Of a stretch of 64,000 nucleotides of DNA, positions 1 through 64,000 are shown in pieces. The number at the start of each line of letters is the position of its first letter. Positions within the stretch are counted from its first letter, which is position 1. Location of the stretch: IMG/VR virus record IMGVR_UViG_3300037297_000066, positions 310,001 to 374,000 of that record; one strand, written 5' to 3'. Position numbers and translations under genes: made by a program. Below the pieces are notes generated by a model, which searched no databases, was not told the DNA's origin, and saw only the letters and a list, made by a program, of their open reading frames with translations.

Positions 1-1
1 T

Positions 2-142
2 GGTCCTACTGTGGTGACTTTGAGCCCCAACGACTTTTTGAGTCAGTCTGTTGTGGACTTGAACGCTGATACGTTCTACAAGAGAGTACTCGGAACTCTG
101 CAGGGGGTCTTTACTGAAGAGTATCCGACGGCCAGTCTGTGA
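2..142 (+). CDS. 3' end of a hypothetical protein (truncated by window start)
   Basis: Open frame from base 2 (GPTVVTLSPNDFLSQ...YPTASL) to TGA at 140-142, followed 7 nt later by the next ATG. Confidence 0.55.
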   Translation, partial: GPTVVTLSPNDFLSQSVVDLNADTFYKRVLGTLQGVFTEEYPTASL

Positions 143-149
143 GGTTGCT

Positions 150-392
150 ATGTCCGAAAAGGCAGAAGCTGTCGAGGCTGTTTTGCCTGCTTCAGAAGCT
201 GTAGAGAAGGCTCCTAAAGACTTCGAACAACCCCCTCGAAAGACGGTGCAGATTCGTTGTCGAATGCCTAAGTGCGATTCGATGTTGCATTACGAACTTT
301 TGGGAGCGGACGGAGTCCCACTACGAGCCTATGAGTGCGTGGAGTGTGGCAACGTTTGGAACTTGAACCTGGGTGGAGACCCTGGTTTTTAG
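150..392 (+). CDS. Small zinc-ribbon protein
   Basis: 80 aa; CRMPKC...CVEC four-Cys pattern; GAGG upstream of ATG. Confidence 0.7.
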   Translation: MSEKAEAVEAVLPASEAVEKAPKDFEQPPRKTVQIRCRMPKCDSMLHYELLGADGVPLRAYECVECGNVWNLNLGGDPGF

Positions 393-455
393 GCTGTTTT
401 CGTTGTCCAGCCCGCCGGTTAGCTACTTCGTTTATCAGACGTCCTAACTGCCCCT

Positions 456-668
456 ATGCCTTCCTCTACGAAGCCTAATAGCTTGATGTTCTGCACGAGC
501 TGCAGGGGCAGACTAGAAATGAGTGGGAGGGAGCCTTACCGCTACGTGTGCTCCGATTGTGGGCAGAACTTCATGGCTGTGATGCAGCTTGTGCCTGTGG
601 CTTCGAATCAGGAGTCACCCCAACTTCCAGGAGAGTCTGTTGCTGGATCGGGTGAAGGAACAAGCTGA
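456..668 (+). CDS. Small zinc-ribbon protein
   Basis: 70 aa; CTSC-x15-CSDC; overlaps the start of holB. Confidence 0.6.
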   Translation: MPSSTKPNSLMFCTSCRGRLEMSGREPYRYVCSDCGQNFMAVMQLVPVASNQESPQLPGESVAGSGEGTS

Positions 669-1572
669 AGGCGTTCGCTTCCTGCGTAGGGTAGTTGACG
701 GTAACCTGACCACCCCTCTCATGCTAGTGGGGCCGGAGGGTACCGGCCGCAGGTTATCCGTTCTTGAAGCTGCTAGAGAGATGTTTGGAGGAGGCGAGCA
801 TCACGATCTTTTGATCGACGAAGGGAAGCACCCTGATTTGAAGGTGCTGGTTCCAGAATCTGGCAAGGATCTGGGAGTGGATGCTGTTCGAGGGCTGTTG
901 AGGGAGACGATCTTCTTTCCCGTTGACGCTCCCAAGAAGTTTTTCGTTATCGATGAGGCTGACCGAATGACTCCAGCAGCGTCCAACGCTTTGCTGAAGA
1001 CGTTGGAGGAGCCGCCAAGCACGTGTCGCTTCTTTCTTCTGGTGCAGTCTACTGACCGAGTTTTGCCAACGATTCGGTCTCGTTGCGGCGTTGTTCAGTA
1101 CCGTCAGTTGTCTGAGTCGTTGGTGATGAGTCACCTTAGTCGTTTCGAGAAGGACGGCACTAAAGCACTTGTCTACGCTCGCTTAGCAGAAGGCTCTATA
1201 GGAAGAGCCGTTTCCCTATGGGGCTCCGGTCGTCTCACTTTACGAGATCAAGTCTTGGGGCTCTTAAAAACAGGGTTATCAGGCGACACGTCTTCTCTCT
1301 TTTCGACTGTGGATGGGCTACAGTCAGAACTCCCGTTGGGTCTTCGTTTTCTAGAACACGTAGTTCAAGATCTGCTGATGCTTCCCTACTGTTCAGAGCG
1401 TTTGACCAACCTAGATGTCGTCGATTCTCTGACGGATCTAAGGGCTCAAATGGGGGACGCTCGTTTGAGGAAGCTTCGAGAGGGTTTGAAGTCTTTGTTG
1501 GGTAAGACCTACCTGACGACGTTGCCCTTTCATACCAAGACGTTTTTGGCTGACGTGTTGGAGGGCGGTTGA
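640..1572 (+). CDS. holB: DNA polymerase III delta' (clamp loader) subunit
   Basis: Degenerate Walker A GPEGTGRR, FFVIDEADRMTPAASNALLKTLEEPP, TIRSRC; start moved from 589 to TTG 640, which has GGAG upstream. Confidence 0.9.
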   Translation: MLDRVKEQAEGVRFLRRVVDGNLTTPLMLVGPEGTGRRLSVLEAAREMFGGGEHHDLLIDEGKHPDLKVLVPESGKDLGVDAVRGLLRETIFFPVDAPKKFFVIDEADRMTPAASNALLKTLEEPPSTCRFFLLVQSTDRVLPTIRSRCGVVQYRQLSESLVMSHLSRFEKDGTKALVYARLAEGSIGRAVSLWGSGRLTLRDQVLGLLKTGLSGDTSSLFSTVDGLQSELPLGLRFLEHVVQDLLMLPYCSERLTNLDVVDSLTDLRAQMGDARLRKLREGLKSLLGKTYLTTLPFHTKTFLADVLEGG

Positions 1573-2543
1573 TGGCTAAGCCCTTCCCGTTCCACGTGGC
1601 CTATGGAGAAGACACCTTCATGTTGGGGCGTCACCTGGCATTCGGAAGGTCTTTCCGGAACCGAGACATAATTCAGCTGGACGGGGCTGTTGTTGGTGAA
1701 GAGGAACTGGTTTCTGCCTGTGAGTCCTTTTCGCTTGGGGGTCAAGATCGGGTAGTTGTTTTGGACAACGCCCAGAAGGTGAAAGGCAAGGAACTATCTC
1801 GGTACATCGAGGAGAAGGAGCGTAAGGATCTGGCTACGATTCTGGTGGCTGTGGTTCGAGCCAAGTCACTCCCTGATCCGTGGTCTAAGCTTGGCTCCAA
1901 AGGTCAAACGGTTTGTTTTCAGGAGTTGAAGCCGTGGTCGGAGGAGCCTGCCAAAAAACTGATGGCAGAGGAAGCAGAGCGTTTGGGGATCAAGTTGAGT
2001 GTGGAAGTACCGGGGATCCTTTGGAGATCCCTAGGGAACAACTCCGGGCGCATCTGCAACGAGCTCGGCAAGCTTTCGGTGTTGGTAGGCCCCCGAGGCA
2101 CTGTCAAAAAAGAACACCTGAAGCTGGTGTTGTCTGCGATACCTTCGGTAGACAGTTACCAGGCGACTCAACTAGCTGAAGCAGCCTTTAGTTTCAAGGT
2201 CAACACGGCCATGAAGAAGGCGTCTTCGTTGTACAAACATCAGGGGGAAGGGGTTTCTGTGCCTATCGTCTCTGCTTTGATGAAGCAGGCAGAGCGCTAC
2301 TATGTTGCTCGTAGGATGCTTGATTCGGGGGACACCGTAGGGATAGTGGCCCATCGGTTTGGGATGGGGGGTAGTCGAGAGTTTTTCTTCAAGAGAGATG
2401 TGCTGCCTAGTGTGCAGAAGCGAACTGCCGTTTCTCTTTTGAAGCAGATGAAATTTCTATGCGAACTAGATGTGAAGGTAAAGGGACCGGCTCACTCGAA
2501 AAGGTCCTTGGTCGAGCTGGCAGTGTTGTCCATCACCTCATGA
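1572..2543 (+). CDS. holA: DNA polymerase III delta subunit (HolA-like)
   Basis: YGED at the N-terminus, NELGKL lid motif, C-terminal ELDVKVKG...LVELAV typical of delta; ATG overlaps the holB stop. Confidence 0.8.
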   Translation: MAKPFPFHVAYGEDTFMLGRHLAFGRSFRNRDIIQLDGAVVGEEELVSACESFSLGGQDRVVVLDNAQKVKGKELSRYIEEKERKDLATILVAVVRAKSLPDPWSKLGSKGQTVCFQELKPWSEEPAKKLMAEEAERLGIKLSVEVPGILWRSLGNNSGRICNELGKLSVLVGPRGTVKKEHLKLVLSAIPSVDSYQATQLAEAAFSFKVNTAMKKASSLYKHQGEGVSVPIVSALMKQAERYYVARRMLDSGDTVGIVAHRFGMGGSREFFFKRDVLPSVQKRTAVSLLKQMKFLCELDVKVKGPAHSKRSLVELAVLSITS

Positions 2544-2552
2544 GGAACTCCA

Positions 2553-4493
2553 ATGGAGATCGTCACCGTTTCCCAACCCATTGAATTTCGACTTCGTGAA
2601 GACTTCTTGGCTCCTTACCGGCAGAAAGGGGACCCGTTCACTAGTCTCTTGGCTCGCTCTACCTATCTGACAAAGTATTGCCGGGAAGGAGAGACTTGGA
2701 CGGACACTGTCCGGCGTGTAGTGGAGGGGAATTTGTCCTTGGTGATGGGAAGCAGCAACACGGAAGCAGAGTTGCTCTTTCATCTGTTTTGGACGGGCCA
2801 GTCGCTGCCCCCTGGCCGTGGTCTTTGGGTCGGGGGCGTTCCGGGCATTCCTTCTGATGCCAGGTACAACTGCTGGTATACAACCCTCTATGGTATCGAC
2901 GATTGGTGCTGGATTGCCAATCAGCTCATGTTGGGAGGGGGCGTCGGAGTTGGGTTGCTAGAGATCGATAAGATGCCTGTGGTTCTGAAAAGCAACGCTC
3001 GCCTGGTTCTACGGTGTGCGTCGTCTCACCCGAACCGAGACGAAGTCAAACCTGATGACAACGATCCCCTTAACGGGAGCACGCAGGTGTTCGTGATTCC
3101 CGACTCCCGGGAAGGTTGGGTGGAAGGCATTGGTATGATGCTGGAACACGCTTTCAATGGCGTGGACCTGATCATGGATGTGAGCAAGATCCGTCCCCGG
3201 GGGCAGCCTCTTAAGACCTTTGGCGGAATCGCTTGTGGACCAGGTCCTTTGGCTCACCTTCTTCGGTCGGCTTGGAAGATCATACGAGGGGGCCAGGGCC
3301 GGAAGTTGACCTCTGTCGAGGTCCTGGATGTGACCAACCACATTGGGCTGTGCATCAAGAGCGGTAACGTTCGGCGTTCGGCCATGATCACTCTGGGAAG
3401 TGCCTATGACCAAGCCTTCCGGGACGCCAAGAAGGATTGGGAGGCAGTCGCTTCTCATCGGCACACCAGCAACAACTCGATTGCGTTCCAGTCGTGGAAG
3501 GAGATCGAGGATTTCGATTGGCGTTCTTTGGTGGAGGACAACTCAGTCTATGGAGAGCCTGGCATTCTGAACTTGCCTTTAGGATGGCAGACGGATCCCG
3601 GGGCTAAGGGAGTGAACCCTTGTGGTGAGCAGCTTTTGCACGATCGAGAGGCATGCAACTTGGGGGAGGTGTTCCCGGCAAAGTTTGAAAAAGATCTGGA
3701 TCCTGTAGTGGCGTTTAGGCTCGTGACCCGTTACTGCCTCAGGCAGAGGATGACCCCTCTTTTGGATTCTCAAAGCCAAGCGGTGGGTACCCAAAACATG
3801 CGGATTGGAGTTGGTCTTGGAGGGATCTGCGATTTCGATTGGACCCCTGAGATGCTGGCCAACTGGTTCATGGTGTGCCGGAAAGAGGCTGACAGCTATG
3901 CTGACGAGCTAGGGGTCAATCGACCTACAACCGTCACCACTGTCAAGCCTTCGGGGACTGTCAGTTTGCTCAATGGATCGAGTCCAGGGATGCATGCTCC
4001 CGAGGCTCCTTACTACCTTCGGAGAACCCGGATCGCTAAGAACGATCCGATGTCTTACGCCATGATGGAGGCGGGTGTCCCCTTCGAGGAGGATGTGTAC
4101 GACAAGTCAGGGAACACTTGGGTGTTTTCTTTCCCGATGAAGGCTCCTCATACCACGTTCACTCGAAGCACTGAAACTTTGCTAGAGCAGTTCGAGCGGC
4201 AGGCGGCGGTGCAGGAATGGTGGTCTGACAATGCTGTTTCGGCCACTCTCAATTTCAATGCGGATACGGAGCGGGAAGAACTAGCTTCGTGTCTCAAAGA
4301 ATTCGTTCCACGTCTCAAGAGCACCAGCTGTATGCCCCGGGCCCACGGCTACGAGCAGCCTCCTTACGAGCCGATCGACGAGATCACCTACCGGCGTATG
4401 GCTGGCTACATCAACAACGAGCATCCTCTAGTAGGGGGCGGCGAGATCGAGGTAGCCGATTCGTGTTCCAGTGGGGCTTGTCCGATTCGATGA
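2553..4493 (+). CDS. nrdJ: Class II (adenosylcobalamin-dependent) ribonucleotide reductase
   Basis: RYNC, GVNPCGE, TTVKPSGT motifs and the C-terminal CSSGACPIR redox pair; no adjacent beta-subunit gene. Confidence 0.9.
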   Translation: MEIVTVSQPIEFRLREDFLAPYRQKGDPFTSLLARSTYLTKYCREGETWTDTVRRVVEGNLSLVMGSSNTEAELLFHLFWTGQSLPPGRGLWVGGVPGIPSDARYNCWYTTLYGIDDWCWIANQLMLGGGVGVGLLEIDKMPVVLKSNARLVLRCASSHPNRDEVKPDDNDPLNGSTQVFVIPDSREGWVEGIGMMLEHAFNGVDLIMDVSKIRPRGQPLKTFGGIACGPGPLAHLLRSAWKIIRGGQGRKLTSVEVLDVTNHIGLCIKSGNVRRSAMITLGSAYDQAFRDAKKDWEAVASHRHTSNNSIAFQSWKEIEDFDWRSLVEDNSVYGEPGILNLPLGWQTDPGAKGVNPCGEQLLHDREACNLGEVFPAKFEKDLDPVVAFRLVTRYCLRQRMTPLLDSQSQAVGTQNMRIGVGLGGICDFDWTPEMLANWFMVCRKEADSYADELGVNRPTTVTTVKPSGTVSLLNGSSPGMHAPEAPYYLRRTRIAKNDPMSYAMMEAGVPFEEDVYDKSGNTWVFSFPMKAPHTTFTRSTETLLEQFERQAAVQEWWSDNAVSATLNFNADTEREELASCLKEFVPRLKSTSCMPRAHGYEQPPYEPIDEITYRRMAGYINNEHPLVGGGEIEVADSCSSGACPIR

Positions 4494-4756
4494 CGGACAT
4501 TCGTGCCTTAGGCCACCTTCTGGAAGGGGTGGTGGAGCAGGACCCTCTTACGGATCATTATCAAATTCGTACGGTGGACTCGGACGGGCGTCACGTCTCA
4601 GTGGATCTGCATGCGTTGTTGGAGAAGTACCAAGGTAAGCCTGTTCGGCTTACCTTAGCCTCCCTGGAGAACCTGGCCAAACTGGCTGCTCTGGTAGAGA
4701 GTCAGGGAGGAGGGGGCCAGGTGACGGGTGTAGGGTCGGATCTGCTTCGCAAATAG
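4490..4756 (+). CDS. Hypothetical protein (88 aa)
   Basis: ATG at 4490 overlaps the nrdJ stop (ATGA); MTDIRALGHLLEG... Confidence 0.7.
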   Translation: MTDIRALGHLLEGVVEQDPLTDHYQIRTVDSDGRHVSVDLHALLEKYQGKPVRLTLASLENLAKLAALVESQGGGGQVTGVGSDLLRK

Positions 4757-4780
4757 GACCATCTAGTGTAGAACGGAGTC

Positions 4781-6706
4781 GTGGACTTCTTCGACCAGAT
4801 GGATGAGGCTCGTATTGCCGAGCTGGAAAAGAAAATTTCCGAGGCTCGCAAATCCTACTTCAACGGGGTGGCTACCGTTTCAGACGAGCTGTACGACGCT
4901 TGGATGGACGAGCTAGAGGAGCTGAAGAAGGACAGCCCTCAGGTCCTGGCTGTAGGAGCCCCGGTTTCTGAAGCGTGGCCTAAGACTCGCCATGTCATTC
5001 CCATGGGATCCTTGGGGAAGATCAACTCTTTGGAGGAGCTCACTTCTTGGGTTCACGAGGTCAGTCGTCCTCCCACGAAGGAAATCCCCTATGAAGAGCT
5101 GATTGTCACAGACAAGCTGGATGGGTTGAGCACTTCGATCACTTATGTAGAGGGTGTTCTTACCCAGGGGGTGACTCGTGGGGATGGTCTAGTTGGTTCG
5201 GACGTCACTCCCAACATCGCTCGTATTCCAGACGTTCCCAACAAGCTACCTAAGCCGCTTGACCTGACTTTGAGAGCTGAGATAGTGCTCTACCGAGGTG
5301 TGTTTGAAGAGCGTTTCCAATCAAACTACAAGAACACTCGAAACGCAGCCTCTGGCATCATTCAAAGGCTGGATGGTAGAGGGTGCGAGCATTTGAGCGT
5401 GCGATTCTTCGAGGTGGCCGAGGGGTTTGACTGCGAGAAGCGTTCTGATCAGTTCGAGTTTATGGATCAGTTGGGGCTACCTATCCCCAACTGGTATGTG
5501 ACGGCTATGGTGCCTGGGGCCAAGACCCCTCACGATTTGTGGGTTGAGTATCAGCAGACCGTTCGGGAGCAGTTACCTTACGACATTGATGGCCTGGTAG
5601 TGGAGGTCAACGACCTTGGGTATCTTTTGGAGTTGGGGATAGGAAGCGACAACCGTCCCAAGGGGGCCCGAGCCTTCAAGTTTTCTGCGGTGACTCGGGA
5701 AACGGTTGCCGTTCGGAGGATCGACCAGGTGGGGGGAACGGGGCGTATCACCCCAGTGGCTGAGTTCCGACCCGTTCGCTTGTTGGGGGCAGAGGTCTCC
5801 AGAGCCAGTCTCTACAACCAGGACTACATCAAGCAGATCGGTTTCGATGTGGGGGCCAAGATCTTGGTGGCCCGAGCCAATGATGTGATCCCCAGGGTGG
5901 TCTCTGTGTTGCAGCCCACTGGAACGATCTCTAAACCTCCGACCCATTGTCCGGAATGCGGTACCCCCACAGAATGGGACGGAAAGTTCCTGATCTGTCC
6001 AAACATCTATGAGTGTCCGGCCCAGACTGAGGGTCGGATCAAACAGTGGATTCGAGAGTTGAACATCCTTGGGTGGGGGGACGTTCTCATTGAGAGACTG
6101 GTTTCCGAGAAATTGGTGACCTCGGTTCCGGACCTCTACAAGCTCTCCAGAGAGCAGATCGCCTCTTTGGACCGGATGGGCACCACTTCGGCAGAAAACG
6201 TCTTGAGGACGCTCTGGGAGGTCGTACCGATGCCTCTGGAGCAGTTTTTGGGAGCTCTATCCATTCCCTTCTGTGCCACTACCACGGTTCGGATCATCGT
6301 GGATGCGGGATTTGACTCGTTGGCCAAAATACAGGAGGCTTCCGAGCAGGATCTTCAGCAGATCGCTGGGGTGGGCCCCCGGAGAGCCTCGGCTATCTGT
6401 GGGTGGCTCCGGCGTCATGAAGACCTTCTCTCTGACCTGCAGGAGGCGGGGGTCAAGATCAAGGATCGTCCAGTCGGAGTGTTGACTGGCAAGAGTATCT
6501 GCTTCACGGGCAAGATGGCCTACAAGCGGGCAGAGATGGAAAGAATGGCGCAGGAGCAAGGGGCTTCTGTAAAGAACACGGTGGGAAAGGGTCTTACTCT
6601 TTTGGTAGTGGGGGACAATGTTGGGCAGAAGAAAATCGCTGCTGCTCAGAAACACAAGACGCAAACTCTCACCGTGGAAGAGTTTCTTCAGTTGATTGGC
6701 GGCTAA
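4781..6706 (+). CDS. ligA: NAD-dependent DNA ligase
   Basis: MGSLGK, KLDG adenylation motif, DIDG, AFKF, CPEC zinc finger, HhH repeats, C-terminal BRCT (ICFTG). Confidence 0.95.
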   Translation: MDFFDQMDEARIAELEKKISEARKSYFNGVATVSDELYDAWMDELEELKKDSPQVLAVGAPVSEAWPKTRHVIPMGSLGKINSLEELTSWVHEVSRPPTKEIPYEELIVTDKLDGLSTSITYVEGVLTQGVTRGDGLVGSDVTPNIARIPDVPNKLPKPLDLTLRAEIVLYRGVFEERFQSNYKNTRNAASGIIQRLDGRGCEHLSVRFFEVAEGFDCEKRSDQFEFMDQLGLPIPNWYVTAMVPGAKTPHDLWVEYQQTVREQLPYDIDGLVVEVNDLGYLLELGIGSDNRPKGARAFKFSAVTRETVAVRRIDQVGGTGRITPVAEFRPVRLLGAEVSRASLYNQDYIKQIGFDVGAKILVARANDVIPRVVSVLQPTGTISKPPTHCPECGTPTEWDGKFLICPNIYECPAQTEGRIKQWIRELNILGWGDVLIERLVSEKLVTSVPDLYKLSREQIASLDRMGTTSAENVLRTLWEVVPMPLEQFLGALSIPFCATTTVRIIVDAGFDSLAKIQEASEQDLQQIAGVGPRRASAICGWLRRHEDLLSDLQEAGVKIKDRPVGVLTGKSICFTGKMAYKRAEMERMAQEQGASVKNTVGKGLTLLVVGDNVGQKKIAAAQKHKTQTLTVEEFLQLIGG

Positions 6707-8881
6707 ATGGCTTGGGTTGCGGGACGTGTTACGTCAGTCAAGTTCACTTCGGATAGTTTTTGCGTCTGTGAGCTGAGAGTCGCTGAAGCAGCGCCTTTAG
6801 CGTCTTCTTTGATCACCGTCAAAGGCCATTTCTACGGATTGCTGCAGGTGGCTCATGGCATGCCTATCAAAGTGATTGGTACTTGGAGAACTCATCCAAA
6901 GTACGGTCGTCAGTTTCACGTGAGCTCGTGGGAACCTTGGGCTAGGAATGATAACGAGAGAGTTCACTTTCTGAGTCTCTGCATCCAGGACTTTGGGATA
7001 GGGCCAGCCCAAGCGGTAGTTCAGGAGTATGGGTCCGAAGTTTTCGAGGCTCTGACGCACAAGGCGTCCGAGGTCTTGTCAAAGGTCAAGAAGGACGGGA
7101 TAGGGCCAGCCCTTCTCAGTTGGAAGGTAGCCTTGTCCACAAGAGATGTGACTGTCCTTCTTCGTAGCGGGGGTCTGAAGTCAGCTGAAGTAGCTTCGGC
7201 TATGGCTCGTTTTGGTTTGGAGGCGGGGACCGTCATCAAGAAGAATCCTTACCGTCTCATGGAGATCTCGGGGTACGACTTTTCCAAAGTAGACTTGCTG
7301 GCCAAATACCTAGGGTTTGACCGGAACGCTCCTTGTCGATTGGAGGGACTTGTCTTGTGGGCTCTCCAAGCAGCTGCCTTGGATGGGCATCTGTATCTTC
7401 GAAGAGGAGACATCTCCCAACATGTGACCGAGCTGTTGGATCGGAATTCGACGGCGGGTCCGGATCTTGATGACTGTGCTTCTGACACCTATGCTCGGGT
7501 AGTGGCTGAATTGGAGGGGCGTCGAGTAGTAGTGGTGGACTCTGGTACGGGGGTCTACTTGCCTGAGTTCTATGAGTACGAGAGAACGTCAGCTAAGATG
7601 TTTGGGGAGTTGTTGAAGCCCTCCCCTATCGAGGTAGATCTGAAGCCTTTTCTGGAAGAGTATGAGCGCTCAAATCGAATCACGTTGTCAGAGGCTCAGC
7701 GGGAGGCTGTTTCATCTTTGGCAGAGCATCGGGTTCTCGTCCTTACAGGGCTCCCGGGGACTGGTAAAACAACGGCGCTCAGGGCACTAGTTCGATTGTT
7801 TGAAGAGGCTAGAACCTCCTTTGTGTTGATGGCTCCTACCGGGGTGGCGGCCAAACGGTTGGCTGCTGTTACGGGTCATCCTGCTGCGACCGTGCATCGT
7901 ACTCTCAGGTATGATGGGAGTTCCTGGGGGCACAACCAGAACAACCGTTTTTTGGTGGACGCTGCCATCGTGGATGAGGTGAGTATGATGGATCAGGAGT
8001 TGTTCTATAGACTTCTGTCCGCTCTTCGTTCTGACACGATGTTGGTCCTGGTAGGGGATGATGCCCAGCTTCCCTCAGTAGGCCCTGGCAATGTGTTGCA
8101 GCAGTTGGTGTCTTGCAGGAGTGTGCCTCACATCAAGCTAACTCAGATCTACCGACAAGACGAGAAAGGGGACATCGTCTCCAACAGTCACAAGATCAAT
8201 CGGGGGGAGATGCTCGACCTTCCTAACCCCAGGCTTCCCTCAGAGTTCAAGCTGGTTCGGATCCGGGATGAGGAGAAGATCGCAGACTTTATCGTGCAGT
8301 TGGCTACTAAGCTCAAGAGCAAGGATGCCAATTTCCAGGTGCTTTCTCCTAAGTACGCTGGTGAGGTAGGTGTAGACTCTCTCAACGAAAGGTTGCGTGA
8401 TGCTCTCAACCCCAAAGGCCCTCCTGAGTGGAACGGACATGGGTTGAACTTTCGGTTAGGGGACCGGTTGATGGTGGTCAAGAATGACTACGAACTGGAC
8501 GTTTACAATGGGGATGTGGGGAAGCTGGTCAAGATTGGATCTGACCATCTCCTGGTGAGAGTCCACGGGGAAGGCGTAGACTCAGAAGTTGAGTTTCCGA
8601 TTGGGTCGGTTCCAGATAAGCTTCGTTTGGCCTACTGTGTGACGGCCCACAAGAGCCAAGGCTCTGAGTTCGATACCATTGTGATGCCTGTGGTTCGTAG
8701 CCAAGGACGTATGTTGCAACGCAACTTGCTCTACACAGCTGTCACCCGGGCCCGGGAGCATGTTTGGTTGGTGGGGGAGGAAGCGGCTGTTCAAAGGGCC
8801 ATCGCCAATGATAAGGTGGTCCGCAGGAACACTGTGTTGGCGAAAACCATTTCTTCAGTGGTGGAGAGTCTGTGTCCCTGA
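6707..8881 (+). CDS. recD2: RecD2-family SF1B helicase
   Basis: HPKYGRQF, NPYRL, GLPGTGKTT, DEVSM, GDDAQLPSVGPG, HKSQGSEF, RNLLYTAVTRA. Confidence 0.93.
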   Translation: MAWVAGRVTSVKFTSDSFCVCELRVAEAAPLASSLITVKGHFYGLLQVAHGMPIKVIGTWRTHPKYGRQFHVSSWEPWARNDNERVHFLSLCIQDFGIGPAQAVVQEYGSEVFEALTHKASEVLSKVKKDGIGPALLSWKVALSTRDVTVLLRSGGLKSAEVASAMARFGLEAGTVIKKNPYRLMEISGYDFSKVDLLAKYLGFDRNAPCRLEGLVLWALQAAALDGHLYLRRGDISQHVTELLDRNSTAGPDLDDCASDTYARVVAELEGRRVVVVDSGTGVYLPEFYEYERTSAKMFGELLKPSPIEVDLKPFLEEYERSNRITLSEAQREAVSSLAEHRVLVLTGLPGTGKTTALRALVRLFEEARTSFVLMAPTGVAAKRLAAVTGHPAATVHRTLRYDGSSWGHNQNNRFLVDAAIVDEVSMMDQELFYRLLSALRSDTMLVLVGDDAQLPSVGPGNVLQQLVSCRSVPHIKLTQIYRQDEKGDIVSNSHKINRGEMLDLPNPRLPSEFKLVRIRDEEKIADFIVQLATKLKSKDANFQVLSPKYAGEVGVDSLNERLRDALNPKGPPEWNGHGLNFRLGDRLMVVKNDYELDVYNGDVGKLVKIGSDHLLVRVHGEGVDSEVEFPIGSVPDKLRLAYCVTAHKSQGSEFDTIVMPVVRSQGRMLQRNLLYTAVTRAREHVWLVGEEAAVQRAIANDKVVRRNTVLAKTISSVVESLCP

Positions 8882-9264
8882 AAGACCTTCCTGAGCAAGC
8901 CAGAGAGCGGTTGAAAAGGCTTCAGCAGGAGATCCAGGTTGACAAGGTCACGGTCTCCTTCTCGATCGAAAACCGAACTTTTGATGGGCGCAAGGTTTCA
9001 GCGTTTTTCGCTTCTACTGCCTCTCGTGGGCACCTTTCTAACGAGGGGCCTACAGATCAAGGCTGGGGGTTAGACGATTGTCGTTTGGTGACCCACTTGC
9101 TGAGCAAAGAGGTCGTCTTCATCACCTATCAGAACGCCGTGAGACAAAGAGTTATGTCTGCCTCACAGGCCAAGAAAGAACTGGTAGAGATTCTGAAAGC
9201 TTACGACGAGGACATCCGTAAACGGTTGGAAAAAGAAAGGGTCTCGGGTAGTAAAGAGACATGA
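8872..9264 (+). CDS. Hypothetical protein
   Basis: 130-aa ORF overlapping both neighbours in an operon-like arrangement. Confidence 0.7.
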   Translation: MSLKDLPEQARERLKRLQQEIQVDKVTVSFSIENRTFDGRKVSAFFASTASRGHLSNEGPTDQGWGLDDCRLVTHLLSKEVVFITYQNAVRQRVMSASQAKKELVEILKAYDEDIRKRLEKERVSGSKET

Positions 9265-10310
9265 AGGCTAAGCGAGTCCAAGAGATTTACGACGAGATCG
9301 GGGGGTACATCATCGAGTTGGATCCAGATCCTGTGACCCGTGGCCCCGCCTATCTGCAGGATCTTATTGCCAAGTGTCGAGGCTACCAGAATGCCGTGAG
9401 TCTCATCTTGCATGAGGTTCATCGGGAGAAGCATGCTTTGGAGTCGAAGCTCTGGAGCTTGAAAGCTTCTTTCCAGGTATCTTCGGATGAGCTGTTGTCG
9501 GGGGACCGGCGGGTGAAAAACCTACCTTCCATTGATGATCGGAAGGCATCGATCAACACGATTCTGTGCAAGGAACGTGACCAGATCGACGAGGCAGAGA
9601 ACGAGCTGCGGGACCTAGGGTTCGTTGACAAAGCTGTGCGTCACAGGAGTAAGGAGCTCTCGGACACTATGAGCGCCATTAGACTCCAAAGATCTCTCAT
9701 TCGAGACGAGCTGGATACAGGGTCCTTCTATGGGGACGAGTCTCGTGAGTCTAGGAACCAGCAACTCTTGAAAGAGGGGTCTTTGGATGGTTTTGGGCAG
9801 GAAGAGGACTTCAGGGATCTGTTAGAAGACGCCTTTGGGGAGGATGAGTCTGAGGAAGATTCGGAAAAGTCAGAAGACGAGTCCGAGGGGGATCTGGAAG
9901 AGGTAGTCGAAGAAGACGCTTCAGAGGAGGAGCCTGAAGAGGACTTAGAGGAAGAGGGGGAGCCTGTCGAAGAAGAGCCTCTCAAACACTCGGAGGATGA
10001 GGAGGAGGACTTTGGGGATCTCTTCGAGGATGATTCTGAGGTAGTGCGGTTTTCGGAGTCCAAATCCGAGAGTTCTGATTCTGAGTTTGAAGGGCTATTC
10101 GAGGACGAGGAAGAGTCTGGGTCTGGTGACGGGGAGGCGTCCGAAAAAAGCGTTTTGTCGGAGCCTGAGGTTTCTGATGCAAACGAGTCTGAGGAGACCC
10201 CCCAAGATGTTGGGGGTGAGGACCCGGAAGATACCGACATAGACGAGTTCCTAAAAGAAGGTGGTTACGAAGACCTTTTTGAGGGACTCGAAGACGAAGA
10301 TACGGTATAA
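9261..10310 (+). CDS. Coiled-coil protein with a very long acidic C-terminal region (possible recombination mediator)
   Basis: Helical N-terminal ~155 aa, then ~190 aa dominated by E/D/S; lies beside the SSB-like and recA genes; function inferred only. Confidence 0.75.
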   Translation: MKAKRVQEIYDEIGGYIIELDPDPVTRGPAYLQDLIAKCRGYQNAVSLILHEVHREKHALESKLWSLKASFQVSSDELLSGDRRVKNLPSIDDRKASINTILCKERDQIDEAENELRDLGFVDKAVRHRSKELSDTMSAIRLQRSLIRDELDTGSFYGDESRESRNQQLLKEGSLDGFGQEEDFRDLLEDAFGEDESEEDSEKSEDESEGDLEEVVEEDASEEEPEEDLEEEGEPVEEEPLKHSEDEEEDFGDLFEDDSEVVRFSESKSESSDSEFEGLFEDEEESGSGDGEASEKSVLSEPEVSDANESEETPQDVGGEDPEDTDIDEFLKEGGYEDLFEGLEDEDTV

Positions 10311-10331
10311 GGGGAGCACCTTTCGTTCATA

Positions 10332-10365
10332 GCTGCCCCACCTTCTAGTCGCTTTGTGGGGTGGC
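10332..10365 (+). promoter_or_regulatory. Stem-loop upstream of the SSB-like gene
   Basis: GCTGCCCCAC / GTGGGGTGGC, 10-bp stem (2 G-U), 14-nt loop, no U-tract. Confidence 0.4.
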
Positions 10366-10389
10366 GTGACCCTACAAGGAGACAATCTA

Positions 10390-11250
10390 GTGCCTGATTA
10401 CTCGGAATACGAGGAGTACGAGGACGATATCGGTCTCGACTCTGACGAGGACAAGAAATTCATCAGGAGTGGTAACCAGGATTGGTTCAAAGGAGACAAA
10501 GGACGTACCTATCGAGTCGCCTTCGTCTACTTCCATCCGTTGGATGTGGTAGCTGTCATGGCTGCCAAGAAGAAGAATCCTGAGATCACTGACGAAGAGA
10601 TCGAAAAGTTGGTTCAGAAGGTTCTGTCCAAGCGGGCCGAAGAGGTTGGGAAGCCTGTCGATCAACTGGCGGATCACGAGAAGCTCGACCTGAGGAGAGT
10701 TCAGTTCAAGCGGATCAGAGCTCACTTCAAGGAAGGCTTCGGTTACGTGGTTTCCAGATTGGGCAAGGACGGCAAGGACGCTGACCGCATCTGGGAACAA
10801 CTGGGAGAGCCACGTGACTACTTTTCTACCCTCTTGTTGATCTATCCGACTGACCGAGATGGTGACGTGGACAAGGCAGAGCTGTCCAAAGGCAAGGGGT
10901 GGATAGTCAACCCTTGGAGGTTCTCTGGAAAGGTGGCTGAAAGGGTCATGAGTCTGGGCAAGTCGCTGAGGAACAACGACTTGTCTTTGGCTGCTCAGGA
11001 CCTGACCATGAAGTGTACAAATTCGGAGTACCAGAACTTCGATCTTGACCCGGCTGGGAAGGCCATTTGGCTGCAGAGTCCCAAGTTCAGGTCCAAGGTT
11101 CTGGAAGCCGCTTTGAAGCTGTACTCCAAGATGAATCCTTTCCGGGAGATGAGTACGGCAGACGTACGCATCAAGCTTGGGATCAGTGACGGTGATGTCG
11201 GAGAGTCTGTCGATGAAGAAGACTGGTCCGGCATGCTGGGCAACGTCTAG
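10390..11250 (+). CDS. Phage single-stranded DNA-binding protein-like (gp32-like)
   Basis: DWFKGDKGRTYRVAF, aromatic-rich core, acidic tail (DEEDW); context between recD2 and ruvC/recA; GTG 10390 has AAGGAG upstream. Confidence 0.55.
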   Translation: MPDYSEYEEYEDDIGLDSDEDKKFIRSGNQDWFKGDKGRTYRVAFVYFHPLDVVAVMAAKKKNPEITDEEIEKLVQKVLSKRAEEVGKPVDQLADHEKLDLRRVQFKRIRAHFKEGFGYVVSRLGKDGKDADRIWEQLGEPRDYFSTLLLIYPTDRDGDVDKAELSKGKGWIVNPWRFSGKVAERVMSLGKSLRNNDLSLAAQDLTMKCTNSEYQNFDLDPAGKAIWLQSPKFRSKVLEAALKLYSKMNPFREMSTADVRIKLGISDGDVGESVDEEDWSGMLGNV

Positions 11251-11260
11251 GTCTTGGTAG

Positions 11261-11968
11261 GTGATTACGCTTGGCATCGACCCTTCGTTGACAGGGTTTG
11301 GCTGGTGCGTGCACAACGGATCGGTCATCGGTGCCAAGCGTGTCATCGGCAAGGGGGTGTTCGAGACCTCTTCCAAGAGACCTTTCATTTGGAGGTACAT
11401 CTTCTTGCGTCAGGCCGTGTTTAAGCTGCTCGATGCCTACCCGGAAGTGGAGGCTTTGGGGGTGGAGTCACCTCCTTTTGGGGAGCAGTTCTCCGAGGGG
11501 TTGTATGGCCTGTTTATCATGGTCATCGAGGCTGTTTTCCAGAGACGTAAGAACGTAGTTTTCTTCGATCCTCTGACAGTCAAGTTGTTGGCCAAGATGG
11601 ATCCGTCCATCCGCAAAGGGCAGATGGATAAGGCCGACATGGTGGAGGCATCCAAGGCAGACACGGGGATCAAGAAATGGAACCATAATGAAGCGGATGC
11701 TTTCATCATTTCCAGATCAGCCGCTAGGTTCTGGGACTTCTACGAAGAACGAGTGGTGGAAGAGGAGTTAACCCCTTCTGAGAAACATGTGTTCGCTAGA
11801 AAGCACACCTACAAGAGAGGTCGTCGAGCTGGGCGGACGGTCAAGAAGGGTACTGTCTATCGTGAGGGGGAACGGTTCTTTCGTTTCTCCGAGCTAACAC
11901 CTGAATACGTGGATGTGAGAGTGTTGTTTGAGCGTGGAGATCGTTATGTCCGAGACCGCCAAAACTGA
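11261..11968 (+). CDS. ruvC: RuvC-like Holliday junction resolvase
   Basis: TLGIDPSLTGFGW, conserved E (GVES), K...D, HNEADA. Confidence 0.85.
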   Translation: MITLGIDPSLTGFGWCVHNGSVIGAKRVIGKGVFETSSKRPFIWRYIFLRQAVFKLLDAYPEVEALGVESPPFGEQFSEGLYGLFIMVIEAVFQRRKNVVFFDPLTVKLLAKMDPSIRKGQMDKADMVEASKADTGIKKWNHNEADAFIISRSAARFWDFYEERVVEEELTPSEKHVFARKHTYKRGRRAGRTVKKGTVYREGERFFRFSELTPEYVDVRVLFERGDRYVRDRQN

Positions 11969-13361
11969 AGCCCCGAAACAGCAGGTTAAGAGGGGTCCCG
12001 GTCGGCCTCCTAAGAATCCTGGCGCCAAGCCTGGTCCGAAACCAGGTAAGAAGTCAGTAAAGAACGCCAACGCCAATCGTTCTGCCAAGTCAGCTGCAGC
12101 AGCTAGAAATGCCATTCACAAGTATCTGAAGCAAGATCCTGTGGCTATGAATGTTTCGCAGCTTCCCCACCTCTCTACGGGGAGCTCTAGCATCGACAAC
12201 CTGATTGGAGGCACTCCGTCCAAGGACGGCAGCGGCCCTGTCTGTCCTGGCTTCCCTAGAAAGCATGTCTCGGAAGTGTTTGGTCCTGAGTCAAGTGGAA
12301 AGACCACGTTGGCTTTGGAAACCGTTGTCCGTGTTCAGAAGAATGGCGGGGTAGCCATGTTTCTGGACTTTGAGCACGCTCTTCACCATGGCTATGCAAG
12401 CGCCGTTGGGGTGGATTTTCATAAGGACAGGTTGCTTCTCTATGCCCCTGAGACTCTTGAACAGGGTTTCAAAATGATTTGGACTGCCATCCATACGGGA
12501 GTGGATCTTGTGGTGGTGGATTCCGTATCTAGCATGGTGCCCAAGTCTGAGATGGAGAAGAAGCCCGATGAGGCGGCAAAGGTAGGGGCCCAGGCAGCTT
12601 CCTTTTCGATCATGCTTCCCAAGCTGATCAACTGGCTCCACAGTGAGGCTGCTCTGAAAATCAACCCTCAAGGAACGGCCATTATTTTCTTGAACCAGGA
12701 ACGGGCTTTCATTCAGACGTCGGGGGGTAAGGGAGGTCCGAAGGCCCGGGAGGGAACCGTCAACACCTCAGGAGGGAAGGCGCTCAAGTTCTATGCCTAC
12801 GTGCGGCTGATGATGACGAAAAAGGGGCATGACACCATCAAGCGGAAGGATCGTTTCACTGGCAAAGAACGGACATACCCCTACGGTAACCACGTCACAG
12901 TCAAGGTGGTGAAGTCGAAGATCGATGCTAAGCAGGGCCATTCCTGTGACATCTTCATTCGCTACGGTCAAGGCATCGACGATTACCACAGCATCCTTCA
13001 GGGGGCGTTGTCCAATCGTCTCGTCAAGACAGGAGGGGGAGGTTACTACGAATACGAAGGACAGCGGATTCGGGGTAAAGACAAGTTCCGTCAGTACCTT
13101 GTAGACAATCCGAAGATCTTCAAGAAGCTTCGGGCAGCTGTGCTGTCGGCCGTAGTAGAAACCGAGCCTCCGGTGGAGCTGGAGGAAGATGACGATCTGA
13201 TCAGTCAGATGGAGTCGGCGTTTGAAGGGGAGGACTTCGATTTGGCAGCTGCTGTGAACGAAGAGTACGAGGGAGAGGTCATCGAGGAAGATTCTTCGGA
13301 AGAGGAGGATTCCTCTGAAGAGGGGGAGGACTCCTCAGAGGAGGGGTCGGGGGAGGACTAG
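11946..13361 (+). CDS. recA: RecA recombinase with basic N-terminal and acidic C-terminal extensions
   Basis: EVFGPESSGKTTLAL, FLDFEHAL, VVVDSVSSMVP, IFLNQ, SGGKALKFYA, VKSKI; start probably ATG 11946. Confidence 0.95.
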   Translation: MSETAKTEAPKQQVKRGPGRPPKNPGAKPGPKPGKKSVKNANANRSAKSAAAARNAIHKYLKQDPVAMNVSQLPHLSTGSSSIDNLIGGTPSKDGSGPVCPGFPRKHVSEVFGPESSGKTTLALETVVRVQKNGGVAMFLDFEHALHHGYASAVGVDFHKDRLLLYAPETLEQGFKMIWTAIHTGVDLVVVDSVSSMVPKSEMEKKPDEAAKVGAQAASFSIMLPKLINWLHSEAALKINPQGTAIIFLNQERAFIQTSGGKGGPKAREGTVNTSGGKALKFYAYVRLMMTKKGHDTIKRKDRFTGKERTYPYGNHVTVKVVKSKIDAKQGHSCDIFIRYGQGIDDYHSILQGALSNRLVKTGGGGYYEYEGQRIRGKDKFRQYLVDNPKIFKKLRAAVLSAVVETEPPVELEEDDDLISQMESAFEGEDFDLAAAVNEEYEGEVIEEDSSEEEDSSEEGEDSSEEGSGED

Positions 13362-13366
13362 TCTGA

Positions 13367-14722
13367 ATGATTGAAGTCACCATTCAGAACTTCCAGTCGA
13401 TTCGAAAGGTATCCCTTCGGATTGATCGGTTCACAGCCCTAGTGGGTCGTTCTAACATTGGCAAGTCAGCTATTGTTAGGGCGATCCGCTGTGCTCTGAC
13501 AGGAGCTGCTGGTACCGAGTTCGTTCGACACGATCCAGAGACGTGTGCTCGTCTGCTCAAGGGGAACAAGAAGTGTAAATGCTTCACCTCTGTGCGTCTC
13601 AAGATGAACGGCATTTCCTTGCTTTGGGAAAAGGGGGATGCCGTCAACAAGTACACGGTTGTCAAAGATGGGGTGGAACAGGTCTACACCAAGGTAGAGC
13701 GGGGGACCCCTGAGTTTCTGAGCCCTGAGTTTTCTTTGGTCAAAGTTGGGGACTCCAAGGATCTGGTTCAGGTTTCTGAGCAGTTTGATCCTATCTTCTT
13801 GTTGGACCAATCAGGGGCTACCGTAGCGGATGTCCTCAGTGATGTAGCAAAACTGGATAGCATCAACGAGGCCATGCGGTTGGCCGAGAAGGATCGTAGG
13901 GAGGCGGTCTCTACTCGGAAGGTTAGAGAGAAGGATCTGAAGGCCATACGTGACGAACTTTCGGCCTATGACGGTTTGGATTCTACGGTGGCTCGGGCTC
14001 GCAGGGTACAGGAGGAGTACGAGGGCGTTTTGGCAGCCTCTAAACGGCTTCAGGAGCTCGTTGCCTATCGGCAGTCTCTAAGGGACCAGGTGACAGCCGC
14101 AAAGCTTCTGAAGGCCGCTACGGAGCCAGACTTACCTGATCGTGACGTATTGAGCTCCCAGTACACGAAGGCGAGTCAGCTGGAGAAGTTGGCCCGTCGT
14201 TCGGTTCAGCTTCGAGGACTGGTCAAGTGCATGCGGGAAGCTCTAGCCCCGGATCTACCTGACCACAGTTCGCTGGAGGCGTCTCATAGCAAGGCAAAAG
14301 AGTTGGAAGTCTTTGCGGGACGTCTTGTCGTAGTTCGTAAACAGATCAAGGCTCTTTTGGTGGTGCAAGGCACCTCCCTTATGGACGAGGCACCTGTTCA
14401 GAAAGCTTTGAACCGGACTGTGTTGTTGGGAGAGTGGGCGTCTCGTGTTCGTGGGCTTGTTGGGCTGTTGAAAGGATCCGAAAAGCTTCAGCAGTCGTTG
14501 GCAGCTCCTGATGCTTGCTCGAAGCCTTTGGAGAAGGTTGTTCGTTTGGCGGCCTTTTCCCAAAGGTATGAGACTCTTGTGGGCCAGGTGGGGGATCTGG
14601 AAGAGAGTCTTGAGAGGGCTGTAGAGGATGAAAAAGGGTTGCGACAGGAGTTCAATGAGCTCGGGGCGTGTCCCACTTGTTCTCAGCGTCTTAGTCCTGA
14701 ACACATGCTGGGGCACTCCTGA
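13367..14722 (+). CDS. sbcC: SbcC/Rad50-like ATPase, N-terminal half (Walker A, coiled coil, zinc hook)
   Basis: IQNFQSI, LVGRSNIGKSAI, coiled coil, CPTC at 14669-14680, then stop; no signature or Walker B. Confidence 0.85.
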   Translation: MIEVTIQNFQSIRKVSLRIDRFTALVGRSNIGKSAIVRAIRCALTGAAGTEFVRHDPETCARLLKGNKKCKCFTSVRLKMNGISLLWEKGDAVNKYTVVKDGVEQVYTKVERGTPEFLSPEFSLVKVGDSKDLVQVSEQFDPIFLLDQSGATVADVLSDVAKLDSINEAMRLAEKDRREAVSTRKVREKDLKAIRDELSAYDGLDSTVARARRVQEEYEGVLAASKRLQELVAYRQSLRDQVTAAKLLKAATEPDLPDRDVLSSQYTKASQLEKLARRSVQLRGLVKCMREALAPDLPDHSSLEASHSKAKELEVFAGRLVVVRKQIKALLVVQGTSLMDEAPVQKALNRTVLLGEWASRVRGLVGLLKGSEKLQQSLAAPDACSKPLEKVVRLAAFSQRYETLVGQVGDLEESLERAVEDEKGLRQEFNELGACPTCSQRLSPEHMLGHS

Positions 14723-15699
14723 TGGCTATTCGATTTCTCTACCGGACAGACGTACACATGGCGGATCGATCCCCCGCTTCATGGAAGGGAGACTACCCTG
14801 CTGAGCTCTGGGAGTCCCTTCGGCAGATCGGGGAGCTGGCCAGGAAGTACCAGGTACAAGCGGTGTTGGATGGGGGAGACTACTTCCACGTCAAAGCTGC
14901 TACCCGTAACTCTCATGCCATCGTGGCCAAGACGGCTTCTTTGCATCTGTCGGAGTACTCTTGTCCGGTGTGGGCTATCGAGGGCAACCATGACATTGCC
15001 TATCGCTCTCTGGACACCTTGGATAGACAACCTCTGGGTGTACTTTTTGCCTCGGGGGTGTTTCATAAGTTGAGGAATGAGGTTTTCCGAGAAGGCTCCC
15101 TTAAGGTGAGGGTGGTGGGGGTTCCATTTGATCCTCTTCTGAAGCTGGAAGATCTTCTGGCCATCAAGAAGGAGCCCGGTGATACCCACCTGATCATGGT
15201 GGTGCATGCTCTAGCGTCGAAAGACCCTCCTCCCAACGTGAACGAGTTTTTCGGAGAGTCTGTTTTCCGGTACAGTGACCTGGTTCACGAAGGGGGCCCT
15301 GACGTAGTCTGCTTTGGACATTGGCATCGGGACCAGGGAGTTGAGGTTATTGATGGTCGCTACTTCGTCAATCCTGGAGCTATCAGCCGGGGAGCTTTGA
15401 TCAAGGAGAACCTCAATCGAATTCCGAAGGTGGTTCTCATCGAGTGTTCGGAGGAGGGGATTTCTATCTCAGCTGCTCCTCTCAAGGTGGCCCCAGCTCG
15501 GGAGGTCTTTGACCTAGAGCGTAAAGCTCGTCAAGAACGGGAGAATGAGTCCATCGAGCAATTCGTGGACAGGATTCGACAAGACGTTCAGTTGGAGGCT
15601 TCCTCTTCGGTAGAGGAAACTGTTCGATCCCTTGACTTTGCTCGTGATGTGAGGGATGCGGCTTTGGAGTATCTTGAACGAGCTAGGGCCCAAAGCTGA
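14722..15699 (+). CDS. sbcD: SbcD/Mre11-like metallophosphoesterase nuclease
   Basis: TDVH, GGDYFH, EGNHD, VVH, FGHWH, NPGAISR motifs. Confidence 0.9.
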   Translation: MAIRFLYRTDVHMADRSPASWKGDYPAELWESLRQIGELARKYQVQAVLDGGDYFHVKAATRNSHAIVAKTASLHLSEYSCPVWAIEGNHDIAYRSLDTLDRQPLGVLFASGVFHKLRNEVFREGSLKVRVVGVPFDPLLKLEDLLAIKKEPGDTHLIMVVHALASKDPPPNVNEFFGESVFRYSDLVHEGGPDVVCFGHWHRDQGVEVIDGRYFVNPGAISRGALIKENLNRIPKVVLIECSEEGISISAAPLKVAPAREVFDLERKARQERENESIEQFVDRIRQDVQLEASSSVEETVRSLDFARDVRDAALEYLERARAQS

Positions 15700-16580
15700 T
15701 GTATCTGTCTTACTCTGGCTGGAAGAAACTGAGCGACTGCGAGTTTGCCTATTGGCTGGCTTACGTTGCTCGGTTACCCATCGAGGGTGTGGACAACATG
15801 GTCAACTCCTTGTTTGGGTCGGTGTTGGGGGAACTCTTCGAGGACTTTTACAATGGGGGGTACTGGCGCAAGAATCGACGGAACGGCCTCTCTTCCGAAG
15901 AGTTCTTGGATAGTCGGACAAAGGATAAGCTGCTGCAGGTAGTTAAGGATAAGAAGCGAAAGGGACAGGTCATCCAGTGGAAGGACGAGGACCCTTTAGC
16001 TACCTACAAGTCCAAGGATGAGTTGTTGAGGGACTTGCGTCAGGGTATTCGGTCTGGGTTGGCCAGCATACGGTTTCACAGGCTAATTGGGAAAGACGCA
16101 AGGGCCGAGGTGAAGCTGGATGGTACCTTCCATAGCCATCGGATTGCTGGCCGAGCAGACTTGCTAATGACTCGGATCCCTCCTGATGAGGATCTAGTCT
16201 TGTTAGATGGCAAAGGGTCCAAACCTCACAATCGGAAGTACGTGGACCCTGACCAGTTGCGTTGGTACGGAATGCTCTACCGGCACAAGTTCAAGAGACT
16301 TCCTGACAAACTTGGTTTTCTGTTTTGGAGAGCCGGACCGGTAGAGAGCATCGATTGGCTGGCTTTTTGCGAAGACGACCTGTCAGAGCTTTTTGAACGT
16401 GTGCTAACCGTTGCGAATAGTGTAGAATCTCGCCTTGCTCGGTTAGAGAGCAGCCCTTCTCTGTCGTCTGTCAGGAAGATTTTCAGAGACCGTCCGAGCC
16501 AGTCGGCTTGTCGTTTCTGCCCTTACGCCGTCCGCAAGATTTGTCCCGAAGGGTTCTCTTTGACCCATCAATCTGACTAA
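15699..16580 (+). CDS. PD-(D/E)XK nuclease, Cas4/AddB-like with four-Cys motif
   Basis: SYS...C near the N-terminus, GRADLL, LLDGK, QLRWY, CRFCPY...C. Confidence 0.85.
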   Translation: MYLSYSGWKKLSDCEFAYWLAYVARLPIEGVDNMVNSLFGSVLGELFEDFYNGGYWRKNRRNGLSSEEFLDSRTKDKLLQVVKDKKRKGQVIQWKDEDPLATYKSKDELLRDLRQGIRSGLASIRFHRLIGKDARAEVKLDGTFHSHRIAGRADLLMTRIPPDEDLVLLDGKGSKPHNRKYVDPDQLRWYGMLYRHKFKRLPDKLGFLFWRAGPVESIDWLAFCEDDLSELFERVLTVANSVESRLARLESSPSLSSVRKIFRDRPSQSACRFCPYAVRKICPEGFSLTHQSD

Positions 16581-16589
16581 GGAACAGCA

Positions 16590-16862
16590 ATGTCTCTCGA
16601 TCGACTACAGAAGAGATTTGAGGATCTTTCTCAACGGTACCACAAGGCTTCTGGGAACAAAGCCAAGCTGGAAGCCCAGCTGGAGATGAAGAAGAAGGAG
16701 TTGACTGATCTTGTAGAAGAGATCAAGGCAGCTGGTTTCGACCCTAAGAAGCTGAAGGAGGCTGTGGACGATGCTGAGAAAGAGCTGGTAGCTCTCATGG
16801 ATGAGTACGAGTCCAAGCTCAAGAGTGTGGAAGAGGCCCTAGAAGCCTACAAAAACAGATGA
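16590..16862 (+). CDS. Small coiled-coil protein (possible missing SbcC arm segment)
   Basis: 90 aa of heptad-rich helices broken by GFDP; AAGGA upstream. Confidence 0.75.
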   Translation: MSLDRLQKRFEDLSQRYHKASGNKAKLEAQLEMKKKELTDLVEEIKAAGFDPKKLKEAVDDAEKELVALMDEYESKLKSVEEALEAYKNR

Positions 16863-18118
16863 GGATGGAGATGAAGTTCAACGCATTGGTGAAGGATTTG
16901 GTGGCATCCTTGGATGTCGTTTCTGTGGTGCCTCCCAAGTATCCGGGGGCTGACAAGAGAGATTCTGGCTACTTGTTCGTGCTCAAAGAGGACAGGTGTC
17001 TGGTCTACTCTTCTGATGGGTCTCGGGTAGTTCGGTCAGAGTTTCCTGTGACGGAGGTAGAAGGCACTGGATCCTTCGTGTATCCCGGGGATGTCAAGGC
17101 CAGCGCCCCTTTGCGATTCTTGGACCAAGATTCGGAGATCACGATGGAGGCTGGTCACGAGGAGACCGGAGACCGTTACTTCGTCAAATACCAGGTGGGC
17201 CAGGCCAAATCGGAGAAGTCCACTTACGACCCGAGGCGGTTCTCTACCTTCGACGATGCTCTACAGAGGGCCGGGGAAGGGTTCGAGGTTGTCACTTCTG
17301 TGTTGAGGACTTCCTTGCAAATGGCCAAGCCTTACGTAGCTAATAGTTCGGATCCGGACAGTGCTTTTGCTACGGTGTGCTTGTTCGACGATTCGAACGA
17401 AGCCTGGGCCGCCGGCAACGGGGTCGTTTACGCAGCCGACAACAAGGGCAGCACGGCTTTTTTCTTCCAGTGCAGTGAGTTGGAAGGAAAGGGGCTATCG
17501 GTTCATGGCCAACACCTGCCGTTCGTGGGGGCTTTTTTGTCTAGGTGTGGGGTCAAAACCCGGGTTCTTGTAGGGGAGTCGATGACTTACCTTGTCAACG
17601 ACGATAACCAGGTCTTTGGTTGGAGTCGTTGCCAGAGTAATCACGATCACTTTCGCTACCCTGCTCTGAAGAAAGACCAGTTCGTTCTGCGCATGTCTTT
17701 GGAGAGTCTCCTGAACGCTCTTCGACACATGCAAGCGGAGATGGGGTCTCAACAGAGCAGGATCAACATGCGGTATTCTCACGAAGAGAAGATCCTGCAG
17801 TTCCGTGGTAGGGGCGGTTCGAACAAGGTGCAGAGTGTCCCGGTGGCAGTCACTCCTGTGAAAGACGAGGATGAGGCTGGAGGGGGTTCTGCTGGAGACT
17901 CAGAGGACTTTAGCCTCAACGCAAACGTCAACCATCTCATTTCGTTGGTGGAGACTTCCAAAGCTCACGAGGTGAACTTGAGAGTGAGTGCCGCTGGCAA
18001 GAAAGCGTTCTTCCGGACCATCGATGAGTTCCGTTTGGACGACAAAGGGAGAGTTGTGGCTGAGGTAGATGGGACCTACTTGTGCAGCGTGACACGATTT
18101 GCAACGACCCAAGCCTAG
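16859..18118 (+). CDS. dnaN: DNA polymerase sliding clamp (beta, DnaN-like), divergent
   Basis: 419 aa with three-domain periodicity; SSDG/AADN segments equivalent to beta-clamp ATD motifs, FRYP, FSLNANVNHL; context with holA/holB/dnaX. Confidence 0.65.
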   Translation: MRMEMKFNALVKDLVASLDVVSVVPPKYPGADKRDSGYLFVLKEDRCLVYSSDGSRVVRSEFPVTEVEGTGSFVYPGDVKASAPLRFLDQDSEITMEAGHEETGDRYFVKYQVGQAKSEKSTYDPRRFSTFDDALQRAGEGFEVVTSVLRTSLQMAKPYVANSSDPDSAFATVCLFDDSNEAWAAGNGVVYAADNKGSTAFFFQCSELEGKGLSVHGQHLPFVGAFLSRCGVKTRVLVGESMTYLVNDDNQVFGWSRCQSNHDHFRYPALKKDQFVLRMSLESLLNALRHMQAEMGSQQSRINMRYSHEEKILQFRGRGGSNKVQSVPVAVTPVKDEDEAGGGSAGDSEDFSLNANVNHLISLVETSKAHEVNLRVSAAGKKAFFRTIDEFRLDDKGRVVAEVDGTYLCSVTRFATTQA

Positions 18119-18807
18119 TCTCTAGGGTCCAGGCTCTTGGAGAGTCTTCGGCCAGATTGGTTGCTTTGCGTGATCGTCTGGTCGAAGACTTGAAGGCCAA
18201 AGAGACAGAGGTGGAGACCTTGGGGAGCACGATTGACAAGCTCACCAAGGTAGGGGAGTTGTTTCGCAAGTTGATGGATCTGTTGGTTCATGAGCAGGTC
18301 CAGGCAGTCAAGAGTCTCATTTCTAAAGGCTTTCAAGCCATTTTCTACGACCTTGATCTGTCCTTCGAGGCGGACATCCTGTCCAAGCACAACCGGGTTT
18401 GGATCGACTTCTTCATTCGGCACGGGCAACCAGACGACCCTCTCTCACATCGAGGGAAGCCCTTGGACTCGTTTGGAGGAGGCCCCTCTAGTGTGGCCTC
18501 TTTGGTGTTGCGTATCATCACATTGCTGAAGCTCAAGCGCTATCCGTTGCTGGTGTTGGACGAGGCTTTAGGGGCGGTATCTGACGAGTACACGGAACGT
18601 ACGGGTATGTTCCTGAACAAGCTGGCTGACGAAACGGGGATCGATATTCTGTTGGTGACGCACAAGGCGGCCTATCTAGATCATGCTAACCAAGCGTACC
18701 GCAGCTCCGAGGGGATAGAGGGGAGTGTACGGTACTTGATGCTCAAGGGCCTTCGACATGAAGACAGCACGAGAGATCGAAAACCGAATTCGTCAGTTGT
18801 TGGTTGA
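18082..18807 (+). CDS. sbcC: SbcC/Rad50-like ATPase, C-terminal half (signature, Walker B)
   Basis: Short coil, then DSFGGG signature, LLVLDEALGAVS Walker B/D-loop, LLVTH H-loop; start codon uncertain. Confidence 0.85.
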   Translation: MQRDTICNDPSLVSRVQALGESSARLVALRDRLVEDLKAKETEVETLGSTIDKLTKVGELFRKLMDLLVHEQVQAVKSLISKGFQAIFYDLDLSFEADILSKHNRVWIDFFIRHGQPDDPLSHRGKPLDSFGGGPSSVASLVLRIITLLKLKRYPLLVLDEALGAVSDEYTERTGMFLNKLADETGIDILLVTHKAAYLDHANQAYRSSEGIEGSVRYLMLKGLRHEDSTRDRKPNSSVVG

Positions 18808-19303
18808 CGAGGTCGATCGTCGAGTGGCGGTGGCTCAGGCTCGCATTCCTGTGAACTGCAAATTCAACCACCGTCAGCCGCTTGACCCTAGAAAGTTGGT
18901 AGGCGGGGAACCCAACCCTCAATACAATCGAATCAGCGACACGGAGCAGACTATTGGTCTGTGTATGGTGGGGGCGGAGGATCCTGAAGATTGGAAGGGT
19001 ACCATCTGCGAGGATGCTCTTGATGCTCAACGTTGCCCTCTCTTCCAATCTGTCTTGAGCAAGGAGGCCGTTTGGAAGCAACTGAAACTGGACTTGGTGA
19101 TGGAAGGCTGGGCTAAGGAGCGTATGCCCGAGCTCTACGCCTTGCTATGGGTGTTAGACCACGCTCTCTCTCCATTCATTCCGTGGTGGAAGAGAGTATG
19201 GTTTTGGTTTCTTCGGGTAGAGCCCGAGCCCCGTCTGACCTTCATTCCGGACTCACTGCTGCAACTTCCAAGCTCAGGATCTGATGAGACTGCCGGTTCT
19301 TGA
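18758..19303 (+). CDS. Hypothetical protein with four spaced Cys and a hydrophobic/Trp-rich C-terminal patch
   Basis: 181 aa; NCKFNH, GLC, TICE, RCPLF; PWWKRVWFWFL. Confidence 0.7.
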   Translation: MKTAREIENRIRQLLVDEVDRRVAVAQARIPVNCKFNHRQPLDPRKLVGGEPNPQYNRISDTEQTIGLCMVGAEDPEDWKGTICEDALDAQRCPLFQSVLSKEAVWKQLKLDLVMEGWAKERMPELYALLWVLDHALSPFIPWWKRVWFWFLRVEPEPRLTFIPDSLLQLPSSGSDETAGS

Positions 19304-19901
19304 ACGAATCCTGTGTGTGGAGAGACTACGTCGTCAGGCTTCTTTGTCTGGGGGTTTCTCTGTGCCTGTGATGTTGCAGTGGCCTGTTGGGCCGGAAGAG
19401 AGCCCCTTTCTGGTCAGCAACATGAAAGGTAGGTTTTTGTTAGGCCGTAGATCTAGGGAAGGGGATACCCGGCTGGCTTTCTTCAGCTGTGTTACGGAGG
19501 AAGAGGAAGCTGCTTTCCGGCGTTTTCTAGAAGATCTGCACCGAATTTCTGTGGATGGAGGATGGGGGAATCGGTGTACTAGTGTTCGAGGAGCTCAAGC
19601 CTTCATGGTTGGCCAGGGTCTTGAGCCTAAGATGCTGGTGGTGCCTTACTCTATGCTTCGTGCAGTTGGTGTTGACGTCAGTCTGGAAGAGGCAGAGAAT
19701 CTCATGCTGGCTCAGGGATGCGTTGCAGAAGTAGAAGGATTGAGAGTGATCACAAGCACGGTTTTGTCTTCGGGGTCTGCTGTCTTGTCCACTGCTCCTG
19801 CGTTGGTGGGGACCTGTGTCCGAGTGGACGACAGGTTGGGGGTCTTGATCAGGCAGGCTAACCGGTCAATTGTACTGGTGGGGGATGTCCTGGGTGAGTG
19901 A
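19284..19901 (+). CDS. Hypothetical protein
   Basis: 205-aa ORF overlapping both neighbours. Confidence 0.65.
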   Translation: MRLPVLERILCVERLRRQASLSGGFSVPVMLQWPVGPEESPFLVSNMKGRFLLGRRSREGDTRLAFFSCVTEEEEAAFRRFLEDLHRISVDGGWGNRCTSVRGAQAFMVGQGLEPKMLVVPYSMLRAVGVDVSLEEAENLMLAQGCVAEVEGLRVITSTVLSSGSAVLSTAPALVGTCVRVDDRLGVLIRQANRSIVLVGDVLGE

Positions 19902-20592
19902 TTTGGTGTCTCTAGCTCATGAGTCGGTAGACGAAGAGCGTCTTACCCTGTGGGGTAGAGGAGTCTCTGACTCTCAGATCGAGCAGTTCCAGGTAGGGTA
20001 TCTGGAGGAGATTCCGGATAGCCTGGAGGTCGATCAGGGGTTTTTGGAATGGGCCCGGAAGAAGGGCCTCTACAAGGCTCTGATGTTCCCCTTGACGAAT
20101 ACCTTGGGGGAGGTTAAGGGATTCCAGTTCCGGGTGGTTAGGCAAGGCAAGTCGGTCTACTCGGACTACTTCCTGACCGAAGAGGAGCCCGTTTACTTCG
20201 GGCTAGCTCAAGCGATCCCCTCGATTTGGGAGACTCGCAAGATCTTCATTGTCGAAGGGTGCTTCGATTTGTTCCCGATTCAGAGGGTGTTGCCGTACAC
20301 CATCGCCACCCTGAAGGCTGGGGTGTCCGAGAGCTTGGTCCCCTTGTTGAGAAGACTGGTGGACCAGGTGTGGATGGGGTACGACAATGACCCCGTGGGC
20401 CGAAAGCACGCTTACGGTTTTGCCAAGGAACACGGCCGTGAATTTGACGTGCAAGTGGTGCGCTACCCTGAGGTACCGTTAGCCGATGGCAAGAGAGCCA
20501 AGGACCCTGGTAACCTTTGGGAAGCCTGGGGGGATGAAGGTCTGAGAGACTTTCTCAATCGAAAGATGCAACCATACTCACAGGAGATATGA
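19885..20592 (+). CDS. dnaG: DNA primase catalytic core (TOPRIM), lacking the zinc-binding domain
   Basis: RGVSDSQIEQFQVGY, LMFPL, GFQFR, IVEGCFDL, MGYDNDPVG, KDPGNL; ATG 19885. Confidence 0.85.
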   Translation: MSWVSDLVSLAHESVDEERLTLWGRGVSDSQIEQFQVGYLEEIPDSLEVDQGFLEWARKKGLYKALMFPLTNTLGEVKGFQFRVVRQGKSVYSDYFLTEEEPVYFGLAQAIPSIWETRKIFIVEGCFDLFPIQRVLPYTIATLKAGVSESLVPLLRRLVDQVWMGYDNDPVGRKHAYGFAKEHGREFDVQVVRYPEVPLADGKRAKDPGNLWEAWGDEGLRDFLNRKMQPYSQEI

Positions 20593-21143
20593 AGATGGCG
20601 AGGACCTACGATTCCGGGGATGCTATTGAGTCGGTGGCCAATGGCTTGATTCCTCAGTACCACCCTGAACTAACCTCTGCTCGAATGGCGTATGTCTTCG
20701 TCGATCGAGCGGGCAAGAAAGCCGGCAAAGAGGTGATGGGAGTCACCAAAAAAATCGGTGGCGTTCACGAGTACCTTCTAGAGAAGGACTTCTTGATCGT
20801 CATTGCTCTGGACAAGTGGAACGAGCTCAACGAAGGCCAGCGGTTGGCTTTGGTTGACCACTTGCTAGAACGGTGCACCGGTGAGGAGGACGAAAGCACG
20901 GGTGAGATGCGCTGGAAGGTGCGTGAACCTGATGTTCAGGAGTTCGCTTCGATTCTGCAGCGTCGGGGCGTGTGGCATTCGGACCTTTCTGGGTTCGTTT
21001 CCGTGGCTCAGTTGATTTCCGTGGACGAGATCGTCGAGGAAGAAGTGGAAGTCCAGGGCGAAGAAGGGGAGAGGGAGAACGTTGTCGTTTCTGAGTCGGC
21101 GGACGACGACGAAGACGAAGATTTCGATTTCGATGACGACTAG
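20589..21143 (+). CDS. Putative phage metallopeptidase-fold protein with a degenerate HExxH
   Basis: DFLIVI..DKW, LVDHLLERC, WKVREPDVQEF..ILQRRG resemble that family; acidic tail. Confidence 0.6.
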   Translation: MKMARTYDSGDAIESVANGLIPQYHPELTSARMAYVFVDRAGKKAGKEVMGVTKKIGGVHEYLLEKDFLIVIALDKWNELNEGQRLALVDHLLERCTGEEDESTGEMRWKVREPDVQEFASILQRRGVWHSDLSGFVSVAQLISVDEIVEEEVEVQGEEGERENVVVSESADDDEDEDFDFDDD

Positions 21144-21158
21144 ACCAACTTGACGAAC

Positions 21159-21202
21159 CCAGGGGTCGGTGGGGACTTCGGTCTCCACCCGGGGCCTCCT
21201 GG
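21159..21202 (+). promoter_or_regulatory. Stable C(UUCG)G hairpin upstream of dnaX
   Basis: GGTGGGGAC-TTCG-GTCTCCACC (21168-21189) inside an outer CCAGG/CCTGG pair. Confidence 0.6.
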
Positions 21203-21218
21203 TAGGTAGGCTCCTTTC

Positions 21219-22613
21219 ATGTGGGACGTTAAGTATCGTCCAAAGAAGTTCTCTGACGTGCTGGGCCAACCCGGCATCGTACAGGTGTTGAAGGCTAGGC
21301 TGAAGAACGGCACTGCTCTAGACACTTCGTACATTTTTTCCGGGGGTCATGGGATCGGCAAAACCACCCTGTCCAGGATTTTGGCCAGGGCTTTGCTTTG
21401 TCATGATCTTCAGCCTGAGGGAGAGCCCTGCAATCAGTGTGACAACTGTCGAGACATCTTGAGCGAGACCTCTCATGCGTTTCAGGAGCTGGATGCTGCC
21501 AGCTCGGGGACCATAGACAACGTACGTTCGATGGTCGAGTCTCTGCCCTTTGCTGTGCAAGGGGCTGCCAAGAGGATCATCCTCTTCGATGAGATGCATC
21601 GCATGTCTCGGGATAGCCAAGACGTGTTGCTGAAGCCTATCGAAGACAAGCGTTTGGTGGGCATCTTCTGCACTACTGAACCTACCAAGATCCGAGCTAC
21701 TATTCAGTCCAGGTGTGAGGAGTTCACGCTAAGGCCAATCACTCGGGAGGACATCCTGGCTCGAATGAAGAGGGTCTTAGAACAAGAGGGGGTCACCTAC
21801 GATGAAGACGCTGTGAACATCGTCATCGACTATTCAGGGGGACATGTACGGGATGTGCTCAACCGGCTGGAGATGATGGGACAGCTTGGGGAGATCACCC
21901 AGGAGTCTGTTCGAGAGTATCTGAACCTGTCTGTGGTCTCGCTTTACTATGAGATCTTGTTGTCTCTGGGGGACCCTGCTGTCTCTTTGCGGTTAGTAGA
22001 TCAGGCTGTGGATCGAGTGGGGGCGGATCAGGTGACCTCTGGTTTGGCCGAAGCTGCTATGAGCTCCTATCGGCTGGCTCACAAGATGCATTCTGACTTC
22101 GTGTATGCCGATCGAAAACTGGCAGTGAAGGTTTACGAGGTCTACGGGGATGCTGTGGTTCAGTTAGCTAGGTATTTCCTGAGGGATCGTAAGGTAACGG
22201 CTCCAGGGTTGTTGTGTGATGTGGTCTTGTGTGCCGGAGGGGTCCCTTCTGCGGTAGCTGAGAGCACTTCTCAGGTGGTCGTGAACGCCCCTCAGAGCGC
22301 CCCTGTTTCGGTTTCTTTACCAGAGGCCCCTACTGCTCCTACTGCCTCCAATCCTGTTTCTGAGCCAACCTCAGCCGTTGCTGCTGTGTCTGGTTCTGAG
22401 ACCTTGAAACCAGAAAAAGTCCCTGCTCCTGCCACTAGAACGTTGACTAGTTTGGATCACAAGGCAATATCTCCTGACATGCCCCGAGGTAGTTGTCCTG
22501 AGGAGCCTTTGGTGATCCCCAAAGGGACCAGTGATCGTGCCAATGACCTTTTGACTCCGGCGGAATGGCGACAGGCTTTTCAGAAGCTCTACTTGAGTCA
22601 AAATCGTGGGTGA
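21219..22613 (+). CDS. dnaX: DNA polymerase III gamma/tau subunit
   Basis: KYRPKKFSDVLGQ, GGHGIGKTT, zinc module C..EPCNQCDNC, ELDAAS, FDEMH, TIQSRC, GGHVRD; Pro/Ala/Ser linker. Confidence 0.95.
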   Translation: MWDVKYRPKKFSDVLGQPGIVQVLKARLKNGTALDTSYIFSGGHGIGKTTLSRILARALLCHDLQPEGEPCNQCDNCRDILSETSHAFQELDAASSGTIDNVRSMVESLPFAVQGAAKRIILFDEMHRMSRDSQDVLLKPIEDKRLVGIFCTTEPTKIRATIQSRCEEFTLRPITREDILARMKRVLEQEGVTYDEDAVNIVIDYSGGHVRDVLNRLEMMGQLGEITQESVREYLNLSVVSLYYEILLSLGDPAVSLRLVDQAVDRVGADQVTSGLAEAAMSSYRLAHKMHSDFVYADRKLAVKVYEVYGDAVVQLARYFLRDRKVTAPGLLCDVVLCAGGVPSAVAESTSQVVVNAPQSAPVSVSLPEAPTAPTASNPVSEPTSAVAAVSGSETLKPEKVPAPATRTLTSLDHKAISPDMPRGSCPEEPLVIPKGTSDRANDLLTPAEWRQAFQKLYLSQNRG

Positions 22614-24423
22614 ATGGTTAGTTATAGAGCTGTCCTCTCGGTGTGAGGGGGAGGACCCTAGAGTCCTTCAGGAGGCTTTGACGCGCTTGGTCAAAACCTC
22701 TGAGGTGTTCGTTCCTGCGGCCGTCACAGAGATAGGGGACGATGTTGTCTACTCATATCTCTTGGAGGGGTATGCCTTCGTTCGTCGAGACAGCCCTGAT
22801 TCCACTTATTTGAGATTGGAGAACAGCCGTTACGTAGAGTCTGTTTTGACGGAGCCTCGGGGTTCAGGGGGGAGTCGTCGGTTGTCTACTGTATCAGAAG
22901 AGGACATAGACAGGTTTCGGCGACAGGTGAAGGCTATTTCAGATCAGGGGATCAGCGTTGGAGACACCGTCACAATCACCTCTGGTCCCTATCGGAATAT
23001 AGAGGCTACGGTAGTCGAGGACATCGCAGAAGAGGGGATGGTCCAGGTGCACGTGAAGCTGCGCTCCAAGCAGTCTCTGGTGACGTTGCCACGAGGCTTC
23101 TTGAGGGTAGTAAAGAGGGCCCCTCTTTCCCCGGTCTACAATCGGATGGCTTCCCTAAGGGCCTGGTCCACGATGGCTACGGCCCTCTTGGAGTGGGAGG
23201 AAGGCGATTGGAGCCAGGTCCAAGCGGCGTATGACCGGTACCATCGACTGCACCAGTGGTCCAACAAAGGGAGGCTTCTCTACTCCTTCCTAGGGTCCAA
23301 AGGAATTTTGGACCATTCTTATCGGGATTTGCAGCGGAGACTGCAACGTTTGTCTCGTGTAAAGGCAGCGGCTAGAAAGGCCAGTAGGATCTGTAATCTC
23401 ATAGCCTTTTCTAGGGGGTGGGCGGGACCCCGTGATTTGGAGTCTCTTCAGAACAAACTGATGGATTTGGCGTGGCTGGATGACGTGATGCGTCGAGTTC
23501 AGGAGCTCCATCGTAGCTACAATGTACTGAATCGTAGGTTAACCCATAGGAACGAGAAGCGTAAGATGGTTCAGAACGTGTTGATTGATGGGCACAACTT
23601 GGCTTTTCGGTGCATGTATGCCCCTGGAATGTCCAGGCTGTCTGATAGTCAGGGACGTCCTACGGGGCTTATTGTGGGGTTCCTTCGTAGCCTGGGGGCT
23701 CTTCGCAAGAAATACCCCACGGCCCGCTTTTGGGTTACTTGGGACGGCTCTTCGCAAAGGCGCAAGTCGTCATTTGCTGACTACAAGGCAAATCGTCCAG
23801 TTAGGGAGGCCGATGAGTCTGGGTTTGACCAAATGGCTTATGTACGCAAAGTTATTGTGTATTTAGGGGTGACTCAAGCCTTCAACCCAGAAGAAGAAGC
23901 GGATGACGTGATTGGGGCTTTGGTGAAGGGGGACTTGGTTTCCCAGAAGAACGTGATCTTTTCCTCCGACAAAGATCTCCTACAGTTGGTTACACACGAC
24001 ACTTTCCTGTTGATCCCGGCCATCGGAAGTAGAAAGGAAATTTTGTTCGAAGGTCCCGAAATCGTTGAAGAATATATGGGGGTTCCACCTGGAAAAATGG
24101 TGGAGTTTAGGGCTCTGTGTGGGGACCCTAGTGACAACATTCCTGGGGTGCCTAGAGTTCCAAAGAAGGTATTGCGAGCATTGATTCAGGCCCATGGTTC
24201 GGTGGATGGCATATACAAATCTGGATTGGCTGGTTTGACAAGAAATCAATATGATCGCTTGCGTTCCGCCGAACCTCAGGTGAGAATTAACCTAGAACTG
24301 ATGGCGTTAGTTGACGTCGAAGTCTCTCTCACGTATCCAGATGTAAACAGCAGTGTTGCTCAGCAGTTGATGGAGGAAGTGGGGATCAAACCCCAACCCA
24401 TCCTTAAAGCGTTTGGATTGTAG
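22606..24423 (+). CDS. Fusion of a NusG-family NGN+KOW domain, a helical linker and a 5'-3' exonuclease (PolA N-terminal/FEN-like)
   Basis: aa 1-170: WLVI, EVFVP, LLEGYAFV, VGDTVTITSGPY; from aa 321: VLIDGHNLAFR, WDG, YKANR, EEADDVIG, SSDKDLLQL, GDPSDNIPGVP. Confidence 0.85.
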   Translation: MGEWLVIELSSRCEGEDPRVLQEALTRLVKTSEVFVPAAVTEIGDDVVYSYLLEGYAFVRRDSPDSTYLRLENSRYVESVLTEPRGSGGSRRLSTVSEEDIDRFRRQVKAISDQGISVGDTVTITSGPYRNIEATVVEDIAEEGMVQVHVKLRSKQSLVTLPRGFLRVVKRAPLSPVYNRMASLRAWSTMATALLEWEEGDWSQVQAAYDRYHRLHQWSNKGRLLYSFLGSKGILDHSYRDLQRRLQRLSRVKAAARKASRICNLIAFSRGWAGPRDLESLQNKLMDLAWLDDVMRRVQELHRSYNVLNRRLTHRNEKRKMVQNVLIDGHNLAFRCMYAPGMSRLSDSQGRPTGLIVGFLRSLGALRKKYPTARFWVTWDGSSQRRKSSFADYKANRPVREADESGFDQMAYVRKVIVYLGVTQAFNPEEEADDVIGALVKGDLVSQKNVIFSSDKDLLQLVTHDTFLLIPAIGSRKEILFEGPEIVEEYMGVPPGKMVEFRALCGDPSDNIPGVPRVPKKVLRALIQAHGSVDGIYKSGLAGLTRNQYDRLRSAEPQVRINLELMALVDVEVSLTYPDVNSSVAQQLMEEVGIKPQPILKAFGL

Positions 24424-24432
24424 GAGTGTGAT

Positions 24433-25104
24433 ATGGCTGCTTCTGGGTATGTGATCCCTGTAAATCCTCACGAGCTTGCAAGTAGGGTTCCCACCCACGA
24501 TCCTTGGTACGACGAAGAGAATACGTTCGAAGACGATGACGAAGAGGAGGATGGTTTTTCTGAAGTCGATGAAGAGGAAATGGCTGCTTTGGTAGCCACC
24601 ATTGACTACGAGAGCCAGATAGCCCCTTTTTTGGATCGTATTCCCGAGCGTGAAGCAGACCTGATCTATCTCTACTTCATCCAACACAAACGACAAGCGG
24701 ATATAGCCACCATTTTTGGAGTGACACAGGCGGCTATCTCCTATCGATTGGACCGGGGTATCAAGCGAATCAAGTTCCTCTTGGACATCCCTCAAGTGAC
24801 GGAAGACGACCTTCGGGCTGACCTCCCTGAAGTGTTCCCGGACTCGATGGATATCGATATCTTGGTGGGTATGTGGAAGACAACCTGCCAATCGGAAGTA
24901 GCCTCTCAACTCCGGTTAACACAGGGCCGGGTGCGCCACCGGTTCTTCAAAGCTGTCCGGGTGTTGCAGGAGGCGGCCGAACAGAACGAGAGGTTAAAGC
25001 CTTACAGTCAGATTTTCTCGAAAATTTCAAGCAAGCGGTTCAACATTCTGAGGGAAGTTAAATTACCACAGTGGTCAAATCGGGGTGGTGACGAGTGCTT
25101 GTGA
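24433..25104 (+). CDS. Protein with two sigma70 region-4-like helix-turn-helix domains
   Basis: IPEREADLIYLYF...RQADIATIFGVTQAAISYRLDRG and CQSEVASQLRLTQGRVRHRFFKA; acidic N-terminus; no region 2 recognised. Confidence 0.75.
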   Translation: MAASGYVIPVNPHELASRVPTHDPWYDEENTFEDDDEEEDGFSEVDEEEMAALVATIDYESQIAPFLDRIPEREADLIYLYFIQHKRQADIATIFGVTQAAISYRLDRGIKRIKFLLDIPQVTEDDLRADLPEVFPDSMDIDILVGMWKTTCQSEVASQLRLTQGRVRHRFFKAVRVLQEAAEQNERLKPYSQIFSKISSKRFNILREVKLPQWSNRGGDECL

Positions 25105-25124
25105 GTTTCACTGGAGTTGCAGTA

Positions 25125-25172
25125 GGCCCGGAGGCTGGGGGGTGAAGGCCCCTAAGGCCGGGTTTTCTTTTA
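25125..25172 (+). terminator. Possible intrinsic terminator at the end of the replication module
   Basis: GC-rich CCCGG...GGGG...CCCC...CCGGG pairing followed by TTTTCTTTT. Confidence 0.4.
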
Positions 25173-25174
25173 TG
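25161..25174 (+). promoter_or_regulatory. Putative late-promoter motif GGTTTTCTTTTATG
   Basis: Near-identical to GGTTTCTTTTATG at 58735-58747; both are intergenic and upstream of virion genes. Confidence 0.5.
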
Positions 25175-25198
25175 TAGTCTCTTCCTCGGGAGAGACTA
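25175..25198 (+). promoter_or_regulatory. Hairpin covering the ribosome-binding site of the first virion gene
   Basis: TAGTCTCT (25175-25182) / AGAGACTA (25191-25198) perfect inverted repeat containing GGGAGAG; GTG start at 25201. Confidence 0.6.
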
Positions 25199-25200
25199 TC

Positions 25201-26106
25201 GTGACTCTAGCCGCCAATCTCCGAACTCAAAGTTACCAGTATGGGTACCAGGTTGCCGAAGGCCGGTGGGTCTGGACTACCCAGGTAGATGTGACTTTGG
25301 CGTCTCCCGTCTACCGAATCACGAACATCGTCTCTCCCTACGGAATCCTTCGAGACACGATCCCCATTCCGGGAGAGGTCATCACGGCGATGAGTGATTC
25401 CATTGCCGAGATCCAGCAGCAGTTCCCACCGACCATCTTGCTGGGGCCTCCTACGTCTCTCACCTTTACAGTGGACGAGGGCCGGGGTTTCAGCCCGTCC
25501 CAGAACGTGGTGTTGACCAACACTGGGGTTTACGGGTCGTTGCTGGGCACCACTCTTGTAGCTTCGGCTTCTTACATCCTGGTGGACCCCGAGACGGTGG
25601 GGAACCTGTCCTTCAATGAGTCTGGGGCCTTTGATGTGTCTGTGGACTCCACAGACTTGTTGGCGGCGTCCAGTCCTTACGTTGGTAGCGTCACGGTCCA
25701 GGATGTTCACGCCACCAACAGTCCCCAACTGTTGCCGGTGAATATCATCGTGCGACCCAAGGCTGTCATTGATCTGTCTGTGCCTTCATTGAGTTTCTCG
25801 GTAGTGAAGCCTCTCACGGGTGTGTTCCCGCCGATTCCCTCCCAGGACTTCACGATCGAGAACATTGGGCCTTCTGGTTCTGTGCTGGACTACCAGGTAC
25901 AGAGGGTTGGCACAGCTTCACATACTTGGTTGACCAGTTTCTCTCCTGTCAGCGGTACTCTTGGTTCTGCCGAGACTGATATTGTCACTGTCAACGTAGC
26001 TCCTGATTCCAACTTGACGGCGGGGGTCTACACGGAGACTTTGCGTGTGAGTGGGTACAGTTCCAACTCCTATGTGGATTTGGAAGTGACCTTGACCATC
26101 ACCTGA
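25201..26106 (+). CDS. Virion protein with two Ig-like (BACON-like) domains
   Basis: Repeated pattern SLTFTV...QNVVLTNTG / SLSFSV...QDFTIENIG, WLTSFSPVSGTL, NLTAGVYTETLRV. Confidence 0.7.
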   Translation: MTLAANLRTQSYQYGYQVAEGRWVWTTQVDVTLASPVYRITNIVSPYGILRDTIPIPGEVITAMSDSIAEIQQQFPPTILLGPPTSLTFTVDEGRGFSPSQNVVLTNTGVYGSLLGTTLVASASYILVDPETVGNLSFNESGAFDVSVDSTDLLAASSPYVGSVTVQDVHATNSPQLLPVNIIVRPKAVIDLSVPSLSFSVVKPLTGVFPPIPSQDFTIENIGPSGSVLDYQVQRVGTASHTWLTSFSPVSGTLGSAETDIVTVNVAPDSNLTAGVYTETLRVSGYSSNSYVDLEVTLTIT

Positions 26107-26113
26107 GGCGATC

Positions 26114-26398
26114 ATGAAAGATTTTGATTTAGGTTCTGTGCAGAGTAGCAATGCTGGTCTCGATGCTTTTTTCGAGAACGAGCCGCAGGTGGTATCTCCT
26201 GTAGGAGCCGTCAAGCCCAAGACCTCTAGCATGATGCGGGTGGGCTCTCTGCAGCAGCTTCAGCCCTTCCAGCGGGTGTCTGCCGAGACCTTGGTGAACA
26301 AGTCCACTCAGGATTTGTGGGCTCTCCGTAAAAGCCAGAATGGGGAGTTCTTCATCGAGCGTCTGTTCGATGAAAAGGGGGCCCCTCTCAAGGGTTAA
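26114..26398 (+). CDS. Hypothetical virion-module protein
   Basis: 94 aa; GAGG upstream. Confidence 0.7.
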   Translation: MKDFDLGSVQSSNAGLDAFFENEPQVVSPVGAVKPKTSSMMRVGSLQQLQPFQRVSAETLVNKSTQDLWALRKSQNGEFFIERLFDEKGAPLKG

Positions 26399-26402
26399 GG
26401 GT

Positions 26403-28193
26403 ATGAGCCGCAAGACTTCGAATCTGTCCGACATTGCCCAAAGGGTGCGGTGTCGATACTTGTTGGCTGCTCAAGGGCTGGAAGGGGCTGACTTGAGCTC
26501 CACAAAAGGTTCAACCGATTCAGAAGGAACGGTCAGAACGGCATCTTTCCCCTTTCAGAAGCAGGATGGCCCTTCCGGCTCTCCTGCGGGCAACCAGAAG
26601 AGGGATATCCCCAAGGACCACCCCTTCGACCCCCGATCTCTAAAGCCTCTCAGCAAGGCTTTATGGGCCTCTAGTGTGGGTCTTGGGCACGCACTCACGG
26701 CCTACCGGTATCTGTCACGTCTCAAGAGTGCCACGATCAGTCCGGACGGCCTGTTGGGAGGGCGGGGGTACGTGATGCCCGTGTCCGAGATGCGCCGGAA
26801 GCTCTACGAGGCATGTGAAGCCCTGAGCAACCTCTCGGATACGCTGTATGACGAGATTTCCGCCCCGCACTGGAAGCCCCGTTTGGCTCAACTCGACGAG
26901 AATACGGCTGAGGATGTGGAGCGCTTCGTCGAAGAGTCTCAGCAAGTGCTGGATAACCCTGAAGAGGGTGCTGAGGACAAGATCAAGGAGATCGAGGAGG
27001 AAAACGACGGTAACTCTGAGACTTCTAAGGAAAAGTCTTCTCAGTTGCCGGAAGCGGGGCAGGACTCGTCGCTTTCTGCTGAAATGGCTCCGCAGGAGAA
27101 GGAGGCCCGCCTTCGAGGGGTCCCAAAGCTCGTTGCCTATCTGGATGACCATCAAGGGTTTTCCAAGAAGGGCGCTCTGGTCACCATGGAGCAGCTTTTG
27201 GCGTGGAGCGAGGATGATTCTGTACCTCGTGTAGACAACAGGGATCCTGGTGAGGGACAAGGGCCTTTCGGTTCCTTCAACAAAGACGAGCCTCTTGTTT
27301 CTGACGAGTGGGGGCAGCAACAGGGAGGGCGGTTCGATGATGACTATGACTACCCTTCTGAGTGGGAAAATGACCTGCGGATGGCAGGGATGCTGGTCTA
27401 TCTCAATGACGGCACTCCTGTAGACCCTACGGATCTTCCTTCTGGTGTGCCCTCCAACTCTGTGCCTTTGACTGAAGTTCAGGAGCGTCTTGGTCAATTG
27501 GCCGGTGTGGTAGAGGTGCAAGCTTCTGAAGGACCTAGCACCCTGGCCGAGATCAAAGAACAGTTTGGGGTGGATGTTAGCCCTATCAGGTTTTCTCAGT
27601 CGGTGATGCCGGAAGACTCTACGCCTACTGAAGCTTGGGACTATGGGTTGGGGTATGGTGCCCGCGGACAAGGCGTCTTGGAGATGGAAGTTCCGGGACC
27701 TCAATCCGAGCTCCCTTCGTCTGCAGCGCCTGAATGGGGTTCTGGGGGGGATGCCGTAGATGTGTCTCTGAATGAGCGTCGTGGGCAAGGTCGTGGGCAA
27801 GGGGGTTACGGTCGTGGACAAGGTCCTGGAAGGGGCCAAGGACCTGGCTGTACAGAGGAAGGGCCAGGTCAAGGTCAAGGTGTTGGTCAGGGACAACGCC
27901 AGCGTATGCGTAAACGGGATCCCTCCAACTGCCCTCGTCTTGAATCCACCTTACCAGGAGACGGTCAGCCTCCTGTTGCCCGATCGGACTACTATTATGG
28001 TCCTGGCGGGGGTCCTACTCTGTCAGAGTCAGGGCTGCCTTCAGAAGCAACTCCGGTAGAGGACTTCGATACCGGGCTTCTCGATACATCGTATAAGTCG
28101 GAAGATGTAGAAACCCCTTACGTGCGTTTCGAAGACTCCTTCAGTGGGTACCGAGACGATCCGTTCCACGACTGGCCGCAAAAGGATGCGTGA
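26403..28193 (+). CDS. Large acidic low-complexity head-associated protein with GQG repeats
   Basis: ATG 26403; helical core (aa ~70-200), acidic linkers, GRGQGRGQG... tract near 27779-27900. Confidence 0.75.
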   Translation: MSRKTSNLSDIAQRVRCRYLLAAQGLEGADLSSTKGSTDSEGTVRTASFPFQKQDGPSGSPAGNQKRDIPKDHPFDPRSLKPLSKALWASSVGLGHALTAYRYLSRLKSATISPDGLLGGRGYVMPVSEMRRKLYEACEALSNLSDTLYDEISAPHWKPRLAQLDENTAEDVERFVEESQQVLDNPEEGAEDKIKEIEEENDGNSETSKEKSSQLPEAGQDSSLSAEMAPQEKEARLRGVPKLVAYLDDHQGFSKKGALVTMEQLLAWSEDDSVPRVDNRDPGEGQGPFGSFNKDEPLVSDEWGQQQGGRFDDDYDYPSEWENDLRMAGMLVYLNDGTPVDPTDLPSGVPSNSVPLTEVQERLGQLAGVVEVQASEGPSTLAEIKEQFGVDVSPIRFSQSVMPEDSTPTEAWDYGLGYGARGQGVLEMEVPGPQSELPSSAAPEWGSGGDAVDVSLNERRGQGRGQGGYGRGQGPGRGQGPGCTEEGPGQGQGVGQGQRQRMRKRDPSNCPRLESTLPGDGQPPVARSDYYYGPGGGPTLSESGLPSEATPVEDFDTGLLDTSYKSEDVETPYVRFEDSFSGYRDDPFHDWPQKDA

Positions 28194-29857
28194 TGTCTGA
28201 TCTAGGCGATATCAGCAAGTTCATCGAAGGTTCGGTGCCCAACCTGGATTGGTTGGAAGTCGATGATAGGGATTACCAAGCCCTGGATCGGTTGCCCAAA
28301 CAGAACTTGGACATTCTTCCCGACTTGGAGGAGGCATGGAGCCACGGGGACGCTCCTCTCCATGGCAATTTGGAGCCTAACACTGGAGAATCTTTGACCA
28401 TGCTCGATGTTGGTCGAAGGGGCCCCAAAATGGCCACTGTCAAGGAGATTGCCAGGGTTGCTGTGAAGGCTTTGAACGAGTCTTCCAGCGTGCCCGCCAT
28501 GGTTAAGCTGCTTGCTAGTGCGTTTGATCAGACCTCCCTGCAGGCAGCTCATCCTGTGCTTAAGCGGGTAGTGGCGTCGTTTCGTCAACACCAGAAGCAG
28601 GCGGCCACCAAAGCCCCGGGGGAGTTCTCAGGGCAGCGTCAGACGGTGGCCAAGAAGGAAGCTTCATCCAAGGAGCAGGTGCAGCAGGGCTTGGAGGCCG
28701 TGTCCAAAACGGCTGCCGACGAATCCAAGAAGCAGCAGTGGAAGGTTGCGGCTGAGAAGGCTGCTCCAGTTGTGGCTCTGCTCCGTCGGGAAATGCTCAA
28801 GGGGCGTTCGGCCTCGGACATTCTGAAGGCTCTGAAGATGTCTTTTGATGTCCGAGATCTGCAGGCTACTCGGGAGCATTGGGAGCCTCTGTTCCGTAAG
28901 GTAGGGCTTTACGGGGTGGTATACTCTAGTCAGGATTCGTTCCCAACCTGTCCTGAGGGAGCAGACTTCTTGGCCAAGCACGCTTCCTCGGTGAAGGGAA
29001 TTGTAGCTGGCGACAAGTGCGGCTCTTGCATCTTCAGCCAGGTCGGTCGCTGCATGATGTATGGCCGCCGACTAGTGGCTAAGGAGGGAGATCTCATCAC
29101 AGCAGAGATGGTTCAGGCTTTGTTGGACGAGCATAAGCTCTCTGGTCGTCTGCCCCACGACTTCCAACCTACCGGGGAGACGTTGGAAGAGAATCTGAAG
29201 GCTATTCATGAGGCGGCCATGTCTCCCAAGCCTTCTGCTGCACTCAATCTTCGGAGTACCGTCGAGCGGGCTTTCACAGGAGCCACCCGTCAGCACAAGA
29301 CGAGTTCTATGACCGTCAGGGAAGTGGTGAAGACAGCTTGTCAGTACATGAACGAAGGTTTGTATGGCCGAGAACTGTTGGCCGTGCTCAAGTCTCGATT
29401 CGAAGAGCGAGACATTCAGGCATCCGTTCCCGAACTGAAGCAGGTCTTGGCAGAACAAGGGTTGCAGGGCTACAAGTTCGTCGATCCTACGGTCTACGAC
29501 GACTATGGTAAAGGCTGCAAAGTTGCTGCTCGAAAGTTCCGTACCAAGACGGCGGTGCAGTATCTCAAGGTGGGTAGCAAGTGCAATTCTTGTGTCCATC
29601 AAACTAGTCCGGGCTTCTGTTCTGTCATCCACAAGCAGCTCGTGGTGGAGCCCCCATACGTAGACAAGGCGGCAGAGCAGAAAGCCATCTTGAGTTCTGG
29701 ATCTGCTATAGATGTTCCCCTTGGCAACCTGGTCAACAGTGGGTTGAGCATGTTGCAAGAGTACCAACTGCAACAGTCCGGAGACGTTGATCTGAACCCC
29801 GAAGCTCCTTCGATGGAGGTGTCCGTAGAGTTGGGTACGTCCGAAGTGAAGCTCTAG
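28190..29857 (+). CDS. Protein with a duplicated Cys4 domain
   Basis: Two copies of a helical + G(L)Y/QG + C-x21/22-C-x2-C-x7/8-C unit and a partial third copy at the N-terminus. Confidence 0.8.
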   Translation: MMSDLGDISKFIEGSVPNLDWLEVDDRDYQALDRLPKQNLDILPDLEEAWSHGDAPLHGNLEPNTGESLTMLDVGRRGPKMATVKEIARVAVKALNESSSVPAMVKLLASAFDQTSLQAAHPVLKRVVASFRQHQKQAATKAPGEFSGQRQTVAKKEASSKEQVQQGLEAVSKTAADESKKQQWKVAAEKAAPVVALLRREMLKGRSASDILKALKMSFDVRDLQATREHWEPLFRKVGLYGVVYSSQDSFPTCPEGADFLAKHASSVKGIVAGDKCGSCIFSQVGRCMMYGRRLVAKEGDLITAEMVQALLDEHKLSGRLPHDFQPTGETLEENLKAIHEAAMSPKPSAALNLRSTVERAFTGATRQHKTSSMTVREVVKTACQYMNEGLYGRELLAVLKSRFEERDIQASVPELKQVLAEQGLQGYKFVDPTVYDDYGKGCKVAARKFRTKTAVQYLKVGSKCNSCVHQTSPGFCSVIHKQLVVEPPYVDKAAEQKAILSSGSAIDVPLGNLVNSGLSMLQEYQLQQSGDVDLNPEAPSMEVSVELGTSEVKL

Positions 29858-29870
29858 AAAGAGAGCTAGT

Positions 29871-30440
29871 ATGTCTGACGAGAAAACTGAGAAACCTGGG
29901 GCCCAGATTGTGCCCATCCACTCAGCCACAGCCACTGAGAGGCCAACCGTAAAGCGGGGCAAAGGACGTCCGAAGAAGGTAGTCCTCAAGCCTTCTCGAG
30001 AGGACCTAGAGTACCATGCTGAGATGGCTCAGGAGCGTGAGAGGTTTGTGGATCTCGACGCTGTGGTACAGGACTGTAAGGATGGAAAGGACACTCTAGA
30101 GCGTCTTCGAAGCCTTCAGTTGCAGATGGCCCGGGAAGCGGCGGCTTTGCAGTTCACTCGGCTGGAACAAGAGAAGTACGGCAAAGAAACGGCTCAGATT
30201 TCTACTCGACGTCTCAACGCCCTCAAGCTCGTTGCGGACATCGAGTTGGAGATCAAGAAGTTGGGGACCAATGTTCTGGACTTGCATAGTGAGAAAGTCC
30301 AGAAGCTCTTCCAGTTGTGGATCGAGTTCATCAAGGAAGCTGCCTCTCCTCTTCCTCCCGAACAGTCCGATCTGTTCTTCAATCGGCTGGAGAATCTGAT
30401 GAGCGACTGGGAGGAAAAGGCATCTGAGGTTCTCCGGTAA
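29871..30440 (+). CDS. Probable terminase small subunit (positional)
   Basis: Helical 189-aa protein immediately upstream of TerL; KRGKGRPKK basic motif. Confidence 0.5.
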   Translation: MSDEKTEKPGAQIVPIHSATATERPTVKRGKGRPKKVVLKPSREDLEYHAEMAQERERFVDLDAVVQDCKDGKDTLERLRSLQLQMAREAAALQFTRLEQEKYGKETAQISTRRLNALKLVADIELEIKKLGTNVLDLHSEKVQKLFQLWIEFIKEAASPLPPEQSDLFFNRLENLMSDWEEKASEVLR

Positions 30441-30448
30441 GGAGTACT

Positions 30449-32449
30449 TTGGCTTCTCCCAGCAACAAAGGCGTAGCCTCTATGATTCGCCAGGCGAATC
30501 GAGAGGTGAAACGCAATCAGAAGGATGTTGTTCAGACCGAGAGAGACGGTCGTAGCCGCACCTTCAGTGTTCTGGACTACATCGAACAGCCCTGGGGCCT
30601 CAACATGAGGTTGTTTCCAGCGCAAAGGTTCTTGGTCAAGCTCTACTACAACATCCCTTTGGACACAGCGCTGCCTGAGCGTCCTGAGTCTCGTATTCAG
30701 ATCCCGGACATGTTTGCTACTCGGATCCTCTACGAGTTCAGCGAGCGTCAGTATTTGAGCTACCTGTTTAATGAGGGGCGCTGCAACGTCGGGAAACAAG
30801 ACCTAGAGCATGATCGTAGGGAGTTGATCCTTGCCATCGGTAGAAGGGCGGGAAAGACAACTTTATCAGGTATTTTCGCTAGTTACGAGGTTTACCGGCT
30901 GCTCAATCTCTACAACCCTCAGGAGTACTACGGGCTTCCCAACGGCAATCGAATCCAGATCATCTCGGTAGCTACGGACAAGGATCAGGCGGGGCTGCTC
31001 TACAACGAGGTGAGCACACACTTGGCCAAGTGCGAGTACTTCAAACCCTACATGAGCAACTTCACTCAGTCTAGGGTGGACTTCCGGACGCCTTATGACA
31101 TCGAGAAGTTTGGGGTCAACACCTGGCACGAAAACGGTCGCTTCGTTTCTCAGCAAGGCAAAGCCACGCTTCGGGTGACCTTCAAGAGCTGTATCGCCAA
31201 GGGTCTCAGAGGCTCTGGAAACGTGGTTGTGATCTTGGATGAGATCGCCCACTTCCAGGACAAAGGCAACAGCTCGGCGAAAGAGATCTACGATGCAGTG
31301 ACTCCTTCGACCGCTGCCTTTTCCCGAAAGGATCCGGAGACGGGGCTACCTGCAGTGGACCCTGAATCGGGAGACAAGGCTCCTGTTGAGGCTAGGGTTA
31401 TCCTCATCTCCTCTCCGTTGGGTAGGTCAGGGAAGTTCTTTGAGCTGTTCGATCTAGCCATGCACGGGGGTGAAGGCTCTGAGAACCTGTTGGCGATTCA
31501 AGCTCCCACTTGGGAGATCAACCCAACAATCCCGACCTCCTACTACAAGGAGAAGTATCACGCTGACCCTCAGGTTTTCTCGGTCGAGCACGGAGCTCAG
31601 TTCTCGGATCAAACCAAGGGTTGGATCGAGCGTGAGGGGGATATCCAAGACTGTATTCGTTCAGAGCTTCGTCCCCAGCAGCAAGCTCGTCCCAAGATGC
31701 CTCACCAGATGGGCATTGACGTTGGATTGGTAGGGGACGGAACGGGTATCGTCATCACGCACATAGAAGACGACAAAGTCGTGTTGGACTACCACGAGGT
31801 TTGGTATGCGGGGGTGGATTGGCGAGAAAGCAACCCCCATTTAGGCAACCTTTACCCTACCGACTATGCAAAGGTCCTTGGGGATCTTGAGCGTTTGGAC
31901 TTCGATGAGATCGCCAACTGGATAGTGGCTTTGTCCAAACGCTTCCACATTGTGCAGGGGTTGTTTGACCGTTGGAATGGTATCCCTCTTGAGCAGACTC
32001 TCCACAAGCGGGGCTTCAAGCAGTTCAAGGCTGAGTTCTTCACTCGGGACACGACCAGCAAGATCTACCAGACGGCCAAGATGTTGATGTTGGATGAGCG
32101 CCTGGTACTCTATGACTGGCCGATACCAGAGCAGGGGGCTGTAAAGCACTCAGGGCTCATAGCGGAGCTTCTGGCTTTGCAGGCTCGGCAGATTTCCAAG
32201 AATTTGGTGTTGGTGGAGGCCCCTGTGAAACGGGGCGCCCATGACGACCTGAGTGACGCCTTTGTACGCAGTGTTTGGCTATCTGTGGAGCAAATGCTCA
32301 ATCAGAAGCATACGGCCCACGGGGGAGTCTACCGTCCCCATGTGGCCAGTAGCATGACTTCCCAGCGGTATCAGGCTATGCGGATGAGAAAGCATGGAGT
32401 TCCAAGCAGGATGCCTGGCAGGGTTCGGCAGCGCTTTGGGGTTAGGTAG
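30449..32449 (+). CDS. terL: Terminase large subunit
   Basis: IGRRAGKTT Walker A, VVILDEIAHF Walker B, ISSP coupling motif, nuclease MGIDVG...DGTG, HDDLSDAFV. Confidence 0.92.
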   Translation: MASPSNKGVASMIRQANREVKRNQKDVVQTERDGRSRTFSVLDYIEQPWGLNMRLFPAQRFLVKLYYNIPLDTALPERPESRIQIPDMFATRILYEFSERQYLSYLFNEGRCNVGKQDLEHDRRELILAIGRRAGKTTLSGIFASYEVYRLLNLYNPQEYYGLPNGNRIQIISVATDKDQAGLLYNEVSTHLAKCEYFKPYMSNFTQSRVDFRTPYDIEKFGVNTWHENGRFVSQQGKATLRVTFKSCIAKGLRGSGNVVVILDEIAHFQDKGNSSAKEIYDAVTPSTAAFSRKDPETGLPAVDPESGDKAPVEARVILISSPLGRSGKFFELFDLAMHGGEGSENLLAIQAPTWEINPTIPTSYYKEKYHADPQVFSVEHGAQFSDQTKGWIEREGDIQDCIRSELRPQQQARPKMPHQMGIDVGLVGDGTGIVITHIEDDKVVLDYHEVWYAGVDWRESNPHLGNLYPTDYAKVLGDLERLDFDEIANWIVALSKRFHIVQGLFDRWNGIPLEQTLHKRGFKQFKAEFFTRDTTSKIYQTAKMLMLDERLVLYDWPIPEQGAVKHSGLIAELLALQARQISKNLVLVEAPVKRGAHDDLSDAFVRSVWLSVEQMLNQKHTAHGGVYRPHVASSMTSQRYQAMRMRKHGVPSRMPGRVRQRFGVR

Positions 32450-32451
32450 TT

Positions 32452-32697
32452 ATGGACGACTTTCCCAAAACACCGCTGGTTTTTGCCAATAAGGTGATTC
32501 AGCAGCTGATTGATCACGTGGTGGGGGACGACTACATAGTGACCAATGGGGACTACCTGACTATCCGAATTGCATTTCGGAATGGTGGAGGCCGGTGGCT
32601 TAAGGTAGCTTTGGGGGATATCATTCACAGTCGATTGTTGACCAATATCGTTGTTGCCTGGGGTAAGATGCCCTGTCGGCAGAAAAAGCCTTTTTGA
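32452..32697 (+). CDS. Hypothetical protein
   Basis: 81-aa ORF with AGGT upstream. Confidence 0.55.
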   Translation: MDDFPKTPLVFANKVIQQLIDHVVGDDYIVTNGDYLTIRIAFRNGGGRWLKVALGDIIHSRLLTNIVVAWGKMPCRQKKPF

Positions 32698-32726
32698 GAA
32701 ACAACTTCTAATCCCCCTAGATTCGA

Positions 32727-33203
32727 ATGCCTGAACTGACTGCTAAACAAGAGGCTTTGCTCCAAGAGGAGTTACAGCGTATTGAGGCTGAACGATCCAG
32801 AGCGGCTGAGGCAGCTCGGCATCAAGGGAAGTCGGTAGAAGACGTGATCTTCCAGATTCAGGCAACTCGGGGAGAGCTGGAAGAGAAGGCCGCTCGTTTG
32901 CAAGAGTTGGCAACTCGGCTTCGTTCGGAAATCCGCAATGCGGCTGACTTGGAAGGCATTCGTCACTACACAACGTTCAACAACGCCCACCTTCGATTGG
33001 CTGGGGCTGTCTTTCAGGCAGTACGCCGAACAGTGTCAACGGACCGGCTTTTGACAGCAGCCAAAGCAGACCAGGAAGACGCTCAACGACGGGATGCTAG
33101 GGAGCGTCAGTATCAGGAGGCCCGGGTTCGTCAAAAGGCTGTAGAGCGTCTTCAGATTCCTCAGGAAGACGACTTTGAATCTATCTACGGAGAGCTAGTC
33201 TGA
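32727..33203 (+). CDS. Coiled-coil hypothetical protein
   Basis: 158 aa, helical; stop overlaps the portal ATG. Confidence 0.7.
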   Translation: MPELTAKQEALLQEELQRIEAERSRAAEAARHQGKSVEDVIFQIQATRGELEEKAARLQELATRLRSEIRNAADLEGIRHYTTFNNAHLRLAGAVFQAVRRTVSTDRLLTAAKADQEDAQRRDARERQYQEARVRQKAVERLQIPQEDDFESIYGELV

Positions 33204-35029
33204 TGCCTGACTACTTTTCCAACACTCCAGAACCTTCCTATATCGCGAGGACGTCGGTACGAACTACTCGTCCGTACGTTTCAGGGGGATACCACACTCA
33301 GCTGACGGCCCGTGAGCGTTTGGCTCGTGAGCAGCAGAAACTGGCTAGTTGTGGTTCTTTTGGGGGAGCTGTTGGAGGGATGGGTTACTCAGGGGGAGCT
33401 GCTGGTGGTTTCGGCAACACCATCATGTCGGGGTCGGACAACTTCTTCTCGGTCCAGCTTTCGACTGACTTTCTAGAGCTCCCACAGACACTTAGAGAGA
33501 AGCGGGAGATCTACCGCCACTTCTACAACTCTGATGAACTGGTGGGACAGGCCATTGACTTGCATACGGAACTTCCGTTGAGCAAGGTTCGGTTGGCTCC
33601 TCCCAAAGCTCGGACGGCTCCTGAAGGGTTCAAGGATCCTCACGACTACAGTCGCTACATCCTGTCTAGATTCGAAAGGATGTGTAAGAGGACGAAGCTC
33701 TTTCAGCGCCTCGTCACAGTAGTCCACCACTATTGGTTGGATGGGGGCGCCGTGGTGTTTGCGGAGGACAGTGCTGTCCCTATCCCCGATAACGTTGGTT
33801 TTGATGAGACTGTGGTAAAGCAAGCTGTTCTCACAGAGTCAGGGGAGGCTCTTGAGGTTCCTAAAAAGACTTTGGTAGCCCGAGCAGACAAGGAAGAACA
33901 AGAGCTAGCCTACTACCAGAGACACTACAGTGGTTGGGCTAAGCTCATTGTGATTCCATTGGATCGAGTGAAGGTCACTACGGCAGACTTCACAGAGAAG
34001 GTTAGGATTGAGCTCATTCCTAGCAATCGGACTAGAAAGCTGGTGCAGGATGCTCAGATGGGTAATCCTGAGGCTGAGCAGATGGTCCGGGACATCCCTG
34101 AAGAGGTGCGGAGTCACATCGAGAACGGGAACCTGATTCCTCTTGGTACGAATCCTGACGAGGGTAGTTTTGCGGTCATGGTCACGGCGGACAAGAGCGC
34201 CGAGCCCCACCTGGGTCGGAGCATTCTTGACCGTTGCTTACGGACTCTCTACTTCCGAGAAAAGCTTCGCCAGGCTCAGACCAGCATTGCTTCTCGGGCG
34301 ATGACCCCCAAGCGTATTGTGTGGGCGGAAGGGCTTTCTGACGCTGATACAGACGATCTTCGGGAGCAGGTGGACCTGGCTCTGGTGGATCCTGACTACA
34401 GCATCGTTGCGAACTACGAGATTCGTTGGGAAGAGATGGGGGCTCGGGACCGCCTTCTGGATCTTTCCTCGGAGTATGAGAACACCCAGCGTCTGTTGAT
34501 CTCTGGCTTGGGTGTGACCGAGAGTCTGATGAGTGGGGAGTCTCTTTACTCCGGGGATCGCCTCAAGCTAGAAGTCATCAACCAACGCTACCTGTACCTT
34601 AGAGAGGTTCTGCAGGACTTCGTGGAAGAGTCCTTGTTCAAGCCGGTGGCTCGACGTATGGGGTTCGTTGAGACTGATGAGTGGGGCCAAGAGGTAGTTC
34701 TCTTCCCCCGTCTCAGCTTCACCCGACTACCCCTTCGAGACAGCCAGGATACTTTTGATGCCCTCTTCAACCTCTACCAGAAGGGTTCGATCAGTATTGA
34801 CCTCATTCTGGAGATGTTGAATATCGATCCTGAAGATACCCGGGCCAAGATTGAAAAAGACTTGTTCACGGTCAACGATGCCCTCTTCAACGAGGTCATG
34901 CGTAGCGTCTACTCTGAGGTGGGCCGTGCTTTGGCCGAGAAGACGGATTTGGTAGAGAAGATCGCTGCTTACCTCAAATTGGACATGACCAAGGGTGGTG
35001 AGGACGAAGGTGGCGGGGGTAGGTATTGA
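33203..35029 (+). CDS. Portal protein
   Basis: 608 aa between TerL and protease; YRHFY...LVGQAIDLHTELP, YWLDG, GRSILDRC, GLGVTESLMSGE, VLQDFVEESLFKPVA. Confidence 0.8.
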   Translation: MPDYFSNTPEPSYIARTSVRTTRPYVSGGYHTQLTARERLAREQQKLASCGSFGGAVGGMGYSGGAAGGFGNTIMSGSDNFFSVQLSTDFLELPQTLREKREIYRHFYNSDELVGQAIDLHTELPLSKVRLAPPKARTAPEGFKDPHDYSRYILSRFERMCKRTKLFQRLVTVVHHYWLDGGAVVFAEDSAVPIPDNVGFDETVVKQAVLTESGEALEVPKKTLVARADKEEQELAYYQRHYSGWAKLIVIPLDRVKVTTADFTEKVRIELIPSNRTRKLVQDAQMGNPEAEQMVRDIPEEVRSHIENGNLIPLGTNPDEGSFAVMVTADKSAEPHLGRSILDRCLRTLYFREKLRQAQTSIASRAMTPKRIVWAEGLSDADTDDLREQVDLALVDPDYSIVANYEIRWEEMGARDRLLDLSSEYENTQRLLISGLGVTESLMSGESLYSGDRLKLEVINQRYLYLREVLQDFVEESLFKPVARRMGFVETDEWGQEVVLFPRLSFTRLPLRDSQDTFDALFNLYQKGSISIDLILEMLNIDPEDTRAKIEKDLFTVNDALFNEVMRSVYSEVGRALAEKTDLVEKIAAYLKLDMTKGGEDEGGGGRY

Positions 35030-35055
35030 ATTTCTGTCGATGCTTTCCCTAAAGC

Positions 35056-38000
35056 GTGCAGCCGATCTGGGCCACCAAAAACGATTTGGAGTCGGAGAAC
35101 GAGGAAACTGAACGTCTCGTTCGAGAAGCTCCTAAGAAAAAACCCCCTCGTCGAGACCGGCGACGGGAACGGGTGAACCCTGATCGAGACCTTGATACGC
35201 AAGGGGATCCGGACCTGAAGAATGATCCGGATCTGAGCCTAAACTACAAGGACGTGGGGGGCTCCGTATCGGAGCGGGTGGCCTTTAGGTTTGTTGCCAA
35301 AAAAGACCGTATCAAGGTCCGGCGTAAAGACACGGGTACCGTTGTCTACGTCACCAAGGAGAAGCTCAGGGAAGAAGGCGGTAAATACGAACTGGTCAAA
35401 CCAAAGGAGGATCCTCCTTGGGGGGGCAAGGGAGCCCAGCCGGGGGAGACCGATACAGAGCCTCCTTGGAAGGAAAAAGGGCCTCCTGAGAAGCCTGGTA
35501 AGGAGCCCCAGAAGCCTTCTGAGAAGCCTCCCGTTGAGGAGGGGGCCCAACCCGAGAAAGAGGAGAAGCCTGCTGAAGGGGGCCCTGAGGAGCCTGGAAA
35601 AGGGGGAGAGAAGCCTGCCGAGGGAGAGCATACTGAAGAGAAGCCGTCGGCCGCTGAGGCTGAAATCGACAAGCTGATCGAGCAGGACCCTTCATTCCAA
35701 AAAGCCCTCTTGTCGGTGCAGGAAAAGGCTAATGCCTACGCTCAGAAATCAGAGGGCATTCTCAAGGAGTTGGAGGGCCTGGAGAAGGATAGCAGCCCCG
35801 AAGCTGCTGAGCGAAAGAAGGCTCTAGTTGATGAGCTCAATTCTGGTCAGGATGAGCTGAATTCCTACATGGAGGCTGTCCAGTCTAGAGTGGACAGAGC
35901 TCAGGCCAAACAAGATTTGGCGCAACAAAAGGCCGATAAGGAGCAGGCAGAGGCCGAGGCTGAGGCAGCCAAATCAGAGGCTGAAAAGGCTGGGATCAAA
36001 GATCCTCAACGGCCTGAGCCTACTGAAGCGGAACGAATGGAAGCGATGGAGATGGTGGTGGACACCTTCCCTCCAGACATCGCTGCCGACATCATTGCCA
36101 AAGGGTACCATCCCTCAGATCTTCAGAGCATGGCGGCTTCCTATGAGGCTGCCAAGGTTTCTCCCATTCCCAAGGGAGATTTGAAGGACTTCGCTGCCAA
36201 GGTTGGGAAGATCTACCAAATTGACCCCAGCAAGGTGAAGCCTCCCAAGACCTGGGAGAAGGAAGGGCGTGAGGTCCCCTTTGAGGAGTTGAGTCCCAAA
36301 GAGCAGTCGGAGGCTATGCGTCAGCACCAGATGCAGACGGTGGCCATGAGTCTGGCAGCCAAAGACCAGCTTACGGAGGCCCTGACTCAAAGAACTCGCT
36401 CGGGGAAAGCTCAGATTCCTGAGGAACTGGCCGGTACCCTAGCTGACTTCATGCTGTCTCCAGAGGGAAAGGGTCGGGAGGATCAGGCTAAGAATCTCGC
36501 CTCCCAAACCTTCAAGATTACTAGGGAAAAGGGCGAAGCAGAGAACATCAAGGATGGCGTAGTCAAGAAGCTTTTGGGGTCCTTGCCGAAGGAAGCTCAG
36601 CAAATCGCTTCAGGCTTCTTGCAGGCCAATGACTATCTGGTAGCTCGGGAGAAATTTCTCGACTCTGGGGAGATTTCTGAGCATCAGAGCCCGGGGGATA
36701 TTGTTAGTGGTTTCCGAGACTTGGACAGTTACTTCCAGAAGAGATCCAAGTTGTATCCTGGGGGGAATGACCAGCATGCGGGGAAGCTGCTGCAGAGCCA
36801 GATTCGAACTCGTCTGAAGGAACTGGACCAGCGCAAGTACGGAGAAGTCCGAAAGCGTTTGGATGCCATTGCTGCAGATGAGTACGACATCGCTGAAGGT
36901 AAGTGGAGAAAGGCGCGTAAAGCCTGGGAAGTAAAGAAGAAAAAGCACCAGCAGAAGGTCAGAGAGTACGACAACGCTCATCTGATCACAGACTGGAAGA
37001 ACCTTCCTGAAGGGCATCCTGGAGAGTTTACAGAGGCTCCCCCTGAGCCCCCGAAGAAGCCTCTTCGGTATGATTTGGTTCGAGGGAAGCGTCCTCGGGT
37101 TTGGGAGGAGCAGTTCCGGCGCATGGGCCAGAAGGTAGCTTCTCGATATCTCAAATCCTTTTATCCCTGCTCTGTACCGATGGACTCGAATTCTAGGACA
37201 GGTGCCTACCATGGGGTAGAGCCTGCGGACAACTCCCCCCCAGAAGGGTATGCCGGCTGGCAGCAAGCTCATCAGAGAGATCTAGGAGAGTCTGATTTCG
37301 ACATCATCTTGCAGAGTGCTCGGGAGTGGATGAAAAGTCCTGTTCTTTCCAAGGACATCGACGGTTACCTGCCTGACATGCAGCTTCGGGCGGCCTTGGA
37401 TTTGGCTATTCAGAGCAGCCCCTACAATCGAGCCATCAATCCTCAGACCTACAACATCTTGTTGGCTCGGTTGGCCAACATCCCTCCTGAGGAGTTCCTG
37501 GGGCAAACACTTCGTTCGGCCACAGTGTTGGTGAGGACTGCTGGAAGCAGCTACGTCGTCGAGAAGATGAGCCTAGTTGTTTATGGAAAGGGTCCTTTCA
37601 ATATCGATGTGATTCGAGCCATTGAAGGGCAGTACTTTCAGTACCGGGACGAGGAAGGGAATGTCCGGGATGATGGGTACGCTCATGTCGATGATGTGAA
37701 ATACGGACGAGCTCTTCCCCGGATGCAGGAACTGCAAGGCTTCGTGCCTGAAGGCTCTCTCAACATCTCTTATCCCAAAGGAGCCTCTGCTGAAGCCTTC
37801 AAGGCTGTGCAGGCGGCTTGTCGCAAACATAAGCTCCAGGTCGAAAAGGCCAAACCCGGATACAAGCCGAGCTTTCGGAAAATGCCGGGATCAAAAACCC
37901 GAAGGGCGCAATCCAGCAAAGGTGAGGACAGCATGAACAAGCAAGCGGCCAATGGCATTCTGGGTCGTCTCGATCGGCTCGCCGACAACATCCAGAACAA

Positions 38001-38295
38001 TCACGAGAAGATGGGCATGAACTTCGACACTGCCAAGGGTCTCGTGAATGAGTTGGATCGAGTAGCGGACGAGATCGAGAAGGAAGCCTTCGGTGAGGAG
38101 TCGTTGCATCGTCGGCAGGCCGAGGTGCTCCAGCGGGATCAAGACGAGCCCTACATGGACACGTTCAACTCTCCAATGGCGCCCGTTCAGACCGATTCCG
38201 ACGAACCCTACATGGATGCCTTCGTGGACGACCAGAGCGTGGCCGTGGACGATGGCAAGTCCCAGGACGGCAAGGAACTGACTCCCAACAACTGA
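35056..38295 (+). CDS. Very large modular head-associated protein (1079 aa)
   Basis: Basic N-terminal motif, P/E/K low-complexity tract, coiled coil, several globular segments; probable internal starts at 37180 and 37933. Confidence 0.75.
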   Translation: MQPIWATKNDLESENEETERLVREAPKKKPPRRDRRRERVNPDRDLDTQGDPDLKNDPDLSLNYKDVGGSVSERVAFRFVAKKDRIKVRRKDTGTVVYVTKEKLREEGGKYELVKPKEDPPWGGKGAQPGETDTEPPWKEKGPPEKPGKEPQKPSEKPPVEEGAQPEKEEKPAEGGPEEPGKGGEKPAEGEHTEEKPSAAEAEIDKLIEQDPSFQKALLSVQEKANAYAQKSEGILKELEGLEKDSSPEAAERKKALVDELNSGQDELNSYMEAVQSRVDRAQAKQDLAQQKADKEQAEAEAEAAKSEAEKAGIKDPQRPEPTEAERMEAMEMVVDTFPPDIAADIIAKGYHPSDLQSMAASYEAAKVSPIPKGDLKDFAAKVGKIYQIDPSKVKPPKTWEKEGREVPFEELSPKEQSEAMRQHQMQTVAMSLAAKDQLTEALTQRTRSGKAQIPEELAGTLADFMLSPEGKGREDQAKNLASQTFKITREKGEAENIKDGVVKKLLGSLPKEAQQIASGFLQANDYLVAREKFLDSGEISEHQSPGDIVSGFRDLDSYFQKRSKLYPGGNDQHAGKLLQSQIRTRLKELDQRKYGEVRKRLDAIAADEYDIAEGKWRKARKAWEVKKKKHQQKVREYDNAHLITDWKNLPEGHPGEFTEAPPEPPKKPLRYDLVRGKRPRVWEEQFRRMGQKVASRYLKSFYPCSVPMDSNSRTGAYHGVEPADNSPPEGYAGWQQAHQRDLGESDFDIILQSAREWMKSPVLSKDIDGYLPDMQLRAALDLAIQSSPYNRAINPQTYNILLARLANIPPEEFLGQTLRSATVLVRTAGSSYVVEKMSLVVYGKGPFNIDVIRAIEGQYFQYRDEEGNVRDDGYAHVDDVKYGRALPRMQELQGFVPEGSLNISYPKGASAEAFKAVQAACRKHKLQVEKAKPGYKPSFRKMPGSKTRRAQSSKGEDSMNKQAANGILGRLDRLADNIQNNHEKMGMNFDTAKGLVNELDRVADEIEKEAFGEESLHRRQAEVLQRDQDEPYMDTFNSPMAPVQTDSDEPYMDAFVDDQSVAVDDGKSQDGKELTPNN

Positions 38296-38308
38296 GCCTT
38301 GAAGTTCC

Positions 38309-39016
38309 ATGATTGACTACTGGAAACTCGTGAAGGACTTCTCGGTCGGGGACATCGTCCAGAAGTACATGCCGGGTCGTGGAGGAGCGTTGGCTCCCTT
38401 TGCAGGAAGGGTGACGGCGATTCTCAAAGGCATCGGTTTCCTAGATGTCCAGTGGCCATTCGGGAATGAGAGGGTCTCACCAGAAGAGGTGGTCAGGGTA
38501 AATCCTGCCTTTTCTGCGTACCTGCCTCCAACGTTGGATGCTTCCTACTATCCAGGGTGGGACACACGCCAAGCAGCGAAGAAGGGGATCTGGAGGGACA
38601 AGGAAGTCCCTCCAGGTTTCCACAAAGCTTTGGCCTCCCTCTGGAACAAGAAGTTTGGAGAGGTGGCTGCTTACGATGAGCTCTGGCATCGTTTTGCAGC
38701 TGGTTCCAACGACGAGGTCCTTCGGGAGGAAGTGGCAAAGTTCTATCGCTTTGCTTACAACTCGGCAGGGTTGCTGTTGGAGCAACATGCTCGGACAGCT
38801 ACCTACTGGTCTTCTCAAGGACGGCAGCACCGGGCCACGAGATCTGAAATGGATGCTCGTAAGCCCAATTGTCCGAAGTGTGGAACGCCTTTCCGTAAGA
38901 CCATCTACAAGATGGATGAGGGACGAAGAGCACGGCTGTTTGCTTGCCCTAGTTGTCTGTTCCTGATCAAGCAGGACAACATCCTGGGGCCGGGTGGAGA
39001 AGCCGTAGCGTGGTGA
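38309..39016 (+). CDS. Hypothetical protein with an SH3/KOW-like N-terminus and a C-terminal zinc ribbon
   Basis: FSVGDIVQ...GRVTAI...LDVQW; CPKC-x21-CPSC. Confidence 0.75.
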   Translation: MIDYWKLVKDFSVGDIVQKYMPGRGGALAPFAGRVTAILKGIGFLDVQWPFGNERVSPEEVVRVNPAFSAYLPPTLDASYYPGWDTRQAAKKGIWRDKEVPPGFHKALASLWNKKFGEVAAYDELWHRFAAGSNDEVLREEVAKFYRFAYNSAGLLLEQHARTATYWSSQGRQHRATRSEMDARKPNCPKCGTPFRKTIYKMDEGRRARLFACPSCLFLIKQDNILGPGGEAVAW

Positions 39017-39020
39017 ACAG

Positions 39021-40514
39021 ATGGCCTTTCTGAAGTACGCTAATGCCGCCGTAGTCAAGCCAGTCATTAACCTGGCTGGGTGGGATGACGTGCGTCATCA
39101 ATCGGTGACTTCAGGAAACGTCTTCAATGAGCGACAGGCGGCCAAGGCTTTCAATCAGTTCAGTCCCAACAAGTACATGCTTTCGCATTGTACGATAATC
39201 GCTTCGGTAGACACTGAAGAGGGCCCGGGGCCCCTTGGTCGGCAGTTGGTAGATGGTTTCCAGGTTGACCGTCAGTACGGGGATTACTACATCACCCCCG
39301 GCACTACCCAGTACGTCAACAACAACAACGACAGCTGGGAACGTAAACTACTACTTTCGGCTTTCCACACCTTCATTGGTGGAGAGAACTACGTTGAGCA
39401 TCTTCAAATTCCTGAGCTCAGCAAAGGGAAGATTGTAGATGCGGTGGCTCGGGACATTGGGGATTCCATCTACGTGGACATCCTGGTTGCGACGGACAAG
39501 AAGCACAAGCCTCTAGTCGCTGCCATTGAGAGCCAACAGCTTCAAACCCTTTCGATGGGGTGTTCGGTACGTTTCACGATCTGTAGTCGATGTGGAAACA
39601 TTGCCATCGATGAGACTCAACTCTGCCCTCATATTCGATATGGAAAGGGTAACACTTTCCAGGATGCTTTGGGGCAGACTCGCAAGACGGCTGAACTATG
39701 TGGGCACTTCAACGCTGAGCCTGGGAGTGTCAAATTCGTCGAAGCCTCTTGGGTAGGAAACCCGGCTTTCAAGGGAGCCGTACTTCGCAATATCCTCACT
39801 CCTCAGGAAGCGGAAGCCTATTCGAATCGAATTCAAGTGGCTTTCTCTCAACCTGCTCGAACTGCCGATGCCTCTCTGATGCAGAGAGCGGCATTCAACC
39901 TCAAGGGGTTCAACTTCGAAGATGAGGAGTCTTTCGAGGGTGAGGGGGAGAGTACCAATAAGGAAGAGAAGGATCCTCTCGAAACTCTAGTAGATGAGGT
40001 GGCCGACAAGATTCGAGATCTGGCCAAACAAAAGGTCAAGCAAGAACTCAGTGGTGGTGGATTGGCAGATTTGCCCGCTGACAGGGATGAAGATCTCAAT
40101 AACACCCTAATCAAAGAGGCGGCCCTGAAGAATCTGATGCTTCGGCAGCCTGCCTGGTTGAAAGTAGCCAGGATGGTCCTGAAGCGGGTACAAGATCCCG
40201 TTTTGGCTAGGAAAATCCTCCGGGGTCTCGTTCTCTACAAGAAAGCTGGGTGGGAGGCTGTACGACAGTCTAGGGAGTTCTCTGGGAGAGAGATTCTAGC
40301 TATCTCCCAATTCGCTGATCAACTCAGTCATAGAGTTTCCATGGCTGGGGAAAATCGCATTTACCGCACGGTTTTAGCTGTTGGCGGTATGACCCCCTAT
40401 CCAGATGTAAACAGCTATTTGGCCGTTTGTCGGCGCATCATAAACCGTGACCTGACGGGAGCTGAGAAGGAAGCTCTCGTCTTAAAAGGGAAACTTTACG
40501 ACTTAGGGTCGTGA
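39021..40514 (+). CDS. Prohead (capsid maturation) protease with zinc ribbon
   Basis: Position portal-protease-scaffold-MCP; NNNDSW, VEH, GKIVDA, candidate nucleophile LSMGC, CSRCGN...CPHI. Confidence 0.7.
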   Translation: MAFLKYANAAVVKPVINLAGWDDVRHQSVTSGNVFNERQAAKAFNQFSPNKYMLSHCTIIASVDTEEGPGPLGRQLVDGFQVDRQYGDYYITPGTTQYVNNNNDSWERKLLLSAFHTFIGGENYVEHLQIPELSKGKIVDAVARDIGDSIYVDILVATDKKHKPLVAAIESQQLQTLSMGCSVRFTICSRCGNIAIDETQLCPHIRYGKGNTFQDALGQTRKTAELCGHFNAEPGSVKFVEASWVGNPAFKGAVLRNILTPQEAEAYSNRIQVAFSQPARTADASLMQRAAFNLKGFNFEDEESFEGEGESTNKEEKDPLETLVDEVADKIRDLAKQKVKQELSGGGLADLPADRDEDLNNTLIKEAALKNLMLRQPAWLKVARMVLKRVQDPVLARKILRGLVLYKKAGWEAVRQSREFSGREILAISQFADQLSHRVSMAGENRIYRTVLAVGGMTPYPDVNSYLAVCRRIINRDLTGAEKEALVLKGKLYDLGS

Positions 40515-40557
40515 ATCTCTTTATAGCCCTCCTGGGGCAAGAAGGAGTCATCCTGCC

Positions 40558-41979
40558 ATGCGTGAGAGAACCACTTGGAGCCTAGAAGCTATTGCCGCCA
40601 GGACTGCAGCGGAGCAGGAGCGTACCGCTGACGATCCTCGGGCAATGAATCAAGACCACCATTCTCAGCAACCGTCGGCAGACCAGTACGAGATCGGTGG
40701 GCCCAGCGACTTCGCAGAGGATGTGACTCCTCCCAACTGGAAGGACGAGCAGGCTGGTGGCGAGACGAAGAGGGATGAGATCGGACTTCCCCAGTTCGAC
40801 TCGGACACCTTCAAGCAAGGCGCCTTGGACGAGGAGCATCTGCTCAAGAAGTCCGAGGTCTGTTCGAAGGTGGCCTCTTTGATCCTTGGCGAGGCCACAG
40901 AGGCTGCTGTCGAAGATCAGGCTGTCGAGTTGATGGACCTCTCCGATGCCACTCTTCTGTCGATGTACGCTCGTGTACTCGAAGCCAAGGGTCAGGTTCC
41001 TCCCCAGTTCTTGAAGAACAAGGGCGACGACAAGGGCGACGACAAGGGCGACGACAAGGGTCAAGAGCAAGACAAGGAAGCTGCCCAGCAGAAGCAGCAG
41101 CAGGACCAAGCCGAAGACCAGGAAGGTCAAGAAGGCAAGGAAGCTGCCCAGCAGAAGCAGCAGCAGGACCAAGCCGAAGACCAGGAAGGTCAAGAAGGCA
41201 AGGAAGCCGCTCAGCAGAAGCAGCAGCAGGACCAAGCCGAAGACCAGGAAGGTCAAGAAGGCAAGGAAGCTGCTCAGCAGAAGCAGCAGCAGCAGGGTGA
41301 AGGCGAGGAAGGCGACCAGGAGCAAGGCAAGGAAGCCGAGGCTCTCAAGCAGGCTTCCGAGGCTCTGACCCTTTTGGCTCAGCAGCAACCGTTCCAGGCT
41401 CAGGCTCAGCAGTTGCTATCGCTGGTTCAGCAACAGTTGGCCCAACAGCAGCAGCAGTCTTGCTCGACTCCGATGTCGCAGCAACAGCAGCAGGCTCAGC
41501 AGCAGATGCAGCAGGCTCAGCAGATGATGGAGCAGGCTCAGCAGATGATGCAGCAAGCCCAGCAGCCGCAGCCGCAACAGTCGATGGAGGACGAGCTCCT
41601 CCAGCAGTTGCAGCAGGAGCCTGGTCAGGATGACCTGATGGAAGAGACCATCGAGATGGAAAGCCCTTCGATGGATGTCGGTGAGATCGCTCTGGACCAG
41701 CAGGATGCAGAGACTCTCGGACAGCTCTTCGCTTCCAATCCGGAAGTTCAGCAGGCCAGGCAGGCTCAGGCTCTGGAGACCGGGGTGCCTCAGGCTCCCT
41801 CAGCTCCAATGACTCGCACTGCTTCGGTCAATCCGTCCCTGCGAACTGTTGGCACTCAGCCGACAGGTGGGGTCTCCCAATTGGGAGGTGCTGCTGCTGC
41901 TGACTCCGGCTCCCAGGATACGGACAAGCTTTCAGCTCTCTGGAATTCGGCTCCTGACGTCAAGGATGTTTTCCGCTGA
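40558..41979 (+). CDS. Capsid scaffolding protein, Gln-rich with tandem repeats
   Basis: 473-aa low-complexity helical protein between protease and capsid genes; AAGGAG RBS. Confidence 0.7.
   Translation: MRERTTWSLEAIAARTAAEQERTADDPRAMNQDHHSQQPSADQYEIGGPSDFAEDVTPPNWKDEQAGGETKRDEIGLPQFDSDTFKQGALDEEHLLKKSEVCSKVASLILGEATEAAVEDQAVELMDLSDATLLSMYARVLEAKGQVPPQFLKNKGDDKGDDKGDDKGQEQDKEAAQQKQQQDQAEDQEGQEGKEAAQQKQQQDQAEDQEGQEGKEAAQQKQQQDQAEDQEGQEGKEAAQQKQQQQGEGEEGDQEQGKEAEALKQASEALTLLAQQQPFQAQAQQLLSLVQQQLAQQQQQSCSTPMSQQQQQAQQQMQQAQQMMEQAQQMMQQAQQPQPQQSMEDELLQQLQQEPGQDDLMEETIEMESPSMDVGEIALDQQDAETLGQLFASNPEVQQARQAQALETGVPQAPSAPMTRTASVNPSLRTVGTQPTGGVSQLGGAAAADSGSQDTDKLSALWNSAPDVKDVFR
41018..41060 (+). repeat. 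12-bp tandem repeat, about 3.6 copies (ACAAGGGCGACG; encodes KGDD)
   Basis: Read directly from sequence. Confidence 0.9.
41073..41292 (+). repeat. 63-bp tandem repeat, about 3.5 copies (encodes KEAAQQKQQQDQAEDQEGQEG)
   Basis: Units start at 41073, 41136, 41199 and 41262 and are nearly identical. Confidence 0.92.
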
Positions 41980-42061
41980 TCGTCGGGGCCCGAGGCCCAT
42001 TCAGATGAAGATGTAGATAGGCCCATCCACCCCAGTCAATGAGAAGATCTAGGAGCAATTA

Positions 42062-42685
42062 ATGCCTCTCAGCATCGGACAAGGCTCGGGTGACTTCCGG
42101 GAGACCTCCGGTAGGGTACAAATCCTCCATGCAGGAGTCCGCAACTCTGTGGGCATTCTGACGGCGGATGCGTTCACGCAGGCGAATCCCCCCATCGTCA
42201 CCACGGCAGCCAACGTCAGCACGACATTGTCGGGCATCTCGAAGTTGGGTGTCTTGGGTGCTTCCATCGCCTTCACCAGGCCCGATATCGGCAATGCCCG
42301 AATCGGTGGCCCGGTGCAGGTGGGTGCTGCCTATGTGGCAGCTCAGAAGCCCCTCGGCATCTTCATCAACGATTCGCTCGGCAATGCCTACGAAAACACA
42401 CCGGGTCCCGCCTCCGAGCGTGGTCCGTACCTCTCAGGTCAAGGTACCTGTGCCGTATCTCTCTGGGAGACCCAGATCCAGATCGGTGCCAACACGGCCC
42501 TGACCTACGCTGCTGGTGACAAGCTGTACGCCAGTGTGAACGGCCTGCTCACGAACAGGATTGAGGACGCTTATGAGTACAACGTGTCCGGTCAGAACGA
42601 CCCGGATTTCGTGACAATCATGGGTGTCGTCAAGATCGCTCCTGATGCAAGCAACACTCTGATGGTCCTCGACCTGCGAGTCTAA
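42062..42685 (+). CDS. Capsid decoration/cement protein (positional)
   Basis: 207 aa, beta-rich, directly upstream of MCP; YAAGDKLYASVNGLLT; strongly C-ending codons. Confidence 0.6.
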   Translation: MPLSIGQGSGDFRETSGRVQILHAGVRNSVGILTADAFTQANPPIVTTAANVSTTLSGISKLGVLGASIAFTRPDIGNARIGGPVQVGAAYVAAQKPLGIFINDSLGNAYENTPGPASERGPYLSGQGTCAVSLWETQIQIGANTALTYAAGDKLYASVNGLLTNRIEDAYEYNVSGQNDPDFVTIMGVVKIAPDASNTLMVLDLRV

Positions 42686-42701
42686 GCGGAGGAAAGGTGA
42701 C

Positions 42702-43580
42702 ATGAATCAGGTTTCCAACGCTGTCAAGCAGCAGATCATCAGCGAGTACATCAAGACCGCAGCTGGCCGTGCCAAGCTGGCAGCCTCGATGACCCAACCT
42801 CTGCGTCTCCGCAGAGACTACACCGCCGTCGGCCGCAAGACCTTCTTGGTCGAAGAGCTGCCTGATGGCGCACTCCCCATCTACGACAAGGACCCCGAGG
42901 TCACAGCGTACGTCGTGGGCGAGGAAGGCGAGAACATCGTCGCCATCCAGAAGCCACGTCGTGTGATCTTCCCGTTGTTCGAGATCGCCTCGAATCCCGA
43001 GATCCCCTTGACCCAGATCAAGGAGCGTCGTTTCGATCTGATCGAACGATCCCAAGACCTGGCCAAGGCTCAGATTCAGGCGGCCGAGGACGAGCGGGTC
43101 TTCGCCGTTCTGGACTCCATCGCCGTATCGGGCTTCGACACGCTTCCGGGTGGAACAAACCCGGATGTGAACGTCGTTGCTCCGATCAGCCCGTCGGTGC
43201 TGGCTGACGCCTTCGCTGAAGTGGAGAGGCACGACCTTCGGGTCGCTCGCATCTACATGAATGCGGTGGACTACGCCGACATCCGCAAGTTCGGTCGGGA
43301 CATCCTGGACATCGAGAGCCAGGCCACCCTGCTGAAGACGGGTCTGCAGGCAACCCTCTGGGGCGCTCAGATCATCACGAGCCGCCTGGTTCCGGCCGGG
43401 TACGTGTATGTCTGTGCAGAACCGGAGAACTTCGGCCGGTTCCCCGTTCGGACCGAACTTACCGTTCTGTCGGCAGACGATCCGAAGGCTCGAACCATCG
43501 GGTTCAGCTGCTTCCAGAACGTCGGAATCGGTGCCTTCAACCCCCGTGGGTTGGTCCGCATCGTGGTCACTCGACTGTAG
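42702..43580 (+). CDS. Major capsid protein (HK97-like fold)
   Basis: 292 aa; GRKTFLVEELPDGALPIYD, spine-helix-like DLIERSQDLAKAQIQAAEDERVF, LWGAQIITS, G+V; strong GGAGG RBS; followed by a hairpin. Confidence 0.8.
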   Translation: MNQVSNAVKQQIISEYIKTAAGRAKLAASMTQPLRLRRDYTAVGRKTFLVEELPDGALPIYDKDPEVTAYVVGEEGENIVAIQKPRRVIFPLFEIASNPEIPLTQIKERRFDLIERSQDLAKAQIQAAEDERVFAVLDSIAVSGFDTLPGGTNPDVNVVAPISPSVLADAFAEVERHDLRVARIYMNAVDYADIRKFGRDILDIESQATLLKTGLQATLWGAQIITSRLVPAGYVYVCAEPENFGRFPVRTELTVLSADDPKARTIGFSCFQNVGIGAFNPRGLVRIVVTRL

Positions 43581-43607
43581 TAGTTTAGGCTACTTAGCGA
43601 GTATTGT

Positions 43608-43643
43608 TGAGCCCCTGGTCGGCAACAGCTGGCCGGGGGCTCA
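43608..43643 (+). terminator. Long hairpin after the capsid gene
   Basis: TGAGCCCC...GGGGCTCA outer stem extended by G-U pairs; followed by GCATATTTGT. Confidence 0.65.
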
Positions 43644-43646
43644 GCA

Positions 43647-43660
43647 TATTTGTCTGACTG
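43647..43660 (+). repeat. Direct repeat, left copy (TATTTGTCTGACTG)
   Basis: 13/14 identical to 45407-45420. Confidence 0.8.
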
Positions 43661-43828
43661 GTTGGCCTGTTTAAGGGTCTAAGGTAACGGGAACCGTCCG
43701 AAGTTTATTTGTGATAACCATCCCTACCGAGATCGCTCGTGAGTTGATGATCTTGGCCGACCGGGTGGCCGCTAAACCTAGCGTCTAGGGAGTTACTTTC
43801 GTCCGTCTGCTGGTGTATCTCTAGAGGG

Positions 43829-44494
43829 ATGCATGCGTCTTGGAAGAAGATCCTCCAAGGGGAGTTCGAGAAGCCCTACTTTCAGTCTTTGATAGAGTTC
43901 GTCAATAAGGAGCGTAGGGAGGGCGTGGTCTTTCCTCCTCCGGGGACGCTTTTCAATGCCTTTCAAGTCCCCTACGAAGAGGTCAAGGTTCTGATCCTAG
44001 GGCAAGATCCTTACCCCAATGCCGGACAGGCTTACGGTTTCTGCTTTTCGGTGCAGCCTGGCGTCAAGCCTCCCCCTAGCCTTGTGAACATCTACAAGGA
44101 GCTGGAGGGGGACCTGGGGATCAAGCCTCCAAAGCACGGATGCCTTCAGCATTGGGTGGACCAGGGGGTCTTCCTTCTCAACGCTGTATTGACGGTCCGA
44201 GCTCACCAGTCGGGTTCTCACCAAGGCAAGGGGTGGGAGCAGTTCACAGACAAGGTCATACGGCTCCTAGACGCCCGTCAGGAGCCTGTTGTCTTCGTTC
44301 TATGGGGCAGGTATGCCCGGAACAAGAAGGACCTCATAGACTGCCAGAGGCACCTTGTATTGGAGGCTGCTCATCCCTCTCCAATGTCGGCTAGGAACGG
44401 GTTCTTCGGAAGCCGCCCCTTCTCTCAGATCAACGCAGCCTTGGAGTATTCGGGGCTGGATCCTATAGACTGGCAACTACCCCCGAAGGTCTGA
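43829..44494 (+). CDS. ung: Uracil-DNA glycosylase, family 1
   Basis: ILGQDPY, GFCFSV, PPSLVNIYKEL, QGVFLLN, VFVLWG, HPSPMS. Confidence 0.96.
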   Translation: MHASWKKILQGEFEKPYFQSLIEFVNKERREGVVFPPPGTLFNAFQVPYEEVKVLILGQDPYPNAGQAYGFCFSVQPGVKPPPSLVNIYKELEGDLGIKPPKHGCLQHWVDQGVFLLNAVLTVRAHQSGSHQGKGWEQFTDKVIRLLDARQEPVVFVLWGRYARNKKDLIDCQRHLVLEAAHPSPMSARNGFFGSRPFSQINAALEYSGLDPIDWQLPPKV

Positions 44495-45099
44495 TGGAGC
44501 AGCTAGCTTTTCCGTTCTTTGAGTGGGAGGTAGCAGTACCTTTGGAGCCTCAACCCTACTATGGGAGCAGTTTTTTTGGGGGTAATGACTGGCACTTCTG
44601 GACAGGCGGGGGGTGTACTTCTGTCGCTACTTTCCCAACCAAATCCTACGAGAACAAGGGGACCTACTATCATGCTTGCCCTTTCAAGGTAGGAAGACAG
44701 GCTGGGGGTGGGGTGATAAGGAAAATCCGGCTCTTCCAAGGGTACTCAGAGACCTGGTACTGGATTCTGAGTCTGGATCCGGTGGGAGATTGTGTAGACT
44801 TGCTGAGCGATTGGGAGTCTCTCGGGGTTTCTAACAGGGAATGGTACCACTACGACGACAGATACTGGCACAACGAAGAAATCCATGTGAGGTCTCGGGA
44901 TGCTATTGTTGCTCGGAAGAAGACTCCTTCCAAGATTCCATACTTGACCTTAGAGTACAACGTGGAAGGGGATGTGGTGGGCGCTAAACTAGAACTTTTT
45001 AGGGCTTATTCAGGTGAAGAGCTTGAAGAGCTCAAGAACTTGGTTCCCTCAAAGGCTTTCGATCTAATTAAGTCTGCCTATCAGGAATGCATGTGTTAG
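44494..45099 (+). CDS. Hypothetical protein, aromatic-rich
   Basis: 201 aa; ATG overlaps the ung stop. Confidence 0.65.
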   Translation: MEQLAFPFFEWEVAVPLEPQPYYGSSFFGGNDWHFWTGGGCTSVATFPTKSYENKGTYYHACPFKVGRQAGGGVIRKIRLFQGYSETWYWILSLDPVGDCVDLLSDWESLGVSNREWYHYDDRYWHNEEIHVRSRDAIVARKKTPSKIPYLTLEYNVEGDVVGAKLELFRAYSGEELEELKNLVPSKAFDLIKSAYQECMC

Positions 45100-45108
45100 G
45101 GCTTGTGG

Positions 45109-45378
45109 ATGACTAGCATGGACCAAATTGTAGAAGAGATGGACTTTCAGGTTCTGCAAGAGGGAATCGAGAGTATTCAAGGTGGGGTCTCTACTCTGAA
45201 GGTTTGGGTAATAGGGCTGGTTCGCAAGAACTCTGGGGAGAGTGTACCCCTTTTGGTCTACCTGGAGCGCGAAGAGGCTATGAAAAGCTACGGATCCATG
45301 ACTCAAGTGATGCTGAAGCGAGGGTTGGATTCCGAGTGGGAGTTGACTCTCAAGAGCAGGTATCTGGAGAATTTGTGA
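45109..45378 (+). CDS. Hypothetical protein
   Basis: About 90 aa; start uncertain (45103, 45109 or 45118). Confidence 0.55.
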   Translation: MTSMDQIVEEMDFQVLQEGIESIQGGVSTLKVWVIGLVRKNSGESVPLLVYLEREEAMKSYGSMTQVMLKRGLDSEWELTLKSRYLENL

Positions 45379-45406
45379 GAGGGGAGGCCCTCTGCTTTCG
45401 GTAAAG

Positions 45407-45420
45407 TATTTGTCTGATTG
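45407..45420 (+). repeat. Direct repeat, right copy (TATTTGTCTGATTG)
   Basis: 13/14 identical to 43647-43660. Confidence 0.8.
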
Positions 45421-45460
45421 TCTTAGGGGGAGCCTATTTGCTCTTCAGGAGATGATCAAG

Positions 45461-46570
45461 ATGAGTAACCAGATCCGATACAAGTTGGGGGACTACTTGA
45501 CCTACACGGCCACCCGGAGCTTCGATCTTGGCGCCCACCCGGGCCTGAAGATTTCGGCGGGAGATGAGGTACTGTTCGACGGTACCATCATGAAGTTTGC
45601 CGGAATGGAGGTATCCATTCCCAAGCTTCGGGGAGCTATCAAGCTGGGGTGGTTGGTACCGGCTCAGCAGTACGATCCTGAGGCCCCGGTATTTCCTGTT
45701 TCGGCAGGCATTCAGGTTCGGGCGGCTGATGGCGGCAACCCGATGAACCCCAACCCCCCAAAAACACTTTCCTCTACGGTAGCTGCCGAAGAACAGGAAG
45801 TGATGGCTGTCAGCAGCCACGCCGCTCAGACGAGAGACCGAAACGTGACCAACTACCGGCGTACCCCTGCTTCTGAGAGCAGCCAGGGACAGAGGTATGA
45901 GGGCACCACTGTCGAAGCTCAGGATGGTACGGTGGTCCGGAGCATTCGTACCCCGGCTCGTCAGGACACCAATCTTGGCAAGAAAACGCCTGGACAGGCC
46001 ATCTCCGAGGCTGAGAAGGCTTCCAAGATTCAGCCTGGTCAAGGCATGACCCAGGAGGATTTGCTGGCTAGGATGAGTCCTGAGGACCGTGAGCAATACC
46101 TCTCAGAGATCCGTGCCCGCAAGAGCCAGTACGTAGACGAGCCTCAGGTGGTAGGCCGTGTGTCTGCTACTCAGGTTTCGGAGAGCATGGGTATCAAGAC
46201 GGCTATGACGGTTGGTGGGGGCACGGCCATTGCAGATCCCAGCTCTGGGGAGAGGGCTCCTCAGAACGTGGTAACCGAGGTAGAGGGGATCAAGTTCACC
46301 AACACCTCTTCGGTCAAGAAGCCAGTTCAGCCTCAGTCTCAGCCTGTGGCCCCTGCTGACGAGGGTAGTTCGAGGAAGATTGCCAAGGCGATTTGCTCGG
46401 ATTTCCCGGATAACTACGTGTTCACGGACCCCATTCGCAAGAAAATTGCCAGGCTTCAGGCAGACTACGATGATCGGCCGGACATCATTCGGGCCGTAGC
46501 AGCAGCGGATACCGATCCCGAGGTTCGAGGACGTCTGTTGGAGGAATTTCCCCAGGCATTCTCGGGGTGA
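45461..46570 (+). CDS. Hypothetical virion-module protein
   Basis: ATG 45461 lies 9 nt after AGGAG; N-terminal beta domain, Q/T/P-rich middle, helical C-terminus. Confidence 0.75.
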   Translation: MSNQIRYKLGDYLTYTATRSFDLGAHPGLKISAGDEVLFDGTIMKFAGMEVSIPKLRGAIKLGWLVPAQQYDPEAPVFPVSAGIQVRAADGGNPMNPNPPKTLSSTVAAEEQEVMAVSSHAAQTRDRNVTNYRRTPASESSQGQRYEGTTVEAQDGTVVRSIRTPARQDTNLGKKTPGQAISEAEKASKIQPGQGMTQEDLLARMSPEDREQYLSEIRARKSQYVDEPQVVGRVSATQVSESMGIKTAMTVGGGTAIADPSSGERAPQNVVTEVEGIKFTNTSSVKKPVQPQSQPVAPADEGSSRKIAKAICSDFPDNYVFTDPIRKKIARLQADYDDRPDIIRAVAAADTDPEVRGRLLEEFPQAFSG

Positions 46571-46613
46571 GCGGTTTCTATTTGTGGGCGGCCTAATCTG
46601 AATAGGTTGCCTC

Positions 46614-48746
46614 ATGAGCAAAACCGGTGACAGTGCTGGGCGTCCGAAAGATGCCTCCGCCACAGTTTATCTGATGGAGGAGCTGGGGGACGCTCGCCTC
46701 CGTTGCGACCAACTCATTCGGTATCTGGATGAGGCGGTCAAACTCGTGGAACAGTCCAAGTACAGGGACCACTTCTTCGAGGTAGCGGGGCATCTCATCA
46801 CAGGTCTGCCCGAGGCAGCCTTCAAGCTGCAGAAAGCTCTCCAGGCGGTGGCACTGGCGGCCGACCGTTTGGACTATGAAGAGGTCAAACAAGAACTTCG
46901 GCCCGAGAAGGTCGAGGAGCTTGAGCGAGTTCTTCAGGATGTTCGTATCCGCCAAATCAGACGTCGTTCGGAGCCTCCCATGAATTACAAGGATACCGCT
47001 GAAAGACTCAGACTTCTCGCTGCCAAGATCAAGGAGAGCCAAGCGTTCCCTGTGGTGGAGACGTTGCTTCTGGCGAGTGAGTTGGAAGGGCAACAGAAGG
47101 TGGCTAGTAACCGAGAGGTCTTGGCGGATTTCTTCGAGGGCCTGGCGACTTCTCTGGATGAGGCCCAGCCGGGAGAGATGAGTCGAGCCTATTTGGCCAA
47201 GCTGCTTCGGCGCGTGACCGGGGAGAACCTTCAGGTCAAGCCTCCTGTCAAGCAGGCGGAGTCAGAGGTGACTGCTCTTTCTACCGAGGTAGATGTCAAT
47301 CGTCTGGAGCGGGCGCTTGTTAATGCCGAGGCCCAGGTCAAGGAGATGCGACATTCTCTGAATCTGTACAAGAGAGACCCTGGTCGGAACCAGCCTCAGC
47401 TGAGTAATCTGGTGATAGCTGCCAGCTCTGCTGCCAAGGTTTTAGACCGGCTCATTATCAAGCCCTTGTGGGGGAAGCTGGGAGCCAAGGAAGAGGATCG
47501 AGAGTCTCGTTTCGAGGAGGGGAAGCCAGCGGACCCCACGAAGGACATGAGTCCCGAGGATGCCAAGAAGTGGCGAGAGCAGAATCGTAAGCACCGAGAC
47601 GAGTTCAAGGGCGCTGCTGGAGGAGACCCTGCTGACTTGGCTCACGAGATCCTAGAGCAAGGACTTCGGCATCCTGCTCTGAAGGAGATCACCAGATCTT
47701 GGTCGAAGGTGGAGGCCGATCTGAAGAAGGCGGAGACAGAGCACAAGAACCTGCATCGGTTTGGTGTTGGAAGCACCGAGGATGTGACTCTTGTCAATGC
47801 TCACATCGTTCCGGCTCTCAAGTCCTATCGTGATATGGTGGACATCATCATCGAGCAGATAAGCAAGCGTCTGAAGCGACGTACGGCTTCGGAAGAGGAT
47901 CGAGAGTCTCGTTTCGAGGAAGGGAAACCGGCCGATCCGACCAAGAACATGAGTCCTGAGGACGCCAAGAAGTGGAAAGAGCAGAACGATAGGCACAAGG
48001 ACAAGTTCAAGAGTGCTGATGCCCAAAAGGAGTCTGCCAAGTGGATCCAGAAGGCCATCAAGGACAAGGGAGCTCTTCATCGTCACTTCGGGATCCCTGA
48101 AGACGAGACGATCCCCACCGAGAAGATCAAGAGTGAGCTAGCCAAGCTGAAGAAGAAGGAAGACAAGAGCGACGCTGACAAGAAGCTCCAGCATCAGCTC
48201 AACATGGCTCTCACCCTGCGTGGTCCCAAGGTTCCCCCTCCAGGTGGGAAGAAGGCTGGCGACGAGTGGAAGGTGGAGGCTGTAGAGGTCACGGCTGCTC
48301 TCAAGCCTAAGGACAAGAAAGTCGTCGATGCTTTTGCCGACAAGAAGCCGATGGATGGTGACTTGCTCGACACGGACGGTAAGAAGCTGGAGAAGTCTGG
48401 CCTGGGTGGCGGTACATTCGCCGAGTGGAAGGGTGGCAAGATCCACATTCTGAGCCCGGGTGGGAACCGGAGCCATGACGCAATCCTCCGCTACATGAAG
48501 AAGTCGATCCCCAAGAACGACCTTGCCGACCATCCCCAGCTGAGGGCCGCGTCAGACCCTTGGAAGGCCGCAGCCCTCAAGTTCAAGCCTGGTGACAAGG
48601 TGAGGGTCAAGGACTCTCATGGTTCTGCCAAGTTCCGGGGCGACACTGGAGAGATCGAAAAGAACGTTCCGATGGGCAAGTACTACGTCCAGCTCAAGAA
48701 GAACGGACGGTCTTTGGTGGACGAGGGAGACCTGGAAAAGGCGTGA
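46614..48746 (+). CDS. Modular (polyprotein-like) head-associated protein
   Basis: Duplicated 40-aa unit, KWIQKAIKDKGALH module, C-terminal KOW/SH3-like FKPGDKVRV module; modules bounded by [KR]-x-A motifs. Confidence 0.8.
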   Translation: MSKTGDSAGRPKDASATVYLMEELGDARLRCDQLIRYLDEAVKLVEQSKYRDHFFEVAGHLITGLPEAAFKLQKALQAVALAADRLDYEEVKQELRPEKVEELERVLQDVRIRQIRRRSEPPMNYKDTAERLRLLAAKIKESQAFPVVETLLLASELEGQQKVASNREVLADFFEGLATSLDEAQPGEMSRAYLAKLLRRVTGENLQVKPPVKQAESEVTALSTEVDVNRLERALVNAEAQVKEMRHSLNLYKRDPGRNQPQLSNLVIAASSAAKVLDRLIIKPLWGKLGAKEEDRESRFEEGKPADPTKDMSPEDAKKWREQNRKHRDEFKGAAGGDPADLAHEILEQGLRHPALKEITRSWSKVEADLKKAETEHKNLHRFGVGSTEDVTLVNAHIVPALKSYRDMVDIIIEQISKRLKRRTASEEDRESRFEEGKPADPTKNMSPEDAKKWKEQNDRHKDKFKSADAQKESAKWIQKAIKDKGALHRHFGIPEDETIPTEKIKSELAKLKKKEDKSDADKKLQHQLNMALTLRGPKVPPPGGKKAGDEWKVEAVEVTAALKPKDKKVVDAFADKKPMDGDLLDTDGKKLEKSGLGGGTFAEWKGGKIHILSPGGNRSHDAILRYMKKSIPKNDLADHPQLRAASDPWKAAALKFKPGDKVRVKDSHGSAKFRGDTGEIEKNVPMGKYYVQLKKNGRSLVDEGDLEKA
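47489..48017 (+). repeat. Two dispersed copies of a ~126-bp coding repeat (EEDRESRFEEGKPADPTK[DN]MSPEDAKKW...FK)
   Basis: Copies begin at 47489 and 47891; the first 30 nt are identical. Confidence 0.9.
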
Positions 48747-49621
48747 AGCAGCCGCTCGTTCCTCGACCGCCCTATGGAGAGGGCCAGTCTCGGGAGCCAC
48801 AAGCGGAAGCTAGGCTCCCGCAGGGGGAACCTGCCGACAAAGGGCTGCCTCTGGACCCTGACTACTCGGGATACCAGACGTTTGCCAAGCCAGTGGAGGA
48901 CATTCGGGAGCCGGACAACGATGACGAGTCCATTTGGAGGGTGGATGGCCCCAACGACCTGACCAAGGACCAGAGCCATCCTGATGTGAACGAGGAGAAC
49001 TCTGACCAGAGCACCAGCTACCCTGGCCGAGGGTTCGATCAGGACAACTCCAAGACCAAATACCCGTATCGGGACGACCGGCCGAACACACACAACTCGG
49101 CTCAACCCAACCCTTGGCACGTAACCCTCCTTCATTTGCTCCAGAAGGCCCCCTCAAGGCTTTTCAGGGCTGGGGGAAGGGTCAAGGTCGCTGCTACCTC
49201 AGAGGAGATTCTGGCGGGTCTAGACCCTGATTTCCAGGAGCGAGCCCAGGCGTGTACGGTGACCCTCAAGAGGGCGGATATCCGAAACCTGAGGTGGATA
49301 TTCGTGGTCAACTGTGGGCACAAGGATTGGGCTTCCAAGATCAAGGCCGTTCGGGGCAAGGGCAACATCACCGACTTCAACAAGCTGGACTTGCAAATCA
49401 CCTGTTCCTGTCCGGCTTGGCGGTGGTTGGGTCCGGAATTTCACGCCAAAGGGGATCACTACATTGATGGGAAGCCTCGGGGCACGGCTTCACCTCCCAA
49501 CATACGAGATCCTGAGCGGGACAACTTCGTCTGCAAGCATGTTGCCGCTGTTTTAGCTTTTACCCGGGGATGGAAGGTGCCTGTGAAAGTCATCCGGAAG
49601 CCCCGGCCCAAAAAGAAATGA
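48743..49621 (+). CDS. Protein with an acidic N-terminus and a SWIM-like zinc finger
   Basis: ITCSCPAW...VCKHVAAVL. Confidence 0.75.
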   Translation: MKQPLVPRPPYGEGQSREPQAEARLPQGEPADKGLPLDPDYSGYQTFAKPVEDIREPDNDDESIWRVDGPNDLTKDQSHPDVNEENSDQSTSYPGRGFDQDNSKTKYPYRDDRPNTHNSAQPNPWHVTLLHLLQKAPSRLFRAGGRVKVAATSEEILAGLDPDFQERAQACTVTLKRADIRNLRWIFVVNCGHKDWASKIKAVRGKGNITDFNKLDLQITCSCPAWRWLGPEFHAKGDHYIDGKPRGTASPPNIRDPERDNFVCKHVAAVLAFTRGWKVPVKVIRKPRPKKK

Positions 49622-49628
49622 AGATCAG

Positions 49629-50039
49629 ATGCCTACCTACACAGTTCGCCGCAAAACCGATGGGGTATTTCTCCGACGACGTCTCTCTTTTGTGGAGTAC
49701 GATGCCGTCAAGGCCGGAGAACAAACACTGACTGACGAGGATGGGGTGGCTTTGGAGTTGGTGTTTGATCCGGGAGAGGTGGGCTTCGTTCTCAAAGACG
49801 GTCAGAGTGGTGGGTGGGCCACGAAGGCGGGTAAGGAGAACCAGTATCGGAAGGCTCGTCGTAAAGAGATGTCTCGTCGAGAACGAGACCATGTTTTCAA
49901 GAATCGGCTCGTTCCAAATGTGGGAGGACTGGAAGCTCCCACGTGGAAGGACGCTCAGGAAGAGGTTCGTCGGGTGAAGGGTTCAGAAGCAGCCAGCACC
50001 TATGACAAACACGTAGCTAAGGAGCAAGCGAATGGCTGA
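49629..50039 (+). CDS. Hypothetical protein, FmdB-like N-terminus without cysteines
   Basis: MPTYTVRRK...F..GGWATK resembles the MPxYxYxC...F.G.GWY layout. Confidence 0.65.
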   Translation: MPTYTVRRKTDGVFLRRRLSFVEYDAVKAGEQTLTDEDGVALELVFDPGEVGFVLKDGQSGGWATKAGKENQYRKARRKEMSRRERDHVFKNRLVPNVGGLEAPTWKDAQEEVRRVKGSEAASTYDKHVAKEQANG

Positions 50040-50676
50040 CCGACTGTTTTCTGTTGTCCGCAGACGCCCGAACATGGTGGACATCATCGTTCCCAAAATT
50101 CAAGGTGTAGAGGGCTACAGGTTTCTGTCGTCTCTCAACTTTGATGGGACTTTCAATGCCTTGTTCACAGCGCCTATCGCTTCAGGCTATTTGGATCAGA
50201 ACATCAATCCGGCAGTCTTGAGTTCTGTTCCAGGGAGCAGCTTAGTTCGCTGCGTGTTCGATCCTGCAACCTTTTCTGGAGTTCCTTGGAACCTGGTGGA
50301 CACCCAGCCTTTCTGGCTCAAATTCCAGCCAGTCCCTGGAACAGCCGGAGCTCCCTCCCTGCTTCTGCCCGATAGTGCCCATCATGGGATAGGGAGGGTG
50401 ACCATTTCTGGGACAGCTCCGAATGAATCTTCGGTGGCTGATTCTTTGGAGATACATCTGCCCATGAGCATGAAGGATGTCATCATCCTCAATGAGGAGC
50501 CTGGAGCAGGCAACGGTCTGTATGTGGCGTTTGAGACAGGAGGCCCGGAAGTTCTACTCCCTCAAGGTAGCCCGAAGTACGACCCTCGTGAGGGGAACAT
50601 CAGTAAGCTTCTGGTTCGAGGATCTGGTGGGACGGCTGCTTTCTCGGCTTCGTTCACCAATGTGTTTCCCGCATAG
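50032..50676 (+). CDS. Hypothetical virion protein (beta-rich)
   Basis: 214-aa ORF with AAGGAG upstream. Confidence 0.7.
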   Translation: MADRLFSVVRRRPNMVDIIVPKIQGVEGYRFLSSLNFDGTFNALFTAPIASGYLDQNINPAVLSSVPGSSLVRCVFDPATFSGVPWNLVDTQPFWLKFQPVPGTAGAPSLLLPDSAHHGIGRVTISGTAPNESSVADSLEIHLPMSMKDVIILNEEPGAGNGLYVAFETGGPEVLLPQGSPKYDPREGNISKLLVRGSGGTAAFSASFTNVFPA

Positions 50677-50697
50677 TTCGAGCTTGGTTGAGTAAGT

Positions 50698-51024
50698 GTG
50701 TACCTTGTCAACTATCTCGATGCCCAGACGATTGCCCAGCAGTATATCGCTACTGCCAGGTTCCGTACTGGGCAGGTCCTGCTAGGGACCAAGGATGGGG
50801 TGAACGTAATCTTCACCATCCCATTCGGAGACAAGTTCACGCACAATCTGCCCTTTCTGACGATACAGGTCTACTACAACGGGCAGAGAATCCTTTTGAT
50901 CGACGACTATACCATTGCTGAAAGTGGGGGTTTTGGCACGGGATACGACACCGTGATCATGGAGATTGCTCCTTTGCCCACCGACAAGCTTTGGGCGGAC
51001 TACATTGCTATTGGATCTCCTTGA
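50698..51024 (+). CDS. Small virion protein, fibre-associated beta domain
   Basis: GTKDGVNVIFT, VYYNGQRI...DDY; shares a VY.NGQ motif with the C-terminus of 51090-52640. Confidence 0.7.
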   Translation: MYLVNYLDAQTIAQQYIATARFRTGQVLLGTKDGVNVIFTIPFGDKFTHNLPFLTIQVYYNGQRILLIDDYTIAESGGFGTGYDTVIMEIAPLPTDKLWADYIAIGSP

Positions 51025-51048
51025 TAGCTCTCTTATACCCTTGCTTTG

Positions 51049-51088
51049 CTAGGAACTCACCACCTCTCTGATCCTAGGAACTCACCAC
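51049..51088 (+). repeat. 15-bp direct repeat containing an RBS (CTAGGAACTCACCAC x2)
   Basis: Copies at 51049-51063 and 51074-51088, just before ATG 51090. Confidence 0.85.
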
Positions 51089-51089
51089 T

Positions 51090-52640
51090 ATGGCTCGTAC
51101 ATTCATTCGACAGGTAACTCAGATTTGGAACTCCGATACCTACGATGACACCATTGCAGCGGGTTCTACGATGGAGTCAGGTGTCACTACCATCGAGGGA
51201 GATCTGAATACGCTTCGGTCCCAAGCCAAACGGGCAATGTGGGCGGATTCGGCGGGCAACTGGTACGACGATCTGACGACCACGAACTCCAAGAAGCGTG
51301 GCATCAATACCCTGAACAGCGACCTGGATGACATCGAGGAGAAGCGCTTTCTGTTCCGGGCGGATATCCTGACAGACGTCACGGTCACGGCGGCTCAGAA
51401 CTATGAGATCTTGGTTGTAGCCAGTAGCGAGGCACCTACCCAAACCGCTGCCGTTGGTGCTGTTACCACGGTGGGTGCTGTGGTCGCCTTCCACTCAGGT
51501 ACTTTCGGAACTCACAGTTTGGACGAGGTTACGGGCGACACGGCTCTGACTCCGAAGAACTTGTGTCTGGTTCGTGATGGGACGACAGGTGACCCCATCC
51601 TATCGGACAACCGTCAAGTCTTTGCTCTCATCCAGTCCGAGAGCGCCGTGGACGGGCACACTTTCGACGATGCCAGCAATCGAGTCCAGCTCTCGTTCGT
51701 ACGTCCCAACTCGACGTTCGATGACCTAGAGGCTTGCCCGGTGGCAGACATCGCCGGCAAGACCATCAACTATTCGTACGTCCGGCGTATCGATCTCGAC
51801 AGTATCCCTGAAGACGCCTACCTCAATGGGAGCTTCGTGGACCAGTCGGGTTCTGTGGACGTGACCCTGGACAACGCCATCGACAATCAGTCGGGGCCAG
51901 CCACTCAGACCCAGACCATCGAGTGGCAGATCGCCGACACCTACACCCTAGACTTCCAGGATTCCACGGGTGGCACCAACCTGCTTCGCATTGCTCCGAA
52001 TGCGGCGGGTGACGAGATCGAGATGAACGTCGATACCCTCGACGTGAACACCACGAACGATGTGGACTTCAACCAGGCTCTCAAGGTGGATACGGCAGGC
52101 ACCGAAATCGACGTCGGTGTCACGGCTGGATCTATCGAGACCACGGGCTCCGACGATCTACGTATCAACGGTGCTGGTGAGTTGTACCTGGATGACGGCA
52201 ACCAGACGGGTTCCACCTGGGCCCAGACGGACGGCATCAAGCTGTCAGAGACGACCACAGAGTGGGACGACTTCGAAACAGCCTTCGGTGAGGTCAGCAT
52301 CCTGAACGCCATCTTGCAGGCCAACACCAGCACGGTGGTCCGGAGCAAGGGTGTGGCTGAGGTGACTGGCGGCAACTATGCTGCTGACACCAACATGACC
52401 GGTGCTGGAGGTACTCCGAACCTGTCGGCTCAGCTGCCTGACTACAGTGGTGTGACAGCCTTCGTGACTGACTGTGATGTCTACCTCAATGGTCAGTTGC
52501 TCTGGAACGGAGCGGATGCATCGGCGAACAATGACGTGTATCCTGGGGACGCCCCTGCCAACGGGGACCTCAAGTTCGAGTTCCAGGTGTTCGGCACGGG
52601 CTCCAAGAAAGATGTCATCACGCTGATCGTATGGGCGTAA
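51090..52640 (+). CDS. Acidic Thr/Asp-rich virion protein (fibre/collar-like)
   Basis: 516 aa, beta-rich, strongly C-ending codons; C-terminal DVYLNGQLL domain. Confidence 0.75.
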   Translation: MARTFIRQVTQIWNSDTYDDTIAAGSTMESGVTTIEGDLNTLRSQAKRAMWADSAGNWYDDLTTTNSKKRGINTLNSDLDDIEEKRFLFRADILTDVTVTAAQNYEILVVASSEAPTQTAAVGAVTTVGAVVAFHSGTFGTHSLDEVTGDTALTPKNLCLVRDGTTGDPILSDNRQVFALIQSESAVDGHTFDDASNRVQLSFVRPNSTFDDLEACPVADIAGKTINYSYVRRIDLDSIPEDAYLNGSFVDQSGSVDVTLDNAIDNQSGPATQTQTIEWQIADTYTLDFQDSTGGTNLLRIAPNAAGDEIEMNVDTLDVNTTNDVDFNQALKVDTAGTEIDVGVTAGSIETTGSDDLRINGAGELYLDDGNQTGSTWAQTDGIKLSETTTEWDDFETAFGEVSILNAILQANTSTVVRSKGVAEVTGGNYAADTNMTGAGGTPNLSAQLPDYSGVTAFVTDCDVYLNGQLLWNGADASANNDVYPGDAPANGDLKFEFQVFGTGSKKDVITLIVWA

Positions 52641-52665
52641 GCCTAACCTGTGAACCAGCCATACG

Positions 52666-52696
52666 GGAAGGCCGGGGAACAACCTCGGCCTTTCTT
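52666..52696 (+). terminator. Intrinsic terminator
   Basis: GAAGGCCGGGG-AACAA-CCTCGGCCTTTC followed by TT. Confidence 0.7.
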
Positions 52697-52719
52697 ACGA
52701 AAACCAGATGAGATGAAAA

Positions 52720-53445
52720 ATGAGCATTGAAAAGTCAGTGATCAAGATCGGAACCATTCAGGAACTTGGCAACCAGTTCGACGACTTCAAAGAGGAGGCT
52801 TTAGCTGAGCAACATCGGAATGAGGGGGCTCGATCGGCTCTCAAGCAGGCGATGAAGCTATTTCAGCCAATCTTCGATAAGGTAGAGGCGGAAGCCAAGG
52901 AGGGAGCGTTTGACGAGGTTGAGGGGGCTATAGCAATCTGTGAGGTGGTCAAGCGATCCCTTAAGCGAGTCTTGGGCGCCCTGGATGGGCTGGCCACACA
53001 AGCCAACGTCAACCGTTTGGTGCAAGAGGGTAAGGTCGCTGGCTACGAGAGGGTCATCAAGGTATCCAAAAAGGCTTTGGATACCGAGATCGCCAAGAAG
53101 ACGGCTCAGGAGAACGGTGAGAATGAGTCAAATCTGACCCCTCTTGGGGAAGAGCCGACGGATCCCAGGATCAAAGGTAGAGCCGGGGGTCAGACAGTTA
53201 GTGAACGTTCTGCTGGAATTCGTCCTGGCCTTTCTATAGCTGCTCAAAGGAAGTCTGAGGATGTTACTGAAACTACTGAGGAAAACACTTCAGTAACCCC
53301 TGATCAAGAAGCTCAGTTGCCCCAGGAGAAGGCTTCTGATATCCCCCCTCCGGTTTCAGCTTCCATTGGTAACGGAAGATCTAGTAAGAAGACATCTTCC
53401 AAGCCCGGCGCAAAGCGCAGAGGAAGACCTAGAAAGGTCACCTAA
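52720..53445 (+). CDS. Coiled-coil protein with a C-terminal AT-hook-like motif
   Basis: Helical N-terminal ~130 aa, disordered tail ending KRRGRPRK. Confidence 0.75.
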   Translation: MSIEKSVIKIGTIQELGNQFDDFKEEALAEQHRNEGARSALKQAMKLFQPIFDKVEAEAKEGAFDEVEGAIAICEVVKRSLKRVLGALDGLATQANVNRLVQEGKVAGYERVIKVSKKALDTEIAKKTAQENGENESNLTPLGEEPTDPRIKGRAGGQTVSERSAGIRPGLSIAAQRKSEDVTETTEENTSVTPDQEAQLPQEKASDIPPPVSASIGNGRSSKKTSSKPGAKRRGRPRKVT

Positions 53446-53750
53446 TGCCACAGACACCAGACAGGTTTCCTGGAGAACGATACGAGGAAGGTATCATTCT
53501 ACAGGACAATACTGCTGGTGATCCGACCGAGAACGGAGGCGTCCGCTACACGAGCGGAGACTTCCGGATGAAGGACTCGGTAGGTGTCTTCAATCCTCGG
53601 GAGGGGGGTCTCCCGGCGGCTAGTCAGGTGGGGGACATGTTGCTTTCTACGGATGGGTCTGAATTCACTGTCCAGCACCCCATCGTGAGTTGTGACGGTT
53701 GGTTAGCCAATTGGCATGGGGAGTTGTTGATCGAGGGGCTTGAACCATGA
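53445..53750 (+). CDS. Small virion/fibre-associated protein
   Basis: 101 aa; overlapping start and stop with both neighbours. Confidence 0.7.
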   Translation: MPQTPDRFPGERYEEGIILQDNTAGDPTENGGVRYTSGDFRMKDSVGVFNPREGGLPAASQVGDMLLSTDGSEFTVQHPIVSCDGWLANWHGELLIEGLEP

Positions 53751-54352
53751 CGTTAGCGGGCCACGCAAGACAGACTCTGACCAAAGGTATTCACACCCCG
53801 ATTACCTGGACTTTCACCAACTCCACGAATCGGACCAACTTCGTCCCAGCCAGCGGGATTCCCGACGGGTCAGTCTTTGCTCTGACGGCCGATGACGTTT
53901 ACAAGTTGGGCCTTCAGACTGACGACAGTAGTGTCTGGATTCTGACCAACCATAGTCCTGTTACATGGGAACAGTTTGGAGGGACGCCTTCCCCTGCTGC
54001 TGACTCTAGGTATGTTTGTGTGAGTGCCAACCGAGGAGCTTACTTTGTCACTGATACCTACCTTCGGTGGAACCAAAACGTTCCGATGAACTTGGCGGGT
54101 TTCGTGCTACCTTTTGACACGAACTTGTTTGCGATGTCTGCTGTCTGTGAAACGAGCTCTAGCTGGACAGCTGAGGTCCACAAGAACGGGGGAGGTCTGG
54201 TTTCGAGCGCTACTTTGTCGGTGAGCACGGCAAGGACAGCGTATCGAACGGACCTGGACATTGATTTCAGCGCTGGAGATGAGGTTCAGCTCTACTTGAA
54301 CGGAACCAACATCTTCAATCCAGGGATAAAGGCGTTTTTCAGGCGTAGGTAG
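53747..54352 (+). CDS. Fibre-associated protein
   Basis: 201 aa; C-terminal DIDFSAGDEVQLY beta-sandwich-like segment. Confidence 0.7.
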   Translation: MTLAGHARQTLTKGIHTPITWTFTNSTNRTNFVPASGIPDGSVFALTADDVYKLGLQTDDSSVWILTNHSPVTWEQFGGTPSPAADSRYVCVSANRGAYFVTDTYLRWNQNVPMNLAGFVLPFDTNLFAMSAVCETSSSWTAEVHKNGGGLVSSATLSVSTARTAYRTDLDIDFSAGDEVQLYLNGTNIFNPGIKAFFRRR

Positions 54353-54354
54353 AC

Positions 54355-56697
54355 ATGGCCCGACAATTTCTAGTCACCACTACTGGAACCCAGAATCCTG
54401 TTGTCATTGCTGACTTGGGCTCACGGTCTATCTCGCACCCTACGACGGATCTGGATCTGGCTCTGGAGTACAGTGCCGAGGAGATCGTAGCTTCGGCAGA
54501 CCTTCAGTCAGCCATCACTTCTGGCTACATTACGGCCGAAGACGAAAACTCCAACAGCATTACCAACATCGCCACCCAGGCTGGAGGCGTCACTAGCTTC
54601 AACTCTCGGGCGGGAGCGGTTGAGCCCACCTCAGGAGACTATGCCGTTTCGGATCTGGGATCGGGCACGTTGAGTCAGCTCAACTCGGTTATCAGTGATG
54701 CCACCCTAGATGATTCCAGCGATCCTCGGGACCCTACCAGCCATGCTTTGGGTGGAGCAGCTCACAGCACTTCTACGCTGTCCCAACTGAACGCCAAAAT
54801 CTCGGACGCTACTCTAGATGATTCTAGTGCTGCTAGGACTCCCACAGCTCACGCTTCCTCTCATTCTGATGGGGGTTCGGATGAAATCTCGGTAGAGGAT
54901 CTTGCAACGACTGCTTCTGACACTAGTCAAGTTCTTCGTCCTGATGGTGCAGGGGGCTTGGCTTTCGGAGCGGATGCTGGGGGACAAGAAATCTACGACG
55001 CTATTGTGGCTGCAAGTGGAGGGGATTACACGTCAGTAGCCGCAGCGTTCGCAGCTGGTAAGAAGTCGGTTTACGTACGCAAAGGGACCTACGTAGAAAC
55101 AGCTGACGTGGTTCTGACGGATGGTTGCAGACTCCATGGTGAAGTGGGGGCGATCATCTATCTAAACGGCAGCTATTCTGTCAAAGTGGACGGGTCTGGG
55201 GGAACCCAGGAAACTACTGGGACCATTGCGGTCACAAACGGCAGCACACAGGTCACAGGTACCAGCACTACCTTTACCAACTTGTCGGCGGGAGACTACA
55301 TCCTCATCGACACCACCTTCTACGAGATCGACTCAATCACCAGTGACACGGTGTTGGATCTGACGCTCATGTGGGAAGGGGCTACAGAGTCGGGTCTGAG
55401 CTACATCGCTCAGACGATGGTCAATGTTGCTGCCTTTCAGAGCATCATCATCACTGGCTCATCTTCTGTGGGACTCTACATTCGAGGGGGCTTGGCTGTC
55501 TCTCTCAACAACGTAGTGATCACGGGTTGTGCCAACAACGTACAGATCATCGATTCTGGATCCATCAGCATGTTGACTGTTCTGTCGAGAGACAGTGCAG
55601 GAGTGGGTCTCTCTTTTGATGGGGTTTATGGCAGCGGAATGGTCAACGTTGCTTCCTACAACAACAACGGGGCTGGTTTCTACTTCACAGGCTGTAGCGG
55701 CTTCTTTGTGGCTAGCTGCAACGCTTCTGGGAATGATGGGAATGGGTTCGATGTAACGGGTTCTTCAACCAAGGTTACTCTGACCACTTGTGGCTCTTCT
55801 CAGAACAATGGGAAAGGCTTCAACGTAGACTCAGGGGTAGAGCTCTGCACTATCAACGCTTGTCTGTGTCGGGGAAACGGCTCTGAAGGTATCGACATTG
55901 ACGGCTCTGAAAATGTGGTGGTCAACTGTGCCATTCGGGACAACGGGGCAAATGGCATTCAGTGTGGGATCAGTGGCCTGATTGCTAGCAACCAGATCTC
56001 GAATAACACCAGCAATGGGATCATGATCGGCTATGATGCCGATGTACTTGTAGACGGGAACATTATCTACGACAACGGGAACTACGGCATTAACACTGAG
56101 GGTACAGGTAACACCAACTGTATCGTTTCGAACAACCGAATCTATGACAACACCGGCAACATCGGGATTCGGATAGCCTCTGGGAGCACTGGCTGGGTGT
56201 TGAGCGGGAACCTGGTCACCGGACACACCACGAACATCTCGAATCTGGAGAGCACTACCAAGATCTCTGTGGATGCTACTGGGACTCCGGCGGCAGGTAA
56301 CTTGGTCAGGCACAACGGGACCAACCCTGCTTGGACTAGTGCACTAACGGGGCTGACTACAGCCTCCTTCACGGAATACCAGATCAATGGGGGCACGGCC
56401 GTTACGGGGAACTTTGCTCCGAACTTCACCACCAATGGGCAGAAGCAAATGGTGGTCCTGGGGGCATCCGTAAGTATCACGTCCCTGACTTTCCCAGGGG
56501 CAGGAAACTACATTCTTAGAATCGTTCAAGACGGGACTGGGAGTAGGGTATTGACCTGGCCGGCAGCGGTACAAGCACCAGGGGGAAAGACTTCAGGATT
56601 GGTGCTGAGTACGGGGGCTGGGGCAGTAGATGTTGCTGCGATCTATTACGACGGATCGACAGCACGGGTAGTTCTGTCAAAGAACTTCGCTACATGA
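54355..56697 (+). CDS. Tailspike/fibre with a right-handed parallel beta-helix (pectin-lyase/NosD-like), putative depolymerase
   Basis: Many xxNNxIxxNxxxGI repeats (aa ~400-640), YVRKGTYVE cap, N-terminal 36-aa duplication TLSQLN..ISDATLDDSS. Confidence 0.8.
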   Translation: MARQFLVTTTGTQNPVVIADLGSRSISHPTTDLDLALEYSAEEIVASADLQSAITSGYITAEDENSNSITNIATQAGGVTSFNSRAGAVEPTSGDYAVSDLGSGTLSQLNSVISDATLDDSSDPRDPTSHALGGAAHSTSTLSQLNAKISDATLDDSSAARTPTAHASSHSDGGSDEISVEDLATTASDTSQVLRPDGAGGLAFGADAGGQEIYDAIVAASGGDYTSVAAAFAAGKKSVYVRKGTYVETADVVLTDGCRLHGEVGAIIYLNGSYSVKVDGSGGTQETTGTIAVTNGSTQVTGTSTTFTNLSAGDYILIDTTFYEIDSITSDTVLDLTLMWEGATESGLSYIAQTMVNVAAFQSIIITGSSSVGLYIRGGLAVSLNNVVITGCANNVQIIDSGSISMLTVLSRDSAGVGLSFDGVYGSGMVNVASYNNNGAGFYFTGCSGFFVASCNASGNDGNGFDVTGSSTKVTLTTCGSSQNNGKGFNVDSGVELCTINACLCRGNGSEGIDIDGSENVVVNCAIRDNGANGIQCGISGLIASNQISNNTSNGIMIGYDADVLVDGNIIYDNGNYGINTEGTGNTNCIVSNNRIYDNTGNIGIRIASGSTGWVLSGNLVTGHTTNISNLESTTKISVDATGTPAAGNLVRHNGTNPAWTSALTGLTTASFTEYQINGGTAVTGNFAPNFTTNGQKQMVVLGASVSITSLTFPGAGNYILRIVQDGTGSRVLTWPAAVQAPGGKTSGLVLSTGAGAVDVAAIYYDGSTARVVLSKNFAT

Positions 56698-56710
56698 AAG
56701 GTACCAGTAA

Positions 56711-57310
56711 ATGGGAACAACTACATCCACACAAACCTACCTGTTGAGTGAATTCCCCAACACCAAGTGCAACGTCCAGATCTTGGAAGCCGAGATCGTG
56801 GCGGCCAGCTTGACCGTGAATCTGGTCAGTACTCCTCAACTGACAGGTTCTTCGGTAGTCTGCACTTTCGAAGACCTTTTGACTTCGGGAGATGTCACCT
56901 CTCTTGATGCCGTTGTGGCGGCTCACCAGGGGGACGACTTCGGTTCGACCCTTATCAAAGCCAACTCAACCGGTCAAAGTGAAAACAGCACTACCGATTG
57001 GGTAAGCAAACTGTCGTTGACGGCGGATCCTTTGCCCTCGGGGGTCTATTTGGTTTCGTGGGCGATCGAACATGAGATGGCAGCCATCGTTTCTGGAACA
57101 GGTTCTCAGGTTCGATTGACCTGGAATGGATCCTCTGTCTATGTGGACACTTGGGATCTGAACCAGCCTCACAACTTCGGTGGTGCTATCCCGATGGATC
57201 TCGACGCAGGAGCGGAGCCCGTGGTGGCTTTGGAGTTCAAGAAGATCGGAGCTTCGGCTGCGACGGCGTACTGTCGTCAAGCCCGTCTCTCCATTGCCAA
57301 GATCGGCTAG
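56711..57310 (+). CDS. Fibre-associated protein
   Basis: 199 aa; LDAVVAAHQG helix followed by a beta-sandwich. Confidence 0.7.
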   Translation: MGTTTSTQTYLLSEFPNTKCNVQILEAEIVAASLTVNLVSTPQLTGSSVVCTFEDLLTSGDVTSLDAVVAAHQGDDFGSTLIKANSTGQSENSTTDWVSKLSLTADPLPSGVYLVSWAIEHEMAAIVSGTGSQVRLTWNGSSVYVDTWDLNQPHNFGGAIPMDLDAGAEPVVALEFKKIGASAATAYCRQARLSIAKIG

Positions 57311-57322
57311 TCATAGCCTTCG

Positions 57323-58663
57323 ATGTCCATCATCTTTGATAACGCAACCTCAGCAGACAACGGCAGTGGTTCGTACACCTATACCCATACTCTGGGGATG
57401 GGTTCGGGATCCAACCGTCTGCTGGTGGTGGTGATCTGTCCGAGAGGGCCATCGAACACGGTTACCGGAGCAACCTACAACGGGGCCTCGATGACTCGGG
57501 GCCCCGAAACTTACGTGGACCAGTACGGTTATCGTCTTCGAGCTACGATGTTCTACATGCTGGACGCTCAACTACCGTCCAGTGCGGGATCGTACAGCAT
57601 AGCTTTCACAGTTGGGGGAACTGTCTGGGAATGGATCTCTGGGGCGGTGAGCATTTCGGGTGCTTACCAAGGGGCGCCTGAGTCTACGGTTTACGGGACT
57701 CAGCTGAGTGGTTCCACGATGTCTGTATCCCTGCCGTCTGTTAGCGATCAGTCGTGGTGTTTCGACGGGCTCCTAGAAGACCTGGCCTATGGCAGCGGAA
57801 CTCCTGATTCAGGGCAGATCGAGCGTTGGGATCGTAATCGAGCTAGTTGTTGTGGTATGGGATCCACCCATGGGAAGAGTGGGTCTGGTTCTCGGACTAT
57901 GGGGTGGACCTTTAGTGGGTCAGGAAACAGTTGTGCTCAGGTAGCGGCGGCTTGGGCTAAAGCCGGATCTGGTAGCCCGGCCGTGGTGGATTCCTCGCAA
58001 GGCAACCAGTCTGGGACCACTTGTACGGTCAGCCATACCTGTTCTGCAGGGTCGAATCGAAAGCTGATTGTCTTTGCTAGCGGGGAAAGAGCGGGGGCTA
58101 CGGACATAACTGGGGTTACCTACAACGGGCAGGCTTTGACCAAGGTCACAGAAATAGATCTTGGAACTACTTACCAGAACTGCCATTCGGCTTGGTACTT
58201 GGATGACACAGACTTTCCAGGGACTCCGGGTGCCTACAACGTGGTGGCTTCTTACAGTGCCAGTGTGTCTAACGGGATTGTCCACATTGTCGAGCTCAAC
58301 AATGCTGCTCAAGGGGATCCTGAGGCTTACAACACCAGTACGGCCTCAAGTACGACTACAATTTCTACCAGTGTTACCACTCAACATGACAACTCTTTGA
58401 TCGTGGGGGGAGTGTCGAGTGGGGACGGTGGAAGGACTTTTTCTCCAACTACAGGACAGACCGAGCTGGAGGAAACGGATGTCGGGGGTGCCTTTAATGC
58501 CGCTGTAACAGGGGCCGAGGCCATAGCTACGGCTGGATCTGAGTCTATGGCATGGTTGGCGTCTGCCAGCTGCAACCGGTTATTGCAAATTCTTCTTTCT
58601 ATTGGAGATGCCGGGACCGAGACAGGGGTGGAGAACTCTCCCTACTACGGGGCCAACTTTTAG
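57323..58663 (+). CDS. Virion protein with two tandem ~210-aa beta domains (putative adhesin/lectin-like)
   Basis: SNRLLVVVI...VTGATYNGASMT vs SNRKLIVFA...ITGVTYNGQALT; G/S/T-rich. Confidence 0.75.
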   Translation: MSIIFDNATSADNGSGSYTYTHTLGMGSGSNRLLVVVICPRGPSNTVTGATYNGASMTRGPETYVDQYGYRLRATMFYMLDAQLPSSAGSYSIAFTVGGTVWEWISGAVSISGAYQGAPESTVYGTQLSGSTMSVSLPSVSDQSWCFDGLLEDLAYGSGTPDSGQIERWDRNRASCCGMGSTHGKSGSGSRTMGWTFSGSGNSCAQVAAAWAKAGSGSPAVVDSSQGNQSGTTCTVSHTCSAGSNRKLIVFASGERAGATDITGVTYNGQALTKVTEIDLGTTYQNCHSAWYLDDTDFPGTPGAYNVVASYSASVSNGIVHIVELNNAAQGDPEAYNTSTASSTTTISTSVTTQHDNSLIVGGVSSGDGGRTFSPTTGQTELEETDVGGAFNAAVTGAEAIATAGSESMAWLASASCNRLLQILLSIGDAGTETGVENSPYYGANF

Positions 58664-58685
58664 GATTTCCTAGGTTGTTTTTGGG

Positions 58686-58710
58686 AAAGCCTCTCTCAGA
58701 AGGGCTTTTT
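58686..58710 (+). terminator. Intrinsic terminator
   Basis: AAAGCC...GGCTTT hairpin with a TTTTT tail. Confidence 0.6.
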
Positions 58711-58734
58711 GGGTTCGAGTGGAGGGGGCGCTGA

Positions 58735-58747
58735 GGTTTCTTTTATG
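58735..58747 (+). promoter_or_regulatory. Putative late-promoter motif GGTTTCTTTTATG
   Basis: Matches 25161-25174; lies just after a terminator. Confidence 0.5.
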
Positions 58748-58820
58748 GCCTGTCAGGGTCGTATAGGTAGTTTTCCGCCAGCCAGACAGCGGAAGTCCCC
58801 AGAATCAGGAGTTCAGGCTG

Positions 58821-59426
58821 ATGCTCAGGCTTATCCACAGTCAGACCGTTCAAGGCGCCCTTCTCGTTGACGATATCGATGACGGGCTTCCCAACAAGCA
58901 AGTTCACCGGCTTGGCACTTCGGCGGACCCTAACGCCTACCCTCGGGATGGCTACGCTAACGCTCCCAAGCAGTCTTGCTACATCCCTCGGGTCAAGCCA
59001 ACGGATGCCACTTTGCCCGGCTACATCGACCTCGACCAGACCCCTCGGGTGGTTTTGTCGGCGGACCGAGGCAAGATCTACGGCCTCCAGCAGGCAGGTC
59101 TCATTACGGTGGTTTCTTTCGTGGCCAGTGACTTAACGGCTCCGGCCGTGACAGGGGCTACCATTGGAGCTCCGGCGGCAGGAGACGTGACCATCGCTGG
59201 GACCAACTTCCTGAGTGTGACTCCGAACATCAGTACGGTTCACCTTTCGGGAGCTGGGGTGGGCGATGTCACTTTGACCCAGGCCCAGATCGTGGCGGTT
59301 TCTCCTGGTGCCATCACCGATACCCAGATCATCATCGATTCAACCCTCATTGCAAGCTTGGCACTCGGAGATGTCATCGTGGTGCACTCCGACGACCAGG
59401 ACAGCAACAGCTACACCATCGTCTAA
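58821..59426 (+). CDS. Virion protein with a C-terminal Ig/IPT-like domain
   Basis: AGDVTIAGTNF segment shared with 59819-60940; AGGAG RBS. Confidence 0.75.
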   Translation: MLRLIHSQTVQGALLVDDIDDGLPNKQVHRLGTSADPNAYPRDGYANAPKQSCYIPRVKPTDATLPGYIDLDQTPRVVLSADRGKIYGLQQAGLITVVSFVASDLTAPAVTGATIGAPAAGDVTIAGTNFLSVTPNISTVHLSGAGVGDVTLTQAQIVAVSPGAITDTQIIIDSTLIASLALGDVIVVHSDDQDSNSYTIV

Positions 59427-59434
59427 TCCGTGAC

Positions 59435-59809
59435 GTGCCTCAACTCCTCCGCAAAATCCTTGAGCAAGAAGGACGAGACTTCTACCGGATTGATCACCGG
59501 TGGCAGCCTCGGAGTCTTCTGCCCGAGCCTTATACTCGGAACATGCTCAAGGAAGCCCAAGAGAGATACGACCGTCTCTCCAAGGCTGAGGCAGAGTTTA
59601 AGGGGCTGTTGCGAGCAGACCGTTACATCAAGATTCTTCGGCGAATGCAGATCACCCTTCGGAAAGCTGCCTTCGCTTGGAGAGCTGACGACCTCAAATT
59701 TATCGCAGCCGTTTCGGAGTTCTTCATGGACTACGGGACCGTTCTCCAGATGCTCAAGATTGACGAAGCTCGGGGACGGTTGGACGAGCCAGAACCAGAG
59801 CAAGAGTAG
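59435..59809 (+). CDS. Hypothetical helical protein
   Basis: 124 aa; chosen over the overlapping 59430 frame on composition; start uncertain. Confidence 0.6.
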   Translation: MPQLLRKILEQEGRDFYRIDHRWQPRSLLPEPYTRNMLKEAQERYDRLSKAEAEFKGLLRADRYIKILRRMQITLRKAAFAWRADDLKFIAAVSEFFMDYGTVLQMLKIDEARGRLDEPEPEQE

Positions 59810-59818
59810 GAGCTGATC

Positions 59819-60940
59819 ATGCGTGTTGGAGTCATTCGTGGCGACCTAGGTGGACCCATCTTCTTGGCAGACGTGGAGCCGGTTTCTCGTAGGAACGTTC
59901 CCGTCGATCCTCCTGGTCAGGAGCGCTACATCGGGCGACCTACGGTAGCCGAGGTGGAAGCTGTCCTGGCCGACTCGACAGTCGGGGCTGGTGCTGTTCT
60001 GGAGGGAAGCGACATCGCAGGATCTTTCCCCCTGACCATCACTTTGGGTGTCGATGATGACCTCATGTTGAAGACCTCTTCTTCAGCATCTTTCTCTACC
60101 TACACGATTGCGGCTGGTGCCTACACCACTCTGCCGCTCTTGCTGGCGGCCATCAACACGGCCCTTGCCGGTTCGGGTATCACAGCCAGGGCTGGCACCG
60201 GGTCCGGATCGAGAGTGGCTCTGGAGTCGGACACGAAGGGTGTGGACAGCTACATCGAGAACGACACAGTGGCCCATGGCTCGACGGCCAACACTGGGTT
60301 GGGGTTGGCTGATGGAGCGGTTCGGGACATGCCCACGGCTGCTACCTTCATCACCGATTGCTTGCCCGTAGGCGGCCCTCTGGACGTCTCTTCGACCACG
60401 GTCAATGCCGTGGGGGCTACGACCAATGCCAATGCCCTGGGCCTGATTCCGTCGGCTAGGGGCACGGTCACGGCTCTGGCAGATGCCCTGGCTCCTCGGT
60501 TGGCTGACACAGCAGCTGCCATCGACAGCTTCCTGGTGGGCTATCTGAGTGAGTACCGGAATGCCAGTTTCAATCCTGATCCTCGTCGAGTCCCGGCCCT
60601 TTCCAGTGGGGCGGCTGTGGAGGTAGTGGCTGATGACGGTTCGACTCCGTACGCAGGCACTCTCCCGACCATCACCACTTCTACTCTGGGCAGTCCCACA
60701 GCGGGAGACGTGACGATCGCTGGAACAGGTCTGGGAGGAGAGGCCCCCGAGACCAAGGTGAAGTTCACTGGGGATGTCGTGAAGCTACTGGACCAACGGC
60801 TCATCGAGGCCAATGGTGGCTCAGTTTCGAGCACGGCCATCGTCATTCCGGCGGCCCTCATTCCAGGTGCGGCGACCACGACGACTTCGGTGCAAGTCCA
60901 GGTTCGTCAGCGTCTCTCAGCTGTTGATGCACTCGTCTAG
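59819..60940 (+). CDS. Virion protein, Ala/Thr/Gly-rich, with a C-terminal Ig/IPT-like domain
   Basis: LLAAINTALAGSGITA segment; PTAGDVTIAGTGL paralogous to 58821-59426. Confidence 0.75.
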   Translation: MRVGVIRGDLGGPIFLADVEPVSRRNVPVDPPGQERYIGRPTVAEVEAVLADSTVGAGAVLEGSDIAGSFPLTITLGVDDDLMLKTSSSASFSTYTIAAGAYTTLPLLLAAINTALAGSGITARAGTGSGSRVALESDTKGVDSYIENDTVAHGSTANTGLGLADGAVRDMPTAATFITDCLPVGGPLDVSSTTVNAVGATTNANALGLIPSARGTVTALADALAPRLADTAAAIDSFLVGYLSEYRNASFNPDPRRVPALSSGAAVEVVADDGSTPYAGTLPTITTSTLGSPTAGDVTIAGTGLGGEAPETKVKFTGDVVKLLDQRLIEANGGSVSSTAIVIPAALIPGAATTTTSVQVQVRQRLSAVDALV

Positions 60941-60945
60941 ATGAT

Positions 60946-61025
60946 GGGGGCTTTGGCCCCCTGTCCTGACCCAAATCCAAATCCAGATCAAATCAAGCGT
61001 AGTACGACCCTATTTTTTAGGGTCG
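60946..61025 (+). promoter_or_regulatory. Two hairpins flanking CAAATC-type repeats
   Basis: GGGGGC-TTTG-GCCCCC (60946-60961); CGACCCTA-TTTTT-TAGGGTCG (61005-61025). Confidence 0.55.
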
Positions 61026-61039
61026 AGATGGGATGCCAA

Positions 61040-61291
61040 ATGAGCAAGCAAGCTTCTGGCGGGGAGTTCCGTACCCACGATCTGTACTTTGCAGCCTATC
61101 TCCAGGTGGCTGGTGTGCAGATGCTTCGGGCAGACCGTAATGGATCAGGAAAGGTTGCCTTCGTATTCGATACGAGCATTTGCAACCTAGAGGAGCTCCA
61201 GACGGCCTGGTTCAACCAGACCGGCAAGGTGGCGGCTCTTCCGTACTCACACGCCGTCAAGTCTCTGAAATCGATTTGCCACATGACCTGA
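61040..61291 (+). CDS. DUF5659-like small protein
   Basis: FRTHDLYFAAYLQVAG...KVAFVF pattern; start 61028 or 61040. Confidence 0.65.
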   Translation: MSKQASGGEFRTHDLYFAAYLQVAGVQMLRADRNGSGKVAFVFDTSICNLEELQTAWFNQTGKVAALPYSHAVKSLKSICHMT

Positions 61292-61371
61292 GGAGGTCCG
61301 GCAAGGTTTCGGAGGGAGCAAGCCCAGAACGGGCTAACTTTGCTCTTGTTGCCTCTTCTTAGTGAGGAAGC

Positions 61372-61779
61372 ATGGCGACGACACGAGGAAGAGTCGTATA
61401 CACGAACCAGGTCGTAATCGATCAGGCAGACTTCTTTGAACCTGATGGGTTCACACGGGTCACCGGGTTGGTCATCGGAGACCTGACTTCAGAGCTGTTC
61501 TTCAATAACGTGTTGCAGCCTTGGTCTTTGACTGATGGTTCTGCAACTCAAGATGCCCAGGTAGTTTCTGGGGCAGTTCTCTGGAACGAAGTTTCAGGTA
61601 GCCCGGGTTTCTACAACGTTCGTTTTCGTCCGAACGCTGAGGGCTATTGGAGACTGCTGATCAACTACCCGGCAGGGACTCAGATCATGGGCCAGGACTA
61701 TGATGTGAAGACTCAGCCACCTTTCGCCGCACCTGGACTTCGGGCTTCTTTCGTTGGTTCTTCTGACGGGCCGTGTTGA
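61372..61779 (+). CDS. Hypothetical virion protein (beta-sandwich)
   Basis: 135 aa; GAGGAAG RBS. Confidence 0.7.
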   Translation: MATTRGRVVYTNQVVIDQADFFEPDGFTRVTGLVIGDLTSELFFNNVLQPWSLTDGSATQDAQVVSGAVLWNEVSGSPGFYNVRFRPNAEGYWRLLINYPAGTQIMGQDYDVKTQPPFAAPGLRASFVGSSDGPC

Positions 61780-61786
61780 GGTAGCG

Positions 61787-62170
61787 GTGCCCAAGACCAC
61801 CTACTTGAGGAACGCCCAACTCAACCAAGCGTTGAGAGGGACTGCGTGGACACCTCCTGCATTGGTCTACTGTGCCTTGTTCAACGTGGCTCCTACAGCA
61901 GCCGGGGGAGGCACCGAGGTTTCGGTAGGAGGCTACGTTCGGCAGTCTGTGACTTTCGGAGCTCCTTCCAATGGTCGAGTCTACAACAGTACGGATGTTG
62001 TGTTTCCTGTAGCTACGGCAGATCAAGGAGACGTTGTTGCCTACGGGATCATGGATGCTCTGACAGCCGGCAACCTACTTTACTGGGCTAACTTGAACGT
62101 TGCCTACCCTGTCCAAACCGACAACCAGTGGAAGTTCCCTGTAGGGACTCTTTTGGTGATCGAGGATTGA
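61787..62170 (+). CDS. Phage tail-fibre-associated protein
   Basis: TYLRNAQLN, VYCALF...GGGTEVS.GGYVRQSVTF, FPVAT, GNLLYW; GTG 61787 after GAGG. Confidence 0.75.
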   Translation: MPKTTYLRNAQLNQALRGTAWTPPALVYCALFNVAPTAAGGGTEVSVGGYVRQSVTFGAPSNGRVYNSTDVVFPVATADQGDVVAYGIMDALTAGNLLYWANLNVAYPVQTDNQWKFPVGTLLVIED

Positions 62171-62171
62171 T

Positions 62172-63197
62172 ATGGCCCAAGCGACTATCCAGATCACTCA
62201 AGGCGCAATCGTTGGCGGATCGGGGCAATCCATCATCGGCTTCGATACGACTACGGATGTGACCCTTACGGATGACGGTGGGGCAGGGGCCACCAGCTAC
62301 CAATGGGAGGTTGTGTCCTATCCAGCTCCTCTAGCGTCCCCTCCAACCATCAATGACGATACAGACCAGGTGGCAACCATCACGGACGCGCTTCTTGATG
62401 GGGTCTACGTGATACGTCTGACTCGGAATGACCCTGTGGACGGGGTCACGACCGATGTACGGTTCTTTGCGGTAGCCGACGAAGACGGGCTCAGCCTTCC
62501 CTCATGGGGGATGAACCGTAACATGTCCAACGTGGGAGGATCCGTTGCTGCTCAGTTGGCTGGTTGGTTTGGTTCTGAGGCAGCGAGCACCAACGTTTTC
62601 CTGGACGCCTACCTGCGAGACCTAAAAACCAAGGTCAAGCTAGTTCTTCCCGAAGCTCCCACGGACAATAGCAAGCTCACGTTCGCTTACAATGGGGGTT
62701 CGGTCTTTGCTGCAGGGATCAGTATCATTGATCCCACGGGAGCACAGAACGGTCTCGTGCTCTCTCGGATAGAGTCTACGGAAGGGCTTGTCTTCCAAGC
62801 GGGGGACATCACTGGGGCTGCGGGCAGTTCTGTGACTATCCAGGCTGGCTCTGTCTTGGCTGGGGACTTCAACGGGGGTGACGTGGTCATCTCTAGTGGA
62901 GCGGGCAACGGGGCTGGAGTGGAAGGATCTGTCACCTTGAACGTGGCTTCTGCGGAGATGGTCAAGTGCAGTGCCGTAGGAATCGGCTTGTATGGGGCTG
63001 ACCCGGTTCCTCAGGCGGATGACCCGGGGGAGATTGTAGACAACACTGGGGGCTCCACAGCGGGTCCCTTGGAGGATGTGGGGGCGACTTTCAACCAGAC
63101 CACCCTCAATAACAACTTGGCTTTGTTGGCCGATGGGTTTAACAAGATACGAGCCATCCTCTCTGAAGGCTCGGGTGGGATGGGCGTCTGCAAATAG
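62172..63197 (+). CDS. Tail fibre protein (N-terminal Ig-like domain, Gly-rich AG...GG repeats)
   Basis: SYQWEVV...GVYVIRL; IQAGSVLAGDFNGGDVVISSGAG. Confidence 0.7.
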   Translation: MAQATIQITQGAIVGGSGQSIIGFDTTTDVTLTDDGGAGATSYQWEVVSYPAPLASPPTINDDTDQVATITDALLDGVYVIRLTRNDPVDGVTTDVRFFAVADEDGLSLPSWGMNRNMSNVGGSVAAQLAGWFGSEAASTNVFLDAYLRDLKTKVKLVLPEAPTDNSKLTFAYNGGSVFAAGISIIDPTGAQNGLVLSRIESTEGLVFQAGDITGAAGSSVTIQAGSVLAGDFNGGDVVISSGAGNGAGVEGSVTLNVASAEMVKCSAVGIGLYGADPVPQADDPGEIVDNTGGSTAGPLEDVGATFNQTTLNNNLALLADGFNKIRAILSEGSGGMGVCK

Positions 63198-63244
63198 CTT
63201 TTCAGGCTGAGCCTGAAAGATGAGCATCGAATCACGAGGTAATC

Positions 63245-63673
63245 ATGCCAAGTCTGCGCAAAATTGAAGTTCCCAAACCCTTGAAAATGGTCGTCAACAA
63301 AGAAGAACAAGAGTTCGGTCTTTTTGAGCTGATTGAGCACTTCGTGAGGACTCAGTCGGCTTACAACGACGATGGAGCGGGCATCAAGTCAGCTTTGGTT
63401 TTGCTGGACAGGATCGAAAAGGCCAGGAAGGAAGCCGAAGAGCTGAAGAAGAGTCTTTCAATGAAGGAAGACGGAGAGGAAGCGGCCCAGGAGCTCACGC
63501 CGAAGCCTATGATTTTGGATGAAGAAGACTACCAACGCCTTCTGAAGACGATCCAGAAGCCTCACAAGCTCCGCAACCAGATGACTGGCGAGATGGTGTC
63601 TGGGTACCCCATTACCCCGGCCCACATTTTCGGGGATTACATCAAGGCAGTCGAAGAGGCTGAGAAGATCTAG
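63245..63673 (+). CDS. Hypothetical protein, possible fibre assembly chaperone
   Basis: 142 aa, helical, follows the fibre gene; GAGG RBS. Confidence 0.65.
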   Translation: MPSLRKIEVPKPLKMVVNKEEQEFGLFELIEHFVRTQSAYNDDGAGIKSALVLLDRIEKARKEAEELKKSLSMKEDGEEAAQELTPKPMILDEEDYQRLLKTIQKPHKLRNQMTGEMVSGYPITPAHIFGDYIKAVEEAEKI

Positions 63674-63682
63674 TGAGGGTAG

Positions 63683-64000
63683 ATGGCCTACGGGCAAGGT
63701 GAGTATGGGCAGATAGGGTACGGCGGCTCCTCTTTGGAGTCTGGCGGCCCTGCTCTGACTTTCTTTGATCCTTCAGAGGCCGAAGCCATCACTCAAGACG
63801 ACCCTTTGGAGTTCGTTGTTGAGTCTCCTGCTGAACTGGACGTCTTCAGTCTGAATCTAAGCCTGGGTGGGAAACAGGCTATCGTAGGTGGTGTGTTCCT
63901 CTCTGGGTATGAGGGGAGCATCACCTACGATCCTGAGACGAAAGTCGTCATCACCATAGAGAAACACCCTGACTTTCTGTCGAACACGGAAGTCAGCATC
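63683..64000 (+). CDS. 5' part of a virion protein (runs off the window)
   Basis: ATG 63683, MAYGQGEYGQIGYGG..., open to the window end. Confidence 0.65.
   Translation, partial: MAYGQGEYGQIGYGGSSLESGGPALTFFDPSEAEAITQDDPLEFVVESPAELDVFSLNLSLGGKQAIVGGVFLSGYEGSITYDPETKVVITIEKHPDFLSNTEVSI

What the first reader, a model, noticed from the sequence alone, without database searches (positions are those of the whole stretch)
13367..18807. SbcC/Rad50 split at the zinc hook, with halves separated by four genes
Seen: the 451-aa gene has Walker A, a coiled coil with ~41-aa Pro-kinked repeats (PDLPD x2) and ends just after CPTC. The signature (SFGGG), Walker B (LVLDE) and H-loop (VTH) are in a separate 241-aa gene 3.4 kb downstream. 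Between them lie sbcD, a Cas4-like nuclease, a 90-aa pure coiled coil and the clamp gene. Established: Rad50/SbcC normally folds back so that both ATPase halves are on one chain. Inference: a two- or three-chain SMC-like ATPase assembled in trans, with the 90-aa protein supplying part of the returning arm. It may form a larger end-processing complex with the interleaved nuclease and clamp. Split versions may exist elsewhere; I could not check.
Basis: partly seen in the sequence, partly recalled or inferred. Interest (0 to 1): 0.62.

Follow-up and report, generated by a model that had tools for sequence, protein, structure and literature searches.

The report
Phage SbcC/Rad50 split into three genes
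In this 437-kb phage the DNA-end-processing ATPase SbcC/Rad50 is encoded in separate pieces cut right after its zinc hook; the arrangement is ancient, conserved and under selection in many phages, so it offers a natural test of how the Rad50 arm and hook work.

Summary
Gene 13367-14722 encodes Walker A, the Q-loop, a segmented helical arm and a terminal G-x-CPTC hook. Gene 18082-18807 encodes the signature motif, Walker B, D-loop and H-loop. SbcD, a Cas4-like nuclease, a 90-aa two-helix protein (cc90) and a DnaN-fold clamp lie between them.

This is neither decay nor misassembly. The same 11-gene block is collinear in about 13 independent huge-phage contigs. An independent marine-sediment assembly spans the locus without indels. 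dN/dS is 0.05-0.10 for every gene. The complete genome holds no other SbcC.

The split is old. It occurs in Bacillus phages 0305phi8-36, phBC6A51 and vB_BboS-125, in Tunturiibacter phage Tunturi_5, in the uncultured phage LR745208, and in hundreds of metagenomic protein clusters. PHROGs files the halves as two unlinked families.

cc90 accompanies every hook-bearing N-half (six lineages) and is absent from the one hook-less lineage. The clamp is a lineage-specific interloper. A complex prediction gives only weak support for cc90 docking (0.33 against a best control of 0.01), and that docking depends on the N-half.

My reading is a three-piece SbcC assembled in trans. How the arm is paired is unresolved: its roughly 41-aa repeats vary in number with no matching change elsewhere. 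I rate it a new variant of a known kind.

The parts
13367..14722 (+). SbcC/Rad50 N-piece (451 aa): ATPase N-lobe, segmented helical arm and C-terminal zinc hook
   Evidence: Pfam AAA_23 4.7e-8 and phrog_16465 1.8e-19. Best fold matches of the low-confidence model are Rad50 heads. At least 487 homologous clusters exist.
13445..13468 (+). Walker A motif GRSNIGKS
   Evidence: Invariant G27/S29/N30/G32/K33 in alignment A1; regex check.
13529..13582 (+). Clade-specific His/Cys cluster H55, C60, C70, C72 in the N-lobe (putative extra metal site)
   Evidence: H55, C60, C70 and C72 are invariant in the 14-sequence alignment A1. The three Cys are 100% conserved in 121 sequences. The insertion is absent from LR745208, 0305phi8-36 and Magritte.
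13769..13804 (+). Q-loop region QVSEQFDPIFLL
   Evidence: Q135, Q139, F140, P142, F144 and L146 are invariant.
14126..14371 (+). Two tandem 41-aa PDLPD-initiated arm repeats; the second is an extra unit present in only a minority of relatives
   Evidence: Self-similarity score 61 at offset 41. In 121 aligned sequences the region W281-321 has occupancy 0.15.
14507..14662 (+). Hook-proximal arm helix (residues 381-432), constant in length across the family
   Evidence: Ungapped block W382-434 in all 121 sequences. a/d heptad hydrophobicity is 0.80.
14663..14704 (+). Zinc-hook motif G-A-CPTC-x7-H at the end of the chain
   Evidence: G433, C435 and C438 are invariant. CxxC lies in the last 30 aa of 118 of 120 homologs. 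The family profile aligns to P. furiosus Rad50 hook structures 1l8d (E 0.012) and 6zff (E 0.019).
14722..15699 (+). SbcD/Mre11-type nuclease (325 aa)
   Evidence: Pfam Metallophos 1.6e-11 and phrog_100. All phosphoesterase motifs are present. It overlaps the N-piece stop by 1 nt.
15699..16580 (+). Cas4/AddB-like PD-(D/E)XK nuclease (293 aa)
   Evidence: Pfam PDDEXK_1 6.9e-16. Cys at 14, 271, 274, 282. The homolog in L033 also hits Cas_Cas4.
16590..16862 (+). cc90: 90-aa two-helix protein with an invariant A-G-[FY]-D-P corner; candidate third piece of the split SbcC
   Evidence: Invariant A48/G49/P52. a/d heptad score 0.85-0.90. 325 representatives, almost all stand-alone. Co-occurs with hook-bearing N-pieces in six lineages. 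Complex score 0.33 against a best control of 0.01, rated weak.
16859..18118 (+). DnaN-type three-domain sliding clamp (419 aa), interleaved in huge-phage lineages only
   Evidence: AlphaFold2 pLDDT 89. Foldseek 3p16_A E 5.8e-18. The LR745208 homolog hits phrog_947, processivity factor. It is absent from this position in Bacillus phages.
18082..18807 (+). SbcC/Rad50 C-piece (241 aa): short entry helix plus ATPase C-lobe
   Evidence: phrog_15167 1.1e-13. The profile hits SMC head C-lobes in the PDB. At least 533 homologous clusters of 215-243 aa exist. The conserved start overlaps the clamp gene by 37 nt.
18469..18486 (+). ABC signature motif SFGGGP
   Evidence: G132, G133, G134 and P135 are invariant.
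18547..18585 (+). Walker B LLVLDE followed by a D-loop-like ALGAVSD
   Evidence: L157, L159, D160, E161, L163 and S167 are invariant.
18652..18666 (+). H-loop LVTHK
   Evidence: V192 and T193 are at least 90% conserved. H194 is present in 12 of 14 sequences.
11261..13361 (+). Upstream RuvC-like resolvase and RecA/UvsX recombinase, part of the same collinear block
   Evidence: phrog_159 3.5e-14; Pfam RecA 1e-43; synteny.
18758..20592 (+). Downstream conserved 181-aa Cys-containing protein, 205-aa protein and Toprim primase, also in the collinear block
   Evidence: Synteny in all loci. Primase hits phrog_6444 and phrog_47. Conserved Cys and a PWWK motif in the 181-aa family.

Best explanation
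This is a naturally split SbcC/Rad50 whose pieces are translated separately from one tightly packed operon and assembled non-covalently.

Shown:
- The N-piece carries Walker A, the Q-loop, a segmented helical arm and a terminal Rad50-type CPxC hook.
- The C-piece carries a short entry helix and the signature, Walker B, D-loop and H-loop lobe.
- Neither piece has the other's motifs, and the phage has no other SbcC.
- The arrangement is conserved across very distant phages and is under purifying selection.

Inferred from established knowledge: P. furiosus Rad50 N- and C-segments expressed as separate chains form an active catalytic domain (Hopfner et al. 2000, PDB 1F2U). By analogy, the two lobes dock to make one ABC ATPase head, with the N-piece base helix (about residues 150-199) pairing with the C-piece entry helix (about residues 12-50). 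Two heads then engage on ATP, and SbcD binds as in SbcCD/Mre11-Rad50. The complex would process DNA ends and hairpins for the neighbouring RecA, RuvC and Cas4-like nuclease in recombination-dependent replication.

Inferred, moderate confidence: the 90-aa two-helix protein cc90 is a third piece that binds the hook-proximal part of the N-piece arm. There it would replace the return strand that the cut removed, so that the hook is presented from a helical bundle.

Unresolved: what pairs with the rest of the arm, whose repeats of about 41 aa vary in number.
For: 1. Complementary motifs, all invariant in relatives.

2. One N-type segment, one C-type segment and no full-length SbcC in the complete 437-kb genome.

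3. The block RuvC-RecA-N-SbcD-Cas4-cc90-clamp-C-181-205-primase is collinear in about 13 distinct contigs at 35-60% identity. The same order holds in distant L033 and L031.

4. Deep relatives are also split:
- LR745208.
- 0305phi8-36, with gp8 as an SbcD::N fusion, gp7 = cc90 and gp5 = C.
- phBC6A51 and vB_BboS-125.
- Tunturi_5.
- Magritte.

5. At least 487 N-type and at least 533 C-type stand-alone clusters.

6. Purifying selection: dN/dS 0.045-0.097. 34 of 39 strain-level substitutions are synonymous, with no indels, in an independent 43.8-kb contig.

7. The hook profile aligns to solved Rad50 hooks, and the chain ends where the return helix would begin.

8. Gene junctions of -1, -1, +9, -4 and -37 nt, with no excess of promoter or terminator signals.

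9. For cc90:
- Present in six of six hook-bearing lineages and absent genome-wide from hook-less Magritte.
- Always downstream of the N-piece.
- It stays beside the N-piece in Tunturi_5, where the C-piece is 107 kb away.
- It is the best conserved module gene between the window and L033, at 45% identity.
- Complex score 0.33 (runs 0.28, 0.33, 0.35) against a best control of 0.01. The score falls to 0.01 when the N-piece is replaced. Runs agree in at least 71% of contacts and the partner pLDDT is at least 70. In the tool's calibration the mark was reached by 58 of 80 solved complexes and 2 of 110 mismatched pairs. Scores of 0.60 or under came from only 7 of those 80 solved complexes and from both mismatches, so the verdict is weak support.
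- On the full-length SbcC profile phrog_77, N-pieces end near position 641-649. C-pieces extrapolate to start near 737-740. That leaves about 90 positions uncovered.
Against: - No direct test of N-piece to C-piece binding was run, because the single complex job scored cc90.
- The cc90 complex score is in the range the tool itself calls more often wrong than right unless the pairing was likely beforehand.
- No fusion of cc90 to either piece or to an unsplit SbcC appears among the 150 best representatives.
- N-piece arms vary in steps of 40-46 aa at four different sites, while cc90 and the C-piece keep constant length. A simple one-to-one antiparallel arm is therefore not possible.
- cc90's invariant sharp corner suggests a hairpin rather than a straight return strand.
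- The N-piece alone folds with low confidence (pLDDT 64.5), so the arm geometry is not known.
- There is no expression or biochemical evidence. No RNA run holds the locus.
Confidence: 0.82

Rival explanations
1. A two-piece enzyme only. The N- and C-pieces form the SbcC, and cc90 is an unrelated neighbour, for example a clamp- or replication-associated factor or a regulator. The N-piece arm is then stabilised by pairing with itself: either a parallel homodimer closed by the zinc hook, or an internal zig-zag bundle.
For: - cc90 overlaps the clamp gene start by 4 nt in the window.
- No cc90 fusions to SbcC pieces were found.
- cc90 length is constant while the arm varies. Homotypic pairing would tolerate that variation automatically.
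- The complex score is only weak.
- One cc90 relative (P0280) carries a winged-helix-like C-terminal extension. That reading comes from looking at its sequence only.
Against: - cc90 persists next to the split SbcC in Bacillus phages that have no clamp gene there.
- It persists beside the N-piece in Tunturi_5.
- It is missing from the only hook-less lineage.
- The predicted docking vanishes when the N-piece is replaced.
- Both odd and even numbers of arm helices occur. That does not fit a fixed internal zig-zag with a fixed hook position.
Confidence: 0.3
2. A broken gene or an assembly artefact: an SbcC pseudogene interrupted by inserted genes, or a chimeric contig.
For: Homing-endonuclease-type genes lie next to or inside the module in some relatives: an AP2-domain gene between the N-piece and cc90 in vB_BboS-125, an HNH gene beside 0305phi8-36 gp8, and a probable intein in the L008 SbcD. 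Insertion is therefore a plausible origin of the split.
Against: - The same architecture occurs in about 13 independent contigs and several cultured phages.
- An independent assembly spans the locus with no indels or joints.
- dN/dS is 0.05-0.10 and strain differences are almost all synonymous.
- All catalytic motifs are invariant in hundreds of relatives.
- The start and stop of each piece are conserved.
Confidence: 0.02
3. The pieces are rejoined after transcription or translation, by trans-splicing inteins, ribosomal bypass or RNA splicing, giving a normal single-chain SbcC.
For: A probable intein occurs in one relative's SbcD, so protein splicing exists in this gene neighbourhood.
Against: - Four complete, conserved and selected genes lie between the pieces.
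- In Tunturi_5 and Magritte the pieces are 107 kb and at least 39 kb apart.
- The N-piece ends 5-15 residues after the hook and the C-piece starts with a conserved MSSDxxH. There is no room for split-intein halves.
- No intein or Hint family hit in either piece.
Confidence: 0.01
4. The two pieces act independently: the N-piece as a nucleotide-binding hook or tether protein, and the C-piece as a separate SMC-like regulator. This is how current annotations read ('exonuclease' and 'chromosome segregation ATPase').
For: - Databases treat them as unlinked families, phrog_16465 and phrog_15167.
- In some phages the genes are far apart.
Against: - An ABC ATPase site needs Walker A and the Q-loop from one lobe, and Walker B, the H-loop and the signature motif from the other. 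Each piece has only one set.
- Both sets stay invariant, which is not expected if no composite site is formed.
- Both pieces were found in every genome examined that has either one.
- Both map to opposite ends of the single SbcC profile phrog_77.
Confidence: 0.04

Closest known systems
Bacterial SbcCD and phage T4 gp46/gp47 (Rad50/Mre11 family)
   Same: ABC ATPase with Walker A and Q-loop in one lobe and signature, Walker B, D-loop and H-loop in the other. A helical arm is inserted between the lobes. A CPxC zinc hook follows a long helix. An adjacent Mre11/SbcD phosphoesterase has all its motifs. The genomic context is phage recombination (RecA/UvsX, RuvC).
   Different: The polypeptide is cut just after the hook, so the antiparallel arm cannot be intramolecular. 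The return strand is largely missing from the C-piece, which keeps only about 40 residues of it. A separate 90-aa two-helix protein co-occurs with the hook. The arm is built of about 41-aa proline-delimited helices whose number varies between relatives.
Engineered two-chain Rad50 catalytic domain (P. furiosus Rad50cd, PDB 1F2U/1II8; Hopfner et al. 2000, cited from my own knowledge)
   Same: N- and C-terminal ATPase segments made as separate chains associate into a functional head. The N-piece model's fold matches include these very chains.
   Different: That is a laboratory construct with the arm deleted. Here the split is natural, the N-piece keeps the whole outgoing arm and hook, and the pieces are encoded kilobases apart.
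Mre11-Rad50 fusion proteins (Mimivirus R555 type; Yoshida et al. 2011, PMC3175470)
   Same: 0305phi8-36 gp8, a relative of this N-piece, is one of the fusions listed there (SbcD domain plus Rad50 N-part). That paper noted that one P-loop NTPase segment was 'not observed' in it.
   Different: The window's SbcD and N-piece are separate genes. The 'missing' segment of gp8 is identified here as the separate gene gp5, three genes downstream. The paper does not report this.
Phage 'genes in pieces' created by inserted mobile endonuclease genes (for example the split ribonucleotide reductase of phage Aeh1; cited from my own knowledge)
   Same: An essential enzyme is encoded as separately translated fragments that reassemble. 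Homing-endonuclease-type genes lie at or near the cut in some relatives.
   Different: Here the split is ancient, fixed across many phage lineages, and accompanied by a dedicated small protein. The genes now between the pieces are ordinary replication and repair genes.

Membership tests
SbcC/Rad50 ABC ATPase | Walker A (P-loop) and Q-loop in an N-terminal lobe | tested here: met
   GRSNIGKS at residues 27-34 and Q135/Q139 are invariant. Pfam AAA_23 scores 34.3 bits, above the 27-bit cut-off.
SbcC/Rad50 ABC ATPase | Signature motif, Walker B, D-loop and H-loop in a C-terminal lobe | tested here: met
   FGGGP, LLVLDE, S167-D168 and VTH are conserved in the 241-aa gene. The profile aligns to SMC head C-lobes. 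Pfam SMC_N and SbcC_Walker_B score only below their cut-offs.
SbcC/Rad50 ABC ATPase | Both lobes on one polypeptide, joined by an intramolecular antiparallel coiled coil | tested here: not met
   The lobes are in separate genes 3.36 kb apart, and this holds in all relatives examined. So this is a variant architecture of the family, not a canonical member.
SbcC/Rad50 ABC ATPase | CxxC zinc hook after a long helix | tested here: met
   G-x-CPxC is invariant and present in 118 of 120 homolog tails. The profile aligns with the 1l8d and 6zff hooks at E 0.012 and 0.019, ranks 2-3 of 177,635 sequences. Zinc binding itself was not tested.
SbcC/Rad50 ABC ATPase | Partner Mre11/SbcD phosphoesterase | tested here: met
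   The adjacent gene hits Metallophos at 1.6e-11 and has all five motif blocks. It is fused to the N-piece in 0305phi8-36.
SbcC/Rad50 ABC ATPase | ATP-dependent head dimerisation and nuclease activation | not testable with these tools
   This needs biochemistry.
DnaN beta sliding clamp (the 419-aa gene) | Three tandem clamp domains forming the DnaN fold | tested here: met
   AlphaFold2 pLDDT 89 and pTM 0.86. Foldseek gives at least 500 DnaN chains, the best at E 5.8e-18, with TM up to 0.79. No Pfam hit by sequence.
Cas4/AddB-type PD-(D/E)XK nuclease (the 293-aa gene) | PD-(D/E)XK core plus one N-terminal and three C-terminal Cys for an iron-sulfur cluster | tested here: inconclusive
   PDDEXK_1 6.9e-16. 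Cys at 14, 271, 274 and 282 fit the pattern. A distant homolog hits Cas_Cas4 weakly. The cluster itself was not tested.

The most novel reading that the evidence does not exclude
Rad50/SbcC can work as three separate polypeptides: an N-lobe with outgoing arm and hook, a stand-alone 90-aa two-helix 'return-strand surrogate' that caps the hook-proximal helix, and a C-lobe. Its arm is a modular string of about 41-aa helices whose number changes freely. That would mean that neither covalent continuity through the hook nor a length-matched antiparallel coiled coil is needed for Rad50-type function.
Probability: 0.45. Interest if true: 0.78.

Novelty: new variant of a known kind. Interest (0 to 1): 0.66.

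Why it matters
How the long arm and zinc hook of Rad50/SbcC pass information to the ATPase head is a long-standing question. Studies so far rely on engineered truncations. This family is a natural, selected version in which the chain is cut at the hook, the return strand is reduced to a separate small protein, and arm length changes in discrete modules.

It occurs in cultured, tractable phages (phBC6A51 of Bacillus cereus, 0305phi8-36, vB_BboS-125), so the assembly, stoichiometry and activity can be tested directly.

There is also a practical gain for annotation. Hundreds of 'chromosome segregation ATPase', 'ATPase' and 'exonuclease' annotations in phage genomes, and two unlinked PHROG families, can be recognised as pieces of one enzyme. 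The 'missing' ATPase segment of the 0305phi8-36 Mre11-Rad50 fusion is located.

Tried and rejected
- DNA-level search of the locus against cultured phages found nothing. Only protein-level searches found relatives.
- A single-sequence search of the hook region against the PDB gave only generic coiled coils. A family profile was needed.
- The complex-prediction job (N-piece + C-piece + cc90, with cc90 scored) returned 'weak support': 0.33 against a best control of 0.01. No interface was reported, so it cannot say where cc90 sits. It did not score N-to-C binding.
- The Rosetta-stone search for cc90 fusions with the length-unrestricted profile search found no fusion to SbcC pieces.
- The cc90 profile against the PDB and the ESM Atlas gave only a local AGYDP helix-corner motif and generic long-helix or hairpin look-alikes.
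- 0305phi8-36 gp6, which occupies the clamp's position, shows no detectable similarity to the clamp (hhalign probability 1.7%) and no Pfam or PHROG hit.
- Magritte gp1 and gp3 are not cc90-like.
- The 181-aa gene downstream of the C-piece is unrelated to the CxxC-starting protein at the same position in Bacillus phages.
- The N-piece alone gave a low-confidence model (pLDDT 64.5, pTM 0.33), so I drew no conclusion on arm geometry from it.
- I considered that C435/C438/H446 together with His/Cys-7 of the C-piece might form an inter-chain zinc staple. The residues are conserved, but a His at the same spacing from the CxxC also stands in the P. furiosus Rad50 hook sequence that the profile aligned to. 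So its conservation here is no specific sign of a staple, and I do not advance the idea beyond a note.
- Literature searches for any description of a split Rad50/SbcC found none. The library lacks most subscription journals, including the original 0305phi8-36 genome paper.

Full report
**What the window is.** The window is part of a complete 437,331-bp phage genome with direct terminal repeats. The region around the finding is a replication and recombination block, with all genes on the + strand:
- RuvC-like resolvase (11261-11968)
- RecA/UvsX (11928-13361)
- the six genes of the finding
- two conserved genes of unknown function
- a Toprim primase

**Check of the observation.**
- The 451-aa gene (13367-14722) has Walker A GRSNIGKS (residues 27-34), a Q-loop region, and Pfam AAA_23 above threshold. 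It has two PDLPD-initiated repeats exactly 41 aa apart (self-similarity 61, against 31 or less at other offsets). CPTC lies at residues 435-438, 13 residues before the stop.
- The 241-aa gene (18082-18807, GTG start) has SFGGGP, LLVLDE, a D-loop-like S-D and LVTHK, but no Walker A. The N-piece has no Walker B.
- Between them lie an SbcD with all phosphoesterase motifs and a PD-(D/E)XK nuclease with a Cas4/AddB-like cysteine pattern. There is also a 90-aa protein with very strong heptads, and a 419-aa protein.
- The 419-aa protein has no Pfam hit, but it folds with pLDDT 89 into a DnaN beta-clamp (Foldseek E about 6e-18, TM up to 0.79).

**Not decay and not an artefact.**
- Protein-guided searches of viral contigs returned about 13 distinct huge-phage contigs (up to 416 kb). 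In all of them the 11 genes from RuvC to primase are collinear at 35-60% identity, with the SbcC split in the same way.
- Both pieces keep conserved starts and stops. The C-piece start overlaps the clamp gene by about 37 nt in the relatives too.
- An independent marine-sediment assembly holds a 43.8-kb contig that spans the 5.4-kb locus with 41 substitutions, no indels and no joints. Of the 39 listed substitutions, 34 are synonymous.
- In the least diverged genome pair, dN/dS is 0.097 (N-piece), 0.045 (SbcD), 0.086 (nuclease), 0.051 (cc90), 0.088 (clamp) and 0.066 (C-piece), against 0.077 for RecA.
- The whole genome contains exactly one AAA_23-type segment, one SbcC Walker-B-type segment and no full-length SbcC or SMC.
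- Gene junctions are -1, -1, +9, -4 and -37 nt. Promoter- and terminator-like sites are not above shuffled expectation, which fits one operon with translational coupling.

**How widespread the split is.**
- Word-indexed profile searches found at least 533 clusters of C-piece relatives, all 215-243 aa. They also found at least 487 clusters of N-piece relatives, on contigs up to 475 kb.
- Cultured or named phages also have it:
  - Bacillus phage 0305phi8-36: gp8 is an SbcD::N-piece fusion, gp7 is a cc90 homolog, gp6 is unknown and gp5 is the C-piece.
  - Bacillus prophage phBC6A51: BC1852 'Exonuclease SbcC', BC1854, BC1855 'Chromosome segregation ATPases', BC1857 'SbcD'.
  - Also vB_BboS-125, PHBA67-T, Microbacterium phage Magritte, Tunturiibacter phage Tunturi_5, a Microcystis phage, and the 485-kb uncultured phage LR745208.
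- PHROGs holds the two pieces as separate, unlinked families: phrog_16465 'exonuclease' and phrog_15167 'ATPase'. The 0305phi8-36 proteins match them at 6e-167 and 2e-98.
- Yoshida et al. 2011 (PMC3175470) listed 0305phi8-36 gp8 among Mre11-Rad50 fusions and remarked that one P-loop NTPase segment 'was not observed'. That segment is gp5.
- I found no paper describing a split Rad50/SbcC. The library does not hold most subscription journals.

**The cut is at a Rad50-type hook.**
- In 121 aligned N-pieces, G-x-C-P-x-C is invariant. 118 of 120 homologs have the CxxC within the last 30 residues, and a His follows about 11 residues later.
- A profile of the last ~80 residues ranks the two P. furiosus Rad50 hook structures (1l8d, 6zff) second and third among 177,635 PDB sequences, at E 0.012 and 0.019.
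- That alignment pairs 'LGvCPtCsqpleadH' with 'kGKCPVCGRELTDEH'. The statistics are modest, but the motif match is specific.
- In Rad50 the return helix begins at that His. Here the protein ends 5-15 residues later.
- None of 120 C-pieces has a CxxC in its first 110 residues.

**The 90-aa protein (cc90).**
- It has two heptad-rich helices (about residues 3-47 and 53-88) joined by an invariant A-G-[FY]-D-P corner.
- An exhaustive profile search found 325 representatives. Almost all are stand-alone proteins of 80-100 aa, and none of the best 150 is fused to an SbcC piece.

The argument for its membership is phylogenetic:
- It is present in all six hook-bearing lineages examined: the window's clade, the LR745208/L033 clade, 0305phi8-36, phBC6A51, vB_BboS-125 and Tunturi_5.
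- With a broader profile the scores are 75.7, 43.0, 35.9, 44.6 and 20.0 bits, against 9.3 for the best of 300 shuffles.
- It is absent from the whole genome of Magritte, whose N-piece has no hook.
- It is always encoded after the N-piece and, where the genes are clustered, before the C-piece. That is the order of the corresponding parts in a single-chain SbcC.
- In Tunturi_5, where the C-piece is 107 kb away, it stays directly behind the N-piece.
- In the Bacillus siphophages no clamp gene lies between the pieces, so the clamp is a lineage-specific interloper and cc90 is not.
- cc90 is the best conserved module gene between the window and the distant L033: 45% identity, against 27% (N-piece), 35% (C-piece) and 33% (SbcD).
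- On the full-length SbcC profile phrog_77, N-pieces end near position 641-649. C-pieces extrapolate back to about 737-740. That leaves about 90 positions uncovered, the size of cc90 or gp7. This arithmetic is rough, because arm regions carry indels.

The one complex prediction available (N-piece, C-piece and cc90, with cc90 scored):
- Scores were 0.28, 0.33 and 0.35 (median 0.33), against a best control of 0.01.
- The score falls to 0.01 when the N-piece is replaced. Runs agree in at least 71% of contacts, and the partner pLDDT is at least 70.
- In the tool's calibration the mark was reached by 58 of 80 solved complexes and 2 of 110 mismatches.
- Scores of 0.60 or under came from only 7 of those 80 solved complexes and from both mismatches, so the verdict is 'weak support'.
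- Together with the co-occurrence pattern, I put cc90 as a subunit at about 0.65, and as a literal return strand at about 0.3-0.45.

**The arm is unusual and not explained.**
- The AlphaFold2 model of the N-piece alone is poor (pLDDT 64.5). Its secondary structure, together with the conserved turn motifs, defines a base helix (150-199) that ends in an invariant Y-x-G-L-D.
- Five further helices of 32-52 aa follow, delimited by Pro-rich turns.
- Across the family, N-piece lengths are trimodal: 402-419, 444-455 and 486-492 aa, plus one of 354 aa.
- All arm indels are units of 40-46 aa, at four different sites. The base helix and the hook-proximal helix (382-434) never vary, and cc90 and the C-piece stay constant in length.
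- Both odd and even helix numbers occur.
- This rules out a simple length-matched antiparallel coil made of N-piece against cc90 plus C-piece. It also fits poorly with a fixed internal zig-zag.
- Possibilities I cannot separate are: parallel pairing of two N-piece arms closed by the shared zinc hook; several cc90 copies per arm; or side-branch helices.

**Most likely mechanism.**
- Shown: complementary, conserved, co-inherited and selected pieces, with an adjacent SbcD.
- Inferred from the established behaviour of ABC ATPases and of the engineered two-chain Rad50 catalytic domain: the lobes dock in trans, with the N base helix pairing with the C entry helix. ATP then brings two composite heads together, and SbcD supplies the nuclease.
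- Inferred with moderate confidence: cc90 binds the constant, hook-proximal part of the arm.
- The gene neighbourhood (RecA, RuvC, Cas4-like nuclease, clamp, primase) points to end and hairpin processing for recombination-dependent replication, as for T4 gp46/gp47.
- The origin of the split may lie in insertion of mobile endonuclease genes. An AP2-domain gene sits at the cut in vB_BboS-125 and an HNH gene lies beside gp8 in 0305phi8-36. This is speculation.

**Verdict.** This is a new, undescribed variant architecture of a well-known enzyme. It is widespread in phages and testable in cultured ones.

Noticed in passing
window 13529-13582 (N-piece residues 55-72): An H55/C60/C70/C72 cluster (FVRH...C...KKCKC) lies in an insertion in the ATPase N-lobe. 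All four residues are invariant in the 14-sequence alignment, and the three Cys are 100% conserved in 121 relatives. The insertion is absent from LR745208, 0305phi8-36 and Magritte. It could be a second metal site specific to this huge-phage clade.
   Followed up: partly
window 18082-18105 (C-piece residues 1-8) and 14669-14719 (N-piece tail): The C-piece starts with a conserved MSSDxxH, with His or Cys at position 7 in 100 of 120 relatives (Cys in the window). The N-piece tail has one or two conserved His after the CPxC. Whether these contribute to a shared metal site at the cut is unknown.
   Followed up: partly
L008:5523-7589 (same as L014:11350-13416): The SbcD homolog in this relative is 688 aa instead of about 325. 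An insertion of about 360 aa after residue 194 has a weak LAGLIDADG_3 hit, so it is probably an intein.
   Followed up: partly
L037:6468-6845 (phBC6A51 BC1856) and L038:6609-6965 (vB_BboS-125 gp36): The gene just after the C-piece in the Bacillus phages encodes a helical protein of about 120 aa that begins M-C-x-K-C-E, a CxxC at its very N-terminus. It could be a further zinc-linked piece of the system. It is unrelated to the 181-aa gene at the same position in the window.
   Followed up: partly
window 18758-19303: A 181-aa protein conserved in every relative directly after the C-piece, overlapping it by 50 nt. It has four conserved Cys (residues 34, 69, 84, 93) and a conserved C-terminal hydrophobic PWWK region. 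It has no Pfam or PHROG hit.
   Followed up: partly
L038:5137-5709 (vB_BboS-125 gp33) and L002:7429-7977 (0305phi8-36 gp9): An AP2-domain gene sits exactly between the N-piece and cc90 in vB_BboS-125. An HNH endonuclease gene abuts the SbcD::N-piece fusion in 0305phi8-36. Mobile endonuclease genes at the cut hint at how the split arose.
   Followed up: no
L001:4968-7806 (LR745208): In this 485-kb phage, five extra genes are inserted between the N-piece and SbcD, one with a weak DUF6782 metallopeptidase-like hit. The pieces are therefore 6.3 kb apart, while the rest of the order is kept.
   Followed up: no
window 20589-21143 and 11928-13361: A PhageMetallopep-family protein (3.5e-22) with an acidic tail follows the primase. 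The RecA homolog has a basic N-terminal extension of about 60 aa and a long acidic Ser/Glu-rich C-terminal tail.
   Followed up: no
P0280 (258 aa) and P0370 (434 aa): Two rare cc90 relatives are longer than the rest. In one the cc90 module is followed by a winged-helix-like region (read from its sequence only). In the other it is embedded in a 434-aa protein of unknown function.
   Followed up: no

What the first reader, a model, noticed from the sequence alone, without database searches (positions are those of the whole stretch)
22606..24423. NusG-family transcription factor fused in frame to a 5'-3' (flap) exonuclease
Seen: one 605-aa ORF with no internal stop. It has a clear NGN+KOW domain (aa 1-170), a ~150-aa helical linker, and a complete PolA-N/FEN-type nuclease with its acidic motifs (DG, WDG, EEADD, SSDKD, GDPSDNIPG). 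Established: NusG-family proteins ride on elongating RNA polymerase. FEN-type enzymes degrade 5' ends of DNA and of RNA in hybrids. The T5 D15 5'-exonuclease is needed for T5 late expression. Inference: tethering the nuclease to RNAP could couple late transcription to replication intermediates, remove R-loops at replication-transcription conflicts, or act as a torpedo-type terminator. The gene sits exactly at the replication/late boundary, next to a sigma4-like gene. I know of no described protein with this architecture but cannot search.
Basis: partly seen in the sequence, partly recalled or inferred. Interest (0 to 1): 0.82.

Follow-up and report, generated by a model that had tools for sequence, protein, structure and literature searches.

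The report
Phage NusG factor fused to nuclease
A large uncultivated phage encodes one protein that joins an RNA-polymerase-riding NusG-type module to an apparently active flap endonuclease; the fusion is real and common in this phage lineage and is not described in the papers I could search, but it arose from two neighbouring genes and has come apart again several times, so whether the tether itself matters is still open.

Summary
Window 22606-24423 (+) is one 605-aa ORF with four parts: NusG-type NGN (aa 1-112), KOW (118-170), a fast-evolving four-helix domain (176-315), and a Pol I-type 5' nuclease/FEN (321-605) with all nine active-site acidic residues invariant. It is not an assembly error. 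The identical protein occurs in independent assemblies, and more than 100 full-length relatives exist.

All relatives share the module Toprim - metallopeptidase - DnaX - [NusG-like, FEN] - sigma4-like protein. The pair is fused in 52 of 65 loci and adjacent but separate in 13. A tree suggests that separate genes were ancestral. It shows one main fusion, at least three later fissions and one independent short fusion. Deeper relatives, including a published 485-kb huge phage, have DnaX - NusG-like - sigma4-like with no FEN. The invariant partners are therefore the two transcription proteins, and FEN is one of several cargos.

A conserved promoter-like motif follows the sigma4-like gene. It probably heads a late operon of about 33 kb.

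Best reading: a phage NusG paralog for late transcription that carries the phage's FEN on a flexible tether. Functional coupling is plausible but unproven. New variant of a known kind; interest about 0.6.

The parts
22606..24423 (+). NusG-like/FEN fusion gene, 605 aa. The GTG start overlaps the DnaX stop (GTGGGTGA). The TAG stop overlaps the SD (TAGGAG) of the next gene.
   Evidence: identical protein in independent assemblies
22606..22941 (+). NGN domain (aa 1-112), NusG-type, with the conserved W4 and G55-Y56-x-F58 signature
22957..23115 (+). KOW domain (aa 118-170), five-stranded barrel
23131..23550 (+). Four-helix linker domain (aa 176-315). It evolves fast (27% mean pairwise identity) but keeps W187, W290, R297 and a conserved last helix. 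It stays with the NGN-KOW gene when the gene is split. No detectable homologues.
23566..24420 (+). Pol I-type 5' nuclease/FEN domain (aa 321-605). Acidic residues D328, D380, E430/E431, D433, D434, D455, D457, D507 and D510 are invariant.
23566..23568 (+). In-frame ATG (M321) at the exact position where the separate FEN gene starts in split relatives. Possible internal start; the SD is weak in this window.
21219..22613 (+). DnaX-like clamp-loader subunit gene, always immediately upstream
24433..25104 (+). Sigma region 4 protein (223 aa): sigma4 domain at about aa 60-118, plus a second conserved helical domain at aa 124-199. No sigma2 detected. It is the invariant downstream partner of the NusG-like gene.
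25124..25165 (+). Strong hairpin (dG about -24 kcal/mol) followed by a T-run: terminator-like end of the replication/regulatory transcription unit
25161..25173 (+). Conserved motif GGTTTTCTTTTAT, 28 nt upstream of the GTG of the first post-sigma gene (25201). Candidate late promoter element.
58734..58746 (+). Second intergenic copy of the motif (AGGTTTCTTTTAT). Suggests the next transcription unit starts about 33 kb downstream.

Best explanation
The gene encodes a phage NusG paralog that carries the phage's Pol I-type flap endonuclease as cargo. SHOWN: the N-terminal NGN-KOW module belongs to the NusG/Spt5 superfamily. The C-terminal domain is a complete two-metal FEN. The two are joined by a poorly conserved helical domain of about 140 aa, whose position relative to the other domains is not fixed in the model. 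The gene is the second-last gene of the replication module and is translationally coupled to DnaX upstream. It is followed by a sigma4-domain protein, then a hairpin plus a conserved promoter-like motif that heads the structural genes. INFERRED: NGN docks on the clamp helices of the (host) RNA polymerase, as all characterised NusG/Spt5 proteins do, and displaces host NusG on phage templates. Together with the sigma4-like partner it drives processive, termination-resistant transcription of the late operon of about 33 kb. Because FEN is tethered, it is held near the upstream or downstream DNA of the elongation complex. There it can cut 5' flaps and RNA:DNA hybrids: R-loops behind RNAP, Okazaki or primer ends, or nicks met when RNAP and replisomes share the heavily replicating, uniformly oriented genome. 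This would link late transcription to the replicating state of the DNA. A free FEN for ordinary Okazaki maturation may also be made from the internal start at the domain boundary. The fusion arose from two adjacent genes and is advantageous rather than essential.
For: Domain identity. Conservation of the fused form: more than 100 full-length relatives at 45-67% identity; 58 of the top 150 50%-identity representatives; 52 of 65 loci; one fused clade of 44 rows with support 94/85, plus an independent linker-less fusion in L148. NGN-KOW and FEN are equally conserved (56% and 60% mean pairwise identity). The window has only one FEN and one NusG-like module. Link to RNAP: a module 45% identical to this NGN-KOW is fused to a complete sigma factor (regions 2 and 4) in P0184, and to an HTH_3 domain in P0191. 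The sigma4-like gene is the invariant downstream neighbour. Boundary and long operon: hairpin plus conserved motif about 35 nt before the first late gene in 11-14 of 50 distinct relatives; the motif recurs in the window only at 58.7 kb and once inside a gene. Internal start: ATG or GTG in 15 of 18 fused relatives and an SD-like core in 10 of 18, against 11% of controls. Precedent for a hybrid-removing nuclease needed for long late transcripts in large phages: Rhc of Chimalliviridae (bioRxiv 10.64898/2026.10.01.755736).
Against: At least three independent secondary fissions are tolerated (L162; L130/L164; L131+L132). The deep lineages keep the two genes separate (L002, L137, L138, L140, L145, L147). 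Still deeper relatives, and the published 485-kb phage LR745208.1, have no FEN in the slot at all. The whole six-gene module is syntenic, so adjacency is not specific to this pair. pTM is 0.51 and the linker has low pLDDT, so the model shows no fixed inter-domain geometry. NGN and KOW scores for the single sequence are below the Pfam cut-offs. No RNAP binding, nuclease activity or expression data exist. The host and its RNAP are unknown.
Confidence: 0.5

Rival explanations
1. Functionally neutral (or merely co-expression-optimising) fusion. A late-transcription NusG paralog and the replicative Okazaki-processing FEN are neighbours with overlapping stop and start codons. A small indel merged them, and the long flexible helical linker lets each half do its own job independently. 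There is no mechanistic coupling of nuclease and RNAP.
For: Separate adjacent genes lie on the deep branches. There were at least three later fissions and one independent fusion, so the junction is evolutionarily labile. Split forms use a 4-nt ATGA overlap, so one frameshift converts between the two states. FEN is absent from the slot in L170, L172 and LR745208.1. The linker evolves fast (27% identity). The internal start signal is retained.
Against: The fused state has persisted across a clade that has diverged to about 35-40% identity, in 40 of 44 rows. A second, linker-less fusion arose independently (L148). FEN always sits between the two transcription genes and never elsewhere in the module. 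The same NGN-KOW module repeatedly acquires other cargos (sigma, HTH, unknown repeat domains), which suggests it works as a delivery adaptor.
Confidence: 0.33
2. Replisome-tethered FEN. The NGN-KOW module has been re-purposed to bind a replication component (clamp, clamp loader, SSB or primase) rather than RNAP, so the protein is simply the phage's Okazaki-fragment nuclease with a replisome anchor.
For: The gene is translationally coupled to the DnaX-like clamp-loader gene and lies in a module with primase. The phage encodes three clamp-loader subunits. The NGN is divergent. The C-terminus is conserved as P-[IL]-L-x-x-F-F-G, loosely like a PIP box.
Against: No NGN-KOW protein is known to bind anything but RNAP through its NGN domain (established knowledge of the NusG/Spt5 family; PMC7819879). 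A close homologue of the module is fused to a sigma factor. FEN-less relatives keep NusG-like next to the sigma4-like gene. No sliding-clamp gene was detected in the window or in the 10-kb flanks. The C-terminal helices are modelled at pLDDT about 90, as part of the FEN fold.
Confidence: 0.08
3. Torpedo-type terminator or RNA-decay factor. The RNAP-tethered 5'-3' exonuclease degrades nascent RNA from its 5' end to terminate or down-regulate transcription.
For: The architecture would put a 5' nuclease near the RNA exit channel, where the NusG KOW domain normally sits (inference).
Against: The domain is closest to Pol I 5' nuclease, FenA and T5 D15. These are structure-specific enzymes that act on duplex or flap substrates, not processive single-stranded-RNA exonucleases like Xrn or RNase J (established knowledge). 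The partner genes and the long downstream operon argue for promoting late transcription, not stopping it.
Confidence: 0.04
4. Assembly or sequencing artefact: a lost stop or frameshift joins two genes in this one contig only.
For: Split versions exist in relatives. Reads could not be inspected.
Against: The identical 605-aa product is found in several independent assemblies. Dozens of diverged relatives are fused, with the frame maintained through a variable linker.
Confidence: 0.01

Closest known systems
Specialised NusG paralogs (RfaH, LoaP, UpxY, ActX/TaA)
   Same: NGN plus KOW architecture. The gene sits next to or at the head of a very long operon that it presumably services. Expected to displace housekeeping NusG on RNAP and make transcription processive.
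   Different: NCBIfam scores are far below the cut-offs for RfaH, LoaP and UpxY (13-25 bits against 100-145). It is phage-encoded. It has an extra helical domain of about 140 aa and an enzymatic cargo after KOW. It is paired with a sigma4-domain protein. No recruitment site (ops-like) was identified.
Bacterial and phage Pol I-type 5' nucleases (Pol I N-terminal domain, M. smegmatis FenA, T5 D15)
   Same: Fold (TM about 0.7-0.8), the H3TH, and the full set of two-metal-site acidic residues. Probable role in removing RNA primers and 5' flaps.
   Different: Those enzymes are free-standing or fused to a DNA polymerase. None is fused to a transcription factor. The 2017 PIN/FEN superfamily catalogue mentions no NusG or KOW architecture, and no BFVD viral structure spans both halves.
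Phage T4 replication-coupled late transcription (gp55, gp33, gp45 sliding clamp)
   Same: Concept: late transcription factors are encoded with, and functionally tied to, the replication machinery. Promoter recognition is minimal and -10-like. A sigma4/flap-binding type partner is involved (own knowledge of T4).
   Different: No clamp gene or clamp-binding tails could be demonstrated here. The coupling device would be a NusG-like elongation factor plus a nuclease, not a sliding clamp.
Rhc (RNase H-clamp) of Chimalliviridae jumbo phages (bioRxiv 10.64898/2026.10.01.755736)
   Same: A hybrid-degrading nuclease fused to a nucleic-acid-tracking module in a very large phage. It is needed for both replication and transcription of blocks of late genes, and is interpreted as R-loop removal.
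   Different: Rhc has an RNase HI-type nuclease and a clamp-derived DNA-binding domain, and it partners with the phage DNA polymerase. There is no NusG module and no FEN. It is not homologous.
Eukaryotic Spt5 as a recruitment platform
   Same: NGN-KOW core followed by additional C-terminal modules that bring RNA- and DNA-processing enzymes to the elongating polymerase (PMC3382729; profile hits to Spt5 KOW domains).
   Different: Spt5 recruits enzymes non-covalently through its CTR and multiple KOW domains. Here the enzyme is part of the same polypeptide.

Membership tests
NusG/Spt5 superfamily | N-terminal NGN domain (PF02357 fold) | tested here: met
   The single sequence is sub-threshold (14.7-18 bits against 22.2). 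The family profile hits full-length NusG structures at E 5e-12 to 3e-7. 33 of 50 family members match PF02357. Foldseek to NusG gives E about 1e-9 over 177-183 columns.
NusG/Spt5 superfamily | KOW domain directly after NGN | tested here: met
   KOW at aa 118-170: Pfam 18-20 bits against 22.3 for the window protein and above threshold in relatives. phmmer to NusG KOW structures. Five-stranded barrel in the model.
NusG/Spt5 superfamily | Binds the RNAP clamp (beta' clamp helices) of elongation complexes | not testable with these tools
   No complex prediction or biochemistry was available. Indirect support only: a homologous module is fused to a sigma factor.
Housekeeping NusG / RfaH / LoaP / UpxY subfamilies | Score above the NCBIfam curated cut-off for the subfamily | tested here: not met
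   TIGR00922 31 bits against 135.7; LoaP 25 against 125; UpxY 23 against 100; RfaH 14 against 144.5.
Pol I-type 5'-3' exonuclease / FEN | 5_3_exonuc_N (PIN-like) plus H3TH domains above the Pfam cut-offs | tested here: met
   105.9 bits against 34.3 and 52.5 against 40. Foldseek to FenA, Taq, ExoIX and T5 D15.
Pol I-type 5'-3' exonuclease / FEN | Complete set of acidic residues for both metal sites | tested here: met
   D328, D380, E431, D433, D434, D455, D457, D507 and D510 are invariant in 38 sequences and align with the Taq and M. smegmatis Pol I active site. This is not the one-site Xni/ExoIX class (NF007017 64 bits against 261).
Pol I-type 5'-3' exonuclease / FEN | Flap / 5' exonuclease / RNase H-like activity | not testable with these tools
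   Needs an enzyme assay.
T4-type clamp-coupled late transcription | Phage sliding clamp plus clamp-binding tails on the transcription factors | tested here: inconclusive
   Three clamp-loader subunits are present, but no clamp gene was detected in the window or its flanks. The conserved C-terminal P-[IL]-L-x-x-F-F-G is modelled as part of the FEN fold. The sigma4-like protein has no such tail.
Rhc (RNase H-clamp) | RNase HI domain fused to a clamp-derived DNA-binding domain | tested here: not met
   The nuclease class and the partner domain are both different.

The most novel reading that the evidence does not exclude
A transcription elongation factor that carries its own nuclease. In a widespread clade of huge phages, a NusG paralog docks on RNA polymerase and holds a flap endonuclease at the elongation complex, so that transcription of a late operon of about 33 kb is directly coupled to removal of R-loops, primers or flaps on replicating DNA. 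More generally, the phage NGN-KOW module would be an RNAP-docking adaptor that delivers interchangeable cargos (FEN, sigma, HTH, unknown domains).
Probability: 0.35. Interest if true: 0.82.

Novelty: new variant of a known kind. Interest (0 to 1): 0.62.

Why it matters
NusG/Spt5 is the only transcription factor family conserved in all cellular life. Its bacterial paralogs are known to act by excluding Rho and recruiting ribosomes, not by carrying enzymes. A covalent NusG-nuclease would be a new way for a virus to tie late gene expression to DNA replication and to manage R-loops and replication-transcription conflicts on a very large genome whose genes, in the roughly 84 kb examined, all lie on one strand. 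It would also give a simple, testable model for the old observations that phage late transcription depends on replication-type nucleases. The family also exposes a phage NusG-paralog clade, not described in the papers I could search, that is always paired with a sigma4-domain protein. That pair is a candidate late-transcription switch for huge phages even if the FEN tether proves incidental.

Tried and rejected
(1) Single-sequence scan of genome contigs found nothing. The alignment-based scan found mostly ordinary Pol I FEN domains, plus two family members: L001 (fused, in a Lysinibacter-labelled MAG) and L002 (separate, Paceibacterota MAG). The host was not established.
(2) Clamp-binding tail idea: the C-terminal P-[IL]-L-x-x-F-F-G is conserved. 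However, no clamp gene was found, and the tail is modelled as packed helices of the FEN fold at pLDDT about 90. Kept only as a weak lead.
(3) A terminator after the sigma4-like gene as a universal feature: found in 19 of 50 distinct loci against 14% of control windows. It is enriched but not universal. The generic promoter/terminator scan gave counts at chance level.
(4) Linker homology: the ESM Atlas gave only noise (scores of 0.51 or less). A weak LINK-HMM hit to the SbcC-like ORF probably reflects coiled-coil composition.
(5) C-terminal extensions of FEN-less relatives as decayed FENs: rejected. They have no FEN signal even with relaxed thresholds and form their own families.
(6) The sigma part of P0184 as a homologue of the window's sigma4-like protein: rejected.
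(8) T5 D15 requirement for late genes: not verifiable in the searchable library. Treated as recalled knowledge.
(9) LR756508.1 huge phage: its FEN is free-standing and is not next to the module.
(10) Walking upstream by exact protein look-up failed for one ORF.
Full report
1. OBSERVATION

Window 22606-24423 (+) is a single 605-aa ORF with a GTG start and no internal stop. The C-terminal half is an unambiguous Pol I-type 5' nuclease. Pfam finds 5_3_exonuc_N at aa 325-489 (E 2e-30) and the H3TH domain at aa 493-579 (E 7e-14), both well above cut-off. NCBIfam aligns aa 325-581 with the N-terminus of DNA polymerase I (E 1e-48).

The N-terminal 170 residues score just below the Pfam NusG and KOW cut-offs. 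They nevertheless align end to end with TIGR00922 nusG (E 2e-7) and with PHROG 6386 'transcription antiterminator' (E 5e-10). A 50-sequence profile of this module (A3) hits full-length bacterial NusG structures: T. maritima at E 5e-12, and E. coli NusG from RNAP complexes at E 3e-7. It also hits Spt5 KOW domains. Of the 50 members, 33 match PF02357.

An AlphaFold2 model built on 38 relatives (mean pLDDT 82, pTM 0.51) shows these parts:
- NGN, aa 1-112
- a five-stranded KOW barrel, aa 118-170
- four long helices, aa 176-315, pLDDT 55-80
- a FEN domain, aa 322-605, pLDDT above 90

Foldseek against the PDB matches the C-terminal part to M. smegmatis FenA, a plastid exonuclease, Taq Pol I, ExoIX and T5 D15 (E 1e-16 to 1e-12). 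It matches the N-terminal ~180 residues to NusG as seen in RNAP complexes (6gov_G, 9a56_B; E about 1e-9).

All nine acidic residues of the two-metal site are invariant in 38 relatives: D328, D380, E431, D433, D434, D455, D457, D507 and D510. They align with the Taq and M. smegmatis Pol I active site.

2. NOT AN ARTEFACT, NOT UNIQUE

The identical protein is encoded on two IMG/VR contigs from different metagenomes (108 kb and 437 kb). It is also present in Logan, ENA and JGI assemblies. A word-seeded search returned at least 120 full-length relatives (600-650 aa, 99-100% coverage, 45-67% identity). JGI's pipeline already names some of them '5'-3' exonuclease/transcription antitermination factor NusG'.

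An exhaustive phmmer search with the N-terminal 320 residues found 285 representatives at 50% identity clustering. I classified the top 150 with my own domain HMMs:
- 58 are NGN-KOW-(linker)-FEN
- 10 are NGN-KOW-linker only
- 85 are NGN-KOW alone or with other extensions

3. CONTEXT

The window is part of a large phage genome. Its first 25 kb encode the following:
- delta'- and delta-like clamp-loader subunits
- class II RNR
- NAD-dependent ligase
- a RecD2-like helicase
- a RuvC-like resolvase
- RecA
- SbcC/SbcD-like proteins
- a PD-(D/E)XK nuclease
- a Toprim primase-like protein
- a metallopeptidase
- a DnaX-like subunit

After the fusion gene come a sigma4-domain protein and then structural genes, including terminase, HK97-type capsid and a beta-helix fibre. 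Same-strand phage genes continue for at least 10 kb on both sides.

Many related contigs are 300-530 kb. The only GenBank phage with the N-terminal module is a 485-kb 'uncultured phage' chromosome. The lineage is therefore probably one of huge phages. The host is unknown.

The fusion gene's GTG overlaps the DnaX stop codon, and its TAG overlaps the Shine-Dalgarno sequence of the sigma4-like gene.

4. COMPARATIVE ANATOMY OF THE LOCUS

I surveyed 84 fetched loci with domain HMMs. Every locus that has the NusG-like module has the order Toprim - metallopeptidase - DnaX - [NusG-like, FEN] - sigma4-like. The pair is fused in 52 loci and adjacent but separate in 13.

There are two kinds of separate form:
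- NGN-KOW-linker (298-380 aa) followed by FEN (289-349 aa) with a 4-nt ATGA overlap: L130-L132, L162, L164/L165, seen in independent samples.
- A short NusG-like gene (167-224 aa) followed by FEN (304-334 aa), in distant lineages: L002, L137, L138, L140, L145, L147.

L148 is a linker-less fusion of 474 aa.

A maximum-likelihood tree of the concatenated NGN-KOW and FEN parts (52 rows, midpoint root only) gives this picture:
- The short separate forms sit on the deep branches on both sides of the root.
- The long fused forms make one clade of 44 rows (support 94/85).
- That clade contains at least three independent fissions.
- L148 is an independent fusion, on a long branch whose placement is uncertain.

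Deeper relatives found through the N-terminal search have DnaX - NusG-like - sigma4-like with no FEN between them: L170, L172, and LR745208.1. Other members of the NGN-KOW clade carry an HTH_3 domain or unknown repeat domains that are not decayed FENs. In P0184 a complete sigma factor (regions 2 and 4) sits N-terminal to a module 45% identical to the window's.

Conclusion: the invariant partnership is NusG-like plus sigma4-like. FEN is one of several cargos or neighbours. The fusion is derived, long-lived and reversible.

5. REGULATORY SIGNALS

Directly after the sigma4-like gene lies a strong hairpin (about 25124-25165, dG -24 kcal/mol) with a T-run. Overlapping it is the motif GGTTTTCTTTTAT (25161-25173), 28 nt before the GTG of the next gene.

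The exact 12-mer GTTTYCTTTTAT occurs once per locus in eight distinct related phages. In each case it is on the + strand, shortly downstream of the sigma4-like gene. The 9-mer core is found in 14 of 50 distinct loci, usually about 35 nt upstream of the next start codon. There are only 30 occurrences in 952 kb of locus sequence.

In the window the motif recurs only at 58734-58746 (intergenic) and once inside a gene at 37156. I read it as a late-promoter-type element, which is an inference. It implies a late transcription unit of about 33 kb, the kind of operon for which specialised NusG paralogs are used elsewhere (PMC7819879).

The partner protein has a sigma4 domain (SigF/FliA region 4, E 4e-7; TM about 0.8) plus a second conserved helical domain with no match. 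No sigma2 was detected.

6. INTERNAL START

M321 (ATG 23566) is exactly where the FEN gene starts in split relatives. In 18 distinct fused relatives the aligned codon is ATG or GTG in 15. An SD-like core lies upstream in 10 of the 18, against 11% at control M/V codons. This count is partly confounded by Gly and Lys codons at that position.

The window's own upstream sequence (GAGAAG) is a weak SD. A free FEN product in addition to the fusion is therefore plausible but unproven.

7. MECHANISM

Shown: the domain identities, the intact active site, the conservation, the synteny and the boundary position.

Inferred:
- NGN binds the RNAP clamp helices, which is the defining property of NusG/Spt5.
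- The protein acts with the sigma4-like partner on the long late operon.
- The tethered FEN is held near the elongation complex, where it can process 5' flaps and RNA:DNA hybrids on replicating DNA.

The Chimalliviridae Rhc protein is an RNase HI fused to a clamp-derived domain. It is a non-homologous precedent for a tethered hybrid-removing nuclease that is needed for blocks of long late transcripts.

Confidence levels:
- that this is a genuine NusG-family/FEN fusion: about 0.95
- that NGN binds RNAP: about 0.75
- that the tether is functionally meaningful: about 0.4-0.5

The main rival explanation (0.33) is a neutral merger of translationally coupled neighbours that then act independently. 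A replisome anchor (0.08), a torpedo terminator (0.04) and an artefact (0.01) are less likely, for the reasons given in the Rival explanations section.

8. NOVELTY

Full-text searches found no description of a NusG-nuclease fusion or of this phage NusG clade. The two main NusG-evolution papers mention none. The 2017 PIN/FEN superfamily catalogue does not mention NusG or KOW. No BFVD viral structure spans both halves.

Both parts belong to well-known families, and automated annotation has already seen the combination. I therefore rate it a new variant of a known kind, with interest 0.62.

Noticed in passing
window 25161-25173 and 58734-58746; L087, L094, L098, L101, L102, L105, L106, L107, L135 just downstream of the sigma4-like gene: Conserved motif GG(G)TT-TYCTTTTAT about 35 nt upstream of the first gene after the sigma4-like gene in many relatives. 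Candidate late promoter of this phage lineage. In the window it follows a strong hairpin.
   Followed up: partly
window 24433-25104: The downstream partner is not a complete sigma factor. It has a sigma4 domain (about aa 60-118), an acidic N-terminal tail and a second conserved helical domain (aa 124-199) with no structural match. It is invariantly paired with the NusG-like gene.
   Followed up: partly
P0184 on L166:3612-5237: In a different phage-like contig (Ku, DEAD-box helicase neighbours), a complete sigma factor (regions 2 and 4) is fused N-terminally to an NGN-KOW module 45% identical to the window's. This sigma-NusG fusion is also not described in the papers I could search.
   Followed up: partly
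P0191, P0199, P0207, P0217, P0218, P0235, P0242, P0248, P0255: Other members of the phage NGN-KOW clade carry C-terminal HTH_3 or unknown extension domains (some internally repeated) in the same genomic slot. The module seems to accept variable cargos.
   Followed up: partly
L082:7296-9998, L094:3278-5992, L115:3221-5959: The DnaX-like gene upstream of the fusion carries an intein (LAGLIDADG) in several relatives (about 900 aa instead of about 465). A terminase-like gene in L082 has one too.
   Followed up: no
window 589-2543 and 21219-22613: Three clamp-loader subunit genes (delta'-, delta- and DnaX-like), but no recognisable sliding clamp or DNA polymerase in the 64-kb window or in the 10-kb flanks.
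   Followed up: partly
L168:4017-9096 (upstream of the window) and L169:17247-18257 (downstream): Auxiliary genes typical of very large phages: VWA protein, RtcB RNA ligase, GroEL-like chaperonin and HNH endonuclease upstream; an actin-like 'Volactin' family gene downstream.
   Followed up: no
window 41069-41292: Three tandem 63-nt repeats (96-100% identical) encoding a Lys/Glu/Gln/Ala-rich repeat inside ORF 40558-41979, possibly a scaffold or decoration protein.
   Followed up: no
window 43829-44494: A uracil-DNA glycosylase superfamily gene sits among the structural genes, right after the HK97-type capsid gene (42702-43580).
   Followed up: no
L173 (LR745208.1:414365-426862): A published but unannotated 485-kb uncultured huge-phage genome carries DnaX (628 aa) - NusG-like (207 aa) - sigma4-like (197 aa) without FEN. 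This ties the module to huge phages.
   Followed up: yes

What the first reader, a model, noticed from the sequence alone, without database searches (positions are those of the whole stretch)
24433..25104. Stand-alone tandem sigma-region-4 protein with no region 2, at the early/late junction
Seen: two sigma70 r4-like HTHs in tandem after an acidic N-terminus, with no recognisable region 2. It is the last gene before a terminator-like element and the first virion gene. Established: split or partial sigma systems exist (Bacillus SigO-RsoA, T4 gp55/gp33, AsiA/MotA appropriation). Inference: this could be a phage late activator that binds the beta-flap and/or a repeated DNA site, or half of a split sigma. 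It may work together with the NusG-exonuclease encoded directly upstream.
Basis: partly seen in the sequence, partly recalled or inferred. Interest (0 to 1): 0.62.

Follow-up and report, generated by a model that had tools for sequence, protein, structure and literature searches.

The report
Tandem sigma-4 factor of huge phages
A 223-residue protein of a 437-kb phage consists of two copies of the promoter-binding, polymerase-docking end of a bacterial sigma factor and lacks the DNA-melting part; it is a strongly conserved gene that always follows a NusG-like gene and precedes a conserved late-promoter-like motif, so it most likely helps turn host RNA polymerase onto the packaging and virion genes, though nothing has been tested at the bench.

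Summary
Window 24433-25104 (+) encodes a 223-aa protein with a conserved N-terminal peptide, an acidic disordered linker, two sigma-70 region-4-type HTH domains (residues 55-121 and 122-200) and a conserved C-terminal tail. It has no region 2. The window lies in a complete 437-kb phage genome with terminal repeats. The protein has more than 700 relatives, essentially all on huge-phage contigs, at 55-69% identity although synonymous sites are saturated. The gene order clamp loader, NusG-like (here fused to a 5'-3' exonuclease), tandem sigma-4, then the block that holds terminase and portal is kept in all ~80 related loci. In a distant 485-kb phage the NusG-like gene is stand-alone but still adjacent. 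About 60 nt after the stop codon lies a conserved motif, GGTTTTCTTTTATG, at a fixed 38-42 nt before the next gene and with no -35 element. It is rare in the genome and stays with the downstream gene when mobile DNA is inserted. The most likely role is a sigma-4-derived late-transcription factor acting on host RNA polymerase at this promoter class. This resembles the LtrA/RinA late activators or T4 gp33. A sigma-2-only candidate partner exists 62 kb away, but the evidence for it is weak. The mechanism is inferred. I rate it a new variant of a known kind.

The parts
24433..25104 (+). Gene for the 223-aa tandem sigma-4 protein (P0001)
   Evidence: ORF. Pfam Sigma70_r4 E 7.4e-13 with two stretches. 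More than 736 homologs of 205-290 aa. Single copy in the 437-kb genome.
24433..24492 (+). Conserved N-terminal peptide (res 1-20, GYVIPVDPxELAxRF)
   Evidence: G5, Y6, V7, I8, P9, P12 and R18 are invariant in 40 homologs. Modelled at low confidence. Function unknown; possibly a docking peptide (inference).
24502..24588 (+). Acidic, variable, disordered linker (res ~24-52)
   Evidence: 18 D/E against 1 K/R in res 1-54. pLDDT below 50 for res 27-45. Variable in length and sequence between homologs. TIGR02937 aligns res 29-114 to model positions 79-162, that is the sigma linker plus region 4.
24595..24795 (+). Sigma region-4 domain 1 (res 55-121; regions 4.1 and 4.2, recognition helix TQAAISYRLDRG)
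   Evidence: Pfam res 67-114. VIA Z 8.0-8.4 to SigR, SigL, BldN and SigW region 4. Family profile against PDB sequences: SigF region 4 E 3.1e-7, FliA 9.5e-5. The recognition helix is invariant even in the 37-45% identity clade.
24796..25032 (+). Sigma-4/LuxR-type HTH domain 2 (res 122-200; recognition helix LTQGRVRHRFF). Some orthologs carry a CxxC...CxxC insertion before it.
   Evidence: Pfam second stretch. RpoS region 4 6fi7 Z 7.0 with 72 aligned; sigH 3mzy Z 6.8. hhalign to domain 1 gives Prob 94%. Insertions seen.
25033..25101 (+). Conserved C-terminal tail (res 201-223, FNILREVKLPQWxxRGGD)
   Evidence: F203, N204, V209, P212, Q213, R217 and G218 are invariant or nearly so. Low pLDDT. Codon usage shows selection at the amino-acid level only.
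22606..24423 (+). Upstream partner gene: NusG-like (NGN+KOW, res ~1-165) fused to a 5'-3' exonuclease/FEN (res ~319-582)
   Evidence: NCBIfam NusG TIGR00922 E 2.5e-6 over res 4-161, below its cut-off. LoaP and UpxY models hit more weakly. Pol I 5'-3' exonuclease E 1e-48. Pfam 5_3_exonuc_N E 2.3e-30 and KOW E 0.0023. PHROG 6386 'transcription antiterminator' E 6.6e-9. Directly upstream of the tandem sigma-4 gene in nearly all ~80 loci. Stand-alone NusG-like gene in LR745208.1.
21219..22613 (+). Clamp-loader-like AAA+ gene, a conserved third member of the gene string
   Evidence: DNA_pol3_delta2 E 4.4e-25. Same position in relatives and in LR745208.1, where it carries an intein.
25124..25165 (+). 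Hairpin after the stop codon (terminator-like stem). Its T-tail overlaps the motif.
   Evidence: Fold; consensus scan. Many relatives also have a hairpin here, but those with 46-51-nt spacers do not.
25160..25174 (+). Conserved late-promoter-like motif GGGTTTTCTTTTATG, 38 nt from motif core to the GTG at 25201, with no conserved -35
   Evidence: The exact 10-mer occurs 2 times on + and 0 on - in 437 kb, against 0.15 expected. It is the top PWM site at 22.1 bits. A core motif is present in 43 of 62 unique orthologous upstream 70-mers against 1.1 in shuffles; the pattern was defined post hoc. The spacing is fixed. The motif stays next to the downstream gene when 1-2.6 kb is inserted after the sigma-4 gene.
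25174..25200 (+). 5'-leader hairpin between the motif and the start codon; in relatives it embeds the GAGGA Shine-Dalgarno
   Evidence: Fold. Hairpins with different sequences sit at the same place in relatives.
25201..26106 (+). First gene of the downstream block (301 aa, function unknown)
   Evidence: Sub-threshold Ig-like hit. Conserved at 50-61% identity in the same position.
46572..46586 (+). Second, weaker motif copy GGTTTCTATTTGTGG, 40 nt before the ATG at 46614
   Evidence: PWM 13.5 bits, intergenic, followed by a hairpin.
58735..58748 (+). Third motif copy GGTTTCTTTTATGG, after a terminator-like hairpin (58687-58711) and before the gene at 58821
   Evidence: PWM 19.3 bits; second exact 10-mer.

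Best explanation
P0001 is a sigma-derived late-transcription factor of a clade of huge phages. It is made as the last, probably translationally coupled, gene of the replication-gene string, right after a NusG-like protein. It acts on host RNA polymerase at a small set of -35-less phage promoters, the first of which lies about 60 nt after its own stop codon and heads the block that holds terminase, portal and protease.

It has two sigma region-4 domains and no region 2, so it cannot open a promoter itself. It must work with a sigma-2-bearing factor, either a host sigma or a phage one.

The proposed mechanism is that domain 1, a canonical region 4.1/4.2 unit, takes the sigma-4 position on the beta-flap tip. 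The second, more basic HTH and the conserved end peptides then contact upstream DNA or a partner such as the NusG-like protein. This would redirect polymerase from -35-dependent host promoters to the phage late motif.

Shown here: the architecture, strong purifying selection, conserved gene order, the conserved motif and its tie to the downstream gene. Inferred: binding to RNAP, binding to DNA, activation, and timing.
For: Architecture: two sigma-4-type domains and no sigma-2. Domain 1 carries the region 4.1 signature (IPEREADLI) and an ECF-like 4.2 helix, as seen directly in the alignment.

Selection: 55-69% identity across loci whose synonymous sites are saturated (normalised codon entropy 0.83-0.93). 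Both recognition helices are invariant even at 37-45% overall identity. The protein is better conserved than its neighbours, which share 44-61%, and far better than the phage's own ECF-like sigma, which shares 31-34% in the same genomes. This fits a conserved partner such as RNAP.

Position: the end of the replication string, directly before the conserved motif and the terminase/portal block, in ~80 loci. This is the same layout as the experimentally proven Ltr late activators, one family of which (LtrA) is sigma-4-like (PMC3753634).

Motif: rare, strand-specific, at fixed spacing, without a -35, conserved at saturating divergence, and travelling with the downstream gene.

Host polymerase: no RNAP beta-subunit hit in the genome, while several sigma-like genes are present. 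This fits a phage that reprogrammes host RNAP.

NusG link: adjacency is kept whether or not NusG is fused to FEN. Complex prediction of the NusG-like N-domain with P0001 gave ipSAE 0.41 (runs 0.47, 0.41, 0.35) against a best control of 0.02. The tool calls this 'weak support'. That mark was reached by 58 of 80 solved complexes and 2 of 110 mismatched pairs, but at 0.60 or under by only 7 of those 80 solved complexes and by both mismatches that passed. The runs agree in at least 85% of contacts and the partner pLDDT is at least 69. My own alignments were used, so these counts hold only roughly.
Against: No binding or expression data exist; the RNA-read route was closed.

The motif varies between relatives (CTTTTAT, CTTCTTAT, ACTTGTA, ACTTATA) while both recognition helices stay invariant. 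The motif may therefore be read by another factor, for example the fast-evolving phage sigmas.

The protein is acidic overall (pI 4.67) and its HTH domains are near neutral. This differs from the small basic Ltr activators and from typical DNA-binding sigma-4 domains.

The motif could be an RNA-processing or other signal rather than a promoter. The late nature of the downstream block rests on terminase, portal and protease hits 5-15 kb away.

The complex score is in the range the tool calls more often wrong than right without a strong prior.
Confidence: 0.5

Rival explanations
1. It is half of a split sigma, or a T4-like gp55/gp33 pair. A phage sigma-2-only protein (the 386-aa product of genome 271310-272470) binds the beta' clamp helices and reads the -10-like motif. 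P0001 supplies the sigma-4 half on the beta-flap.
For: The motif is a single -10-region-like element without a -35, as at T4 late promoters (T4 late transcription reviewed in PMC2988020, found; structure paper PMC7892883).

The 386-aa family has conserved blocks that resemble regions 2.1-2.2 and 2.3-2.4, and only a short C-terminal helix pair; one member ends before any recognition helix. It gives weak Sigma70_r2/TIGR02937 hits, E 0.002-0.02. Residues 156-272 of its model match sigma-2 domains and T4 gp55 (8x6g_H Z 6.3 with 80 aligned; 7d7d_F Z 6.2 with 89 aligned).

9 of the 11 IMG/VR contigs found with this family also carry the P0001 ortholog.

P0001 is acidic. That gp33 is acidic is my own recollection and was not checked; PMC7892883 describes a negatively charged patch on gp33.
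Against: The candidate partner lies 62 kb away and is not co-transcribed. Its model is poor (pLDDT 48), Z ~6 is in the range common for helical domains, and its profile finds no sigma among PDB sequences.

It evolves fast, with only two word-search hits. It was not found by single-sequence search in the two most distant genomes that still have P0001.

It sits next to a complete ECF-like sigma, so it may belong to another stage of infection.

P0001 shows no similarity to gp33 in any library.
Confidence: 0.15
2. It is an elongation, antitermination or host shut-off factor that works with the NusG-like protein. A sigma-4 mimic stays on or blocks the beta-flap tip. This would displace host sigma region 4 and NusA/hairpin action so that very long late operons are read through, in the manner of P23-45 gp39 or lambdoid Q.
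For: The pairing with a NusG-like gene is conserved across distant clades, and the complex prediction gave weak support: ipSAE 0.41 against a best control of 0.02. That mark was reached by 58 of 80 solved complexes and 2 of 110 mismatched pairs, but at 0.60 or under by only 7 of those 80 and by both mismatches that passed. The runs agree in at least 85% of contacts, the partner pLDDT is at least 69, and my own alignments were used, so the counts hold only roughly.

Only about 3-5 motif sites head a co-directional block of roughly 130 kb, so processivity factors would be useful.

gp39 binds RNAP, inhibits initiation and antiterminates (abstract of PMC3351154). That its binding site is the beta-flap is my own knowledge.

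The gene lies just before a late promoter. That lambda Q occupies the same kind of position is my own knowledge.
Against: There is no similarity to gp39, Q or p7. Sigma-4 domains normally leave the flap on promoter escape (established knowledge). The invariant basic recognition helix of domain 2 suggests nucleic-acid contact rather than a pure flap blocker. Nothing was tested.
Confidence: 0.15
3. It is an ordinary sequence-specific DNA-binding protein with two HTHs that does not touch RNAP as a sigma-4 does. Options are a repressor or activator of KorA or LuxR type, or a DNA-recognition subunit for packaging or replication such as a small terminase.
For: KorA gives a sub-threshold hit: E 2.6e-4, 21.6 bits against a cut-off of 26.7. 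LuxR-type and G20C small-terminase HTH matches to domain 2 reach Z 5.4-6.7. Two HTHs in one chain can read a bipartite site as a monomer, as in MarA/SoxS (own knowledge).
Against: Domain 1 matches sigma region 4 best in every library. The protein is acidic and has no recognisable oligomerisation domain. Five ORFs separate it from the large terminase, and a 189-aa ORF sits directly before that gene. No repeated operator-like sites were seen beyond the single motif.
Confidence: 0.12

Closest known systems
LtrA (Sigma70_r4) family of the Ltr super-family of phage late activators (RinA, ArpU, LtrA, LtrB/DUF1492, LtrC); Quiles-Puchalt et al. 2013, PMC3753634
   Same: It is a stand-alone protein whose only recognisable part is sigma region 4. 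[quoted passage not shown] Few late promoters drive a very long late operon.
   Different: Ltr proteins are small and basic, carry a single HTH unit, come from temperate phages of Gram-positive bacteria, and bind a DNA repeat upstream of terS. P0001 is 223 aa and acidic (pI 4.67), has two sigma-4 units plus conserved end peptides, and is tied to a NusG-like gene. tblastn against 50,697 phage records found no relative other than one uncultured huge phage. An Atlas cluster with DUF1492 plus Sigma70_r4 matches its shape only weakly (TM 0.41).
T4 late transcription: gp55 (sigma-2-like), gp33 (beta-flap binder), gp45 clamp (PMC7892883, PMC2988020)
   Same: The late promoter is a single short -10-region element without a -35. 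The factor is divided into a sigma-2-like and a flap-side protein. The genes are linked to the replication machinery; here the clamp loader and FEN are the immediate neighbours.
   Different: gp33 has no sequence-specific HTH and no detectable similarity to P0001. P0001 has bona fide sigma-4 sequence signatures, twice. No clamp gene was found with the DnaN model. No clamp-binding motif is recognisable in its tail. The sigma-2-like candidate is only weakly supported.
Minimal single-HTH sigma factors of group 2 jumbo phages (Iyer et al. 2021, PMC7824862)
   Same: It is a phage-encoded sigma-family protein reduced to the HTH that binds promoter DNA and the beta-flap (SBHM) domain, in phages without their own RNAP.
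   Different: Those are described as having a single HTH domain. P0001 has a duplicated unit, conserved end peptides and a fixed NusG-like neighbour, none of which that survey describes.
P23-45 gp39 and lambdoid Q: factors that switch promoter use or antiterminate late genes (PMC3351154, PMC9388147)
   Same: They are possible analogues in function. Each is a small phage protein acting on host RNAP that favours -35-less phage promoters and/or read-through of long late operons. That gp39 acts at the beta-flap, and that the Q gene lies just before the late promoter, are my own knowledge.
   Different: The folds are unrelated and there is no sequence similarity. The resemblance is in layout and logic only.
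SigO-RsoA two-subunit sigma of Bacillus (own knowledge, not checked here)
   Same: Sigma functions are divided between two polypeptides.
   Different: As I recall, the two Bacillus genes are adjacent and co-transcribed. Here the adjacent gene is NusG-FEN, and the sigma-2-like candidate lies 62 kb away.
MarA/SoxS/Rob: monomeric activators with two HTHs (own knowledge; SoxS structures PMC9638938)
   Same: Two HTH units in one chain could read one compact site as a monomer and touch RNAP.
   Different: These belong to the AraC-type HTH family, not sigma-4. No homology was detected.

Membership tests
Sigma-70 family sigma factor | Region 2 domain (binds beta' clamp helices, recognises and melts the -10) | tested here: not met
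   No Sigma70_r2 hit in P0001, and residues 1-60 give no Pfam hit. The N-terminus is disordered and acidic in the model. No sigma-2 match appears in the fold searches.
Sigma-70 family sigma factor | Region 4 domain (4.1 + 4.2 HTH) | tested here: met
   Pfam E 7.4e-13, above the cut-off. TIGR02937 48.6 bits against a cut-off of 42.9, covering model positions 79-162 only. VIA Z ~8 to many region-4 structures. The unit is present twice.
Sigma-70 family sigma factor | Binds core RNAP and confers promoter-specific initiation | not testable with these tools
   Needs biochemistry.
Ltr super-family, LtrA (Sigma70_r4) late activators | [quoted passage not shown] | tested here: met
   Domain content. 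Position. The promoter-like motif lies 60 nt downstream. Family definition from PMC3753634.
Ltr super-family, LtrA (Sigma70_r4) late activators | Small basic protein | tested here: not met
   223 aa, pI 4.67; residues 55-223 have pI 7.98.
Ltr super-family, LtrA (Sigma70_r4) late activators | Sequence relatedness to known members (phages of Gram-positive bacteria) | tested here: not met
   tblastn of P0001 against 50,697 GenBank phage records at E <= 1e-3 found only LR745208.1, an uncultured 485-kb phage.
Ltr super-family, LtrA (Sigma70_r4) late activators | Binds the DNA repeat upstream of terS and is sufficient to activate the late promoter | not testable with these tools
   Needs EMSA and reporter assays. 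No repeat was seen; only a single motif.
T4 gp33 late co-activator | Sequence or profile similarity to gp33 | tested here: not met
   All PHROG, Pfam and NCBIfam hits are sigma-factor or HTH families. No gp33 chain is among the 50 best structural matches, though a family that is not listed is not excluded.
T4 gp33 late co-activator | [quoted passage not shown] | not testable with these tools
   A conserved C-terminal tail exists, but no clamp gene was found with TIGR00663, and no test of binding was possible.
Two-subunit sigma (SigO-RsoA type) | Sigma-2-bearing partner encoded next to the sigma-4-bearing subunit and co-transcribed with it | tested here: not met
   The neighbours are NusG-FEN and a 301-aa gene of unknown function. 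The only sigma-2-like candidate without a sigma-4 lies at genome 271310-272470, 62 kb upstream.
Small terminase subunit | Gene adjacent to the large terminase; oligomerisation domain after the N-terminal HTH | tested here: not met
   Five ORFs (25201-30440) lie between P0001 and the large terminase gene at 30449. The model shows two HTH domains and no further domain. The only link is Z 5.4 to the G20C TerS HTH.
KorA/TrfB repressors | Match to the family model above its threshold | tested here: not met
   PF16509 scores 21.6 bits against a cut-off of 26.7, over the same HTH as Sigma70_r4.
NusG/RfaH family (for the upstream partner's N-terminal part) | NGN domain followed by KOW | tested here: inconclusive
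   TIGR00922 E 2.5e-6 over res 4-161, covering model positions 1-164 of 172, but 27.5 bits against a cut-off of 135.7. LoaP and UpxY models hit at E 3-4e-4. KOW E 0.0023 and NusG E 0.046. PHROG antiterminator E 6.6e-9. NGN-like and KOW-like motifs are conserved in 38 sequences. The domain was not folded.

The most novel reading that the evidence does not exclude
The NusG-like protein and the tandem sigma-4 protein together form a composite factor for host RNAP built from parts not known to be combined. The NGN domain would take the beta' clamp-helix site that sigma-2 (or gp55) normally uses. The two sigma-4 units would take the beta-flap and upstream DNA. In this clade the fused flap endonuclease would tie the complex to replication intermediates or clamps. 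Late transcription would then be licensed by replication, as in T4, but with unrelated proteins, and the same complex would carry over into elongation as an antiterminator for the ~130-kb co-directional late region.
Probability: 0.08. Interest if true: 0.9.

Novelty: new variant of a known kind. Interest (0 to 1): 0.55.

Why it matters
Huge phages of 400-550 kb have no cultured model for this clade, and how they time gene expression is unknown. This gene, its NusG-like neighbour and the short conserved motif give a concrete, testable late-switch module: one protein, one partner and one 14-nt element that can all be synthesised and tested with purified RNA polymerase.

If the sigma-4-only protein docks on the beta-flap, it would add a third, independently evolved version of the flap-side late factor, beside T4 gp33 and the Ltr activators. 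It would also show that sigma region 4 can be duplicated and used without region 2.

The NusG-exonuclease fusion next to it hints at a physical link between replication and transcription. The motif is also useful in practice for annotating late operons in this large metagenomic phage group.

Tried and rejected
2. BLASTP between the two domains found nothing. Only profile-profile comparison showed the relation.
3. A strict IUPAC pattern, GTTTYYTYTTAT, searched in five genomes gave 0-1 hits each. It was too strict because the T-run length varies, so it is uninformative.
4. Covariation between motif variants and residues of the recognition helices: the helices are invariant, and the one variable position (K/G173) follows phylogeny rather than motif type. 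Inconclusive.
5. A hidden DNA element in the conserved 3' end of the gene: rejected, because synonymous sites are as saturated there as elsewhere.
6. The 386-aa sigma-2-like candidate: the word search found only 2 relatives. The AF2 model from 5 sequences is poor (pLDDT 48). The profile against PDB sequences found no sigma. Only the trimmed fold search points to sigma-2 and gp55, at Z ~6. It remains a candidate, not a finding.
7. The weak Sigma70_r4 hit at genome 208164 (E 0.1) lies in no convincing ORF and was dropped.
8. Host clue from genomes: three hits in MAGs labelled Parcubacteria, Methylobacter and Lentisphaeria. These are most likely mis-binned phage contigs, so no host was inferred.
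9. A phage RNAP beta subunit (PF00562) and a DnaN clamp (TIGR00663) were not found. Divergent versions are not excluded.
10. Whole-protein structural analogues: none in PDB (best Foldseek E 0.03), in BFVD (E 0.03 or worse) or in the Atlas, apart from its own family.
11. The antisense ORF 24307-24909 (200 aa) is taken as spurious, since the + strand frame is the conserved one.
12. The large representative-protein search was not used, because the word search and the family scans had already settled the family. No alternative genetic code was needed.
Full report
WHERE THE WINDOW LIES. The window is bases 310001-374000 (+) of a single 437,331-bp virus record with direct terminal repeats, rated complete. 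Almost every long ORF in the window is on the + strand. A crude ORF map of the whole genome shows one co-directional block from about 303 kb to 435 kb. Upstream of the finding lie replication genes: a phage metallopeptidase, a clamp-loader-like AAA+ protein (DNA_pol3_delta2, E 4.4e-25), and a 605-aa fusion of a NusG-like N-terminus with a 5'-3' exonuclease. Downstream lie terminase large subunit (30449-32449; PHROG E 5.8e-20), portal (33203-35029; E 1.2e-20) and a protease-like gene (39021-40514). No RNAP beta-subunit signature is found in the genome, but several sigma-like ORFs are. The phage therefore probably reprogrammes host RNA polymerase.

THE OBSERVATION. The ORF at 24433-25104 is real. 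An AGGAG overlaps the stop codon of the upstream gene, 6 nt before the ATG.
- Pfam Sigma70_r4 scores E 7.4e-13 with two stretches. The second stretch is weak on its own, at E 6e-4 to 2e-3.
- An AF2 model built on 40 homologs (pLDDT 77, pTM 0.62) has a low-confidence N-terminus, with pLDDT below 50 for residues 27-45.
- Residues 55-121 form a four-helix domain that matches sigma region 4 structures (SigR 5fgm Z 8.4, rmsd 2.1, 65 aligned, and many others at Z ~8).
- Residues 122-200 form a second domain that matches RpoS region 4 (6fi7, Z 7.0, 72 aligned), a Fusobacterium sigma-H (Z 6.8) and LuxR-type effector domains.
- The two HTH units are related at the profile level (hhalign Prob 94%, E 1.2e-7).
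- Residues 1-54 hold 18 acidic and 1 basic residue. Nothing resembling region 2 is found by family scans or by fold.

Its one unproven element is calling the next gene a virion gene. That gene has no assignable family.

THE FAMILY. The word search returned 736 proteins at E <= 0.001. The 120 listed are 205-290 aa long, 50-86% identical, and many come from contigs of 300-550 kb. The Atlas places the nearest clusters almost wholly in viruses. Only its own family shares the two-domain shape (TM 0.53), and neither PDB nor BFVD holds a whole-protein analogue.

Alignments show five conserved parts:
- an N-terminal peptide, GYVIPVDPxELAxRF;
- a variable acidic linker;
- domain 1, with a textbook region 4.1 signature (IPEREADLI) and an ECF-like 4.2 helix (TQAAISYRLDRG);
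- domain 2, with a basic helix (LTQGRVRHRFF), preceded in some members by a CxxC...CxxC insertion;
- a C-terminal tail, FNILREVKLPQWxxRGGD.

Both recognition helices are invariant even in the clade that is only 37-45% identical overall. Codon analysis shows synonymous sites near saturation along the whole gene (normalised entropy 0.83-0.93). The conservation is therefore strong selection on the protein, not recent common descent and not an overlapping DNA element.

GENE CONTEXT. The order is metallopeptidase, clamp loader, NusG-FEN, tandem sigma-4, a 301-aa gene, a 94-aa gene, two large genes, and then terminase. This order holds in two contigs found through the protein database. It also holds in essentially all of the ~80 IMG/VR loci, including those at 37-45% identity. 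P0001 is among the best conserved genes of the string.

In the only GenBank phage record with a relative (LR745208.1, 485 kb, 46% identity), the string reads clamp loader (with an intein), a stand-alone 207-aa NusG-like protein with a KOW motif, then the tandem sigma-4 gene overlapping its stop by 16 nt. The NusG-like/sigma-4 pairing is thus older than the exonuclease fusion. The NusG assignment rests on TIGR00922 at E 2.5e-6 over nearly the full model but far below its cut-off, weaker LoaP and UpxY hits, a PHROG antiterminator family, and conserved NGN-like and KOW-like motifs.

A complex prediction of the NusG-like N-domain with P0001 gave ipSAE 0.41 (three runs: 0.47, 0.41, 0.35) against a best control of 0.02. 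The tool calls this weak support. The mark was reached by 58 of 80 solved complexes and 2 of 110 mismatched pairs, but at 0.60 or under by only 7 of those 80 and by both mismatches that passed. The runs agree in at least 85% of contacts and the partner pLDDT is at least 69. My own alignments were used, so the counts hold only roughly. I treat this as a modest upward nudge, not as evidence of binding.

THE BOUNDARY AFTER THE GENE. The 96-nt spacer holds three elements:
- a hairpin at 25124-25165;
- the sequence GGGTTTTCTTTTATG at 25160-25174;
- a second hairpin running up to the GTG at 25201.

Comparing the same spacer in relatives, which otherwise share no sequence there, shows the T-rich motif at a fixed 38-42 nt from motif start to start codon. 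Its variants are GGTTTTCTTTTATG, CGTTTCTTCTTATGG and GCTTTTACTTGTACGC, and GGGCTTCTTTTAGCC in the distant clade. A core pattern is present in 43 of 62 unique upstream 70-mers against 1.1 in shuffles. I defined that pattern after seeing the data, so the contrast is inflated, but it is large.

Three points argue that this is a signal for the downstream gene and not merely a terminator tail:
- Relatives with spacers of only 46-51 nt keep the motif but have no hairpin before it.
- Where 1-2.6 kb of extra DNA is inserted after the sigma-4 gene, the motif stays about 40 nt before the downstream gene.
- No conserved -35-like sequence lies upstream of it.

In the whole 437-kb genome the exact 10-mer occurs twice, both times on the + strand and in intergenic DNA, against 0.15 expected. 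A weight-matrix scan ranks 335158 (window 25158), 368731 (window 58731) and 356570 (window 46570) as the best + strand intergenic sites, with two weaker candidates near 21 and 38 kb. The site at 58735 follows a terminator-like hairpin, and the one at 46572 is again 40 nt before a start codon. The picture is a handful of -35-less promoters, each heading a very long operon. Whether they really are promoters is not shown.

OTHER SIGMA-LIKE GENES. At 271-274 kb the genome has two. One is a 261-aa ECF-like protein covering positions 14-162 of TIGR02937 (E 7e-8 in the genome scan, below the cut-off), so it has both regions 2 and 4. The other is a 386-aa protein with a weak region-2 hit.

Relatives of the 386-aa protein share blocks that resemble regions 2.1-2.2 and 2.3-2.4, separated by a variable insertion, and end in only a short helix pair. 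Its low-confidence model matches sigma-2 domains and T4 gp55 at Z ~6 over residues 156-272, but its profile finds no sigma among PDB sequences. It is a candidate sigma-2-only factor.

Both genes evolve much faster than P0001: 31-34% identity for the ECF-like protein, against 55-61% for P0001 in the same genomes. All five related genomes examined carry several sigma-like ORFs. Of the 11 IMG/VR contigs found with the 386-aa family, 9 also carry P0001.

WHAT IT MOST LIKELY DOES. A protein with two sigma-4 units and no sigma-2 cannot be a sigma factor by itself. In the established picture, region 2 binds the beta' clamp helices and handles the -10, and region 4 binds the beta-flap tip helix and the -35 (summarised in PMC7892883).

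The layout matches a known, experimentally proven kind. [quoted passage not shown] They are the only phage factor needed for the late operon, and one of their four families (LtrA) is recognisable only as Sigma70_r4 (PMC3753634). It also recalls T4, where a -35-less late promoter is served by a sigma-2-like gp55 and a flap-binding gp33 (PMC7892883).

My best reading (0.5) is a sigma-4-derived late-transcription factor that acts on host RNAP at the motif-bearing promoters. Flap docking by domain 1, with DNA or partner contact by domain 2 and the end peptides, is the most likely mechanism. Several points favour an RNAP-directed role over a plain DNA-binding role:
- the canonical 4.1/4.2 signature;
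- the extreme conservation relative to the neighbours;
- the acidity of the protein;
- the NusG-like partner;
- the recognition helices not changing when the motif does.

The last point also means the motif itself may be read by another factor.

The rivals are the split-sigma or gp55/gp33-like pair (0.15), an elongation or shut-off role together with the NusG-like protein (0.15), and an ordinary DNA-binding or packaging protein (0.12).

NOVELTY AND SCORE. Stand-alone sigma-4-like late factors are known (LtrA; the 'minimal sigma' noted in jumbo phages, PMC7824862). The category is therefore not new. The new features are:
- the duplicated sigma-4 architecture with conserved end peptides;
- its status as a highly conserved gene in a large clade of 300-550-kb phages;
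- the fixed pairing with a NusG-like gene, fused to a flap endonuclease in this clade;
- the associated -35-less motif.

No paper found in the library describes this family. I rate it a new variant of a known kind, with interest 0.55. It gives a clean, testable module in an uncultured phage group, but every functional step is still inferred.

No alternative genetic code was invoked.

Noticed in passing
window 22606-24423 (+): A single 605-aa protein joins a NusG-like NGN+KOW module to a Pol I-type 5'-3' exonuclease/flap endonuclease through a ~150-aa linker of unknown fold. The fusion is present in ~80 related loci. In LR745208.1 the NusG-like part is a separate 207-aa gene. A transcription-elongation module fused to an Okazaki-fragment nuclease is unusual and might couple transcription to replication.
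   Followed up: partly
window 25160-25174, 46572-46586, 58735-58748; also genome ~21205 and ~37816: A rare, strand-specific, -35-less motif (GGTTTYYTTTTATG-like) sits 38-42 nt before start codons. It is conserved in orthologous spacers of relatives at saturating divergence. It is a likely late-promoter class with only about 3-5 sites in 437 kb.
   Followed up: partly
window 25174-25200 and the same position in loci L015-L082: Between the motif and the start codon, nearly every relative has a hairpin of different sequence that embeds the GAGGA Shine-Dalgarno (for example GGCAGTTAGAGGACTGCC). This could be a 5'-end stabiliser or a translational control element. Covariation was not formally tested.
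   Followed up: no
loci L016, L019, L025, L035, L036, L052, L056, L076, L082-L091, between the sigma-4 gene and the 301-aa gene: Insertions of 0.7-2.6 kb, apparently extra ORFs and possibly homing endonucleases, sit between the sigma-4 stop codon and the motif in many relatives. In L056 there is also an insertion between the exonuclease and the sigma-4 gene. This spacer is a hot spot for mobile DNA.
   Followed up: no
homologs P0009, P0015, P0037, P0046, P0048, P0066, P0072, P0077, P0079 and others; loci L015, L025, L041, L047: Some orthologs carry a 25-90-aa insertion with CxxC...CxxC, which looks like a zinc ribbon, exactly between the first helix and the rest of sigma-4 domain 2.
   Followed up: no
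genome G000:C1:271310-273686 (outside the window; loci L002, L007): A pair of fast-evolving sigma-like genes: a 386-aa protein with a sigma-2/gp55-like domain and no clear sigma-4, and a 261-aa ECF-like sigma. They are adjacent also in relatives G001 and G003.
   Followed up: partly
L013 5466-7352 (LR745208.1) and L010 18021-20645: Inteins interrupt core genes in relatives. The clamp loader of LR745208.1 shows PT-HINT/Intein_splicing hits. The terminase-region gene of a 549-kb contig shows Intein_splicing plus LAGLIDADG.
   Followed up: no
window 26340-28193 (+): The 617-aa protein two genes downstream has long low-complexity acidic and GRGQG-repeat stretches and no family hit. It is conserved in position but only in parts (30-66% over segments).
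   Followed up: no
window 58687-58711: A clean terminator-like hairpin with a T-run lies immediately before the third motif copy. This suggests a terminator-promoter pair that divides the late region into operons.
   Followed up: no
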